Below, in pieces: positions 1 to 43,432 of a DNA stretch of 43,432 nucleotides. Source of the DNA: a virus (Duplodnaviria; Caudoviricetes); the IMG/VR virus record IMGVR_UViG_3300033487_000017, positions 1 through 43,432 of that record; one strand, written 5' to 3'. A program made the position numbers and the translations under genes. How positions within the stretch are numbered: the stretch's first letter is position 1; each line of letters begins with the position of its first letter. The notes under the pieces are model-generated. The model did no database searches and was not told the origin of the DNA. It saw nothing but the letters and a program-made list of their open reading frames with translations.

Positions 1-127
1 CAATTCTTAGCCATCATCACCCGGATCGGCCAGGGGTCGTTAAACACATTCCCCTCGCCGACGATCATCTCCAGGTTGATAGTGGCCTTGTTGTGCGACC
101 CGGACAGATCCACCGTGGTCGTCCCGA
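1..127. repeat. Terminal direct repeat, copy 1 (assembly overlap of a circular contig)
   Basis: 1-127 (caattcttag...gtcccga) is identical to 43306-43432; 127 is a common assembler k-mer. Confidence 0.95.
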
Positions 128-179
128 GTTCGGCCTCAATCGTCACGTCTGAGTATTGCAAAGTTGATGAGCTTGCCAT
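1..179 (-). CDS. Major tail (tube) protein, 5' part; continues across the junction to 43038
   Basis: ATG at 179 with AGGAGG RBS; MASSSTLQYSDVTIEAELGTTTVDLSGSHNK joins ORF 43038..43418 in frame (about 148 aa); lies between tail terminator and tail chaperones. Confidence 0.75.
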   Translation of the reverse strand, partial: MASSSTLQYSDVTIEAELGTTTVDLSGSHNKATINLEMIVGEGNVFNDPWPIRVMMAKN

Positions 180-190
180 TGTCTTACCTC

Positions 191-406
191 CTAAAGTGTT
201 TCTGGTAGTTTATCTAATTCGCGGTCACGCTTGCGACCGCCCCGGCGTTGATAGTTTTGCAATTCGACCGGTTCAGCCGGCCGGATAATGCCCTTTTCAA
301 TCAGGATCAAGGCTGCCGTGTCATCAAATGGGATGATCTTGCCCGGTGGCATAATGCGCTTGAAACGCTCGACATATACGTTTTTCACGATCACATAATC
401 TTTCAT
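191..406 (-). CDS. Hypothetical protein (71 aa) in the neck/tail module
   Basis: ATGA-coupled to the upstream gene. Confidence 0.65.
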   Translation of the reverse strand: MKDYVIVKNVYVERFKRIMPPGKIIPFDDTAALILIEKGIIRPAEPVELQNYQRRGGRKRDRELDKLPETL

Positions 407-813
407 CCATTGCCCTCCAGTGACACGATGACCGCCCAGTATTCGACATTCCCGATGGTTACGATCCCCTGGCGCATAGTCCAGCTAAAGGCGCCCTGCG
501 TCGGGCGGGTCATAGCGCGCAAGGCGGTGGTGGCGTTATCCATCATCGCAACCGTGTTCGTAAAATTTGGCTGGTTAGTGTTCTGTGCGGTTGGCTCGTA
601 GGCGATAACGAAATCCATCCGCATGACATGACCCAGGTTGCCGCCCTGGTTGAAGATGATCGGCTGGTCGCCGCCCGCCGGAATCAATGGGAACGAGGCC
701 GGCAGGTCCGCCGTTCCAATGGACTGTGGCGGATAGGCGTATTTGCGCGTCACGCCCGTGATGGTCAGGCCGGCAACCGCAGCGACGAACGAGGCGTAAG
801 TTGTGGGCGTCAT
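403..813 (-). CDS. Putative tail terminator / tail completion protein
   Basis: 136 aa, PASFP motif, position between head-tail connector and major tail protein. Confidence 0.55.
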   Translation of the reverse strand: MTPTTYASFVAAVAGLTITGVTRKYAYPPQSIGTADLPASFPLIPAGGDQPIIFNQGGNLGHVMRMDFVIAYEPTAQNTNQPNFTNTVAMMDNATTALRAMTRPTQGAFSWTMRQGIVTIGNVEYWAVIVSLEGNG

Positions 814-1691
814 AAGGCTGGTTTCCTGTAATTATCTAAAATCGCCTTGACGTCTTTCGGGACGCCCTGCGGTATCATAATCACCCCGGCGTCAGGCAGG
901 GCAGTCGTGTCAAATACCGAACTGTCTTTTTGTCGAAAGTAATAAGCCGCCAGGCGCATGGTGGCAAAGATAATATCCTGTGGGGGCGTCGTGGAATAGG
1001 CCCAGCGCCCCAGGATCGTTATGCCAGTTTCGGGGTCGCTGGTATAGTCCCAGAAGTTGCTGGTCGAACTGAGTATCTTGAAACCGTACCAGGGCGTCGT
1101 GTTGCGCGGCTGGGTGATGAAATCGGTATCCTTGACCAGGACTACCGGCGTCCCATCCACATCGCTGGTGACGGTCGTCACCGCGCACAGATCCTCGTCA
1201 AACCAGATGCAATCGCCTTCTGTATCCTCGCCAACCGTGAAATAATGGGTGGTATCGGCATCGCAGGTGAACACCCGCTTGGTGTAGTTCTCGATATACT
1301 TCTCGGCTTTGGCAATCAGGCTGGTGATCAGCGCATCATCGTCTGATCCGCTTATCCCCATGTACGCCTTGACGTCTGCCGTGGATACATACGTTGCAAC
1401 CGAGGACCAGGACGAGCCGACCACGCTGTACAGCAGATTTTGCTGAACCGCCCCCGCGCCCGTGACCTTGACCGCCAGCGGCCCGGCGGTATCGGTTTCA
1501 GCGATCGCGAAGACATAAGAATACCAACCGCTGCCGATCTCCGCTTTTGTCCCCGCGCTGGCGCCGAATGCGCCGCCGTTCTTGGATACCTGCAAGGTGA
1601 AGGTCGCGCCTAGACCGGTCACTTCTGTACCGTCGGTATCCACCAGGACGAATGTAATCTTTGCCGCTGTATTGATCAATATGTCAGTCAT
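810..1691 (-). CDS. Head-tail connector (HK97 gp6/SPP1 gp15-like) with an extra N-terminal Ig-like domain
   Basis: C-terminal part has YVSTADVKAYMGI..DDALITSLIAKAEKYIENYT..PQDIIFATMRLAAYYF..PKDVKAILDNYR; the first ~95 aa are beta-rich. Confidence 0.8.
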   Translation of the reverse strand: MTDILINTAAKITFVLVDTDGTEVTGLGATFTLQVSKNGGAFGASAGTKAEIGSGWYSYVFAIAETDTAGPLAVKVTGAGAVQQNLLYSVVGSSWSSVATYVSTADVKAYMGISGSDDDALITSLIAKAEKYIENYTKRVFTCDADTTHYFTVGEDTEGDCIWFDEDLCAVTTVTSDVDGTPVVLVKDTDFITQPRNTTPWYGFKILSSTSNFWDYTSDPETGITILGRWAYSTTPPQDIIFATMRLAAYYFRQKDSSVFDTTALPDAGVIMIPQGVPKDVKAILDNYRKPAL

Positions 1692-3568
1692 TCTTTGTAA
1701 AATCCTTTTGGCAGTGACCGCCGAATGCCCTTAAACAAAGATTGAATAAAGCCACCTGCTGCGCCCGGAATTGCCGCAATTAGAGCGCCCGCGCTGGTGA
1801 GTGCCCCGGATACCGCGACGGCGATCCGCCTGGCAATCGAGCCTTCAGGCGCCAGCGTCCCCGCCAACGACTTGCCGGTCTGTATCGTCAAAGCTCCAGC
1901 CGATGTCAACGCGCCGCCGACCGCCACCAGTGCGGCCTTGATCGTTGTCACCGCGCCGGATGACGTTAGCTCGCCCGCCATTGTCAATGCGGCTCGCTTG
2001 ACTACTACGCCTGCCGATGTCAGCGCGCCGGATAACGCCGTTGCTGTGGATTTGATTATTCCGCCGTCTGGCGCAATCGTACCGGCCAGCGTCTTGCCAG
2101 TCTGTAATACCAGTGCCCCCGCGCTGGTCAGCTCCCCGCCAACCGTAGCCAAAATCGTCCCGGTCTTTAAAGTCGCCAATTCGCCTGCACTGGCAAGCGC
2201 CCCGGCCAATATCTTCACCGTTTGCCTGACCAATTCGCCATCCGGTGTAATTGCCCCGGCCAGCGCCTTGCCGGTTTGCATCACAACCGCCCCAGCGCTG
2301 GTCAGTGTTCCGCCAACCGCCATGACCGCCGCCTTGACGGTGGCGACTGCGCCCGTGGAGGTCAATTCGCCTGCCAGGGTTTTTGCCGTTTGCTTGATGG
2401 CTATCCCGGTGCTAGTCAATTCGCCTGCCAGCGTTTTGCCAGTCCGCATAACCACCGAGCCAGCCGTGGTGAGTGTCCCTGCCAGAGCGATGACCGCCGC
2501 CTTGACAGTCGCCACAATACCAGAAGGCGTCAATGCCCCGGATAGTGGCTTGCTTGTTCGCCTAGCGACCTCTCCCGCGCTGGTCAATGCACCCGCCTGG
2601 CTGGTTAATCCGGTTTTCGAGAATAACCCGCCGGTTGTTGGGGCGATGCTTCCGTCTAACGCTTTGCCCGCTCGCTTGAGCGCCGTTCCTGCCGAGGTCA
2701 GCGCACCGGCCACAATCTTATGCACCGAATTTGTCAGCGCACCAGCTGGCGTCAATTCACCCGCAACCGCCTGCTCGTATTCATTCCCACCGCCGCCGGT
2801 AAACTCGGTTAACAGCTCGCCCGCGCTGGTCAGCGCACCTGAAATAATTTTGCGCGCCGCGTTGATGAGCGCCCCAGCGGGTGTCATTGCCCCCGCATTG
2901 GTCAATGGGTATTTTATAGCCGGATAAGACGTGGTGTAATCGGTCGTGCCGTCCGCCGTGCCTGTCCCGCCGGGATCAGCAACAACACTGTCTGCTTTGC
3001 CCTTCCAATAAAATTGCAAATTGGTTGTATAAAATGCGGGCGAATTTCCACCAGCCAGGGCAGTGATGGTCGTGCCATCTAATACCGCATTCCATACTGC
3101 GACCTCGCCAATCTTTCCGTCAAAGTTTCGATTATCGTCCGAGTAGCGCCCTCCAACGCACCACAACCCCGTTATTGCTGTTTCGGTGGCTCCATCTTGA
3201 AATGTTCCATCTATATAAGAAACCTCAGAACCATTAATATATAAATGGATTGTATCTGCATCATTAAACGTTCCATCGTGCGTTACTAATGCATGTGTCC
3301 ATTGTTCATTCGACCATTGCGTGGGGCCAGATATTCTTACCAGGCTGGTCGATCCAACTCTCCCAAGTCCTAATGATCGATCCCCATTCTGACCAACCGA
3401 GAAGTAAATACCCGCCGCATTTGTAGCCGGACCCAAATTGACAATATATCTGGACGACAATGCCGAATCTGAATAAATCCAGGCAGAGATTGTAATAGGT
3501 CCGCCCGCCGGGTTCATTACATTGGACCAATTTATTCGATCAGTCGAGCCGTTGAAATCACGGGCCAT
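1688..3568 (-). CDS. LamG/concanavalin-A-like domain protein with ~20 G-x-L-T-S-x-G repeats (putative virion fibre)
   Basis: ITISAWI..WTHALVTHDG..HLYINGSE..FDGKIGEVAVWNAVL is a LamG signature; 18-20 aa Ala/Gly/Thr repeats follow; start moved to MARDFNG. Confidence 0.75.
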   Translation of the reverse strand: MARDFNGSTDRINWSNVMNPAGGPITISAWIYSDSALSSRYIVNLGPATNAAGIYFSVGQNGDRSLGLGRVGSTSLVRISGPTQWSNEQWTHALVTHDGTFNDADTIHLYINGSEVSYIDGTFQDGATETAITGLWCVGGRYSDDNRNFDGKIGEVAVWNAVLDGTTITALAGGNSPAFYTTNLQFYWKGKADSVVADPGGTGTADGTTDYTTSYPAIKYPLTNAGAMTPAGALINAARKIISGALTSAGELLTEFTGGGGNEYEQAVAGELTPAGALTNSVHKIVAGALTSAGTALKRAGKALDGSIAPTTGGLFSKTGLTSQAGALTSAGEVARRTSKPLSGALTPSGIVATVKAAVIALAGTLTTAGSVVMRTGKTLAGELTSTGIAIKQTAKTLAGELTSTGAVATVKAAVMAVGGTLTSAGAVVMQTGKALAGAITPDGELVRQTVKILAGALASAGELATLKTGTILATVGGELTSAGALVLQTGKTLAGTIAPDGGIIKSTATALSGALTSAGVVVKRAALTMAGELTSSGAVTTIKAALVAVGGALTSAGALTIQTGKSLAGTLAPEGSIARRIAVAVSGALTSAGALIAAIPGAAGGFIQSLFKGIRRSLPKGFYKE

Positions 3569-4727
3569 AAGTAAATCTCCCGTCATTCAACAGCTCATAT
3601 AAGGCTTTCATGGTGTTTTCACCATATGTTTTATATTCAGCCACACCACGTGCTAATTCTAAGCCTTGTTCTATGGACATTGCCAGACTTGCACTGTAAG
3701 TATCCTTCCAAAGATAGCGGAGTGAAGTCGTTATATTTTCTTCCAGCAAGTTGAAGTCCGCGTCCAATGTCTGCATTTCGGTGTTGAAATACCCATAATT
3801 GCCGCCGGTGTCGCCTGATTGCACGTTTCCGTGAATATCTGTATTGTCATAATAAGAGTGATAATCCAAACCCACATCAATCGTCCCGCCGGTATCAGCA
3901 GTCATCGCCGCCCGAAATGCGGTGGTACATTCCAAATCGTTGGCGTCCCATTCGCGGTTATGATCTCTTGTTGCGTCCTCCGGGCAGGACCGGAAATAAC
4001 CCGCCCAGACACCTTGCGGATTAGTACATGGATAAACGTAGAACTCGAACCAATCTAGCAGCGTTTCAGCATTAGCCGCCCCGCTCAAGAGCCAATCCAC
4101 TGCGCTCTCAAACGCGAACACGCCCGGTGTTTCAGATGGATGGTTAAAAGAACTTAAGATCGCCTTGTTCTTATTTCCCACCCGATCTCCCGTAATCTTG
4201 AAGCCGTAGAATGACAATGCTGGCGCAGTTCGCCCGCTTCCATCGCCCGCGCTTCTTGGGGTTGCCGCGTCGATCACCCCGTCCGTGCTGCTGGTGGTAT
4301 CGCTTACCCTGGAAGTATAGGACATCCATTGCGCCACTTTGCGCTGTACCCGGCTGAATGGATACAGCGGCAGGGCTGCGACATAAATCACCCCAGCCGG
4401 GAATGCGCTATCATTGCTAAATTCCAAATCCGTCTCGCCAATGGTAACGTTATCGAAATCGTTCCATGCGTCGGTGTCGTCGGCAATAGCCCAGCAGCAT
4501 AACCGCTCGCCCGCTGCCATGTTGAGATGGTCGGCCTTGGCAATCAGGAAGGTTGGCGTAGCGCCGCCCAGCTCATTCGACCGGACGGCCCACCACGCCC
4601 ATTGGCTGTTCCAATGCTTGACCGGCGTTATGCGAATTGAACTCGTGCCCTCAATCGCGGCAAAGCTGCCTTGATCGAAGTCGCGCTCGTATCGCGTCCC
4701 GACGCCAACCCGACTGACCAGAGCCAT
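3558..4727 (-). CDS. Zn-carboxypeptidase (M14-like) domain protein
   Basis: HPSE (HxxE), NPQG, DHNREW, LDYHS and distal SIE motifs in M14 order. Confidence 0.7.
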   Translation of the reverse strand: MALVSRVGVGTRYERDFDQGSFAAIEGTSSIRITPVKHWNSQWAWWAVRSNELGGATPTFLIAKADHLNMAAGERLCCWAIADDTDAWNDFDNVTIGETDLEFSNDSAFPAGVIYVAALPLYPFSRVQRKVAQWMSYTSRVSDTTSSTDGVIDAATPRSAGDGSGRTAPALSFYGFKITGDRVGNKNKAILSSFNHPSETPGVFAFESAVDWLLSGAANAETLLDWFEFYVYPCTNPQGVWAGYFRSCPEDATRDHNREWDANDLECTTAFRAAMTADTGGTIDVGLDYHSYYDNTDIHGNVQSGDTGGNYGYFNTEMQTLDADFNLLEENITTSLRYLWKDTYSASLAMSIEQGLELARGVAEYKTYGENTMKALYELLNDGRFTYGP

Positions 4728-5336
4728 TTACCCGCCTGCGGTCAAGGTCAACGAATACGTGAACTGAATACTATCGCCATTGACCACATTGATCGCCGCA
4801 AATTCGCTGCGGTCCATCAGCGTGACGCTGGTCGATGCGTTGAACAGCCCGTGCTCTGTGATCGCCTTGCCGGTGGTATAACTGATCGTCCCAACGCTGG
4901 TATAGATATTGTGCGCGGTTTCGGTCTGCGTCCCAGTCGCCCGGCTCTCTCCGTCTGTCGTCTCGATGTCGGTGTCGGTGATTTCCGGGTCGGTCGTTCC
5001 AACGCCCGAGTCGTGATACTTGAAATCGCCAAAGGCACTGGTTTCGGTCTGGAGTTGGTCGGTCACGAAATCTACAAATGCGGTCGTGACCACCCGGTAG
5101 TCCAGCACGCCGAAGCGCACGCGCTGCCCGTTGGCCTTGATCAGCGTTGCCTCTAACTTCCCGTAAGCCGTCATCAGCCCAAAGAAATTGGCAATCGGGT
5201 TGACGATAAACACGCCGATCAAGCTCTTGATCTTCGACCAGCGCAGCCAGTTGGCGACAAACCACCACAGCCCCGGCCCCGGTGCACGGATCACCCGCGC
5301 ATTCAACTTGCCTTGCATTGCTACATTTCCGTTCAT
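4728..5336 (-). CDS. Putative virion structural protein (collar/fibre-attachment-like)
   Basis: AGGAGG RBS; C-terminal AITEHGLFNAS..LMDRSEFAAINVVNGDSIQFTY resembles a recurrent phage structural motif. Confidence 0.5.
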   Translation of the reverse strand: MNGNVAMQGKLNARVIRAPGPGLWWFVANWLRWSKIKSLIGVFIVNPIANFFGLMTAYGKLEATLIKANGQRVRFGVLDYRVVTTAFVDFVTDQLQTETSAFGDFKYHDSGVGTTDPEITDTDIETTDGESRATGTQTETAHNIYTSVGTISYTTGKAITEHGLFNASTSVTLMDRSEFAAINVVNGDSIQFTYSLTLTAGG

Positions 5337-5338
5337 TG

Positions 5339-6010
5339 TCAAACCTCCTGATCTAATGGTTCAATCTCAAACATTGTTCTGTCCGTGTTGATCGTCGGCC
5401 AAACTACCGCCATGCTGTTGTGGTTCAATATATGCCCACACACAACCCCGAGATCATGCTTTTGTACAAATCCATGCGCCTTACAATCCAGCGCAAAATA
5501 CCAATCATCGGCCATCGAGCCGGATAGCCTGAATTCGATCTTTTCCAGCACCCGCCGGTGAATCAGCGTGCAGCCCATCCCGACGCCCTGAGTGGTGATA
5601 ATCCGGCCCCATTGCGCCGCGGCATAATTGCGCTTACTGTCGATGCTCTTGCCGGTCGCCTTGCTGATCTCATGGAAGGCGAGCCATTGATGTTGCCCAT
5701 GACGTGAACAGTACAGCCCATAGGCTACATCTGCATCAATTGCCGCCAGCCTGGTGAGTGTATTGGGCGGGACGATCATATCCGCCTCGATAGATAGCAT
5801 GGCGTCGTAATTGCCATCCAGGACCATCTTGCGCGCCCGGTTATGCTTGTGCATCAGGTTCAGCGTTCCGATTTCCTGCCCCGGCTCATCGTGGCGGGCA
5901 AAGACAATATCCAGCGGGTCGTCATATTCCAGCGTCAAGATGCTCTGAACGGTACGCCCATAGATGCGCGGCATTGTTGGGGCGAGTGGGCAGAATACCA
6001 GCACTTTCAT
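5339..6010 (-). CDS. Glycosyltransferase, GT-A fold (GT2-like)
   Basis: NRARKMVLDGNYDAMLSIEADM (DxD-like), GMGCTLIHRRVLE, DDWYF, VVCGH. Confidence 0.8.
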   Translation of the reverse strand: MKVLVFCPLAPTMPRIYGRTVQSILTLEYDDPLDIVFARHDEPGQEIGTLNLMHKHNRARKMVLDGNYDAMLSIEADMIVPPNTLTRLAAIDADVAYGLYCSRHGQHQWLAFHEISKATGKSIDSKRNYAAAQWGRIITTQGVGMGCTLIHRRVLEKIEFRLSGSMADDWYFALDCKAHGFVQKHDLGVVCGHILNHNSMAVVWPTINTDRTMFEIEPLDQEV

Positions 6011-6681
6011 ACGATAAATTCCTTGCGATAGCGCCGCTTAACGAACAGATAACCCCTCAACATGGCCTCCATATCGCTACCCATCGTCTCACGAGTGCGG
6101 TCAATGCAGCAGGTCGTTGCCCTGACGTGATACATCTCGGTTACCTTGTTCATCCTGATCCACAAATCCCAATCCTCATGGTTGGGTAGCATTTCATCGA
6201 ATGCTCCGACCTCGTTAACCAGCCAGCGATCGTGCAGGACGCAGCACACCGGCGTGATGTTGTGGCTCAGGATATTGCCCGGATCTGGGTCAACGCTCAT
6301 GTATCGCTTGGTATGCCCATCGGCCCACAGTGCGTCTGCGTCGCTGTAGATAAAGCGCGCCTTGCCGATCTCGGCTGTCAGGGCGTCCAGATGCCACTCA
6401 TAGAACCAGTCGTCGTCGTCAAGATAGGCAATCCACTCGCCTTTACTGACTTTTAGCCCGGCATTCCTGGCGGCCGGCAATCCCTGGTTAGCTGCCATGT
6501 TGACATAACGTGTATGCCTGAAGCTCTCCGCGATCTGCCTCACATCTTCCCCGCCATCGTTGACAACAATCGTCTCATAATGGCGGTAACGTTGTTTTGA
6601 GATGCTAGCCAAAGCCCGCCTCAGTAGCTCCGGGCGGTTATAGGTTGGAACGATCACAGATACAAAAGCCGGGCGTGTCAT
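6007..6681 (-). CDS. Glycosyltransferase family 2
   Basis: VSVIVPTYNRPE, VVNDGG, ARNAGL, YLDDDD, EDWDLW; start moved to MTRPAFV (ATGA overlap). Confidence 0.92.
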   Translation of the reverse strand: MTRPAFVSVIVPTYNRPELLRRALASISKQRYRHYETIVVNDGGEDVRQIAESFRHTRYVNMAANQGLPAARNAGLKVSKGEWIAYLDDDDWFYEWHLDALTAEIGKARFIYSDADALWADGHTKRYMSVDPDPGNILSHNITPVCCVLHDRWLVNEVGAFDEMLPNHEDWDLWIRMNKVTEMYHVRATTCCIDRTRETMGSDMEAMLRGYLFVKRRYRKEFIV

Positions 6682-7301
6682 TTTGCGGATACCCAATCCA
6701 GTCGATGTTTGTCCAGGAAATGCGCTAAATTGACTTGCGTCAATTCTGCATCGTCGTTATATTTACGACTTCCACCGCCGCCGTTGACGTGCGTCACAGG
6801 GAATTCGGCCTTGCGCACGCCAAAGCCGCGCTTGATCGCCCGATAGCAGTAATCAGTTTCCTCGAATAGAATCTTGACAAACAATTCATCGAATAGCCCG
6901 ACTTCCAACAGCACCCGGCGCGGGATAGCAAAACACCAGCCAACCGCATAATCACCGAAACGCCAATGCCGCAACTCGGCCCCATAAACCGCGTCATCTG
7001 CCAACTTTGCCAGCACCGGCCCGATCTCGTTATGCACCAATGTGTCATTGTCCAACAGCAGATACCATTGGCTGATAGGGCAATGCACCAATCCCAGGTT
7101 GATCGCCTTGCAATGGCTCTCGTTGTCCGTGCGTACAAACGTAGTCCGGTCAACCGCTGCGGTCGGATAGGGCGGAGTGCTGCCGCTATCCACAAAGACC
7201 AGCGGCGCATCCGGGTTGCGCTTTCTGAGCGACTGCCACAGCGGAAGATTAAACTCATTCCACTGATTGTGTGAAGCGCAGACAATTGAGAATAATTCCA
7301 C
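6678..7301 (-). CDS. Glycosyltransferase family 2
   Basis: VFVDSGS, AINLGL, LLLDNDT, VGLFDELF..FEETDYCYRA. Confidence 0.88.
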   Translation of the reverse strand: MELFSIVCASHNQWNEFNLPLWQSLRKRNPDAPLVFVDSGSTPPYPTAAVDRTTFVRTDNESHCKAINLGLVHCPISQWYLLLDNDTLVHNEIGPVLAKLADDAVYGAELRHWRFGDYAVGWCFAIPRRVLLEVGLFDELFVKILFEETDYCYRAIKRGFGVRKAEFPVTHVNGGGGSRKYNDDAELTQVNLAHFLDKHRLDWVSAK

Positions 7302-7303
7302 GA

Positions 7304-7879
7304 TTACGCCCTCTCAAAGACGAGCAAACTGTTGACCAATTCAACAATTTTCCATTGTTTATTTTTGCGGGCGACCTCATCCACAACACGCTGCACGCCC
7401 GGATGATCCTTGCTGTTGTAATCGTGCATCAGAATATAACGCGTGGAGATGCTGGAGGCGTTGCGCCAATCGACAAAGACATTTTCAAATCGGTGATCGC
7501 CATCAATCAGTATGCTTGTCGGTTTTACGTCTTTGGAAATAGGCCAGGGATTAGAGACGGATTGCACAACCCGAACCCGCTTGTTGACACCGAACGCGCG
7601 CAGATTAGCCTTGACAATCTTTGGCGTCGGCCTCAGATGCACCGCTGGATCTTCCGTATCCCACCAGCCGCCCGTCATCGGGTCGATGGTGTAAACATAC
7701 CCGGTAACGCCAGCGTCTTGCTTTGCCAGCGCGGTAATAATGGCTGTGCCGCCCCATAAGCAGCCGATCTCCACATGATCGCCTGGGATAGCTGTATATT
7801 TCACCAGGCATTCATTCTCGCTCTCGCGGGTTAGTGCAATTCTGCCGGTCATCTTGTTCAATCGTTCAAACCATGTCAT
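7304..7879 (-). CDS. Class I SAM-dependent methyltransferase (Methyltransf_24-like, possible sugar O-methyltransferase)
   Basis: VEIGCLWGGT, YTIDP, LIDGDHRFE, MHDY, PGVQRVVDE. Confidence 0.85.
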   Translation of the reverse strand: MTWFERLNKMTGRIALTRESENECLVKYTAIPGDHVEIGCLWGGTAIITALAKQDAGVTGYVYTIDPMTGGWWDTEDPAVHLRPTPKIVKANLRAFGVNKRVRVVQSVSNPWPISKDVKPTSILIDGDHRFENVFVDWRNASSISTRYILMHDYNSKDHPGVQRVVDEVARKNKQWKIVELVNSLLVFERA

Positions 7880-8621
7880 TGGTCACATACTCCTGTCTCA
7901 TCCGGCCGTTCCAATCCCTGCCGTATCGCTTCTCAAGTATCGTGTGCATATTGACGCCGGCCTTGATCGCCCGTTCCTCTGCGCTCATGTTCATCCGGCC
8001 CATGTCGTAACCGATGTTGGTGATCTTCTCAATCTCCACATCTTCACAGACATACAAGCCCCGTCCCTGCTGGCGGGCTTTCCAGCAGGTTTCCAGGTCG
8101 ACGCCCCAGGCGAATACCAGATCAGGACTAAAGCGCCCAATCTCATCGAGCCAGTCTGCCCGGTATAGAGCTGCGATATTGTCAATCATCCAGGTCTTAC
8201 GCAGCCCGCCGCCGTTCCGGTGTTTCAAATGGCTCCAGGCGGTCGTGCTGTTTTCAGTCAGCGCCGGATGCACGCCGACGGCGTTATCATTCTGCACCAG
8301 CGCCCATGCAAGCGGGGTCAGCGGGTCTGAGTAACCAGTAAACGCGGCGGAAGTTATCAAGAACCAATAAGCCAGGAACTTCTCACCGGCCAACGTTGCC
8401 AGCCGATCAGCTTCCTTCAGACCCGCCAACCAGCCACCGGTCGTCTGGATGTTGGTATCCAATTTGAGTGTGGTGTACTGTGATGGCGGTACAAGGTCGC
8501 TGCCGTTGTCTATTACGATCAGGCTGTACGGCCATAAGACACATTCGCGGATATGGCGACAGAGCGCATCCGTGCGCTCCGGCATGTTGTAGTTTGTGAT
8601 GATGATCGCGACCCTATTCAA
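7866..8621 (-). CDS. Glycosyltransferase family 2-like
   Basis: IIITNYNMPE, VIDNGSD, IGRFSPDL..WGVDLETC; the DxD is degenerate; TTG start. Confidence 0.75.
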   Translation of the reverse strand: MNRVAIIITNYNMPERTDALCRHIRECVLWPYSLIVIDNGSDLVPPSQYTTLKLDTNIQTTGGWLAGLKEADRLATLAGEKFLAYWFLITSAAFTGYSDPLTPLAWALVQNDNAVGVHPALTENSTTAWSHLKHRNGGGLRKTWMIDNIAALYRADWLDEIGRFSPDLVFAWGVDLETCWKARQQGRGLYVCEDVEIEKITNIGYDMGRMNMSAEERAIKAGVNMHTILEKRYGRDWNGRMRQEYVTNDMV

Positions 8622-8639
8622 TCCAACACTCCCGTTCTT

Positions 8640-8672
8640 GCCTGGGCGGGTGGAGGACCGGCCCGCCCAGGC
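8640..8672 (-). other. GC-rich stem-loop without a U-tract between the capsid gene and the GT cluster
   Basis: GCCTGGGCGGG (8640-8650) pairs with CCCGCCCAGGC (8662-8672); possibly an mRNA stability or step-down element. Confidence 0.55.
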
Positions 8673-8696
8673 GCACCAAAGGAGAAGGGGAAGGGA

Positions 8697-10010
8697 CTAG
8701 ATACCCGTCACCTGAGTGAACATCGTCGGGCGGTGGACCACAAAGGCGGCCCGCAGCTCAGCCAGGATGGTTTGCATGTTACGGATAAACTGATCGTCAA
8801 TCGTGCCAACACGCACCGCACCTTGCTCGCGGTCAAACAGGGTGCAGCCCTGGGTGAAGTCGCCGACCACGCCAGTTCCCGAGGTCATAGCTTCACTCTC
8901 TACAACCGGGATGCCCCACAGGGTTGTGGCACCAACAGCGGAAGGCGGCCCCATCAGATAACCGCCCAGCGTGCCGGTGTCGGCATTCTCGCGGCTCAGG
9001 CGGATCTGTTCCCAGTCCGCCGGGTTCAGAACGATGGCGGTCGGGCGCCCTTTACCGGTCGTTCGCACCAGGGTGCGTCCCTTGAAAATCGCATCTGCCC
9101 GGCTGTCAGAGCCCAGGCCCACCGCATTGATTGCGTGGTCCAGGACGCCGGACAGGTTAGGCGGAGTGCCGTTGCCGGTCACGATTTGCGCCTCCAGGGT
9201 CAGGTCAAGGCCCAGTAGCAGGCGGCCATTGATAGTTCCACGGATCAACGGGGCGTCAGCCAGCATTTTGTTGGTGACCGGAATCCAGTGTGCGATTGTT
9301 TCAACCGGGACGGTTGCGACTGAATAAGCCAGCGCACTTTCGGCCTTCTTGCCAGACGTGCCAGTGGTCACGGTCGCCTCAGCCACGGTTGCGGCGTTGT
9401 TGGTAAACGTGCCCTCATAAACGTATTCGATGGTATCGCTCACGGTCTGGATGCGCGGCACCAGATCCAGGAAGGTCAGTTCCCGCTGGCGGATGTCCAC
9501 ATAACCCGGCAGCACGTCATTCTGGACGAAGCCGCCGCCCGAGGTGGCCGAAGAACCATACAGCAGGGTTTTCGTTGACGACTTGCGGCCCCAATCTATA
9601 AGGCTGGTTCCCTCTTCCAGATTCACATTAAAAGATACCCGGCTCAGATGCGACGTGAACGCTCCATTGAGTTTTAACTCGCGGTATTCGCGTGAATCCA
9701 GGAATTGCTGTCCAGGCGAGATATACGACTTGGCAGCGGTTTCGTGGGCGCTCGGGGTCGGGCGCATTGCACCGGGCGCAGCCTTGGAATACTTGTCCAG
9801 ACCGTCCAGGATTTGCTTCCTACGCGTTTCAGCGTCTTCTAGGCCGGACAACTTCGTCTCAAGCGTATCAATCTCGGCCAATAAGCGCTTAACCTCGCGC
9901 TCATCCTCCCCGTTGGTGATAAGGCCATCGGGGTATTTCTTTTCGATCAGGTCGGCCTGGTTGAACAGGCTCTTGATCTCATTACGTGCTTCTGCAACTG
10001 TCATACTCAT
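8697..10010 (-). CDS. Major capsid protein, HK97 fold with N-terminal delta/scaffold domain
   Basis: Coiled-coil N-terminus, GGGFV, VAEA..KAES, GNGTPPNLSGV, IVLNPADW, LWGIPVVES, VGDF, F.RN, AELR. Confidence 0.93.
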   Translation of the reverse strand: MSMTVAEARNEIKSLFNQADLIEKKYPDGLITNGEDEREVKRLLAEIDTLETKLSGLEDAETRRKQILDGLDKYSKAAPGAMRPTPSAHETAAKSYISPGQQFLDSREYRELKLNGAFTSHLSRVSFNVNLEEGTSLIDWGRKSSTKTLLYGSSATSGGGFVQNDVLPGYVDIRQRELTFLDLVPRIQTVSDTIEYVYEGTFTNNAATVAEATVTTGTSGKKAESALAYSVATVPVETIAHWIPVTNKMLADAPLIRGTINGRLLLGLDLTLEAQIVTGNGTPPNLSGVLDHAINAVGLGSDSRADAIFKGRTLVRTTGKGRPTAIVLNPADWEQIRLSRENADTGTLGGYLMGPPSAVGATTLWGIPVVESEAMTSGTGVVGDFTQGCTLFDREQGAVRVGTIDDQFIRNMQTILAELRAAFVVHRPTMFTQVTGI

Positions 10011-10017
10011 GGGATGT

Positions 10018-10944
10018 TTACTCCTGTAATATTTTGGCGAGGCGTTTACGGTGCTCCGCCATCTCGTGACTGATCAGGCGCGGCCCGACCAGTTTGGGTG
10101 TGGGTGCGGTTGTGAGAACTGATTGCAGGTCGTCACTAACGGCCACGAACCCGGAACACGATTCCAGGAGTGCGTTTAGTTCTTTCCGCTTGGTTTCTGA
10201 TAACGGGCGATCAATCGATTTGACAAATCCCCGTAGATCATTCGTAAGTAGGGCAACATTGTTTGTTTCGTCAGAGATGCGTTCCGCTAGTGTGTAGCTA
10301 ATCTCTGACGGCTGCCAGGACTTCAGGGGTAAGGCAGTATTACGCGGCTCGGCCGGCGTGGGCGTCAAGGTGTCATCCAGGCCCAGCGGCCATGATTTCA
10401 GCCAGACGGCTTTGCCGCGCTTCTCACGCTCGACCAGATGGCCGGCGGTCCCAGAGGACCAGGCTTGCTTACCCTTCTCGGCCATTGAATAAATAAAATG
10501 CTCGTATTCATCGCGCATATCGAGTTGCGCCTCAGCCCAGATACCAAAGTCATCAATTCTGTGAGTGGCTTTACCAATGCGGCGTTTTCCGATTTTCGGA
10601 TCAAGGCCATGCTGGTAATATACCGGTGCTGTCTGTGCATCCCCGAAGTCTGTTTCTTTCGTGAAGAACTCCCCCTCAAGATCCGGGTCTTCGTCGGTTG
10701 AAAAGCGCACCAGGTAGCCGCCGATACGACCGCCGCCCAGGGCTTTGACTTGTCCGCCGTAAACTATCAGGGTGTCATCGATTGATTTCCCGTCGCTTGA
10801 TTCGCCTTCCCCCCGGTTTTCCCACTTGCTCATGCAAATTGCGACGGCCTGGTCATTGTCTTTCGCTGTTCCATCGTCTAAAACCATTGGGATGCAGCGT
10901 TTCATAAACTCATCTTTGGATTCGGTTTCACCTGGATCAGGCAT
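10018..10944 (-). CDS. Prohead protease (HK97-type) with a small N-terminal domain
   Basis: GYLVRF, YQHG, GIWAEAQL, WSSG, TPTPAEP; immediately upstream of the capsid gene; start moved to MPDPGETE. Confidence 0.8.
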   Translation of the reverse strand: MPDPGETESKDEFMKRCIPMVLDDGTAKDNDQAVAICMSKWENRGEGESSDGKSIDDTLIVYGGQVKALGGGRIGGYLVRFSTDEDPDLEGEFFTKETDFGDAQTAPVYYQHGLDPKIGKRRIGKATHRIDDFGIWAEAQLDMRDEYEHFIYSMAEKGKQAWSSGTAGHLVEREKRGKAVWLKSWPLGLDDTLTPTPAEPRNTALPLKSWQPSEISYTLAERISDETNNVALLTNDLRGFVKSIDRPLSETKRKELNALLESCSGFVAVSDDLQSVLTTAPTPKLVGPRLISHEMAEHRKRLAKILQE

Positions 10945-12037
10945 AAGCCACCTCGCTCGGTAACAATATTCTATGGTTCTGGCGCCAGCGGAAATCACCG
11001 ATAATCTCATCCCAGGCTTCCAACCAGCGCCATGCTTGCGTTTCTAAGTTATGATGTTTTCTTACCTTTGCCAGCAATGCCCTACTCAGGCGGCGGCGCA
11101 GGTCATAATCTTCGATCAATGCATTTAGCGCATCTTCCCATTCGCCCACCGTTTCAGCGAACAGACCATCAATGCCGCTTTGGATGAGCTGGTTATAGAC
11201 TGTCGGCGTGGCAACCACGGCCGCACCCGAAGCGCCATACTCCAGCGCCTTCAAGAAGGTTTTGGCGCGGTTGAATTTGGTATCTGCCAGCGAACAACAG
11301 CCAATGTCAATGTTTTTCAGCGCCGCCGGGTATTTTTCGATTGGTAGCCATTCGAGCTGCAAGACCTGCTTGGCCGGCACATGATCGTAAATAATCTTCA
11401 GGTCACGCCCCTGGATGACAAATGTCACCTCTGGATGCTTACGCGCCACACGCCCCCAGGCCTCGGCCATCGCTTCAATGTCGCTGTCAGGGCGAAACGA
11501 TCCAGCCCAGCCAATCGTCAGGCCGGGTACGATGCGCATGGCTTTCTTCTGTAGCCGTTTGAACCAGCGGAAGTCAATATAATTCGGGACCACCTTCACC
11601 GGCTTGTCGGTGATCTGGCGCACCATCGTGGCGAGGCGCTGGCAGGATACGGTCACGCCGTCACTCATCTTCAGGGCGTAGGTCAGGCACTCGCGCCGTT
11701 CTTCGGCATATTCGCGGGTATAAAGGTCTTTCCACATGATCCGGCGTATGAAATCCTCTGAGAACATGTCATCATCACACTCATAGATGATGGCTTTGCC
11801 GGCCTTGTGAAGCGCACCGAACCAGCGTTCGGATTTATGACGTTCACTCATCGGCCAATGCAGACGAGGCAGGATCACGGCGTCAAATTGACCGACTACC
11901 AGCGCCAGCCGATCATCCAGACGCGGCCCCCACTCAACACCCTGGTAGCCCTGGCGCTGTAGCTCGGTGATTGGCAATAGCACCCGGTGAAGGGTGCAGC
12001 CATCCATCTCGCCCGTCATTGCCAGAACTCTTGCCAT
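10937..12037 (-). CDS. Glycosyltransferase, GT-B fold (GT4-like)
   Basis: YECDDD, VVPNYID, IGWAGS, DIGCCSL..FNRAKTFLKALEYGASGAAVVAT; ATG at 12037 with AAGGAG RBS. Confidence 0.88.
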   Translation of the reverse strand: MARVLAMTGEMDGCTLHRVLLPITELQRQGYQGVEWGPRLDDRLALVVGQFDAVILPRLHWPMSERHKSERWFGALHKAGKAIIYECDDDMFSEDFIRRIMWKDLYTREYAEERRECLTYALKMSDGVTVSCQRLATMVRQITDKPVKVVPNYIDFRWFKRLQKKAMRIVPGLTIGWAGSFRPDSDIEAMAEAWGRVARKHPEVTFVIQGRDLKIIYDHVPAKQVLQLEWLPIEKYPAALKNIDIGCCSLADTKFNRAKTFLKALEYGASGAAVVATPTVYNQLIQSGIDGLFAETVGEWEDALNALIEDYDLRRRLSRALLAKVRKHHNLETQAWRWLEAWDEIIGDFRWRQNHRILLPSEVAYA

Positions 12038-12051
12038 AAAACTCCTTAAAT

Positions 12052-12093
12052 AAAAACGGCGCAATCCTTACCCTTTCGGGTTGGATTGCGCCG
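12052..12093 (-). terminator. Intrinsic terminator/attenuator in the head-operon leader
   Basis: RNA sense CGGCGCAATCC-aaccc-GAAA-gggtaa-GGATTGCGCCG-TTTTT, directly before the GT4 RBS. Confidence 0.8.
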
Positions 12094-12170
12094 CGATACG
12101 CTCCTGCGCTTTCGTCCTACGCCAGCGGTACGCTCGGCTTCAGACGATCATCAATATTCAACTAATGAAT

Positions 12171-12199
12171 ATTATACATCTATCGTTGACGGTAGTCAA
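12171..12199 (-). promoter_or_regulatory. sigma70-type late promoter for the head operon
   Basis: TTGACT-17 nt-TATAAT on the minus strand; overlapped by palindromes GTTGAC-N4-GTCAAC (12185-12200) and AATATTCA-N5-TGAATATT (12153-12173). Confidence 0.8.
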
Positions 12200-12678
12200 C
12201 CTCCCGATCTCTTGATCGCCTTTGTAACCGATCCTTCGATGATCTTCTGTATTCTATCTTCACGTTCTTTGATTATGTCCTCAGGCTTGCGCCAGCCCAC
12301 CAGCGCCTCATGTCTTGACTGTTTGTCACCCATGACAAACTCAATACCCGGCGTATCGTTGATGACTGACGCATTTTGCCCGCTGCCTTTGATGCGCCAG
12401 TTCTTGCGTAATTCCTGGGTGCGCCGATACGGGACATCAATTGAGCCGTCATTCAGATTGGCAAAGAACCAGCGGCGTTGGCGATCTGAGAAAAACGTCA
12501 TACCATAAGCCGCCCGCCTGGTGATATAGCGCGGTGATGGCTGGCTAGATTGCATTGTGTCCAGAATATATTTATTGGCATCGTCAAGGGCGGTGTTCTG
12601 TATCTTAATTGGCAGCTCCGCCAATAGATTGAATACCCGTTCCTCGCCAACCATGTCAATGCTGATAAAGCTAGCCAT
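12196..12678 (-). CDS. Putative virion morphogenesis protein (HK97 gp10/Mu gpG-like)
   Basis: Basic protein with YRRTQELRKNW and V.NDTPG motifs; start moved to MASFISID. Confidence 0.5.
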   Translation of the reverse strand: MASFISIDMVGEERVFNLLAELPIKIQNTALDDANKYILDTMQSSQPSPRYITRRAAYGMTFFSDRQRRWFFANLNDGSIDVPYRRTQELRKNWRIKGSGQNASVINDTPGIEFVMGDKQSRHEALVGWRKPEDIIKEREDRIQKIIEGSVTKAIKRSGG

Positions 12679-13369
12679 TGGCTGCCACATCTCCCGGCTG
12701 TTTGCTGGTAAGCGGCTCTTTGGTTGGCTCCAGACTGCAATCGCAGCGCCAACCGCCGCATTCCAGCGCGTCATTCGGCGCGCCCTGCGGGTGAAATCCG
12801 GAGGCGTCCCAATCTTCCGCATTGGCAACGATCCCGTTCAATTCGGCACATGTCGAGCAATGCTCCTCGGTTGCGCCTAATTCCCATTTTAGCCGCACGC
12901 GGTCGGCCCCGAAATGGATACGGGCTTCGGCTACAATCTCGTTGTACCTATTCGCCCATAGACTCACGCGCGCTTGCAATGGGCCAACCGGATCGCCGGC
13001 CTCTTTTGCTTTCTCGATGGCCTCGGCGTAATCAAGAATAAAATCAGTCTCTTGTGCTATGCGTTCCTGCAATACGGCATCATCTTCCGGTGTGTGGTCT
13101 TTGGGGTCAACGCCCACATCCCGGCTGCCCTCGTTCCAGGCGCGCTCAAACTGGCCTTCGATCAGCCGGATCATATCATCGATGAATTCCCCCGCGTCCA
13201 TATCGCCGCGGTAGAAATCCAGTACATCCCGGTTCAATGCGCGCTGGTAGTATTCGACTGTTTTGAGCGCGTCAATCTGGCTGGATAGCGAATGATCCAG
13301 ATTAACACCGCTGGCTTTTAGATAATCAACAGCTTTCAAGATCGCATCCTTAAGCGGCTGTTTGTTCAA
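12671..13369 (-). CDS. Head morphogenesis (MuF/SPP1 gp7-like) minor head protein
   Basis: W.LGATEEHCSTCAELNG...CGGWRCDCSL; downstream of portal. Confidence 0.75.
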   Translation of the reverse strand: MNKQPLKDAILKAVDYLKASGVNLDHSLSSQIDALKTVEYYQRALNRDVLDFYRGDMDAGEFIDDMIRLIEGQFERAWNEGSRDVGVDPKDHTPEDDAVLQERIAQETDFILDYAEAIEKAKEAGDPVGPLQARVSLWANRYNEIVAEARIHFGADRVRLKWELGATEEHCSTCAELNGIVANAEDWDASGFHPQGAPNDALECGGWRCDCSLEPTKEPLTSKQPGDVAANG

Positions 13370-14939
13370 CCTTCAAGGCCTCCACGCCCAGGCGGATCGC
13401 CTCAATTATAGGCCCGTAATCATGATTTGTGTCATTCATTCCCAGATCTTGCTTGAATACGTCACCAATCGCTTTGGCGTCGGCGCATTGCATCAAGGCT
13501 TTACCAATACGATCAACGGTCGGACGATCAAGGGTTTCAGGCTCCCAAGCCACAGGTATTGGTCGTTTGGCGCGCATCTCTTTAGCGCACACCCGCCACC
13601 AGCGGCGCAGCTCGGCCAATCGTACTGCCTTGCTACTCGGCGTTTCTTCCAGCTCTTGCGCATCCGGCTCTTCGGTTGGCTGTTCCTCCTGGAGCTGCTC
13701 AGGCACGGGCTGCGGCTCAGGCTCAGGCTCCGCCATATCATCGCCGCCCTCGATAGGATCATAACCAATCTCGGTACGGGCTTCGTTCACCGTCAGCCAG
13801 GGTTTGTTGCCCACCGCCAGGGCCAGGCGGGTGTACTTCTCGTTTTCGTCCTCCTGCAAGGCTCGCACATTGGTTATATCGAACTCAACGAAGGCGTTAC
13901 GTGTACGGGTAAAGTCAGGCAATAGCGAGGTGTTCAGTTTGGCGGCGTCGGCGCGCCACAGCGGAATCAACTTCTGTTCGGTGAACATCTCGCGCAATTC
14001 GCGCGCATTGCTGTAGGTGGCGTTCTCAAGGCCAGCGCCCAGGCCGGCAACGATAGCAGGCACGCCCAGCACCGCACTGATACGCTCTTCCGGTATACGG
14101 TGGAGCGTGGTCATTTCGAGATCCTTTGGCGAGAAACCAAAATCTTTGATCTCTGTTTCGCGGCTCAACACGGCAATATTGCCCCGGTTGTCCCCGCCAA
14201 ACTTGCGCCGCAGGCGGTCGGTGATGCGATCGGCGTCGGCTTCCGTCAGCGATGTTCCCGCCGTCGGGATGACCACTAGCCCTGGAACGGCGTAATTTTT
14301 CAGCAAGGCGGCGGTGTAATTGTCAGCTTCGTTATCGGTAGAAATCTCGCGGATCAGCGCCTTGAGTGGTGACAGTCCCTTGCGCATATCGTGATCATCC
14401 AGGCCCAGGCGGAAATGGATCACGTTTTCAATCGGGACGCGCACAAATTCGTTCGGGCGGATGTGGTATTTGTAATAACTGATCCAATCGCCAGTATTCG
14501 GCTCTGTGATCGGCTCAATCACGGTTGGCGATACGGGCCACAGCTCGACCACGTTCCCGGTGATGTTGTCGCCGGATCTGACTTTCATCCAGTAGGCATT
14601 ACCATCCACGTGTTTGGCCCAGGCCGTCCAGAATAACAACTCTTCGATGGACAGTTCCCCGTTCGGCGTCGGGTTGTCCAGCAGCGCCTGCAGCGGATGC
14701 TCCAGCCGTTCCTGCACATCGCCGCTTCGATAACGGCGCTTGACCACTAAAGGCGGCTCCGGGTAGCTGGTTGCAATTGCCATCAGACAGGCGAATACCG
14801 CACTATTCGTATCACCGCCCTTGTTGTCAGACGCCCCCGGCCCATGCACCAGTGTTTCGATGCGCGTCCAATCGACTTCGCTGGAGGCGGGCGTAAACTT
14901 TACCGCTTTACTTTGAAATAGACTCTTGACCAGGCTCAT
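13350..14939 (-). CDS. Portal protein (HK97 family) with acidic linker and C-terminal extension
   Basis: SAVFAC, HPLQALLDNP, GNAY, VIHFR, GLSPL, ISAVLGVP, ATYSN, LTVNEARTEIGYDPIEGGD. Confidence 0.93.
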   Translation of the reverse strand: MSLVKSLFQSKAVKFTPASSEVDWTRIETLVHGPGASDNKGGDTNSAVFACLMAIATSYPEPPLVVKRRYRSGDVQERLEHPLQALLDNPTPNGELSIEELLFWTAWAKHVDGNAYWMKVRSGDNITGNVVELWPVSPTVIEPITEPNTGDWISYYKYHIRPNEFVRVPIENVIHFRLGLDDHDMRKGLSPLKALIREISTDNEADNYTAALLKNYAVPGLVVIPTAGTSLTEADADRITDRLRRKFGGDNRGNIAVLSRETEIKDFGFSPKDLEMTTLHRIPEERISAVLGVPAIVAGLGAGLENATYSNARELREMFTEQKLIPLWRADAAKLNTSLLPDFTRTRNAFVEFDITNVRALQEDENEKYTRLALAVGNKPWLTVNEARTEIGYDPIEGGDDMAEPEPEPQPVPEQLQEEQPTEEPDAQELEETPSSKAVRLAELRRWWRVCAKEMRAKRPIPVAWEPETLDRPTVDRIGKALMQCADAKAIGDVFKQDLGMNDTNHDYGPIIEAIRLGVEALKVEQTAA

Positions 14940-15099
14940 TTATTTTACCTCCCCGGAGCGCGGCAAAGTCCACACGCACACCGATAAATATCAATATGGC
15001 CCCCAGGACGATCAAGGCGGCCGGCAACCCGATCCACAGGTAGACGCCTGCCACAAGCAAGACCAGGCCAACGAGGGCGATCAGGTCGTCAAAAGACAC
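14908..15099 (-). CDS. Small two-TM membrane protein between terminase and portal
   Basis: GTG start with GGAGG RBS; two hydrophobic helices; common position in HK97-like phages. Confidence 0.65.
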   Translation of the reverse strand: MSFDDLIALVGLVLLVAGVYLWIGLPAALIVLGAILIFIGVRVDFAALRGGKINEPGQESISK

Positions 15100-15361
15100 G
15101 CGGCCCTCCGCAGGCACAACAGTGACCATAATCATCATCCAGGGTATATCCGTGACAATACGAACAAGTCCGCTTTGAATAAGATGGCCCGCCAATCAAT
15201 GGCTTTATTTCTCTGTTCAATTCGGCATAGTTCCAGCTCCAAGTGCCGTCAGTGTTTACGCGATATACGGCATCCCCCGTGGTTCTTTGTTCGTCAGATG
15301 CGTGAATATCGTCCCATTCCTCTTTACTGAACGGCCTAAGCGGCCCTAAATAGACAGGCAT
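15089..15361 (-). CDS. Hypothetical protein with C-terminal Zn ribbon
   Basis: CSYC...CCACG. Confidence 0.6.
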   Translation of the reverse strand: MPVYLGPLRPFSKEEWDDIHASDEQRTTGDAVYRVNTDGTWSWNYAELNREIKPLIGGPSYSKRTCSYCHGYTLDDDYGHCCACGGPRVF

Positions 15362-15376
15362 TTCTCTCTCCCTTCT

Positions 15377-16627
15377 CTAAAAGACATCCAGCGTCCCTCC
15401 AATCAGGTGGTTGGTTCCATAGCGTATGGCGTCCATAGCGTGATCGTTCTCCTTGACCGGCTCATCTTTCTCGGGCTTCCAGACGTAGCTCTCAAACTCG
15501 TTGATTGTTTCGACGCAGGACGGATCAACCGTCAGCCGCGGGCGTCCATCGCCCTGCACTTTGAGATAACCTTGCACGGTGGTAATCCCATCCAACACGC
15601 GGCCCTTGAAACCCTGCGCGGGCAAGCCCTGGTTATTGAGATCGGCAATCAGGCCGGCGGCGGCAGCATCGACCGCCACAATATAGCAGCCCATCTCGCG
15701 CGCCCATTCGCCCGCTTGCTTGACTACATTCGCCTGGATGACGCCGCGCCGGTAGTATTCACGCGCAACGTGCAAGCGCCCGTCACCATCTTCACCAACC
15801 AGCAGGATAACCGCCGGGTTGGTATAGCCCTCATCCATGGCCAGGAACCAGCGTTGGAATTCACTATCGGGCCTGACTTTGACATGGATCGCCGGGTCGA
15901 AGATGTCGTACACCGCGCCTTCGGCAGTGGCCCAGACGCCTTCCAGCAGCCGTTTACGCCTGACACCGGTCAGGTTGTCCAGGATCGCCATTGTGCGCTT
16001 GCCCTGCTCGGTGATCTCGCCTGTGACCGGATCGAATAACGTCGGATTGTCCCTATGGGTCGTCTTAATCATGCGGAGCTGGCCGGCCTTGTTGCGCTCA
16101 CGTATCCAGTGCTTAGACCCGCCTGGGTTACAATCGCCCATGAGTATCGTATAGGGCATAACCGCACCGCGCCCGGTGGCGCGCGTCCCTAGCGTTTCCC
16201 AATCGTTCACGGCGAGCTGTTCAGCCTGGTTGACATAGATCCCGTCACGCTCGGATGATAATACCTTATCCGGGTTGTCCATCCCGCCGACCCAAACCTT
16301 AGACCCATTGGCGTAGATATACGCCTCGGGTTTGTTTCCGCCGTAGAGTTCAACCGGTGCGCCCTTTATGACGCGCTCAAAGGTTTGCAGGACTGAGCCA
16401 TAGATTGATGATTGTACCTTGCGAACGATGGCCCACTGCGCGCCGGGGTATTTCAGGCAAGACAGATGCACACGCCAGCAGGCCGCCAGCGTCTTGCCGG
16501 TTTCGGCCGGCCCTTCGACAATCACCTCTTGATCGCGAGCATAGAAGAACTCACGATTACCGCCATACGGTGTGTAGCCGTTAGGTGCATTATAGCGAAC
16601 CTGATAAATGCCCGATGTGGCGATCAT
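15377..16627 (-). CDS. terL: Terminase large subunit (PBSX-like)
   Basis: Walker A GPAETGKT, DCNP, DNP, MDEGYTNP, NDHAMDAIRY nuclease motif. Confidence 0.95.
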   Translation of the reverse strand: MIATSGIYQVRYNAPNGYTPYGGNREFFYARDQEVIVEGPAETGKTLAACWRVHLSCLKYPGAQWAIVRKVQSSIYGSVLQTFERVIKGAPVELYGGNKPEAYIYANGSKVWVGGMDNPDKVLSSERDGIYVNQAEQLAVNDWETLGTRATGRGAVMPYTILMGDCNPGGSKHWIRERNKAGQLRMIKTTHRDNPTLFDPVTGEITEQGKRTMAILDNLTGVRRKRLLEGVWATAEGAVYDIFDPAIHVKVRPDSEFQRWFLAMDEGYTNPAVILLVGEDGDGRLHVAREYYRRGVIQANVVKQAGEWAREMGCYIVAVDAAAAGLIADLNNQGLPAQGFKGRVLDGITTVQGYLKVQGDGRPRLTVDPSCVETINEFESYVWKPEKDEPVKENDHAMDAIRYGTNHLIGGTLDVF

Positions 16628-17061
16628 AGCTTGTCCAGGTCCACGCCGACGTTGACATATTGAATTTGTTCCCCCTTGCTAGTTACGTCAACGCTTCCTT
16701 GTGCCTTGCCCATTTCCCACTCAACAATCTCGGTTGCTACGCTTTGACGCAATTTCTCATCAACGCTATTCAATCCAGCCACTTTGACCGCCATTGCTTT
16801 GGCGAGGTTGCGCCGTCTGAGTGTGCGTGCCATTACGATACCATCAAACAACATCAGCCGGATTGCCTCATCGACTTGCGCCTTGTTATCCCAGCCCTTG
16901 ACGGTTGACGGGCTGATACCAATCATCTCGGCGGCTTCTCTATCCGATTTTGACTCATTACGCGCAACGATAAAGCGTAGCTGTGTAATCGTCAGCTGCT
17001 TTAGAATGTCGTCTAGCGCGCTCGAATCAGTATCGTTTGGTGTGCTTTCGTTCGTCATCAT
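16624..17061 (-). CDS. terS: Terminase small subunit
   Basis: N-terminal HTH (DREAAEMIGISPSTVKGW), C-terminal VDVTSKGEQI; ATGA-coupled to terL. Confidence 0.75.
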   Translation of the reverse strand: MMTNESTPNDTDSSALDDILKQLTITQLRFIVARNESKSDREAAEMIGISPSTVKGWDNKAQVDEAIRLMLFDGIVMARTLRRRNLAKAMAVKVAGLNSVDEKLRQSVATEIVEWEMGKAQGSVDVTSKGEQIQYVNVGVDLDKL

Positions 17062-17233
17062 GTCGCATCACACTTGCATTGATTTGCAAGATTGCTCCAA
17101 ATCTCTGGCATTCAGCCAACTTTGCCATTGTCACGGTTTCTGTTTCGGGCAGATCAAGCGTCACCCTGATTCCATTATCGACCAGAGTTTGCACCTTGAA
17201 CACCTGGGCGGTGAACTCAATAGCATCGCTCAT
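17027..17233 (-). CDS. Hypothetical protein
   Basis: Compact coupled ORF upstream of terS. Confidence 0.6.
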   Translation of the reverse strand: MSDAIEFTAQVFKVQTLVDNGIRVTLDLPETETVTMAKLAECQRFGAILQINASVMRHDDERKHTKRY

Positions 17234-17622
17234 GGCTTCGGTGCTTTCAATTCGCCCGTCCCACGCCTGGGTGGACGGTAGACCGGATTGGCCCCCAGGC
17301 TTTCAACCTGGTGAACCAGCTTATTCGCACCGTCCAGGATGTCCGCCTTCTGGCTTTTCTCTTCCCGCAATTCGCATTCCAGGTCTGTGATCCGCCGCTC
17401 CAGTTCGTTGATGCTGATGCGTTGGCGCTCACGGGATTTCTCTAATTCATCGAGCCGCTTCTGCATCGGCTCAATCAGCGCCACAGCCGCAGCGCTAATT
17501 TTGGCCTCGGATTCAGCCTTCAGATTATATGTTTCTGATGGCGCCTTACGCCATGCCAGGATAAACATGCCAACAGACACGAGCACCGCCAGAAATGTAG
17601 TTAACGAGTTCCAATCAATCAT
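17230..17622 (-). CDS. Membrane-anchored coiled-coil protein (lysis-associated)
   Basis: N-terminal TM helix followed by heptad coiled coil; adjacent to holin-like genes. Confidence 0.6.
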   Translation of the reverse strand: MIDWNSLTTFLAVLVSVGMFILAWRKAPSETYNLKAESEAKISAAAVALIEPMQKRLDELEKSRERQRISINELERRITDLECELREEKSQKADILDGANKLVHQVESLGANPVYRPPRRGTGELKAPKP

Positions 17623-17902
17623 AGGACCGCCAGCGGTAGATTGCCCCCCCAGCCATCACCGCCAACGTTACGGTAAAAGCGGGTCGTACAAATACTTGAC
17701 CGAATGTCACAGAATCCATGAACAGACCGGGGGGCGTAAGCGCAACGAATACATACAGGATGCACCAATATAGGCCGATCAAGGCATACAGTATTTTTAG
17801 CCACCAAGCGACCGACTTCTCCCGCCAAACATAGCGCAGCGAAAATACCGCCAGAATAGCGCCTAATACTGCATTGAGCCAGGCCAACCCCTCGACAAAC
17901 AT
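17615..17902 (-). CDS. Three-TM membrane protein (holin/antiholin candidate)
   Basis: Three hydrophobic segments; coupled to the holin gene. Confidence 0.55.
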   Translation of the reverse strand: MFVEGLAWLNAVLGAILAVFSLRYVWREKSVAWWLKILYALIGLYWCILYVFVALTPPGLFMDSVTFGQVFVRPAFTVTLAVMAGGAIYRWRSYD

Positions 17903-18183
17903 TACTGTTTAGTAGTGCGTGCCGAAACGAACTTGTAAAATCCGCTTGCGCTCAGGCCGAATGCCAGACTGCCGACCACCGCAACGTAAATCTGTGAATA
18001 TGGCTCAGGCAGAACGCCTTGGAGCTGGTATAGCGCAAACAACACAGCGCCCATGACGGCGCTGAGCACAGTGACTTTCTTGCCGTCCAGGTTGAACAGC
18101 GATTTAAAGAACTCGACTAGACCGAAGATCAAGGGAATAAGGGCGACACCGCCCACAGCGAACGAACCAGGATCGAACTCCAT
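17902..18183 (-). CDS. Holin
   Basis: Three TM segments, LIFGLVEFFK..GLSASGFYK, basic C-terminus; AAGGAG RBS. Confidence 0.75.
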   Translation of the reverse strand: MEFDPGSFAVGGVALIPLIFGLVEFFKSLFNLDGKKVTVLSAVMGAVLFALYQLQGVLPEPYSQIYVAVVGSLAFGLSASGFYKFVSARTTKQ

Positions 18184-18214
18184 TTTTAGCTCCTTTTTGT
18201 TTTCCCCCCGGAAT

Positions 18215-18253
18215 AAAAAACCGCCGGGGTTGCCAAAGTTGGCATCCCGGCGG
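18215..18253 (-). terminator. Intrinsic terminator/attenuator in the holin-packaging operon leader
   Basis: RNA sense CCGCCGGG-ATGCCAA-CT-TTGGCA-AC-CCCGGCGG-TTTTTT. Confidence 0.8.
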
Positions 18254-18281
18254 GTAGCCCGCTGACGTAGGATGTGCCTAT

Positions 18282-18310
18282 ATTATAGCATTTATCACCC
18301 TATATTTCAA
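18282..18310 (-). promoter_or_regulatory. sigma70-type late promoter for the holin/terminase/portal operon
   Basis: TTGAAA-17 nt-TATAAT with extended -10 (TGc) on the minus strand. Confidence 0.8.
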
Positions 18311-18320
18311 TAACTGAATA

Positions 18321-18509
18321 TTACCTATCCTTCACCGTCATATCTATCTGGACCACCTTGCCGCGGTACACCGTGATAACAATCTCGCCGTGGCCCGTAT
18401 CACCGTAGATCATGGCGAGCCGGTTGGCGATCTTAGCAACGAAGCGCGCTGGCATGACCGACAACAGGCGGCAGATCAGCTCGGTTGGGTTGGGTTCGGC
18501 GTCATCCAT
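18321..18509 (-). CDS. Small protein, YezD/DUF2292-like
   Basis: GHGEIVITVYRGKVVQID resembles the DUF2292 pattern. Confidence 0.5.
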   Translation of the reverse strand: MDDAEPNPTELICRLLSVMPARFVAKIANRLAMIYGDTGHGEIVITVYRGKVVQIDMTVKDR

Positions 18510-18530
18510 GATGCGCCCCTTGTGGGGTGG

Positions 18531-19370
18531 CTATTTCACCCGCTCCAATACGCCCTTCAGGTGGACGATCTTTCCGTCCGGCGTCTCGATCTCCAGCTCG
18601 TTGACCTTGAGTGTGGTGTCCTCAGGCGGCGGAGGTGGGGGCGGCGGCTCGGGCTTATAATCTAGGCATACCATGCACTCAGCCCGATAAGAGTACAGCT
18701 TTTGGATGCTGGCGTAGGAGATCCATACCGGCCCACCGTTGGCCCAGCCTGCGCCCCAGGTGTTCAGCAAGGCCACCGCCTTGCGGCTGTCCGATACGGA
18801 CTGCCCGAAGATAGCGTGCCCGCCCAGGATAGAACCCCAGCTTGCGCGCGTGCCGATCCAATATTCACTGTTCACGGTACGCGGGCTGTTGAACTCGCTG
18901 AACCAAGGAATGCCGAACACCACCGGGTATCCTTCGGCGGCAGCGGTGCGGATCTCGTCCACCGATTTCGCCCACCAGTAGGACATGATCTTGTATTCCA
19001 TGTCCGGCACGCCAGTCTTGTATAAGGCGTGGCCTTCCTTGCGCAGCACGTCGCCGGCTGCCCACAAATAGGCGCCATCGTTATCGTTCTTGGTGCCGGG
19101 GTCGTTGTCTATCGCTTGCGCCCGCTTGTACAGCCAGTAAGCATTGAATAGCTCGTCATCGTGATAAGACTTCATCCACGAGCAAGAGTAGCCGACGCAG
19201 GCGCCGATGTTGCCCTGGTTCTGCTCGTCGATCCACTCCCGGTTGTACGGGAACGTGACTTCGACGCTGCCCATGGGAGGTACGCCCAGGCGCAGCCTGC
19301 TCATGTCGTAGCGTTCGTTATCCGCCATCTTGCGCGGGTCAGTGGTTGGTATCCAGCCTAATTGTGTCAT
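18531..19370 (-). CDS. Papain-like (C1) cysteine peptidase with Pro-rich linker; putative lysis enzyme
   Basis: NQGNIGACVGY (Gln/Cys), GGHAI (His), LNTWGAGWANGG (Asn). Confidence 0.85.
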   Translation of the reverse strand: MTQLGWIPTTDPRKMADNERYDMSRLRLGVPPMGSVEVTFPYNREWIDEQNQGNIGACVGYSCSWMKSYHDDELFNAYWLYKRAQAIDNDPGTKNDNDGAYLWAAGDVLRKEGHALYKTGVPDMEYKIMSYWWAKSVDEIRTAAAEGYPVVFGIPWFSEFNSPRTVNSEYWIGTRASWGSILGGHAIFGQSVSDSRKAVALLNTWGAGWANGGPVWISYASIQKLYSYRAECMVCLDYKPEPPPPPPPPEDTTLKVNELEIETPDGKIVHLKGVLERVK

Positions 19371-19759
19371 GTCATTTCTCCTTGTGATAATTCATTTACG
19401 GCCTCCCATATATCTTTATATGGGCCAACAATACGCTTTTTGTATCCAATTGAGCGCAAGTAATCCACAATGACGCCTGTAAGCTTACTACCAATATTGC
19501 GCCCATAATGGACATATCCCCATGTGTCCATTTCCTGATCCGTGTAAGCCACAAGTTCTCTAACTGTGCGAATATCGTTCCATTTGAGGGAATGTGTTAC
19601 CCTCGCACCCAGAATATCATCCCGAAGTTGTATATCCGGCCATTCCTGATGATGGCTTGTATCTCTCTTGTATTTTATCGGCTCATACGCAACACCAGAA
19701 GCTACTTCAACTTCAACCCGCAATATACTGCCGCAGTGCGGGCAGATAAATTCTGTCAT
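19367..19759 (-). CDS. Protein with an N-terminal CxxC motif and an RNA polymerase alpha-CTD-like domain
   Basis: LGARVTHSLKWNDIRTVRELVAYTDQEM..RNIGSK..VIVDYL parallels the alpha-CTD pattern LSVRxxNCLKxxxIxTVxDLxxxTExDL..NFGxKS. Confidence 0.6.
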   Translation of the reverse strand: MTEFICPHCGSILRVEVEVASGVAYEPIKYKRDTSHHQEWPDIQLRDDILGARVTHSLKWNDIRTVRELVAYTDQEMDTWGYVHYGRNIGSKLTGVIVDYLRSIGYKKRIVGPYKDIWEAVNELSQGEMT

Positions 19760-20538
19760 GCCTTCGCCTCCAATTTTCCAGCGTAAATCTGTCCGTTTTG
19801 TTTTAGCGTCATCTCATAATCGCTCACCGGCGGCGGCGTTGGCTCGTCGCCTGGGAACGGCAGCAGCGGACCCCACCATTCCCGGCTGATCTGTCCCTTG
19901 ATGCCATACGGCGCACCGTCAATGATCAGGTCTTGCCAGATGTACCAGGGAGTTCCGGCCCATACCGCCGGCAGGTAGGGTTTTTCGAGCGGCGGCTTGT
20001 TCGGTGAGTGCCAATTGGCTACCCATAACAAATACCGTTTCATGCTCTTGGTCTTGAAAATCACGTTGCCCGAGCCGGCGTTAGTGTAGATCGCTGGGTA
20101 AACGTAATCCTTCAAGGCTGGCTGTCCCGCCATCCATTGCGTCAACCAGCGGCCGATAGCGTCTATCGTGGCCTCGGTCGGATAGGCCAGACCGTATATA
20201 GACTCACGAACCGCCATCGTATCGGACGGTATCCGGCTGGTATATGCCTCGCAATCTAACCCAGGCGGCAGGCGCCAGCGGTCGAACTTCTCCACCTGGG
20301 CTATAAAGTTAGCGTACTGCTTGTCGGCCGAATCGGTTGTAGCAAAGTGCCACGGGAGCAGAAGGATGCTGGTGTCCTGTAGCATGGCGGCGTTGTGCTC
20401 CCAAGTCGGGTCAACGTAGCCTTTGCCCTGCGTCAGCCGCAGCCCGACAAAGCGGATGCCGTTAGCAATGAGCTTTTCGACCGCCTCGTCTGTTATTGGG
20501 CCTTGATAGGCTGATAGATATGTTCCTTGTATGCTCAT
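19756..20538 (-). CDS. Endolysin, GH25 muramidase
   Basis: LSAYQG, LRLTQGKGYVDP, WHF, LDCE (DxE), IYT, LWVANW; Pro-rich linker. Confidence 0.85.
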   Translation of the reverse strand: MSIQGTYLSAYQGPITDEAVEKLIANGIRFVGLRLTQGKGYVDPTWEHNAAMLQDTSILLLPWHFATTDSADKQYANFIAQVEKFDRWRLPPGLDCEAYTSRIPSDTMAVRESIYGLAYPTEATIDAIGRWLTQWMAGQPALKDYVYPAIYTNAGSGNVIFKTKSMKRYLLWVANWHSPNKPPLEKPYLPAVWAGTPWYIWQDLIIDGAPYGIKGQISREWWGPLLPFPGDEPTPPPVSDYEMTLKQNGQIYAGKLEAKA

Positions 20539-20714
20539 GCTGCCTCACTTTCTGGTTTTAGTTCCGGGTGGCAATCCAGACAGATCAGCAGATGCCCCGT
20601 CCATAGATGATCGGTGCGATCCCAATGGCGTGAGCACCAGGATTGGGTGACATCGCCCGGCTTGATCCGCAGCAGCGGGTGCGGCTGGTAGTCGCGCAGT
20701 TCGGTGTCGGTCAT
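20535..20714 (-). CDS. Hypothetical protein (59 aa), not in the ORF track
   Basis: MTDTELRDYQPHP...CLDCHPELKPESEAA; ATGA overlaps at both ends. Confidence 0.55.
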   Translation of the reverse strand: MTDTELRDYQPHPLLRIKPGDVTQSWCSRHWDRTDHLWTGHLLICLDCHPELKPESEAA

Positions 20715-21025
20715 GGTGTCACTTCCGTTGGATCAAACCCCATTTTTACCAGCGCCGTATCATGGTTTAGATCGCCCCTATATGATCCCGGCAATTCTCC
20801 CCAATCGACGACTTCTCCGTTTTCATCCGCAGGGAAGATATAGGTTTCGGGTCCGCTAAACATGGCATGGGTAGCACTCACAACAACAAATTCCGTTTCA
20901 CCTTCGGGAGTATCCATGTCATCAAAGAGCGATCCATAAGGGATCTTTTCCGACAGCTTATATAGTTTTGCTGTTCCCGTAAATCCCGCCATGTCTTTGA
21001 TATATGTCGCAGTTTTGGTGTTCAT
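20711..21025 (-). CDS. Hypothetical phage protein
   Basis: Start moved to MNTKTATY; contains GPETYIFPADENG. Confidence 0.7.
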   Translation of the reverse strand: MNTKTATYIKDMAGFTGTAKLYKLSEKIPYGSLFDDMDTPEGETEFVVVSATHAMFSGPETYIFPADENGEVVDWGELPGSYRGDLNHDTALVKMGFDPTEVTP

Positions 21026-21144
21026 CTCGCCACCCCCGCCATCGTCACCACCGCGGCGACGATAATCAAGGCCGCGATGACGATACATACGGCAAGTATC
21101 CATATTGCCATCACCGCCGCTGCAGGTAATCCGCTATCTTTCAT
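21022..21144 (-). CDS. Small membrane peptide (40 aa), not in the ORF track
   Basis: MKDSGLPAAAVMAIWILAVCIVIAALIIVAAVVTMAGVAR; ATGA-coupled to the next gene. Confidence 0.5.
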   Translation of the reverse strand: MKDSGLPAAAVMAIWILAVCIVIAALIIVAAVVTMAGVAR

Positions 21145-21397
21145 TTTGTGCATCCCGCTTGATGCCAATGTTCAGCAGAATATTCCCGATCACGGCCTTA
21201 CTCTCGGGACAAATCTCATCGTAATATTCATCGACGCAGCTGAAACAAGCAAAAATATCAGGATCGTTTGGGTAGTTGCGCTCTAGTCCAAAGAGGGCAT
21301 ATACACGACGATGACATAAAGGGCACTCAACTCTGTCCGGTGCCGTCATCGTTGCGCCGCTTGCCCGTCGGCGGTAACCTTGTGGTATCTTACTCAT
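21134..21397 (-). CDS. Hypothetical Zn-binding protein
   Basis: CPLC...CFSC; AGGAGG RBS before MSKIPQ. Confidence 0.6.
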   Translation of the reverse strand: MSKIPQGYRRRASGATMTAPDRVECPLCHRRVYALFGLERNYPNDPDIFACFSCVDEYYDEICPESKAVIGNILLNIGIKRDAQNER

Positions 21398-22328
21398 TCT
21401 GTCCTCCTGTTCTGTTCTGTTCACTGTTCTGGGGCCATATTCGAGGCGCACCCTCTGTGGGGAGGGGGGTTATCCGCAGCTTCCCCGTTGTCACCGCCTG
21501 GTACAGCCCGCCCACGGTATCATAAGGCGCCCGGATCGTGGTGGTCTTGCCCTGGTATTTCAGGATCGCCCCCACCCGTTGAAGCGCGTCGGTTAGCCGC
21601 GTCCATTTGTCTGCGTTGTAGCCCACCACCCTATAGCCTGGCAGCACGTGCGAGTCGGAGCCAACCACCGCCGCCGCTTGCCGCAGAAACTCGGTCACCT
21701 CCCGCCGCTCTTCGTCCGGTGGAAGAAGGCGGGGCAAGGCTTCGTCGCTGGTCATCCGCCAATAACGGTAAGCTGTGTCTGCCAGGGCCTGCCGCCGGAT
21801 CACGTCGATCCACACCACTAGGCCAAAGAGGACGACTGCCCCAATCCCGGCCAGGAACAGGGCGCCAAACCAGCGTAATAGATTCGCTCTGTCTGCTATG
21901 CGCTTCTTCGTGAGGATCGCCAACTCCCGCTCGTTGACGATGGCGGTCGATGTGCTCATCATCTGGGCAGACTGCACGAGATAACCGGCGGTGGATTGCA
22001 GCCGGATCGTCTCAGCCGTGGCGTGAGAGACGGTCGCCTGGAGATCGCCTGCCGCCCTGGTCGCCTGGAGTGCAATGCCCGTCTCGCTGGCCTGTATCGC
22101 CGCCTGCGTCCCCTCTGCCTGTGCCTGGAGAGCCAGCACTTCGCCCGCATAGCGCGTCTGTTCGAGCACCGCCGCACTCACCGCGCCTTCGGTTGCCGCC
22201 GCGTTCACCTGGCGGGCGATGGACGTGGCTTCGAGCGCAGCCTGGCCTTGCGCTATCTGGCTATACGGGTCGGTGGCGCAGGCGGAGAGGAGGAGGCAGA
22301 GCAGGGCAAAGCAGAGGCGCACGGTCAT
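21390..22328 (-). CDS. Predicted lipoprotein / membrane protein (Ala/Thr/Gln-rich stalk, TM helix, cytoplasmic domain)
   Basis: Lipobox LLLSAC, AT-rich helical region, TM WFGALFLAGIGAVVLFGLVVWI. Confidence 0.7.
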   Translation of the reverse strand: MTVRLCFALLCLLLSACATDPYSQIAQGQAALEATSIARQVNAAATEGAVSAAVLEQTRYAGEVLALQAQAEGTQAAIQASETGIALQATRAAGDLQATVSHATAETIRLQSTAGYLVQSAQMMSTSTAIVNERELAILTKKRIADRANLLRWFGALFLAGIGAVVLFGLVVWIDVIRRQALADTAYRYWRMTSDEALPRLLPPDEERREVTEFLRQAAAVVGSDSHVLPGYRVVGYNADKWTRLTDALQRVGAILKYQGKTTTIRAPYDTVGGLYQAVTTGKLRITPLPTEGAPRIWPQNSEQNRTGGQNE

Positions 22329-22810
22329 TCGCCCTCAACCCAGGCACGTCGTTGCGCCTCTTCCCTAATGCGTCCAAATAATTCAGGGTCTAGCATTTCT
22401 TCTGCAACATGCATGAAATACTGTGGGAGGATTAATGATTTTGGCCTCGACCTTTTTGGAGGCTTCGGGCGGCTTCCCATTTCTACTTGAATTGCCTGTG
22501 AATATGACGAACAAATATTCTTTACCTTAGACGCAGAGGCTACCCATTGCCTGTTCGGATAACCTTTTGCGTAAGACAATCCCAATTGCGACTTGATAGC
22601 ATTACCGAGTACATCAAGTTCTACTTTCAAGTCAAATAGTTGTTGATAGTCAAGTGTATGCATATATTCTCTGAGTTCATCCAATGACATCGCGAGAATC
22701 TGTTGTGATGGTGTCTGTATCTCATGTCGAATACGCCAACGTTCAATAGTATCATCCAGACTACGCGCCCAGTCCCTTGATGCATCAGAAACAAATACAT
22801 TTACGCTCAT
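22325..22810 (-). CDS. Hypothetical protein (AT-richer than its flanks)
   Basis: ATGA-coupled 161-aa ORF. Confidence 0.65.
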   Translation of the reverse strand: MSVNVFVSDASRDWARSLDDTIERWRIRHEIQTPSQQILAMSLDELREYMHTLDYQQLFDLKVELDVLGNAIKSQLGLSYAKGYPNRQWVASASKVKNICSSYSQAIQVEMGSRPKPPKRSRPKSLILPQYFMHVAEEMLDPELFGRIREEAQRRAWVEGE

Positions 22811-23278
22811 CTCCCTTTCCTCTCCGCCCGCATGTGTAACTCAAGCGAGCAATACTTCTGCCATGGCACGCGCGGCACGAATACCACCGGGCAACCGGGC
22901 CATGCGCACGCCTTCGCTTCGCCCAGCACCAGCGTTCCGTCGATCAGCGCACCGGGGCGAGCCAGCACCGTTACTTGTACGGTGTATGTCGTCATGACAG
23001 GTGCATCGTCCAGCGTCGCGCCGTATGCTTGCACGGCCAGGGCAAACGCAGGCGACGCTTCAACCGTCCCGCGGTGTACACTCTGTACATAGCGCCAGCC
23101 CCAGGGCGGGTTTATGTCCAGCCAAATTCGAGAGCTGCTTCGCCAGGTGAGTGTAGAATTTCACCTTGCCGAGCCGCTGCCGCAGGCCGTCCTCGTACTC
23201 GACGATCTCGGAAAGCAGTCGCCTTGTAACGACTTCTGGGGCGTTATTTTCAGGCATTCGTCCCGCAAATCCTTTCAC
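22807..23278 (-). pseudogene. One gene split by a +1 frameshift near 23105-23115 (programmed, mutation or assembly error); C-terminal Zn finger
   Basis: ORF 23060..23278 reads ..LSNLAGHK; the +1 frame continues PPWGWRYVQSVHRGTVEASPAFALAVQAYG into ORF 22807..23034 (CAWPGC..KYC). Confidence 0.6.
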
Positions 23279-23328
23279 GTGTGCAAGTCGATTCTAGCCA
23301 TGTCAGAAGTATGTCAGAAGGCAAAATT

Positions 23329-23556
23329 TCACCACCTGACCGGCGCGCTGATTGCGTAGCCCGTGGGTGGCACGCCGGAGCCGTTCTTCGTGCCGCACTC
23401 GTCCTTGATTTCCAGCACGCTTTCTATCCTAACCCCCCAGGCGTGACCGTTGAAAAGCGTAGCCTCTAGCCGCCCGTTGCCGATCAGCCTGCCGACTTGC
23501 TGGCGCGTAATTCCGAGGATGCGCCCGGCCTCGTTGGTCGAGATGTAGTCGGTCAT
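23329..23556 (-). CDS. Excisionase-like winged-helix DNA-binding protein (HTH_17/MerR-like)
   Basis: YISTNEAGRILGITRQQVGRLIGNGRLEA. Confidence 0.8.
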   Translation of the reverse strand: MTDYISTNEAGRILGITRQQVGRLIGNGRLEATLFNGHAWGVRIESVLEIKDECGTKNGSGVPPTGYAISAPVRW

Positions 23557-23711
23557 CGCTGGCCGTCCTTGTCTTTGTCTTTCTTTAGCTTGAACAACTT
23601 AGGGTCGCGCTCCCCGCTGTCATAGCCACACGAATGGCATTTCAATTGTGCAACGCCGCAGCGTTTATACGGTTTGACGTTGCTGGAATAACATACTGGA
23701 CATTGGTTCAT
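23553..23711 (-). CDS. Small Zn-ribbon protein (52 aa), not in the ORF track
   Basis: MNQCPVC...KCHSCGY; ATGA-coupled to the next gene. Confidence 0.55.
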   Translation of the reverse strand: MNQCPVCYSSNVKPYKRCGVAQLKCHSCGYDSGERDPKLFKLKKDKDKDGQR

Positions 23712-23875
23712 GGCTCAATTCCTTGAAAACCAAACATCATCCTGGCCGGTGTAATAATACGTGCATATCATCATCTGACACCAGAACCTAAATGATTTGC
23801 GTTCGTCATACCTAGAAACGATAAGAACATCCCACAACAATTGATCGAATAGACAGTCAGCCAGCAACGATAGTT

Positions 23876-24028
23876 TCATCCGCTGTAATCCCTGCCGGTC
23901 AACTCCGCTTGCTGGTTGTCGCGGATGCCGGCCAAGCGCACCGACGAATAAGCCCCCACCAGCGTTATTCCGACGCCGATAACGATCATGCACAGAAAGC
24001 TAATTAGGATTGTCAATATCTCATTCAT
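23876..24028 (-). CDS. Small membrane peptide (50 aa), not in the ORF track
   Basis: MNEILTILISFLCMIVIGVGITLVGAYSS..; AGGAGG RBS; ATGA overlaps. Confidence 0.55.
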   Translation of the reverse strand: MNEILTILISFLCMIVIGVGITLVGAYSSVRLAGIRDNQQAELTGRDYSG

Positions 24029-24432
24029 CGGGTGGCCTCCTTACACAGAGTAGACGTGAACGGCGGGCGTCCGTATTCGAGCAGGGCGTTCAGGTTAGCC
24101 ATAACCCAATCGCGGTCGCTCGGGTGCCCATGCTGCGCGGCATAGTATCCCGCCACGAACGGCTTAAACCACTCGCTATGCTCAAACATAAACGGACGCT
24201 CCATGATTACCTTGCCCTGGATATGCAGGTGACAACGCTGGCAAAGTGCAGCCAGGTTCCACCAGGCGCAGTTGGCCGGATTTATATCCAGGTGGTGAAC
24301 CGTCAGTGAATATCCGGTTTCTGGACTGTGTTCTTTGCCACACCTCACACAGTGCCAATTTGCGGCCAGCTTTATGGCTTGCGCTATGGCGGGCCAGTCT
24401 GCGGGGTATGTTCCACTACTCTTGCGTTTCAT
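24025..24432 (-). CDS. HNH endonuclease
   Basis: CVRCG, LTVHHLDINPAN, NLAALCQRCH. Confidence 0.85.
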   Translation of the reverse strand: MKRKSSGTYPADWPAIAQAIKLAANWHCVRCGKEHSPETGYSLTVHHLDINPANCAWWNLAALCQRCHLHIQGKVIMERPFMFEHSEWFKPFVAGYYAAQHGHPSDRDWVMANLNALLEYGRPPFTSTLCKEATR

Positions 24433-24646
24433 GTTCCGGCTCCCCAAGTATCTCAATTATCCTGTCGTGTATCGCCTCGCCCCGGCAGCGGTACTCTTCC
24501 GCCATTTCGCGGTCACCAAGTCGCCATGCCTTAGCCGCCTCGTTGAACCAGCGGTCGGCCAGCAGCAGGTCGGCGCTGAAGCGGGCCAGCTCGTCTATTT
24601 CTTTCCGAACAGGCTTGAGAACATCCCGAACTGCTTGTGCGCCCAT
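24416..24646 (-). CDS. Hypothetical protein
   Basis: Fills the gap between the loader-like and HNH genes. Confidence 0.45.
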   Translation of the reverse strand: MGAQAVRDVLKPVRKEIDELARFSADLLLADRWFNEAAKAWRLGDREMAEEYRCRGEAIHDRIIEILGEPEHETQE

Positions 24647-24981
24647 TTCACCGCCTTGTCTGACGTAAACTGCTCTTCGCTGATCTGGCCCTCACGGTAC
24701 AGGTCGTGCATGTAATAGGCTTGGTCGCGCAGGTTGCGCGACTCCCGTTCGCTTTCGTGGTCGTCGTGTTTTTTAGCCATTTTCACCTCATCGCAAATCA
24801 CCCGCAGCTCTGCCGGCTTTGGATACCAGGCGTGCAGTTTCACCGCCTGGCGCGCCGCCTGAATCAGTACGTCAGGCGGGTATTCCTCCAGCGCCCACAC
24901 ATAGCCCGTCACGCTCGACGGCTCAGTGCCATACGCCTCGCTCAACACTGCCAGCGTGTTCAATACGTCGCTCTCGCTCAT
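24595..24981 (-). CDS. Putative helicase loader/inhibitor (G39P or replication P-like)
   Basis: LSEAY..ALEEYP..WYPKPAEL; directly after the initiator. Confidence 0.6.
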   Translation of the reverse strand: MSESDVLNTLAVLSEAYGTEPSSVTGYVWALEEYPPDVLIQAARQAVKLHAWYPKPAELRVICDEVKMAKKHDDHESERESRNLRDQAYYMHDLYREGQISEEQFTSDKAVKWAHKQFGMFSSLFGKK

Positions 24982-25691
24982 GCGATTTTCTCCCCGCGCT
25001 CTAGCTTCTCGCGCGCCGCCTGGATCACGCCGGCGTTCTTGCGCGTGCCACTCTTGCCGTTCTTGCTCTGGAATCCGTTGGCCTGCCAGTTGCTAAGGAT
25101 CTTGGCAATATAGGACCAGTTGCGCGCATTGTGCCTTGCCGCCTCATCGAACGCCACCGGGAACCACTCGTGTGGATAATCGTCCCAGGCCGCTTTCAGC
25201 TTCTCCGCTATGATTGGCGTGATAACGCCAACTTCTGATTCATATAGATTAAATACAGATATAGAATCAGAGGAGATAAGAGGAGATAAGAGTGATGTAA
25301 CGCGGGCGGAATTGTCGTTTTTAGGCGTGTTTTCGTTACTGTAACGCGGAACATTTTCGTCAATTTCGCGGTGTTTTTCGCGATATTTGCGCACTCTGTC
25401 CACACTTTCACTGTATTGGTGCTTGCGCCAGTTCGTTATATGCCAACTGCCATCAGTTTCCTGATGAACTACCCCGACTGCGGAGAGGGCCGTCAGTGCC
25501 TCGCTCAGCTTCACCTCTGGTAGGTGGAGGATAAACGCCATCTTCTTTACGGGCTGTAGTTGACCATCGGCGTCATTACGTCCGGCTAACATCAGCAACT
25601 CGATCCAGCGCCGGTATAGATAGTCCGGCAACTCTGCCATGTCTGGATTGTCCAGCATTTTTGTGTGTAGCTTTACCCACGGACGGGCCAT
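24978..25691 (-). CDS. Replication initiator: N-terminal winged helix plus C-terminal DnaD domain
   Basis: PWVKLHTKMLDNP, ITNWRKHQ, RVRKYRE, VFNLYE, NWSYIAKILSNW. Confidence 0.85.
   Translation of the reverse strand: MARPWVKLHTKMLDNPDMAELPDYLYRRWIELLMLAGRNDADGQLQPVKKMAFILHLPEVKLSEALTALSAVGVVHQETDGSWHITNWRKHQYSESVDRVRKYREKHREIDENVPRYSNENTPKNDNSARVTSLLSPLISSDSISVFNLYESEVGVITPIIAEKLKAAWDDYPHEWFPVAFDEAARHNARNWSYIAKILSNWQANGFQSKNGKSGTRKNAGVIQAAREKLERGEKIA
25261..25385. other. Candidate replication origin inside the initiator gene
   Basis: TGTAACGCGG twice (25296, 25340), tandem AGAGGAGATA, several TTTTCG and an adjacent AT-rich tract; lambda O-like placement. Confidence 0.4.
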
Positions 25692-25708
25692 GATGACACC
25701 CCTGGTTA

Positions 25709-26065
25709 TTATTTTCCATTTGCCCAGTTGAACCATGCGCTAACTCTTGCGCGCAGAACATTTACATTTGCGGGTATTCTTTGTTCTCTGTCTTTATAAA
25801 GAATCAATAATTCTTCTGGCTTGTCGGTTTCACCCCAGATAACCATAACAGCATCACCGCGCTTTGCTAGTCTCTTGAGTGTGATCATCTGACCTTCCGG
25901 TATTTGTGCACCCGGCCTTTTTGTTTCGAGCCACAAAAACTTACCATTACGCTCAACGTGACCATCAATGTCAGTAGGTTCAATCATGGTTTCTCCAAAA
26001 CATCCACGTAATATTGCCCAATTCCAGATACCGCGGCAATAAGCCTCTAGATTATTTATTGTCAT
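25709..26065 (-). CDS. PD-(D/E)XK nuclease-fold protein
   Basis: PTDIDGHVE..FLWLETK..GQ. Confidence 0.6.
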   Translation of the reverse strand: MTINNLEAYCRGIWNWAILRGCFGETMIEPTDIDGHVERNGKFLWLETKRPGAQIPEGQMITLKRLAKRGDAVMVIWGETDKPEELLILYKDREQRIPANVNVLRARVSAWFNWANGK

Positions 26066-26885
26066 ACTGTTTCACTACCGCGCCAAATACGCTAAACACA
26101 GTTGCAAATAAATCCGGGTTTTTACCAAGATAGAATATGGCTTGCCCTTGGCGGGCTGCCAGTATGTCATCGCCATACCAGAACTTTATGCGCCCAAGTG
26201 TCAGGCAGAATGGATACTCGATCAGCTTATGAAACCATCCCGTATCAGTTGAATTGTTTGTCAGGATGATTGCCGCCTCGATGTTTCCGCTTTTGTAACC
26301 TTCAACTGCCTTATCGATGAACTTCTCCGGTATGTCATAGGGCGGGTTGAGCCATACCCTACCGAACCACGGTTTAGATAGGCCATCATCTTCCTTCGTG
26401 TAATAAGTATCTGCCTTGATTTGTTCCTGCGCTTGCTGGCTGGTAGTAGGATCTAAGTCGATCCCGCCCATCACACCGCGCGCTGCGGAAATATAAGTTT
26501 CTGGCGTATACCACTCATGGCTGTCGTCGCTCACATGATAGGATACCGGACGCTTATTGTCTGGAAGATAGTACATCGTGATCTGGGTCCAAGATTCGTT
26601 TGGTACTTGTTCGAAGTCTGGATATTTTTCGTATAATTGAACAGCGCGATAAAGATTAGTCGTACTCATATCTAAAGATTTTCCCAGGCCTGCGAAAATC
26701 TTTTTCCCATATGTGGACGTTCTATCTAGATTGTTTTCTGTTGCGATGCGCTCTCCTAATTTGTGATAGCCCTTCACCAATGCACGTAATCCCTCATCTC
26801 TCGTTTCAGAAACAATAGTTTTACAGTCGTCAACTAAAATGTCGTACCAATCACTGTTGTCTATTGTGACGATGCTGTCTGTCAT
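26052..26885 (-). CDS. Phage DNA N6-adenine methyltransferase (phage Dam family) with N-terminal domain
   Basis: EWYTP, IDLDP, DDGL..W.G.VWLNPPY, TDTGWF, GRIKF. Confidence 0.9.
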   Translation of the reverse strand: MTDSIVTIDNSDWYDILVDDCKTIVSETRDEGLRALVKGYHKLGERIATENNLDRTSTYGKKIFAGLGKSLDMSTTNLYRAVQLYEKYPDFEQVPNESWTQITMYYLPDNKRPVSYHVSDDSHEWYTPETYISAARGVMGGIDLDPTTSQQAQEQIKADTYYTKEDDGLSKPWFGRVWLNPPYDIPEKFIDKAVEGYKSGNIEAAIILTNNSTDTGWFHKLIEYPFCLTLGRIKFWYGDDILAARQGQAIFYLGKNPDLFATVFSVFGAVVKQYDNK

Positions 26886-26897
26886 GCCCCACCTTTA

Positions 26898-27197
26898 TTA
26901 ATATTCCATCTCTTGCAGGTCGTCCATAACATCACTGATGGCCTGCTCCGGCGTGTACCAGATGCACATTGAGCCGTGCCATGTCTCGCGCCACTTGATC
27001 TCGTCCTCGGTCCAAGGCGCTTGGGCTGAGGTCTTCACCTCAGCCAGGTAGTTGCGCCCGCGGTAGCCCACCACCAGATCGGGGAAGCCATGACCGAGGC
27101 CAGCGGTTACAGTAACGCTGGCCCCGATCCTGCGCAAGGCCTGGATAATGTCGAACTGGTTGGCGTCCACGCGGTAGGCGGCTCTACTCTGTGACAT
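26898..27197 (-). CDS. VRR-NUC-like nuclease / Holliday junction resolvase candidate
   Basis: RVDANQ..GFPDLVVG..LAEVK; start moved to MSQSRAA. Confidence 0.75.
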   Translation of the reverse strand: MSQSRAAYRVDANQFDIIQALRRIGASVTVTAGLGHGFPDLVVGYRGRNYLAEVKTSAQAPWTEDEIKWRETWHGSMCIWYTPEQAISDVMDDLQEMEY

Positions 27198-27606
27198 TGC
27201 TGATCCCCAGGGCGAGTTGGCGCGGGCAGTCGGGCGCATGTCGGAACGATTTGTAGTTCCCACACCACGGACAATACGCATCATCATCAGGTTCTGCCCA
27301 TTCCACCTGTCGCAACGCCTCCCGCGCCTGGGCGCCCTGGTGATGACATCCTGCAAGTGCAACAACTAAGTTATTGCGCTCTTCTTCGAGCCTGTTGATC
27401 TCGGCCCGAGCATAGGTCAACATCTCCCGCGCTTGGCCGCCCGCTTCGATGCGGCGAAGTAATTCACCGCGAAATTTGTCAGCCTGGCGCAGAAGTCTCT
27501 TATTGTCGACTTCCATCCTCCTTCCGGTAGGATAGATTGTTGAATAGATCGCAGAGATATTCTCCTCTGCCGCTTCCATTGCGCTCAAGATTGTTCTGGT
27601 TTTCAT
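27184..27606 (-). CDS. Hypothetical coiled-coil protein with C-terminal CPWC..H..DC
   Basis: ORF track; Zn-binding tail. Confidence 0.6.
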   Translation of the reverse strand: MKTRTILSAMEAAEENISAIYSTIYPTGRRMEVDNKRLLRQADKFRGELLRRIEAGGQAREMLTYARAEINRLEEERNNLVVALAGCHHQGAQAREALRQVEWAEPDDDAYCPWCGNYKSFRHAPDCPRQLALGISNVTE

Positions 27607-27650
27607 AGTTTCACCATGCTTTCTATAATGTTATTTATCGAAACCATGAT

Positions 27651-27800
27651 TTACCTCGCCAACCCTATCGCCTTCAGGATCGCCATCAGGCAGCCTTGCG
27701 GCTCCTCCGGCTCATCGTCCGGCAGAATAACCGGCGGCCTGGGTGCGTAGCGCTCGGGTTCTTTACCGGCCATGTGATCAATATCTGCGTAGTCGTCCAT
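27651..27800 (-). CDS. Small hypothetical protein (49 aa), not in the ORF track
   Basis: MDDYADIDHM...GCLMAILKAIGLAR; TAATG-coupled to the upstream gene. Confidence 0.45.
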   Translation of the reverse strand: MDDYADIDHMAGKEPERYAPRPPVILPDDEPEEPQGCLMAILKAIGLAR

Positions 27801-28246
27801 TACTCGTCCCATTCTTTCGGATCTGTCCCGCGCGTTGCATTTTTCAGCCAGGCGCCAACGAACAGCGCCAGCAGGATGCTACCCAGGCCCAGGACGCAGG
27901 CGCACACGATTGCCAGCGCCCATGGGGTTTGATTGGCGGGTGCTTCCTGTGGCCCGTAGCCACCGGAGGGTAGGCGGATCTCACGCGGCTCGTTCTCTGC
28001 CTTGCTCTTTGGCTTATTCGGCTCGGGCGTCACGCCATGCTCGGGCGGCTCGGTGATCTCTGGCGGAGGCTGTGTTTCAACGGGCGGCGGTTTGGTTTCC
28101 GCCGGCGGTTTCGTCTCAATGGGTGGAGGCGGCAGCGTTTCCACCGGCGGAGGTGGTTTCGTTTCTACCGGTGGTGGCTTGGTCGGCCCTGGGCGGAATG
28201 CCAGCAGGGTGAAGGCGATCAGCAGGATGAACAGTAGTTTTTTCAT
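27800..28246 (-). CDS. Exported Pro-rich protein with C-terminal membrane anchor
   Basis: Signal peptide MKKLLFILLIAFTLLA, repeated PPPVET units, LPSGG, TM helix, charged tail. Confidence 0.7.
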   Translation of the reverse strand: MKKLLFILLIAFTLLAFRPGPTKPPPVETKPPPPVETLPPPPIETKPPAETKPPPVETQPPPEITEPPEHGVTPEPNKPKSKAENEPREIRLPSGGYGPQEAPANQTPWALAIVCACVLGLGSILLALFVGAWLKNATRGTDPKEWDE

Positions 28247-28511
28247 GGTTTCCCCCTATGAATAATCACATTTCAGATACGGCGCGATAGCAGGCCATAA
28301 CGCCTCTGCAATCTTCTTTTCGTTTTCTCCAACCCGCGCGCCTTGCGGTTCATCGTTCTCAAAATCTTGTTCGCCATAGCGAACACGGTAAAGGCGATAG
28401 ACTCCTGGGCGAACAATCAATAGTTTCACGCCCCAAAGAGAGTAATCGCCATCTTTCATTTCATCCGGTCGCGAGTTGTATGGATCGCGGTATGCGTTCA
28501 TGGTTTCCCCC
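28242..28511. repeat. 15-bp direct repeat TTCATGGTTTCCCCC (28242-28256 and 28497-28511) flanking one gene
   Basis: Exact match of both copies. Confidence 0.85.
28256..28501 (-). CDS. Hypothetical protein (repeat-flanked)
   Basis: 81-aa ORF between the 15-bp repeats. Confidence 0.65.
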   Translation of the reverse strand: MNAYRDPYNSRPDEMKDGDYSLWGVKLLIVRPGVYRLYRVRYGEQDFENDEPQGARVGENEKKIAEALWPAIAPYLKCDYS

Positions 28512-28617
28512 CAATCTGTCGTTGAACGACTGCCAGGAAGATGAATGACATCACCAGCACGGTGATGTAAAATCCTGCGTTGCTCCAGGTAAGTCCTAAA
28601 ATGATGTCCATGTTCAT
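28498..28617 (-). CDS. Small membrane peptide (39 aa), not in the ORF track
   Basis: MNMDIILGLTWSNAGFYITVLVMSFIFLAVVQRQIGGKP; ATGA overlaps at both ends. Confidence 0.55.
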   Translation of the reverse strand: MNMDIILGLTWSNAGFYITVLVMSFIFLAVVQRQIGGKP

Positions 28618-28889
28618 TCCCCTGTTGCGAGGTATCCGCGGTAGTGTACGACTGCCCATTGCAGCGCCTCTAATTTACTTACGCCCATCTGATCAGCGAT
28701 GGCTTCTAGGTCGCGCTCTGCATAATCGAGCATTGTCGGCGATTTTTTTTCTAGCACTGTGGCGATGCGCTCCAGCGCGGTCGCCTGGCGCTCGGCGGCC
28801 AGCACCGCGCGTTCTTGCAGGTTGTCTTTGTGCGCTTCAATTTCGGCGCGCTCTCGGCGCATTTCTGCTTCCGCAATATAGTCCTTCAT
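28614..28889 (-). CDS. Hypothetical protein, possible C-terminal RHH
   Basis: LEAIADQMGVSKLEALQWAV. Confidence 0.6.
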   Translation of the reverse strand: MKDYIAEAEMRRERAEIEAHKDNLQERAVLAAERQATALERIATVLEKKSPTMLDYAERDLEAIADQMGVSKLEALQWAVVHYRGYLATGE

Positions 28890-28906
28890 CGTCTCATCTC
28901 CCTTTG

Positions 28907-29214
28907 TTGTGCAATGCCCGCCCTAGTGCCTGCGGTTGCGTCGCTGGCTTGCCTGGCGCAGCTTCCGGCGGTACTTCGGCTCCTCGTTATCCCGCTTGGT
29001 GTAGCTGCCGTTGCTCCTGGAGCCAAACACCACCGGCTTCGTTTTGGGCTTTGGCTGGCGTAATACTTTGTCCGGCGGGTTTCGCTTCTTGTTTTCTGGC
29101 AGCTCTTTGCGCGGCGGAACCGTATAATGCAGTTTCTCGCCGGATATAAAACGGGCCTTGATTAATTGCCATGCGTTCATTCCTAATCTCCTGTTATCTT
29201 GTGCAATGCCCGCC
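28907..29214. repeat. 16-bp direct repeat TTGTGCAATGCCCGCC (28907-28922 and 29199-29214) flanking one gene
   Basis: Exact match of both copies; each lies just upstream of an RBS on the minus strand. Confidence 0.85.
28923..29180 (-). CDS. Highly basic hypothetical protein (repeat-flanked)
   Basis: K/R-rich 85 aa; AGGAG RBS. Confidence 0.65.
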   Translation of the reverse strand: MNAWQLIKARFISGEKLHYTVPPRKELPENKKRNPPDKVLRQPKPKTKPVVFGSRSNGSYTKRDNEEPKYRRKLRQASQRRNRRH

Positions 29215-29269
29215 GCTGACGGTTATCCCGTTGACCCCAACGAGCGCAACCCAGGCGGCGGGCGGGTTG

Positions 29270-30079
29270 CTATGGCTGCGCTGCCTTGCGGCTGTTCAGC
29301 ACCAGGACTGCCGCGGCGTGCAATCCGTTGGTAGCTTTGTCGATCACGATTTGAAGCTGCTCCTCGGACAGTTCGCCAAGCTGCTTGCCCTTCGGGGTGC
29401 GCATGTTGAGCGCGGCTTCCAGGGTCAGATCCTCGTGCGGCTGTTCCTGCGGGGCGGGTGCGGGCGTCTCGTGGTATTCGCCCTCGATAAGGTCCATATC
29501 CTCAATGTCCTGGGTGAAGAACTCCGAGGCGTTGGCGGCGATAAGGGTAGCGGCCACCAGCGACCGCTTCTGGCTCATCTTGTTGATGGTGTTCACCAGA
29601 TCAAATGGCTCCAGGTTCTCAACCACGTAAACCTTGTATTTGCCATACTGCCCGGATTTTTCCTCAACCCGGATTGCGCGCGCCTTGTCGTCCTCGGTGG
29701 CCTGTTTCTCGGTGATGTTGCGGTAGCGGTATTTCTTCTCCTTGCTGTTACAGGAACCAATACCGCTGCCGACCTTCACGCCGTTGTGGTACAGGTCACA
29801 GCGGTGCTCGAAGTAGAACAGCCCCTTCTCGAAGTCTACGATCTTGTCGGTTACGACGAACTCGGGACACATCCCGAACAGGCTGCACAGTTTCTCAGCT
29901 CCGGGCTTCAGCAGGGTAGGCATGTTCCCGGTCCCAGGAACCACGCCATAATCCTTGCCCGATTTCATCACCTTCTTGGTGAACTCAATCACCGCGTTAT
30001 AGCGGGCGATAGCATCCTGGATGCCCATCACGGGCATAAGGGCGGTCGTGCCGGTTGGTACGATTGCTTGGTCAATCAT
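29270..30079 (-). CDS. Putative single-strand annealing / recombination protein
   Basis: PTLLKPGAEKL, GSCNSKE, NTINKMSQKRSLVAA, FTQDIED; early-region position. Confidence 0.6.
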   Translation of the reverse strand: MIDQAIVPTGTTALMPVMGIQDAIARYNAVIEFTKKVMKSGKDYGVVPGTGNMPTLLKPGAEKLCSLFGMCPEFVVTDKIVDFEKGLFYFEHRCDLYHNGVKVGSGIGSCNSKEKKYRYRNITEKQATEDDKARAIRVEEKSGQYGKYKVYVVENLEPFDLVNTINKMSQKRSLVAATLIAANASEFFTQDIEDMDLIEGEYHETPAPAPQEQPHEDLTLEAALNMRTPKGKQLGELSEEQLQIVIDKATNGLHAAAVLVLNSRKAAQP

Positions 30080-30380
30080 TCTCGGCCTCCTGTGCGGCTT
30101 TCTCAGCAGCCCGGATGCGCGCCCAATCGCGGCAGCCTGGGCAGGGTTCGTTTAACGGATTGCAAGTACATTCCGGGTAATTCAAATGGGCCAGCCGGAT
30201 AATCTCGTCCACGCTCATGCTCTCGCTGATCCAAGTTTCTACCCATTCGTTGTATTTCTCCTCGCCCCAAAGATAATATAGCGGCATGAGTTCCTTCATC
30301 ATGCGCGCTTGCTCGTTGCGCCGGTATTCCCGCGCATACCATTGTTCCATTGACTTTCTGGTGGATTGATGTATACTCAT
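30072..30380 (-). CDS. Hypothetical protein with Cys cluster
   Basis: CTC..CPGC; AAAGG RBS. Confidence 0.6.
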   Translation of the reverse strand: MSIHQSTRKSMEQWYAREYRRNEQARMMKELMPLYYLWGEEKYNEWVETWISESMSVDEIIRLAHLNYPECTCNPLNEPCPGCRDWARIRAAEKAAQEAEND

Positions 30381-30420
30381 TGCAGTACCTTTTCCTTGCA
30401 AATGGTGAAGGTCAAGCCCG

Positions 30421-30639
30421 TCAGCTCCGGCTGGCGGGTTTTGCGTTTAGCTGTTCCTGCTGGAACAGCCAGATAGCACGGTCGTACGCGCTCTCGGCTG
30501 CATTGGCCGCATCCTTGGCGGCCTTGACATCGGCTGCGCTAGCCATGCGCTGATCGTGCAACTGGCACACATCTAGCCAATGCCGGGTGGCGGCTCTGGC
30601 CACCTTCTGAAGTTCGTTGAGTTCCCGTGCGGTGATCAT
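30421..30639 (-). CDS. Hypothetical protein
   Basis: Start moved to MITAREL. Confidence 0.6.
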   Translation of the reverse strand: MITARELNELQKVARAATRHWLDVCQLHDQRMASAADVKAAKDAANAAESAYDRAIWLFQQEQLNAKPASRS

Positions 30640-30708
30640 TGTGTCCTTACGCCCTCCTATGTTTGTGATATACTGAACTCGAATACGCCCCATATTGACA
30701 TCGAAAAA

Positions 30709-30891
30709 TTACATCGACTGTGCTTGATTGGCTGTAACTGGCTGGTCGGGCTTTAACAACGTGCTGTATGGTTGTTCTGCCGTTGCGCGTCCCGACAGCT
30801 GCCAGAGCAGCCGCATCGCCCCCCACCACGCCGCGGCGTGCTCAGGCGGGCAGGGTACGTAAGAAACCGTCAGATCGACGGTCCAGTTCAT
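30709..30891 (-). CDS. Small hypothetical protein downstream of the cro-like gene
   Basis: TAATG-coupled to the RHH gene. Confidence 0.55.
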   Translation of the reverse strand: MNWTVDLTVSYVPCPPEHAAAWWGAMRLLWQLSGRATAEQPYSTLLKPDQPVTANQAQSM

Positions 30892-31100
30892 TACTCTGCG
30901 CGCTCCACGTACACAACGGGGACCGGCTGGGCGTCGGCTGGATGAGGAAGATCCTCAATCCTGGCGACACGGTAAACCGACCATTCACGGATGATGAGCC
31001 GCAGAGCGCTCGACCAATCAAGACCACGTGCCTCGCCATAAGACTTCACGATCTCGATGTCTTCTGGATATAAGCTGCTGTTTTTCGCAATCCTTGCCAT
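30891..31100 (-). CDS. Cro-position ribbon-helix-helix DNA-binding protein
   Basis: KNSSLYPEDIEIVKSYGEARGLDWSSALRLIIREW; AAGGAGG RBS; first gene from the strong leftward promoter. Confidence 0.7.
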   Translation of the reverse strand: MARIAKNSSLYPEDIEIVKSYGEARGLDWSSALRLIIREWSVYRVARIEDLPHPADAQPVPVVYVERAE

Positions 31101-31139
31101 TTGTCCTCCTTTACTCTGCAATGAAATATTACACTGTGA

Positions 31140-31168
31140 ATTATATATCCTGTGTGACAATGTGTCAA
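31140..31168 (-). promoter_or_regulatory. Early lytic promoter, perfect sigma70 consensus
   Basis: TTGACA-17 nt-TATAAT; overlapped by TGACA-N3-TGTCA (31155-31167) and flanked by the inverted pair TTACACT (31129)/AGTGTAA (31170). Confidence 0.9.
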
Positions 31169-31187
31169 GAGTGTAAAAGATTAGAAT

Positions 31188-31193
31188 TACAAT
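31188..31193 (+). promoter_or_regulatory. -10 box of a PRM-like promoter giving a leaderless repressor mRNA
   Basis: TACAAT 6 nt before the GTG at 31200; no RBS; poor -35. Confidence 0.6.
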
Positions 31194-31199
31194 CATTTT

Positions 31200-31562
31200 G
31201 TGGAATTTCAAGATTGGATCACTCGGAAATATGTTGAGTGGAGGGGAAACAAGATAGGGCGCGAGGGAAGTGCAAGCGCGTTTTCGGATTGGTTAGGTGT
31301 CAAACAATCTCTAATGTCACAGTGGTTGTCAGGTGACAGGAAACCTACGTCGGCCAAATCCATCAACGCCCTGGTTTCCCGTTACGGTGGGGAGGTCTAC
31401 GATGTTCTCGGAATTTCACCAGCCTTTGAAGTAGATACAGAGATCAATCACTCAGTAGCCGAATTGGCTAAGCTGATCAATAGTCTGTCCCCGGAAGACC
31501 AAAAAGAGCTAACGTCCATCATCCGTTCGATGGTGAAGAAGCGCACGAAAGATGGCGAATAA
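31200..31562 (+). CDS. Immunity repressor (XRE/cI-like HTH, no peptidase domain)
   Basis: SAFSDWLGVKQSLMSQWLSGDRKP HTH; divergent from the cro-like gene, upstream of the integrase. Confidence 0.85.
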   Translation: MEFQDWITRKYVEWRGNKIGREGSASAFSDWLGVKQSLMSQWLSGDRKPTSAKSINALVSRYGGEVYDVLGISPAFEVDTEINHSVAELAKLINSLSPEDQKELTSIIRSMVKKRTKDGE

Positions 31563-33063
31563 ATCGCCCTTTCAGCCCGGCAGCCTGGTCGCCGCCTATT
31601 TCCGTGATAGCGGCGGTGAAGCCCAGGACCTCAGCATCCCCCAGCAAGAAGCGCATTTCCGCAACTGGTGCGTCCAGAACGGCCTTACCCCCGGCGCCGT
31701 CTTCCGCGACGCCGCCCGGCCTGGCTCCACCGTCGCCGGCCGGCAGGCCTTCGGCGATATGATGCACCACTTTCGCAACGGCGCACAAGAGGCCGGGTTG
31801 GTCATCTGGTCGTATTCCCGCTTTGCTAGGGACTTCGACGACGCCCAGTTCTACCGCGCCGATATCCGCCGGCGTGGTTACCTGTTCCACTCGCTAAATG
31901 ACGATATTCCCGATGGTCCGATGGGGCGGCTATTCGAAGCCGTTATCGACTGGAAAAACGAACAATTTCTGGAAGATCTCAGCCGTGACGTTCGCCGCGG
32001 CCTGCACGACCTGGTGCTCACCCATGGCGCCGTTCCAGGAACGCCTCCGCGTGGTTTCAAAAGAGAACCGGTTCAAATCGGATCGCGCCGCGATGGCCGC
32101 CCCCATATCGCCAACCGTTGGGTTCCCGATCCCGAAAAGATCGAGCTGGTCCGCCAGGCCTTTTCCCTGCGCGCTGCCGGCGTGCCGCTCAGCCAGATCA
32201 ACGCCCAAACCCACCTGTATGGCTCGATCAATTCCTACACCACCTTTTTCTCCAACCGGCTCTACATCGGGATCCTGGAATTCGGCGACCTGGTCATCGA
32301 AAATTATTGCGAGCCGATCATCGACCAGGTCACCTGGGAGGCCGTCCAGCTGCGTCTCCAGCAGCACGCCGCGCACCACAACTTGACCGACCCCGGCAGT
32401 GTGGTCCACCCGCGCAGGATCGGATCCCGCTACCTGCTCTCCGGCCTGGCCTTTTGTGCTCGCTGCGGATCCCCGCTTTACGGATCATCCACTCCCCAGC
32501 GCAATAAATCAGTCGTTAATCGCTACGCCTGCACGCGCGCTGCCCGTCAACGTGACTGCGATCTCAAGCCCATCCCGCGCAAGGTCTTGGAAACCGCTGT
32601 GCTTGATACTCTAGCTGTCTACGTATTGCAACCCGAGGTGCAGGCCGCCAACCTTCAGCTCATCCAGGCGCAGCAAGCACAGGCTCATGCAGATCTGCGT
32701 GCTCAGCGCACCGACCTATCCAATCGGATAGGTGGCGTGCGCCGGCGCCTGGCCAACCTGACCGCCGCTATTGCTGAAGCCGGGCATACCAGTGCGCTGC
32801 TGGAAAGCCTGAACCGTTTCGAAGCCGAAGTCGCAGATCTGCGCTCGCAAATCGCCGCGATCGATCGGCAGCTCGCAGCACCGGTCCCCGAACTGCCCGC
32901 CGAAGATCTGCCCGCACAGCTGGAAGCCTTGCGCGCAGTGCTGTCAGATCCCAACCCCGAAGCCGCCCAACGCCTGCTGCGTGGCCTGGTCAACCGGATC
33001 GTCGTCGACCGTGACGGCTCCCTGGTCCGCGGCGAGCTGATTTATTACTCCCCACCGCCTTGA
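31552..33063 (+). CDS. Large serine integrase (resolvase, recombinase, Zn-ribbon and coiled-coil domains)
   Basis: YFRDS catalytic Ser, SRFARD, P.GF, Y.G, YLLSGLAFCARCG..YAC..C. Confidence 0.95.
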   Translation: MANKSPFQPGSLVAAYFRDSGGEAQDLSIPQQEAHFRNWCVQNGLTPGAVFRDAARPGSTVAGRQAFGDMMHHFRNGAQEAGLVIWSYSRFARDFDDAQFYRADIRRRGYLFHSLNDDIPDGPMGRLFEAVIDWKNEQFLEDLSRDVRRGLHDLVLTHGAVPGTPPRGFKREPVQIGSRRDGRPHIANRWVPDPEKIELVRQAFSLRAAGVPLSQINAQTHLYGSINSYTTFFSNRLYIGILEFGDLVIENYCEPIIDQVTWEAVQLRLQQHAAHHNLTDPGSVVHPRRIGSRYLLSGLAFCARCGSPLYGSSTPQRNKSVVNRYACTRAARQRDCDLKPIPRKVLETAVLDTLAVYVLQPEVQAANLQLIQAQQAQAHADLRAQRTDLSNRIGGVRRRLANLTAAIAEAGHTSALLESLNRFEAEVADLRSQIAAIDRQLAAPVPELPAEDLPAQLEALRAVLSDPNPEAAQRLLRGLVNRIVVDRDGSLVRGELIYYSPPP

Positions 33064-33067
33064 CTGC

Positions 33068-33116
33068 CTGTGTCATCATCCCCCGTCCCCCTGGGGGCAC
33101 CTCCCGCTAGACACAG
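33068..33116. other. Putative attP
   Basis: Inverted repeat CTGTGTC/GACACAG around the palindromic core CCCCCTGGGGG; about 49 bp; immediately after the integrase stop. Confidence 0.65.
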
Positions 33117-33154
33117 CTTTACCCACCTTTTTGTCGCACACATTCGCCCGTGGA

Positions 33155-33184
33155 AGAAGAAAAGCCCCTGAGTTCAGGGGCTTT
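33155..33184 (-). terminator. Intrinsic terminator, probably bidirectional, between convergent genes
   Basis: AAAGCCCCTGA/TCAGGGGCTTT stem; TTTTCTTCTT tail on the minus strand. Confidence 0.75.
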
Positions 33185-33404
33185 CGTCCTCCATCTGTTC
33201 TCTGACGACCATCCGCGTCAGCAGGATCGAAGGCCTGCGCTTGGGGTCTTTCAGCCCCAGCTTGGAATAAATTGATCCCGTCTGGTTTTTGACCGTCTGA
33301 GGCGACCGGCCCAGCATGCGCCCAATCTCGCGGTATTCGTAGCCTTCTGCGATCAGGGCGGCGATCTGCATTTCTCGTTTTGTCAGCTTGTCTTCAATTG
33401 CCAA
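33174..33404 (-). CDS. Stand-alone LuxR-type HTH protein
   Basis: LTKREMQIAALIAEGYEYREIGRMLGRSPQTVKNQTGSIYSKLG. Confidence 0.88.
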   Translation of the reverse strand: MAIEDKLTKREMQIAALIAEGYEYREIGRMLGRSPQTVKNQTGSIYSKLGLKDPKRRPSILLTRMVVREQMEDESP

Positions 33405-33437
33405 ATTGTGCGGCCTCCCCTGCGCCGCGAGTTGTTA

Positions 33438-34358
33438 TCAAAAGTTGCTTATCCGATGCGCCTGGTAATTATCAAATGAGCAGTTTGATCCGCCATACTC
33501 CATAATAGCCAAGTAATGATAACCGGCGGCAAATATTTTCGATCCCCCACCTCCCACACTGAACGCTGATCCACTTGCCGCAGTGACAAAAACATAGCCA
33601 ATTGACAAATCCCCGCCAGTTGCTGCATCATCGTCCAGGCCAATGATCCCAAGTCCATCATGGTAGGCTGTTATATGGGTTGCAGATACTTCCTCTGCTA
33701 CGCCGACAACAAACTTCAAATTATGGGTATCAGTATTATTCCAATACCGCCAGGCATTTGTGGTGTAATCATGCGCTGTTGCATCTGTTTTGAAATTGCG
33801 CCGCGAAACGCGATTGTAGTAATTCCAGACAAAGCGGTTGGCGTCGCTGTCCTCGCATTGGCCAGTTGTGGCGGTTATACGGATCGTGCCAACATACCGT
33901 CGGGTTGTTGCGCCAGTCTTGACATAGATCCCATCTTGCAATGCCAGCGCGGTCGCTCTGGTGGCGTCATCCGTCCAGATGGTCGAATCGAGCGCAGCTG
34001 TCCCGCTGTTGTTATAAACCCAAATATCATAATTCTTATCTGCGGTGTAATCAGCTAACGAAAGACTAAGCTCAGAAAACGACAGCATTGTCCATGCGCT
34101 TGATCCATTATATAGGCCGATCAGGTTGCCTTTATAAGGCGTGAAATATACCGTTGTCTTGGCGGTCTGATCGCTGGTCGAAATTGGCACGCCCGTTTCA
34201 AGCGTCAGGCGCCCATTGCAAACGGCATAACCAATCACGTGCGATAAGGCCAGCTTCTTTTCCGCTGGCGATCCACCAGGATCAGATACAAGATAGGTAA
34301 TATCCGTGCTAATTGGCGCGGTGATCTCGGTCAATTCGGTTAGTTTGCTATCTGCCAT
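33438..34358 (-). CDS. Tail fibre / receptor-binding protein
   Basis: MADSKLTEL N-terminus, GRLTLETGVP, RRYVGTIR, RFVWNYYNR; last gene of the tail module. Confidence 0.65.
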   Translation of the reverse strand: MADSKLTELTEITAPISTDITYLVSDPGGSPAEKKLALSHVIGYAVCNGRLTLETGVPISTSDQTAKTTVYFTPYKGNLIGLYNGSSAWTMLSFSELSLSLADYTADKNYDIWVYNNSGTAALDSTIWTDDATRATALALQDGIYVKTGATTRRYVGTIRITATTGQCEDSDANRFVWNYYNRVSRRNFKTDATAHDYTTNAWRYWNNTDTHNLKFVVGVAEEVSATHITAYHDGLGIIGLDDDAATGGDLSIGYVFVTAASGSAFSVGGGGSKIFAAGYHYLAIMEYGGSNCSFDNYQAHRISNF

Positions 34359-34369
34359 TTCATAAACTC

Positions 34370-37237
34370 CTATTCCAGCAAAAGATTATCGCCGCTTTCC
34401 AGAAGCAGATAATCCCCGGTTTCCATCAGTAATGCCTCTGACGCGTTTTTGACATATTCATCATCCGACCCAAAACCATCAACCTGGTAGTGCAAATCAA
34501 ACTCTAAAAATGCCACATCTTCACTCAGGGTATCATCGCCTGCCCCGGCATCCCGGTGCAATCTGCAAACCAGCATAGACGAAAGCGTTTTACCTGTCCC
34601 GTCGATGTAAGCATTGGCCGATCCATCTTTGAACTGGCTAAGTTTATGCACCCAGGCCGTTCCACCCGCCGCGGTCGCGTCGGTGGTCATCGTTGTTGGA
34701 GCTGGAAATGCGTCGTCTAAATTGGCCCAAGAGTAATCTAGTTGCCAGACGACGTTACCGGCTTCAGTTGTAACAGGCGACCAATGCACGTGCGGGTAAA
34801 TATTCGATCCTTCCAGCCAGTTATGCGGTAGCTGTATTTCAAAATAAATCTCGTCGTGATGGCCTTCCTCAAAGCGCAACGTGCGTAAACTGCCACTCGG
34901 ACCAAACGCGTCAACTGATGGCGCGGTTACGCCCACCCGCGCCGAAGATCCAGATAGACGCAAATCGTCCCAGGAAGTAGCGGTTCCAACTAATCTAAAA
35001 TTTCCGGTAGTCGCGTCAATCTCAATATAATTACCATTGCCAACGTCCCCGAATCTTATTTTGCTGCCGCTAACCGTTATTTTAGACCCAACACCAAGCG
35101 GGTAATCTTGCCAGGTCCCGCCGTTGTTGTAAATAATATCACCTGTGCCCGTCCCGCTGGTATCAACATCCGTCAGATCATTCAATGCTGCAGCCGCACT
35201 TCCGCTGCTGGCTGCTGTGATGCGCCCCTGCTGATCAACCGTCAGTGCCGTGTGGGTGTAGCTTCCTGGTGAAACCGCCGTATCTGCCAGCGAAATCGTT
35301 CCACTGCCCGTGATCGGTCCACCTGTCAGACCTGTTCCCGTTGCAACCGATGTCACTGTACCTGATAGGACAATATTAGTACAATCGGTTTGTGATAGCA
35401 GGGCTGAGAATGCAGTATAAGGTGAAGTTCCAATAAAAGCATTATTGACCTTTGTCAAGGCAATTGCCGGACGTGATCCCGAGTTGGTCACATAGGTATT
35501 ATTTGCAATAACTACCCGATTAATCTCATTGATATTCGTGGCGGTAATATTGATCGCATTTCCGGTGGTGTTCCCCCACAGGCCAAACTCGTTATTCGTA
35601 ATAATAATATCATTGTAAAAATAGCTATCAGTGGCAATGTTTATGCCGTTGCCTTTGATATTTTCAATCGAGTTCCCGGTAACAATTAGAATAATTGTGC
35701 CTGAGCCACTTCCAACATCGAGATCAATACCGTGATTGAACTCGATTTCATATGTAACCGCATTGATTTTATTACCGATAAAATGACAACCGCCCAATCC
35801 AGACTCAATCCTGATTGCCGCATCTGAATCATACGTGCCGCCCAGGAAGGTGCAATTGCTTATAAAATAATCTCCCGAATCAGGCACTTCGGTGTTTTGA
35901 ATTTTCACCGCATATTTGACTGGATCGGATATAAAACATCCATCCATGATCCAGCTTTGCCCGGTCTGTATGTCAATGCCAATATAAAAACCAAACACAC
36001 TGGTGTTGAAGTAATCCACCTGATCCCGCCCACCAGAACTGGCAACCTTAATGCCGGATCCTGCCGATGGCGTCCCCGCATAGGTATTTTGCAGTGCAAT
36101 GTCCCTGAATTGAGCGCGGTCAGCCGTCACAGTAAACAATACCGCCGTTTGAGATGTGCAATTGACCTGGCTGGCTGTACCGGCCGCGAGCAGGGTTACG
36201 CTGCCATCGCCCTTGATAATTGTCGGCTGGCTGATGGTGTGCCCGCCAGTCGATTTATAGGTCCCCAGCGGGAAATACAGCACCCCGCCCGAGGTCATGG
36301 CGGTGATGGTATCATTGATCGCCGTGGTGTCGTCCGTCACGCCGTCGCCAACCGCGCCATAATTCTTGACATTGAACCATCCCAGGCCATACACAAACTC
36401 AAGCGCATCCTCAGCTGCATTAACTGCCACCAGCTTGCCTGCCTGGTCGGTGTAGCTGGCTGGGACATCCGTTAATTCAGTAAACGCCGTCGCGCCTGCC
36501 GCCCCTCCGCCATCCATCGGCGCAAATCTGAGATCATAATAATCCGCTCCTGTCACGTTGCCGTTGACCGCCGTCTGCCCATCATATAGCCGCACCGCCC
36601 ACAGCCCGGCGTAGCCATCGGCGATATCGGGGATATTCCCGGTGGTCAGGTCTGCGAAGCTGTCCACCCCCGCCCCCTCTTGCACCGATAGCACCCCGCT
36701 CGAATTGGCCCGGATCACGCCCCACAGCGCGCCGCTGGCAGGTATGTTGCTGGTCAGGTCGATATTTTGCGAGCTGACATAGGCAGGCTGCCCGCCGACG
36801 ATCACAAAACCGCCCGCAATCCTGACAGTCATCCCACTGACAACCGTCAGCAGCAAGTCCGTCACCTGGCGGGTGGTGATGTAAACAGGATCTGTCCCGT
36901 TTACCAGGTAATGTGATTCGGCGTGCGGCTCAATGTCGGATGCCACAATCCCGCCGTTGCCAACAAGCTGCTCCAGGTTCGTCCCCAGGATGCGCACCCA
37001 GCGCCGGTTATAGACATCCTGCCCGACCCAGACCGGATAGTTTTCGAGCCTGGGCGCTGCGCCCTTGTAAACCGGGATGGCGAGATCAGACCCAACCGGT
37101 CTGACATACCACAAACCGGTTGAACCTGGAACTTCAATCGTGCCGTTCCCATCGCCCACCAGGGCCGGCCACGGACGTTGGACGCGCCTGGACTTCCTGA
37201 CCGCTCTACTGATTGCGTGCCTGCGTCTGACACTCAT
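34370..37237 (-). CDS. Tailspike with pectate-lyase-3-like beta-helix (depolymerase candidate)
   Basis: NVKNYGAVGDGVTDDTTAIN..LYFPLGTY, Asn/Ile/Gly-rich parallel beta-helix, fibre motifs LNDLTDV and TVDQQGRIT. Confidence 0.8.
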   Translation of the reverse strand: MSVRRRHAISRAVRKSRRVQRPWPALVGDGNGTIEVPGSTGLWYVRPVGSDLAIPVYKGAAPRLENYPVWVGQDVYNRRWVRILGTNLEQLVGNGGIVASDIEPHAESHYLVNGTDPVYITTRQVTDLLLTVVSGMTVRIAGGFVIVGGQPAYVSSQNIDLTSNIPASGALWGVIRANSSGVLSVQEGAGVDSFADLTTGNIPDIADGYAGLWAVRLYDGQTAVNGNVTGADYYDLRFAPMDGGGAAGATAFTELTDVPASYTDQAGKLVAVNAAEDALEFVYGLGWFNVKNYGAVGDGVTDDTTAINDTITAMTSGGVLYFPLGTYKSTGGHTISQPTIIKGDGSVTLLAAGTASQVNCTSQTAVLFTVTADRAQFRDIALQNTYAGTPSAGSGIKVASSGGRDQVDYFNTSVFGFYIGIDIQTGQSWIMDGCFISDPVKYAVKIQNTEVPDSGDYFISNCTFLGGTYDSDAAIRIESGLGGCHFIGNKINAVTYEIEFNHGIDLDVGSGSGTIILIVTGNSIENIKGNGINIATDSYFYNDIIITNNEFGLWGNTTGNAINITATNINEINRVVIANNTYVTNSGSRPAIALTKVNNAFIGTSPYTAFSALLSQTDCTNIVLSGTVTSVATGTGLTGGPITGSGTISLADTAVSPGSYTHTALTVDQQGRITAASSGSAAAALNDLTDVDTSGTGTGDIIYNNGGTWQDYPLGVGSKITVSGSKIRFGDVGNGNYIEIDATTGNFRLVGTATSWDDLRLSGSSARVGVTAPSVDAFGPSGSLRTLRFEEGHHDEIYFEIQLPHNWLEGSNIYPHVHWSPVTTEAGNVVWQLDYSWANLDDAFPAPTTMTTDATAAGGTAWVHKLSQFKDGSANAYIDGTGKTLSSMLVCRLHRDAGAGDDTLSEDVAFLEFDLHYQVDGFGSDDEYVKNASEALLMETGDYLLLESGDNLLLE

Positions 37238-40200
37238 GTAGTTTCCCTCATCAGGTGCGCGTTGATCGGCCCGGAGTATGCGCTCCAGCCGCCCTTCTTG
37301 AGCGCCTGGGTAGCGCCGTAATCGTCGGAGTAATAAATGTCGCTTCCATCCAAATAAATCAGCTTGCCGCCCAGGTAAGCATGCAAGCCTCGTGCATTGG
37401 ATAGCCCGGTATCCAAATCCGATGACGATCCCAGGTTACGCAGCCTGAGCGTCGTGCCGCTTTTCAACGACCACAACCGCCCGCTGTTGAGATCCCGTTG
37501 AAGACGCAAGCTAACCGCAACTGGAGTTTCGTCGGTGTCCAGGTCGGGAACCGACAGTACATCGGCAACGATCAGCTCCAGTGATCCGTCAACCGCCCAA
37601 TGATAATAGACACCGGCAAGCTGGGGGTCAACGTTGATGTCATTGCTGCCATGATCTTCTATACTTTGTGTCCAGACAAATCCGCCATCGGTGGATTTCC
37701 AGATCGAGTTGGGCGTGCCGACATAAATATAGCTATTATTGGTTCTGGATACATCCAGGCATAAATGATGTCCTGAGCCGTAGGAGACTCCATTGATTAC
37801 AAAGTTTGAGTATATGGCGTTACGAGTTGTCGGAGTATCATTTTCCCATCTTGCTTCCCGCGCGCCGAAATAGCCTATGTGCAAAATGCCTTGATCCCCA
37901 TTATTGTCATCAACCTGCGTGCCGTCCAATGTTCCGGAAACATGATAACCGCCGTCAATTGGTGAAGCGGTTAAAGTTACCCAGGCATCAGATACTAAAT
38001 AATTTATATAAGGCCATAGGTCTGAAGCCGTGTCATAATTTGTCGATGGCAAATCTCCCGTTGCATCGAATTCGACCGTCACACCTTCTACATCCGGTAT
38101 GGCTGGATCAAACTGAGTCTGCGCATAATAAGTGATTTGTGGGAATCCAATATCAGGGAAAATCAAGGATGCAGCTATTCCATTGCCGCTGTTTGTGTAA
38201 ACGGCAATCCCGTTTCCGCCACCGGCGTCCACGGAGGCAAGTACCGTAATGCTGCCTGCGGCTAGTTCATCTGCTATCCAAATTTCACTCCACGTTGATC
38301 CGCCATTGGAGCTGCGCAGCACAAAAGGTTGGAGATTGCCGGTGGCGGTGTTCGTGCCATAACCCAGCACATATACCAGGCTGTCCGTTCCCGGTGCAAC
38401 TCGCACCCGCCGCAGTGCAACAATTGTTCCCTCGGTCAAATCTGTGCCGGTCCAGACCTCGGACCAGGCTGGCGTCCCCGTCACCCCGGTGCATTTCCAG
38501 ATGCTTGTCGCCTCGATCACATACAGCGTGTCATTGGTCGTTTCCGGCAGGTCGCTGTCTACCGGCGTCGTCGGCCCGCCCGAGATAATGCTGGTCCAGG
38601 TCGGGCTGCCCGCGTCCAGGTCCGCCGTAATGCGCACATCCGTTGACGTGACCACCACCGCATTTGCCCCGGTCGTCTCGGGCGGCTCCTCAGGCGGTTC
38701 GGTGGGCGGTGGCGGCGGCGGTGGCGGCACGCCTCCTCCGGGGTTGACAGGCGGGTTCCCTTCGTTCGGATAATCGATACTCACGGCCGGCCACTGCCCG
38801 CCCTCCGGCTCAAGGTCAAGCTCCAGATAGACCTGCCCGCCATCGTCGCGCGTCATATCAACGCGGCGCGGGATACAGCGTAGGGTGGCTCCGTCTACTG
38901 TTACATTTACGTATTGGCGCGGCGCAACATCAATAAAATGATTATTGGCAGGATGGCTGACCCCGATGCTTTCGTATTCCGCCGCATAGCGCCCGCCCAT
39001 CAACCCGGCCAATTCCAGCGCGGTCGCCAGATTAGGAAAATTGACCTCGGATATATTTTCAATATTCCCAAACGAGGCCGATACATCACCGGGCGCACGC
39101 CCGCCCACCGGCGTGACTGTCCCCGATGAAAATACCGTGCCCTCCGCCTCCGTCATGGCAACCTCGGAATGATGGCGCCTGACAATTGACAGCTCATCAT
39201 TCCAATCGCCATCCCCCAGGCTCATGATCACCGGGATATTGGCCGTGCGATTTGCGATTGGATAAAGTGCAGCGTCACGCTGGATATATAAATGCGCGTG
39301 CCTGTCCGGTGTGCAGGTCAGCATCCCGTGATTGGAAAATGTCACGAGCTGGCCCCACAGCGTCTCATCGTCGGCGGTCAGCTTGTGGGCGGGCCAGGTC
39401 CAATCCTCCACCTCAACATCAATAACTTGCGTCATGTTGGAGTGGTGGTCGATGATATGTTGAAAGCCCTTGACAATGGTCAGGTTCGCCATTTTAGACC
39501 AGGCTGGCAGGGTGGTGGCGCTATCAGTCGGGAAGGCTGTATCCGTCAGGCCAACCGGCATAGACGACACCCGGCTACAGAATACGCCCGGACCGCCTAC
39601 CGTAAATTCAACGTAATCCTGTCCCGGCTCACGAACAATTGTCTCTCCAACAATCCAGCCAATCATGATGATATTCTCGCGGTCCGTGATCGGGCCAATG
39701 CTGCCGGCCTCGTTTGCGAAATAATCCTCAGAGTAGATCACTACGCGCGCCCGGTCGTGGATGGTCGGGCGATCGTAAGCCAGCAACTTGCAAGCCCATC
39801 CGGTCTCCGTCTCTGCTTCCACATCGCTTATGATAATGCCGGTATCCGGGGCTAGATTTGGCCCCAACACATATACCCAGCCATAGCCGATGGTATATTT
39901 CCCCGTGGCAGCCGTAGCGCGCAATGATACTCTGAAGCGCCCGCTGGTGTTGTAGGTGGCGGTAGGCGTGGCGGTATCCTCGTCGTTGTATGACGCCGCG
40001 CCCGTGAACGTCCAGGCCCAGGTTGAAATTGTCGATCCAGGAACCCAGGTTTGCGAGGCGTCCCAACTGATCGTATCGCCGGCTGATATTACCGTAACCC
40101 GTTCGCCCATTACAATGACCGGCACAAAATTAGTAAGCTGGTCGGTATAAGCCACATCCACGTCAATATATACGCCGATAGGATGTTTCGGGAATATAGA

Positions 40201-40539
40201 CCAATCATTGATGACCGTAATGTAATCGTCGTCGGATACCTGGATAGATGGATCGGCCCCAAGGTAAAACGTCCCGACGATTGGCGCCTTGCGTAGCCTG
40301 GCGATTCCAATATCGTATCCGCCCGAGGTGGAGCCGATCAGCACGGTCATATGCGCCAGACAATTGGCTAATGTGCCTGAGCCGCCGTCAAAGCCCAGTG
40401 AATAATTCGTGGTATTGATAGCCCCGGTTGCCCTGGCGGTATAGACCACATCGGGGTTGTCGATAATGGCGTGCCACTTCGCCCACTGCCCGCTGCTTCT
40501 GAGCTTGGTAAGCTCCCCGGCATTGGCGGCTCGCGTCAT
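37234..40539 (-). CDS. Tail tip/hub protein with PKD-like domain, Pro linker and BNR/Asp-box beta-propeller
   Basis: WAWTFTG PKD motif; SSNGGSTW, STDGGFVW, SDDYGAT Asp-boxes; follows the distal tail gene. Confidence 0.7.
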   Translation of the reverse strand: MTRAANAGELTKLRSSGQWAKWHAIIDNPDVVYTARATGAINTTNYSLGFDGGSGTLANCLAHMTVLIGSTSGGYDIGIARLRKAPIVGTFYLGADPSIQVSDDDYITVINDWSIFPKHPIGVYIDVDVAYTDQLTNFVPVIVMGERVTVISAGDTISWDASQTWVPGSTISTWAWTFTGAASYNDEDTATPTATYNTSGRFRVSLRATAATGKYTIGYGWVYVLGPNLAPDTGIIISDVEAETETGWACKLLAYDRPTIHDRARVVIYSEDYFANEAGSIGPITDRENIIMIGWIVGETIVREPGQDYVEFTVGGPGVFCSRVSSMPVGLTDTAFPTDSATTLPAWSKMANLTIVKGFQHIIDHHSNMTQVIDVEVEDWTWPAHKLTADDETLWGQLVTFSNHGMLTCTPDRHAHLYIQRDAALYPIANRTANIPVIMSLGDGDWNDELSIVRRHHSEVAMTEAEGTVFSSGTVTPVGGRAPGDVSASFGNIENISEVNFPNLATALELAGLMGGRYAAEYESIGVSHPANNHFIDVAPRQYVNVTVDGATLRCIPRRVDMTRDDGGQVYLELDLEPEGGQWPAVSIDYPNEGNPPVNPGGGVPPPPPPPPTEPPEEPPETTGANAVVVTSTDVRITADLDAGSPTWTSIISGGPTTPVDSDLPETTNDTLYVIEATSIWKCTGVTGTPAWSEVWTGTDLTEGTIVALRRVRVAPGTDSLVYVLGYGTNTATGNLQPFVLRSSNGGSTWSEIWIADELAAGSITVLASVDAGGGNGIAVYTNSGNGIAASLIFPDIGFPQITYYAQTQFDPAIPDVEGVTVEFDATGDLPSTNYDTASDLWPYINYLVSDAWVTLTASPIDGGYHVSGTLDGTQVDDNNGDQGILHIGYFGAREARWENDTPTTRNAIYSNFVINGVSYGSGHHLCLDVSRTNNSYIYVGTPNSIWKSTDGGFVWTQSIEDHGSNDINVDPQLAGVYYHWAVDGSLELIVADVLSVPDLDTDETPVAVSLRLQRDLNSGRLWSLKSGTTLRLRNLGSSSDLDTGLSNARGLHAYLGGKLIYLDGSDIYYSDDYGATQALKKGGWSAYSGPINAHLMRETT

Positions 40540-40916
40540 GTGGTCCCGCCTGCAGCAACCAGCTCAACGAATTGGATCACGAAATCAGAGAAGAACTCAC
40601 CCACCTCCGGCTCGGGTATCTGCGGCCAAATCATCGTGGCACTGTAGCCAGTGAAGTCCCCGTCAATGTCAATCGTGGTGATATAGACCGCCGCACTGGT
40701 CCCGGCGCAATAAGACCGCAGGGCTGTAACCTCATCCCGGCTGATAGCGAACCAGCGCCATTCGCATTGTAGCCAGCCCACGCCGCGCGCTGTTCCATCT
40801 CCCAGCATCGAATAGCTGGCGTAGTGCGCCGGCGCCGGCTGCGGATCTCGCGGCACCAGCGTGTCCAGCGTGACCTTGTTCCCGACCGTCGTGCCAATCC
40901 TGTATGAACTTGCCAT
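40536..40916 (-). CDS. Distal tail protein
   Basis: 126 aa directly after the tape measure gene. Confidence 0.6.
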   Translation of the reverse strand: MASSYRIGTTVGNKVTLDTLVPRDPQPAPAHYASYSMLGDGTARGVGWLQCEWRWFAISRDEVTALRSYCAGTSAAVYITTIDIDGDFTGYSATMIWPQIPEPEVGEFFSDFVIQFVELVAAGGTT

Positions 40917-40919
40917 TGA

Positions 40920-42521
40920 TTACCTCAGCGATCTAAGCATCTCGCGCTGTGCGGTTTCTTCTTGCTCTTTTCGGATGCGCCGGCGCTCGTCATGGGTTAG
41001 CGGGCTGTAGAACTGGAAGGTATTGCCGCTGATGGATGCGCCGCCCATGACGCCGGACACCGAACCCGCGCGGGCGTAGGCGGGCGCAGGTACAAAATCA
41101 AGCCCGATTGATGGCCTTACCTGTTGCATGCCCTTCTCAAATCCAACACCGATACCTTGCGCCATCTGATTGCCAAATTCGGCAAACACTTTAGACGGCG
41201 ATGAGATACCAAGAAGATTTTTTACCCATGTTAGCAGGCTGTTGATATTTGCCCGGATCATATTGAGCAGCCAGGTCCAGCCCGCCTGGATACCCGCCCA
41301 AATGCCTTGCACCATCGATTGACCAGCCTGGCGCGCGGTGGTGTATGCCGTCCTGAAAACCCTGACTAAATTACCAATAAATCTAAACGCATCCGAGATA
41401 ATTCGTTGAAATAACGCGCTCCAAATTGTCTGGATCATCCTGGCTGTATTGAGCGCATCACGCCCAAATATAACAATGGTGGCAATCAGCGCCCCGATGG
41501 CGATAATCAAGGCCAGAACCGGCGCAGATATTCCGGCAATTATCCCTCCAATGCCTATCGCTGCCGCCTTCAGCGCGCCCATTGCCCCGGCCAATAATCC
41601 AGAGCTTCCAGCCAGACCGCCAAATAAGACCTTGATCGAAATCAAAGCCGGCGCGAGTTTCGCTAAAACGGCAATCAGACCAACAAAAGCCACAAGCCCG
41701 GTCTGCACGCCCTCTGGCATTCTGACAAACGCATCTGCAAGGCCGTTGACTAATTCAATCAGCTTATCCAGCACCTTCTGGAAGTTCTCGTTTTCTGCCA
41801 GGGCATTACCAATCGTTTCTTTGAAATCGCCCCAGGCATTGTTGAGTCGTTCCAGCGATCCGCCAAACGTTGATCCTGCCGCTTCCGCAGCACCGCCGAA
41901 GCGCCGCTCTAATTCAGCTAAAATAATCGCTTGCGCTCCGGCTGTATCGCCGACTTTTAGCAGGTTATCAATCTGCTTTTTAGTTGCCTCATCGAGCACA
42001 ACGCCAAAGCGCGCCAGTCCGCTAAACTCGCCTTCGAGCGCCTTGCCGACAATCTTTGCTGCACTCGGAATGTCAATACCCATGCGGGTGGCGATATTAA
42101 GCATCTGCTCGGTGGCCTGTGGCAAAATATCCCTACCGAGCTTGGTAAATTGTAATAAGATCGTCTGTCCGGCGATAATTGCGTCATCCTCAAACTTTGT
42201 AACGCGGCTAAATGCCGTCGCCATATCTGAGACTTCATCGGCCGTCACACCAGCCGCGCCGCCAGTCGATTTAATGACTTGCTCGAGCTGTACCATGCCA
42301 TCCTGCGCCTCGGTCGCCTCCATGATGGCATCTTTCATAAACCCGCTTAGTGCATTGCCAAATTGCTGGATTTGCTGCGCCGCCAGTACGCCCATAGCGG
42401 TATCAAAAGCCGAGCCGGTGCTCTTAACAGATTCTTCTATTCCGCCAAGATTGCGCTTGACGCTATCGGTGGCGGCCTTTGTTTCGTCCTTGCCCTTAAA
42501 GATGATCTCAATCGGGTTCAA
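40920..42521 (-). CDS. Tape measure protein (533 aa)
   Basis: Ala/Gly-rich helical protein with hydrophobic segments and LGISSPSKVF; follows the chaperones. Confidence 0.9.
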   Translation of the reverse strand: MNPIEIIFKGKDETKAATDSVKRNLGGIEESVKSTGSAFDTAMGVLAAQQIQQFGNALSGFMKDAIMEATEAQDGMVQLEQVIKSTGGAAGVTADEVSDMATAFSRVTKFEDDAIIAGQTILLQFTKLGRDILPQATEQMLNIATRMGIDIPSAAKIVGKALEGEFSGLARFGVVLDEATKKQIDNLLKVGDTAGAQAIILAELERRFGGAAEAAGSTFGGSLERLNNAWGDFKETIGNALAENENFQKVLDKLIELVNGLADAFVRMPEGVQTGLVAFVGLIAVLAKLAPALISIKVLFGGLAGSSGLLAGAMGALKAAAIGIGGIIAGISAPVLALIIAIGALIATIVIFGRDALNTARMIQTIWSALFQRIISDAFRFIGNLVRVFRTAYTTARQAGQSMVQGIWAGIQAGWTWLLNMIRANINSLLTWVKNLLGISSPSKVFAEFGNQMAQGIGVGFEKGMQQVRPSIGLDFVPAPAYARAGSVSGVMGGASISGNTFQFYSPLTHDERRRIRKEQEETAQREMLRSLR

Positions 42522-42799
42522 TATTCACCATCCACCATTGCCCATCCCATCAGGCGCATTTGATCTGGCGTCATGTTCTTTGCCGATCCAGGGACGCCAA
42601 AGCTCTCGTTAGCCTCGCGGCTCGCCTGCGCTTTCTTTGCCAGCAGCCACCTATTCCAGCTCTCCACCGTCACAATCTCCGATACATCTTGCGGATGACA
42701 GCCGAACTCCTTAGCATACTCAATTTCCAGCATCCAGGCAGGCACAATATTCGAGCTTTGCCGCGCCCAGGCTTTGAGCGCGGCTAGTTCGATAAAGGG
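42518..42799 (-). CDS. Tail assembly chaperone gpT portion, reached by -1 frameshift
   Basis: The -1 frame after C CCT TTA reads FIELAALKAWARQSSNIVPAWMLEIEY into ORF 42518..42745. Confidence 0.75.
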   Translation of the reverse strand, partial: PFIELAALKAWARQSSNIVPAWMLEIEYAKEFGCHPQDVSEIVTVESWNRWLLAKKAQASREANESFGVPGSAKNMTPDQMRLMGWAMVDGEY

Positions 42800-43020
42800 A
42801 CCGATTTTTTCTGGATGGCCTCCCCAAGTTGTTCGGCGATATTGGACAACTCATCATTGGTCATGTCTAGAACTTCATCGAGTGTATAGTTTGTGTGCTT
42901 CGCTAGAAACTCATGAAATTCATAAAGATCAAAACCTTTTTTGGTCATTAACCGCATTTCGCGCTGGGTTATTGAGCCAGGATCAGTTAAAAACTCTAAT
43001 GGCTTATCGGGTATTGTCAT
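42784..43020 (-). CDS. Tail assembly chaperone gpG
   Basis: Start moved to MTIPDKP; between major tail and tape measure genes; ends ..VPLSN over a slippery heptamer. Confidence 0.75.
   Translation of the reverse strand: MTIPDKPLEFLTDPGSITQREMRLMTKKGFDLYEFHEFLAKHTNYTLDEVLDMTNDELSNIAEQLGEAIQKKSVPLSN
42793..42799 (-). other. -1 programmed frameshift slippery site C CCT TTA
   Basis: Canonical X XXY YYZ in the gpG frame. Confidence 0.8.
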
Positions 43021-43037
43021 TCTGTGCAGCTTTCTGC

Positions 43038-43432
43038 CTACGTGCTGTATGGCGCGATGGTGATCGGCCCGTTGTTCTGAAGCTGGGTCGTCAGTGGGAT
43101 CGGGTTGGTGGCCGCTGCCTCCAGGTCGATGTTCATCCCGGTAAATACCCAGTCGCCGCTGATCTTCAAAGATCCAACGGTCTTTTGTGGGATATAAAAC
43201 GAGATGGTGCGGTCTGCGATGGGTAGCGATTCGTTGTACCAATCAGCGAAGTAATCCGCAGCCTCATTCGAGGCCGTAGAAAACCAGGCAGCCAGGTCGA
43301 TGGTGCAATTCTTAGCCATCATCACCCGGATCGGCCAGGGGTCGTTAAACACATTCCCCTCGCCGACGATCATCTCCAGGTTGATAGTGGCCTTGTTGTG
43401 CGACCCGGACAGATCCACCGTGGTCGTCCCGA
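43038..43432 (-). CDS. Major tail protein, 3' part (starts at 179 across the junction)
   Basis: Continuous reading frame through the 127-bp overlap. Confidence 0.75.
   Translation of the reverse strand, partial: GTTTVDLSGSHNKATINLEMIVGEGNVFNDPWPIRVMMAKNCTIDLAAWFSTASNEAADYFADWYNESLPIADRTISFYIPQKTVGSLKISGDWVFTGMNIDLEAAATNPIPLTTQLQNNGPITIAPYST
43306..43432. repeat. Terminal direct repeat, copy 2
   Basis: Identical to 1-127. Confidence 0.95.

What the first reader, a model, noticed from the sequence alone, without database searches (positions are those of the whole stretch)
12052..18310. Two attenuated late promoters whose leader RNAs are complementary: candidate RNA-RNA switch linking the packaging and head operons
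Seen: two minus-strand near-consensus promoters (18282-18310 and 12171-12199) are each followed by a short leader ending in an intrinsic terminator before the first gene. The predicted terminated RNAs are about 60 nt and about 110 nt. The 18.2-kb leader carries UCCUACGUCAGCGG (18272-18259) near its 5' end. The 12.1-kb leader carries CCGCUGGCGUAGGA (12128-12115). These form a 14-bp duplex with one G-U pair. In both leaders this segment overlaps a hairpin that competes with the terminator or antiterminator. Known: phage P4 CI RNA and P1 C4 RNA regulate through short complementary sites, and lambda pR'-tR' needs Q antitermination. Inference: the two leaders pair in trans, possibly opening the head-operon terminator while reinforcing the holin/terminase terminator, which would time morphogenesis and lysis. 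I recognise no Q, RinA or ArpU gene here.
Basis: partly seen in the sequence, partly recalled or inferred. Interest (0 to 1): 0.85.

Follow-up and report, generated by a model that had tools for sequence, protein, structure and literature searches.

The report
Complementary phage late-gene leader RNAs
An uncultured temperate phage starts both its lysis-packaging operon and its capsid operon with a strong promoter, a folded leader and a stop signal, and the two leaders carry a 14-base mirror match, so the capsid-operon leader RNA likely pairs with the other leader and would force it to stop early, an untested RNA link between two late operons.

Summary
The window is a circular 43.3-kb temperate phage. 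Both promoters, leaders, terminators and the 14-bp match (one G-U) are real. The match is rare: 4 of 20,000 shuffles, 0 of 846 between-genome leader pairs, 1 hit in 1.98 Mb of related phage DNA.

Leader A (holin-terminase-portal) is predicted to fold a bulged antiterminator whose 5' strand is the 14-mer. One relative keeps 13 of the 14 bases and shows three compensatory pair changes. Leader B (head operon) belongs to a covarying RNA family with no Rfam match: a bulged hairpin plus an antiterminator overlapping the terminator. The window's copy departs from the family where it matches A.

Blocking the 14-mer collapses A's antiterminator in silico, so B RNA would reinforce A's terminator. Opening of B by A is not supported.

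Against: no relative holds both leaders, so covariation between them is untested. Distant relatives show no leader-leader matches. B's segment is buried in a hairpin (15 kcal/mol to open), and the co-folding gain is ordinary for A. Trans pairing in either direction is about even odds against cis-only attenuators read by a phage protein.

The parts
18321..18509 (-). 62-aa DUF2292-like ORF ending just upstream of promoter A; candidate reader of the leaders (inferred from position only)
   Evidence: Pfam DUF2292 20.5 bits, below the cut-off of 22; homolog at the same place in L123; matched in 1 of 36 records searched, the window itself
18282..18310 (-). Promoter A, sigma-70-type, TG-extended -10
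   Evidence: 11 of 12; L123 has a TG-extended -10 at the same place
18259..18272 (-). 14-mer of leader A; 5' strand of the predicted antiterminator including its UA and UCA bulges
   Evidence: 13 of 14 bases identical in L123, where four-fold sites are 222 of 392 identical
18243..18274 (-). Predicted bulged antiterminator hairpin of leader A, sequestering the 5' arm of terminator A
   Evidence: co-transcriptional folding; three pairs changed on both sides in L123; weak z-scores of -1.6 and -1.0
18215..18253 (-). Intrinsic terminator A (hairpin and U tract)
   Evidence: outer stem kept in L123
13350..18183 (-). Operon behind A: holin (17902-18183), small ORFs, HTH protein (16624-17061, likely small terminase), terL (15377-16627), portal (13350-14939)
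12171..12199 (-). Promoter B, sigma-70-type; its -35 lies in a 6-bp inverted repeat (12200-12185)
12112..12147 (-). Hairpin H1 of leader B; shortened variant of the family hairpin
   Evidence: model R1, built without the window, matches 12052-12163 at E 3.4e-6
12115..12128 (-). 14-mer of leader B; 3' strand of H1, complementary to the 14-mer of A
   Evidence: 15 kcal/mol to open
12088..12109 (-). Hairpin H2 of leader B: predicted antiterminator overlapping the 5' arm of terminator B
   Evidence: three pairs change on both sides among 9 aligned copies, 5 of 500 shuffles
12052..12094 (-). Intrinsic terminator B (hairpin and U tract), about 15 nt before the next start codon at 12037
8697..12037 (-). 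Operon behind B: glycosyltransferase, 330-aa ORF without family hit (prohead protease by position only), major capsid protein (8697-10010)

Best explanation
Both sites are promoter-leader-terminator units predicted to act as attenuators, and the short RNA of leader B likely pairs in trans with the nascent leader A, which would displace A's antiterminator and stop transcription of the holin-terminase-portal operon. Steps: (1) both promoters are likely always on and make short terminated RNAs of about 62 and 115 nt (inferred from consensus and folding). (2) Nascent A first folds a bulged hairpin that hides the terminator arm (predicted; covaries in one relative). (3) B's 14-mer matches that hairpin's 5' strand base for base, bulges included (shown), so it would outcompete the imperfect cis partner (predicted). 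(4) B has its own cis switch, H2 against the terminator (covaries across a family), likely opened by an unidentified phage factor in lytic growth (inferred). (5) B read-through would lower the pool of short B RNA and so release A, coupling lysis and packaging to head-gene expression (inferred, untested).
For: Match beyond chance: 4 of 20,000 shuffles and 0 of 846 between-genome pairs at 14 bp; 1 hit in 1.98 Mb, about 6e-5 per 115-nt window; reciprocal best complements in the window. L123 keeps 13 of the 14 bases, including the five bulged ones that cis pairing does not constrain, while four-fold sites are 57% identical (about p 0.06 for the five, 6e-4 for all 13). Three compensatory pair changes support A's antiterminator. 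Blocking the 14-mer collapses it. Net duplex energy after opening both RNAs is -9.3 kcal/mol and the co-fold gain is -11.3; none of 40 other leaders does as well with B. The window's B departs from the family's conserved H1 loop where it matches A, and seven canonical family copies give only 5-7 bp with A. The single mismatch falls as G-U in the sense-sense pairing (weak, a two-fold argument). Precedents in print: P4 CI (PMC4825925, passage), pCF10 Anti-Q (PMC3181467, passages), StxS (PMC7547250, abstract).
Against: No fetched relative holds both leaders, so there is no covariation between them: L123 ends before B, and model R2 found A only in the window and L123 among 100 sources. Twelve within-genome leader pairs in relatives reach 6-12 bp, like unrelated pairs, and one unrelated pair reaches 13. 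Circular record G004 has a canonical B and no complementary leader was seen (contexts read by eye). L124 (terL 84-89%) has B but no A-type leader in the 3.5 kb before its terminase. B's segment is mostly paired and costs 15 kcal/mol to open, leaving a 3-nt internal loop as toehold. Five of 40 unrelated leaders give A an equal or better co-fold gain. A protein reading A's bulges would conserve them equally well. A scan of many genomes will turn up some matches of this rarity by chance (inference).
Confidence: 0.42

Rival explanations
1. Both leaders are cis-only attenuators opened by a phage protein (the DUF2292-like ORF or another small early gene) or by direct RNA-polymerase contact, and the 14-base match is chance or a relic of shared hairpin ancestry or a local copying event.
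For: The B family has conserved unpaired loops typical of a protein or ligand site and covarying H1 and H2 in relatives where no partner RNA was found. Promoter-leader-terminator units are common in this phage group (42 detected in 45 records or loci). Eight of A's 13 conserved bases are explained by cis pairing. Canonical B already shares part of the 3' strand, so few changes complete the match. The co-fold gain is ordinary for A.
Against: An in-register 14-bp match including both bulges is rare. The window's B has lost the family's H1 loops at the matching positions. Model R1 does not hit A and R2 does not hit B, so the two hairpins are not detectably paralogous.
Confidence: 0.38
2. One reading: the short, open A RNA invades H1 of nascent B and opens the head-operon terminator, or the two RNAs act on each other.
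For: A's 14-mer is accessible in the terminated RNA (2 kcal/mol to open), which suits a trans-acting seed. With the 14-mer blocked, B's freed H1 strand can pair with the terminator 5' arm in some nascent lengths.
Against: B's terminator arm is already about 0.9-1.0 paired upstream through H2 without A, the full co-fold keeps terminator B intact, and the 14-mer overlaps neither H2 nor the terminator.
Confidence: 0.11
3. The 14-mer is a DNA site for a phage repressor or activator, present in opposite orientations downstream of both promoters.
For: Two near-identical copies (13 of 14) and no third within one or two mismatches; conserved in L123; the phage encodes HTH proteins, including a LuxR-type one at 33174-33404.
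Against: The site is not palindromic and lies at different distances from the two -10 boxes (about 10 and 43 nt). It coincides with helix strands of RNA structures that covary. It was not found in relatives' B leaders.
Confidence: 0.07
4. The inverted 14-mers are recombination sites that flip the 6.1-kb holin-to-portal segment.
For: They are inverted repeats and the phage has a large serine recombinase at 31552-33063.
Against: Flipping would separate the operon from promoter A (sequence logic), and contigs of two runs cross site B unchanged, one of them also site A.
Confidence: 0.02

Closest known systems
Satellite phage P4 CI RNA with seqA/seqC (PMC4825925, passage seen); P1 C4 RNA (recalled)
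   Same: A short phage RNA pairs with complementary leader sites and causes premature termination.
   Different: CI is processed from the same transcript it controls and governs immunity and replication genes. Here two separate late-operon leaders 6 kb apart match each other, and no Rfam family matched.
Lambdoid pR'-tR' with 6S/StxS RNA (PMC7547250, abstract and introduction seen)
   Same: A late promoter terminates at once, and the short by-product RNA can act in trans.
   Different: No Q family hit. The leaders here carry covarying antiterminator hairpins, and the proposed target is another attenuator, not an mRNA translation site.
pCF10 Anti-Q/Qs (PMC3181467, passages seen) and pT181/pIP501 antisense attenuators (PMC3753616, passages seen)
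   Same: [quoted passage not shown]
   Different: Those RNAs are cis-encoded on opposite strands with long complementarity (223 nt overlap in pCF10), and pT181 starts by loop kissing. Here both RNAs are on the same strand, do not overlap and share 14 bp.
ANTAR dual-hairpin leaders (recalled) and HK022 put RNA (PMC9378689, search listing only)
   Same: Two tandem hairpins in a leader; in ANTAR leaders the second overlaps the terminator, as H2 does in the B family.
   Different: No ANTAR domain among 70 ORFs; the conserved B features are internal loops and bulges, not hexaloops. Polymerase contact as in put was not tested.

Membership tests
P4 CI / P1 C4 antisense RNAs | Sequence and structure match to curated RNA families | tested here: not met
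   No Rfam hit at gathering score in the window or in 10 related loci; only snoRNA- or RNase P-like noise at E 0.25-8
P4 CI / P1 C4 antisense RNAs | Short complementary site whose pairing favours termination | tested here: inconclusive
   Predicted for A by constrained folding; no experiment
P4 CI / P1 C4 antisense RNAs | RNA processed from the transcript it controls, in the immunity region | tested here: not met
   The two leaders are separate late units; the divergent early promoter is at about 31.2 kb
Lambdoid pR'-tR' / Q late control | Strong sigma-70 promoter followed by an intrinsic terminator before late genes | tested here: met
   (sequence only)
Lambdoid pR'-tR' / Q late control | Q antiterminator gene | tested here: not met
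   No Q, RinA or ArpU family among the ORFs scanned; many early ORFs have no family at all
Lambdoid pR'-tR' / Q late control | Q-binding element and sigma-dependent pause (recalled) | not tested
   no suitable model
pT181/pIP501/pCF10 antisense attenuators | Cis-encoded antisense RNA overlapping the leader on the opposite strand | tested here: not met
   Both leaders are on the minus strand 6.1 kb apart; no plus-strand promoter of 10 or more of 12 near either
pT181/pIP501/pCF10 antisense attenuators | Mutually exclusive antiterminator and terminator in the target leader | tested here: met
   Predicted in A, with compensatory changes in one relative
pT181/pIP501/pCF10 antisense attenuators | Initiation by complementary hairpin loops | tested here: inconclusive
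   Only A's UA bulge and B's 3-nt internal loop face each other unpaired
ANTAR-regulated dual hairpins (features recalled) | Two hexaloop hairpins and an ANTAR protein | tested here: not met
   Loops vary from 3 to 10 nt; no ANTAR hit in the phage; host not examined
HK022 put RNA | Protein-free antitermination through RNA polymerase contact | not testable with these tools
   needs in vitro transcription

The most novel reading that the evidence does not exclude
Two non-overlapping late-operon attenuators of one phage are wired together by their own terminated leader RNAs: a lineage-specific variant of an undescribed antiterminator RNA family has been reshaped into the exact complement of the other leader's antiterminator, so head-gene read-through sets the timing of lysis and packaging genes without a Q-type protein.
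Probability: 0.45. Interest if true: 0.8.

Novelty: new variant of a known kind. Interest (0 to 1): 0.6.

Why it matters
If true, it shows that the short RNAs discarded by promoter-proximal attenuators can regulate other attenuators of the same phage, giving an RNA-level order to head, packaging and lysis genes, and it catches such a link arising recently from a conserved RNA family. It is testable with two short templates and RNA polymerase. Even if the pairing is chance, leader B defines a covarying phage RNA family without an Rfam match (9 aligned copies here) whose reader is unknown, in phages with no cultured relative above 39% terminase identity.

Tried and rejected
Rfam: nothing relevant.

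Finding more A-type leaders: the viral scan for A's 13-mer plus hairpin gave 21 stretches, of which one is the identical record L001 and 20 read as coding-sequence chance hits without promoter or terminator. The viral scan with the DUF2292-like alignment returned only L001. Holin homologs (55 of 59 candidates) come without DNA context. The holin profile hit 2 of 401 genomes of the class of G034 and 1 of 35 virus records, none with an A-type leader.

Host search: MCP was not found in those 401 genomes at E 1e-60. Model R1 hit 2 of 151 genomes weakly, in contexts that do not look like leaders.

Expression and variants: no RNA holder was listed among sequencing runs, so expression is unexamined. 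DNA contigs of four runs showed no strand-change joint over 11.7-18.7 kb, and four runs (one shared) showed no variant inside leader B; contigs drop rare forms.

Side ideas dropped: DUF2292 genes of two Firmicutes genomes show no similar downstream motif. A 7-bp stem shared with the plus-strand RNA at 30.4 kb was dropped because the 7-mer occurs 37 times in the window. A hammerhead or kink-turn reading of B was considered by eye and rejected because core pairs are missing (criteria recalled). A 10-bp match between two divergent leaders in G030 is within the between-genome range (52 of 846 pairs reach 10 or more).

Limits of method: my leader finder missed family members that the covariance model found (L127, L360), so the within-genome test is incomplete.

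Literature: nine searches listed no paper describing pairing between two phage late-operon leaders or this RNA family. Most subscription papers and all supplements were unseen, and one search returned only irrelevant hits.
Full report
Setting. The window has a 127-base terminal repeat and is classed as a virus record with direct terminal repeats, so it reads as a circular phage genome of about 43.3 kb. It encodes a large serine integrase, replication genes, endolysin, holin, terminase, portal, capsid and tail genes, nearly all on the minus strand. The closest cultured terminase is 39% identical. The best hit among bacterial genomes (59%) lies in an Anaerolineae assembly (L202), so a Chloroflexota host is a weak inference; the capsid protein was not found in 401 genomes of that class.

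The two promoters are the best sites between 8 and 24 kb and two of four strong minus-strand sites in the genome. Each is followed by a folded leader, a terminator hairpin with U tract and a ribosome site. Unit A precedes holin, terminase and portal; unit B precedes a glycosyltransferase, an unassigned 330-aa ORF and the capsid gene.

Chance. Complements of this length occur 27 times across the minus strand, so position is what matters. Between the two leader RNAs, 4 of 20,000 shuffles reach 14 bp. None of 846 pairs of leaders from different genomes does, though two reach 13: one is A's own homolog against the window's B, the other is an unrelated pair. A's 23-nt leader finds one such complement in 1,978,018 nt of related phage DNA. 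The two leaders are reciprocal best complements in the window. By energy the case is weaker: the co-fold gain of -11.3 kcal/mol is equalled or beaten by 5 of 40 unrelated leaders for A and by 0 of 40 for B. Allowing for a few leader pairs per genome and for a scan of very many genomes, chance is not excluded (inference).

Leader A. Folding by length shows that the first 34 nt form a hairpin of three short helices separated by UA and UCA bulges on the 5' strand. Its 3' strand is the 5' arm of the terminator. The 14-mer is almost the whole 5' strand. One relative, L123 (terL 93% identical, four-fold sites 222 of 392 identical), has the same unit after the same small ORF. It keeps 13 of the 14 bases, changes the flanks, and changes three pairs of the hairpin on both sides. 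Eight of the 13 bases are held by cis pairing; the five bulged bases are not, and keeping all five has a neutral chance of about 0.06. The hairpins are not unusually stable (z -1.6 and -1.0), and this rests on two sequences. A model built from the pair found no third copy among 100 sources.

Leader B. Relatives carry a longer form at the same position. A covariance model built from five of them, without the window, matched the window's B at E 3.4e-6. It also found members outside its training set: L360, L413 and L278 at E below 1e-6, L006 and L025 weakly. The family has a bulged hairpin H1 with conserved unpaired loops, a second hairpin H2 whose 3' strand is the terminator's 5' arm, and the terminator. 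On nine aligned copies the modelled structure is 88% paired, with 25 of 30 pairs changing on both sides (fitted, so it leans that way). H2 was not in the model: it is 85% paired with three two-sided changes, reached by 5 of 500 shuffles, and by motif 7 of 8 relatives fit it fully. No Rfam family matched the window or ten loci. The window's H1 is shortened and has lost the family loops, and the changes on its 3' strand are those that complete the match to A; seven canonical copies give 5-7 bp with A.

Effect of pairing. With the 14-mer held unavailable, pairing of A's terminator arm with upstream bases drops from mostly 0.9-1.0 to about 0.02 at most positions, so termination at A is predicted. 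Opening costs are 2 kcal/mol for A and 15 for B, net -9.3 for the duplex. B's segment is buried, which is a kinetic objection to either direction.

Generality. Among 42 leaders detected in 45 records or loci, the 12 within-genome pairs of relatives reach 6-12 bp; the finder missed some known members. Circular record G004 has a canonical B and no complementary leader among hits of 11 bp or more (read by eye). L124 has B but no A-type unit in the 3.5 kb before its terminase. So pairing is not a property of the B family and, if real, is confined to the lineage with unit A. The one other genome with A (L123) ends before B, so the key covariation test could not be run.

Mechanism. Most likely (0.42): both promoters fire continuously, short B RNA pairs with nascent A, displaces the bulged antiterminator and holds lysis and packaging genes off; an unidentified phage factor opens B through H2, and less short B RNA would release A. 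The match and the folds' covariation are shown; pairing in the cell, its direction and the factor are inferred. Nearly as likely (0.38): two cis switches read by a protein, with an incidental match. No Q, RinA or ArpU family was hit. A DUF2292-like ORF abuts promoter A in the window and L123, scores just under the Pfam cut-off, and was not matched in 35 other records; its profile finds 10 proteins, seven of similar length. Its role is a guess from position.

Known systems. It works like P4 CI, which ends transcription early by pairing with leader sites (PMC4825925, passage). It also works like pCF10 Anti-Q, a 5'-end RNA of one operon that enhances termination in another's leader (PMC3181467, passages), and like pT181 (PMC3753616, passages). 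It shares with lambdoid pR'-tR' the short late RNA that can gain a trans role (StxS, PMC7547250, abstract and introduction). It fails membership of each: no Rfam match, no Q, no cis overlap. Nine literature searches listed no description of pairing between two late-operon leaders; subscription papers and supplements were not seen. Earlier unchecked notes of this scan describe similar promoter-leader-terminator units in other phages, so the layout itself appears common; none covers this genome or family.

Verdict. Real feature, new variant of a known kind, interest 0.6. The B RNA family is solid and had no match in the libraries searched; the trans switch is about even odds and cheap to test.

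Noticed in passing
window 30350-30445 (+): A third strong promoter-terminator unit makes a predicted 62-nt RNA (fold z -4.7) antisense to the ribosome site and start codon (30380) of the early gene 30072-30380; it resembles sar or OOP-type cis-antisense RNAs (recalled)..
   Followed up: partly
window 12185-12200: A perfect 6-bp inverted repeat with a 4-bp spacer covers the -35 box of promoter B; a shorter one covers the -35 box of the early promoter at 31168. Possible operators.
   Followed up: no
window 12163-12155 (-) and many related leaders: A short AAYTGAATA-like motif recurs just after the -10 box of many leaders in this phage group; its reverse complement lies just upstream of promoter A's -35 box.
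   Followed up: no
window 5339-7879 and 10937-12037 (-): Several glycosyltransferase and methyltransferase genes sit inside the head and neck operon, and the arrangement is kept in relatives; possible virion glycosylation.
   Followed up: no
window 19367-19759 (-): 130-aa ORF with a weak match to the RNA polymerase alpha C-terminal domain (E 1e-4, below cut-off), between endolysin and peptidase genes; possible transcription factor.
   Followed up: no
L372 1470-1500 and about 955-985 (record G008): A 30-nt stretch of the head-operon leader is repeated almost exactly about 500 bp upstream on the same strand, flanking small ORFs.
   Followed up: partly
L415 7330-7600 (record G030): Two back-to-back promoter-leader-terminator units in a provirus; the terminator loop of one matches the 5' part of the other over 10 bp.
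   Followed up: partly
L381-L382 (record G013): An 8-bp palindrome with conserved flanks recurs in several leaders, terminators and coding regions (22 hits of 12 bp or more for one leader).
   Followed up: no
L427 120-360 (G433 contig C264): A holin-like gene is preceded by a promoter and a leader of several similar hairpins in a contig with no terminase or portal match.
   Followed up: no
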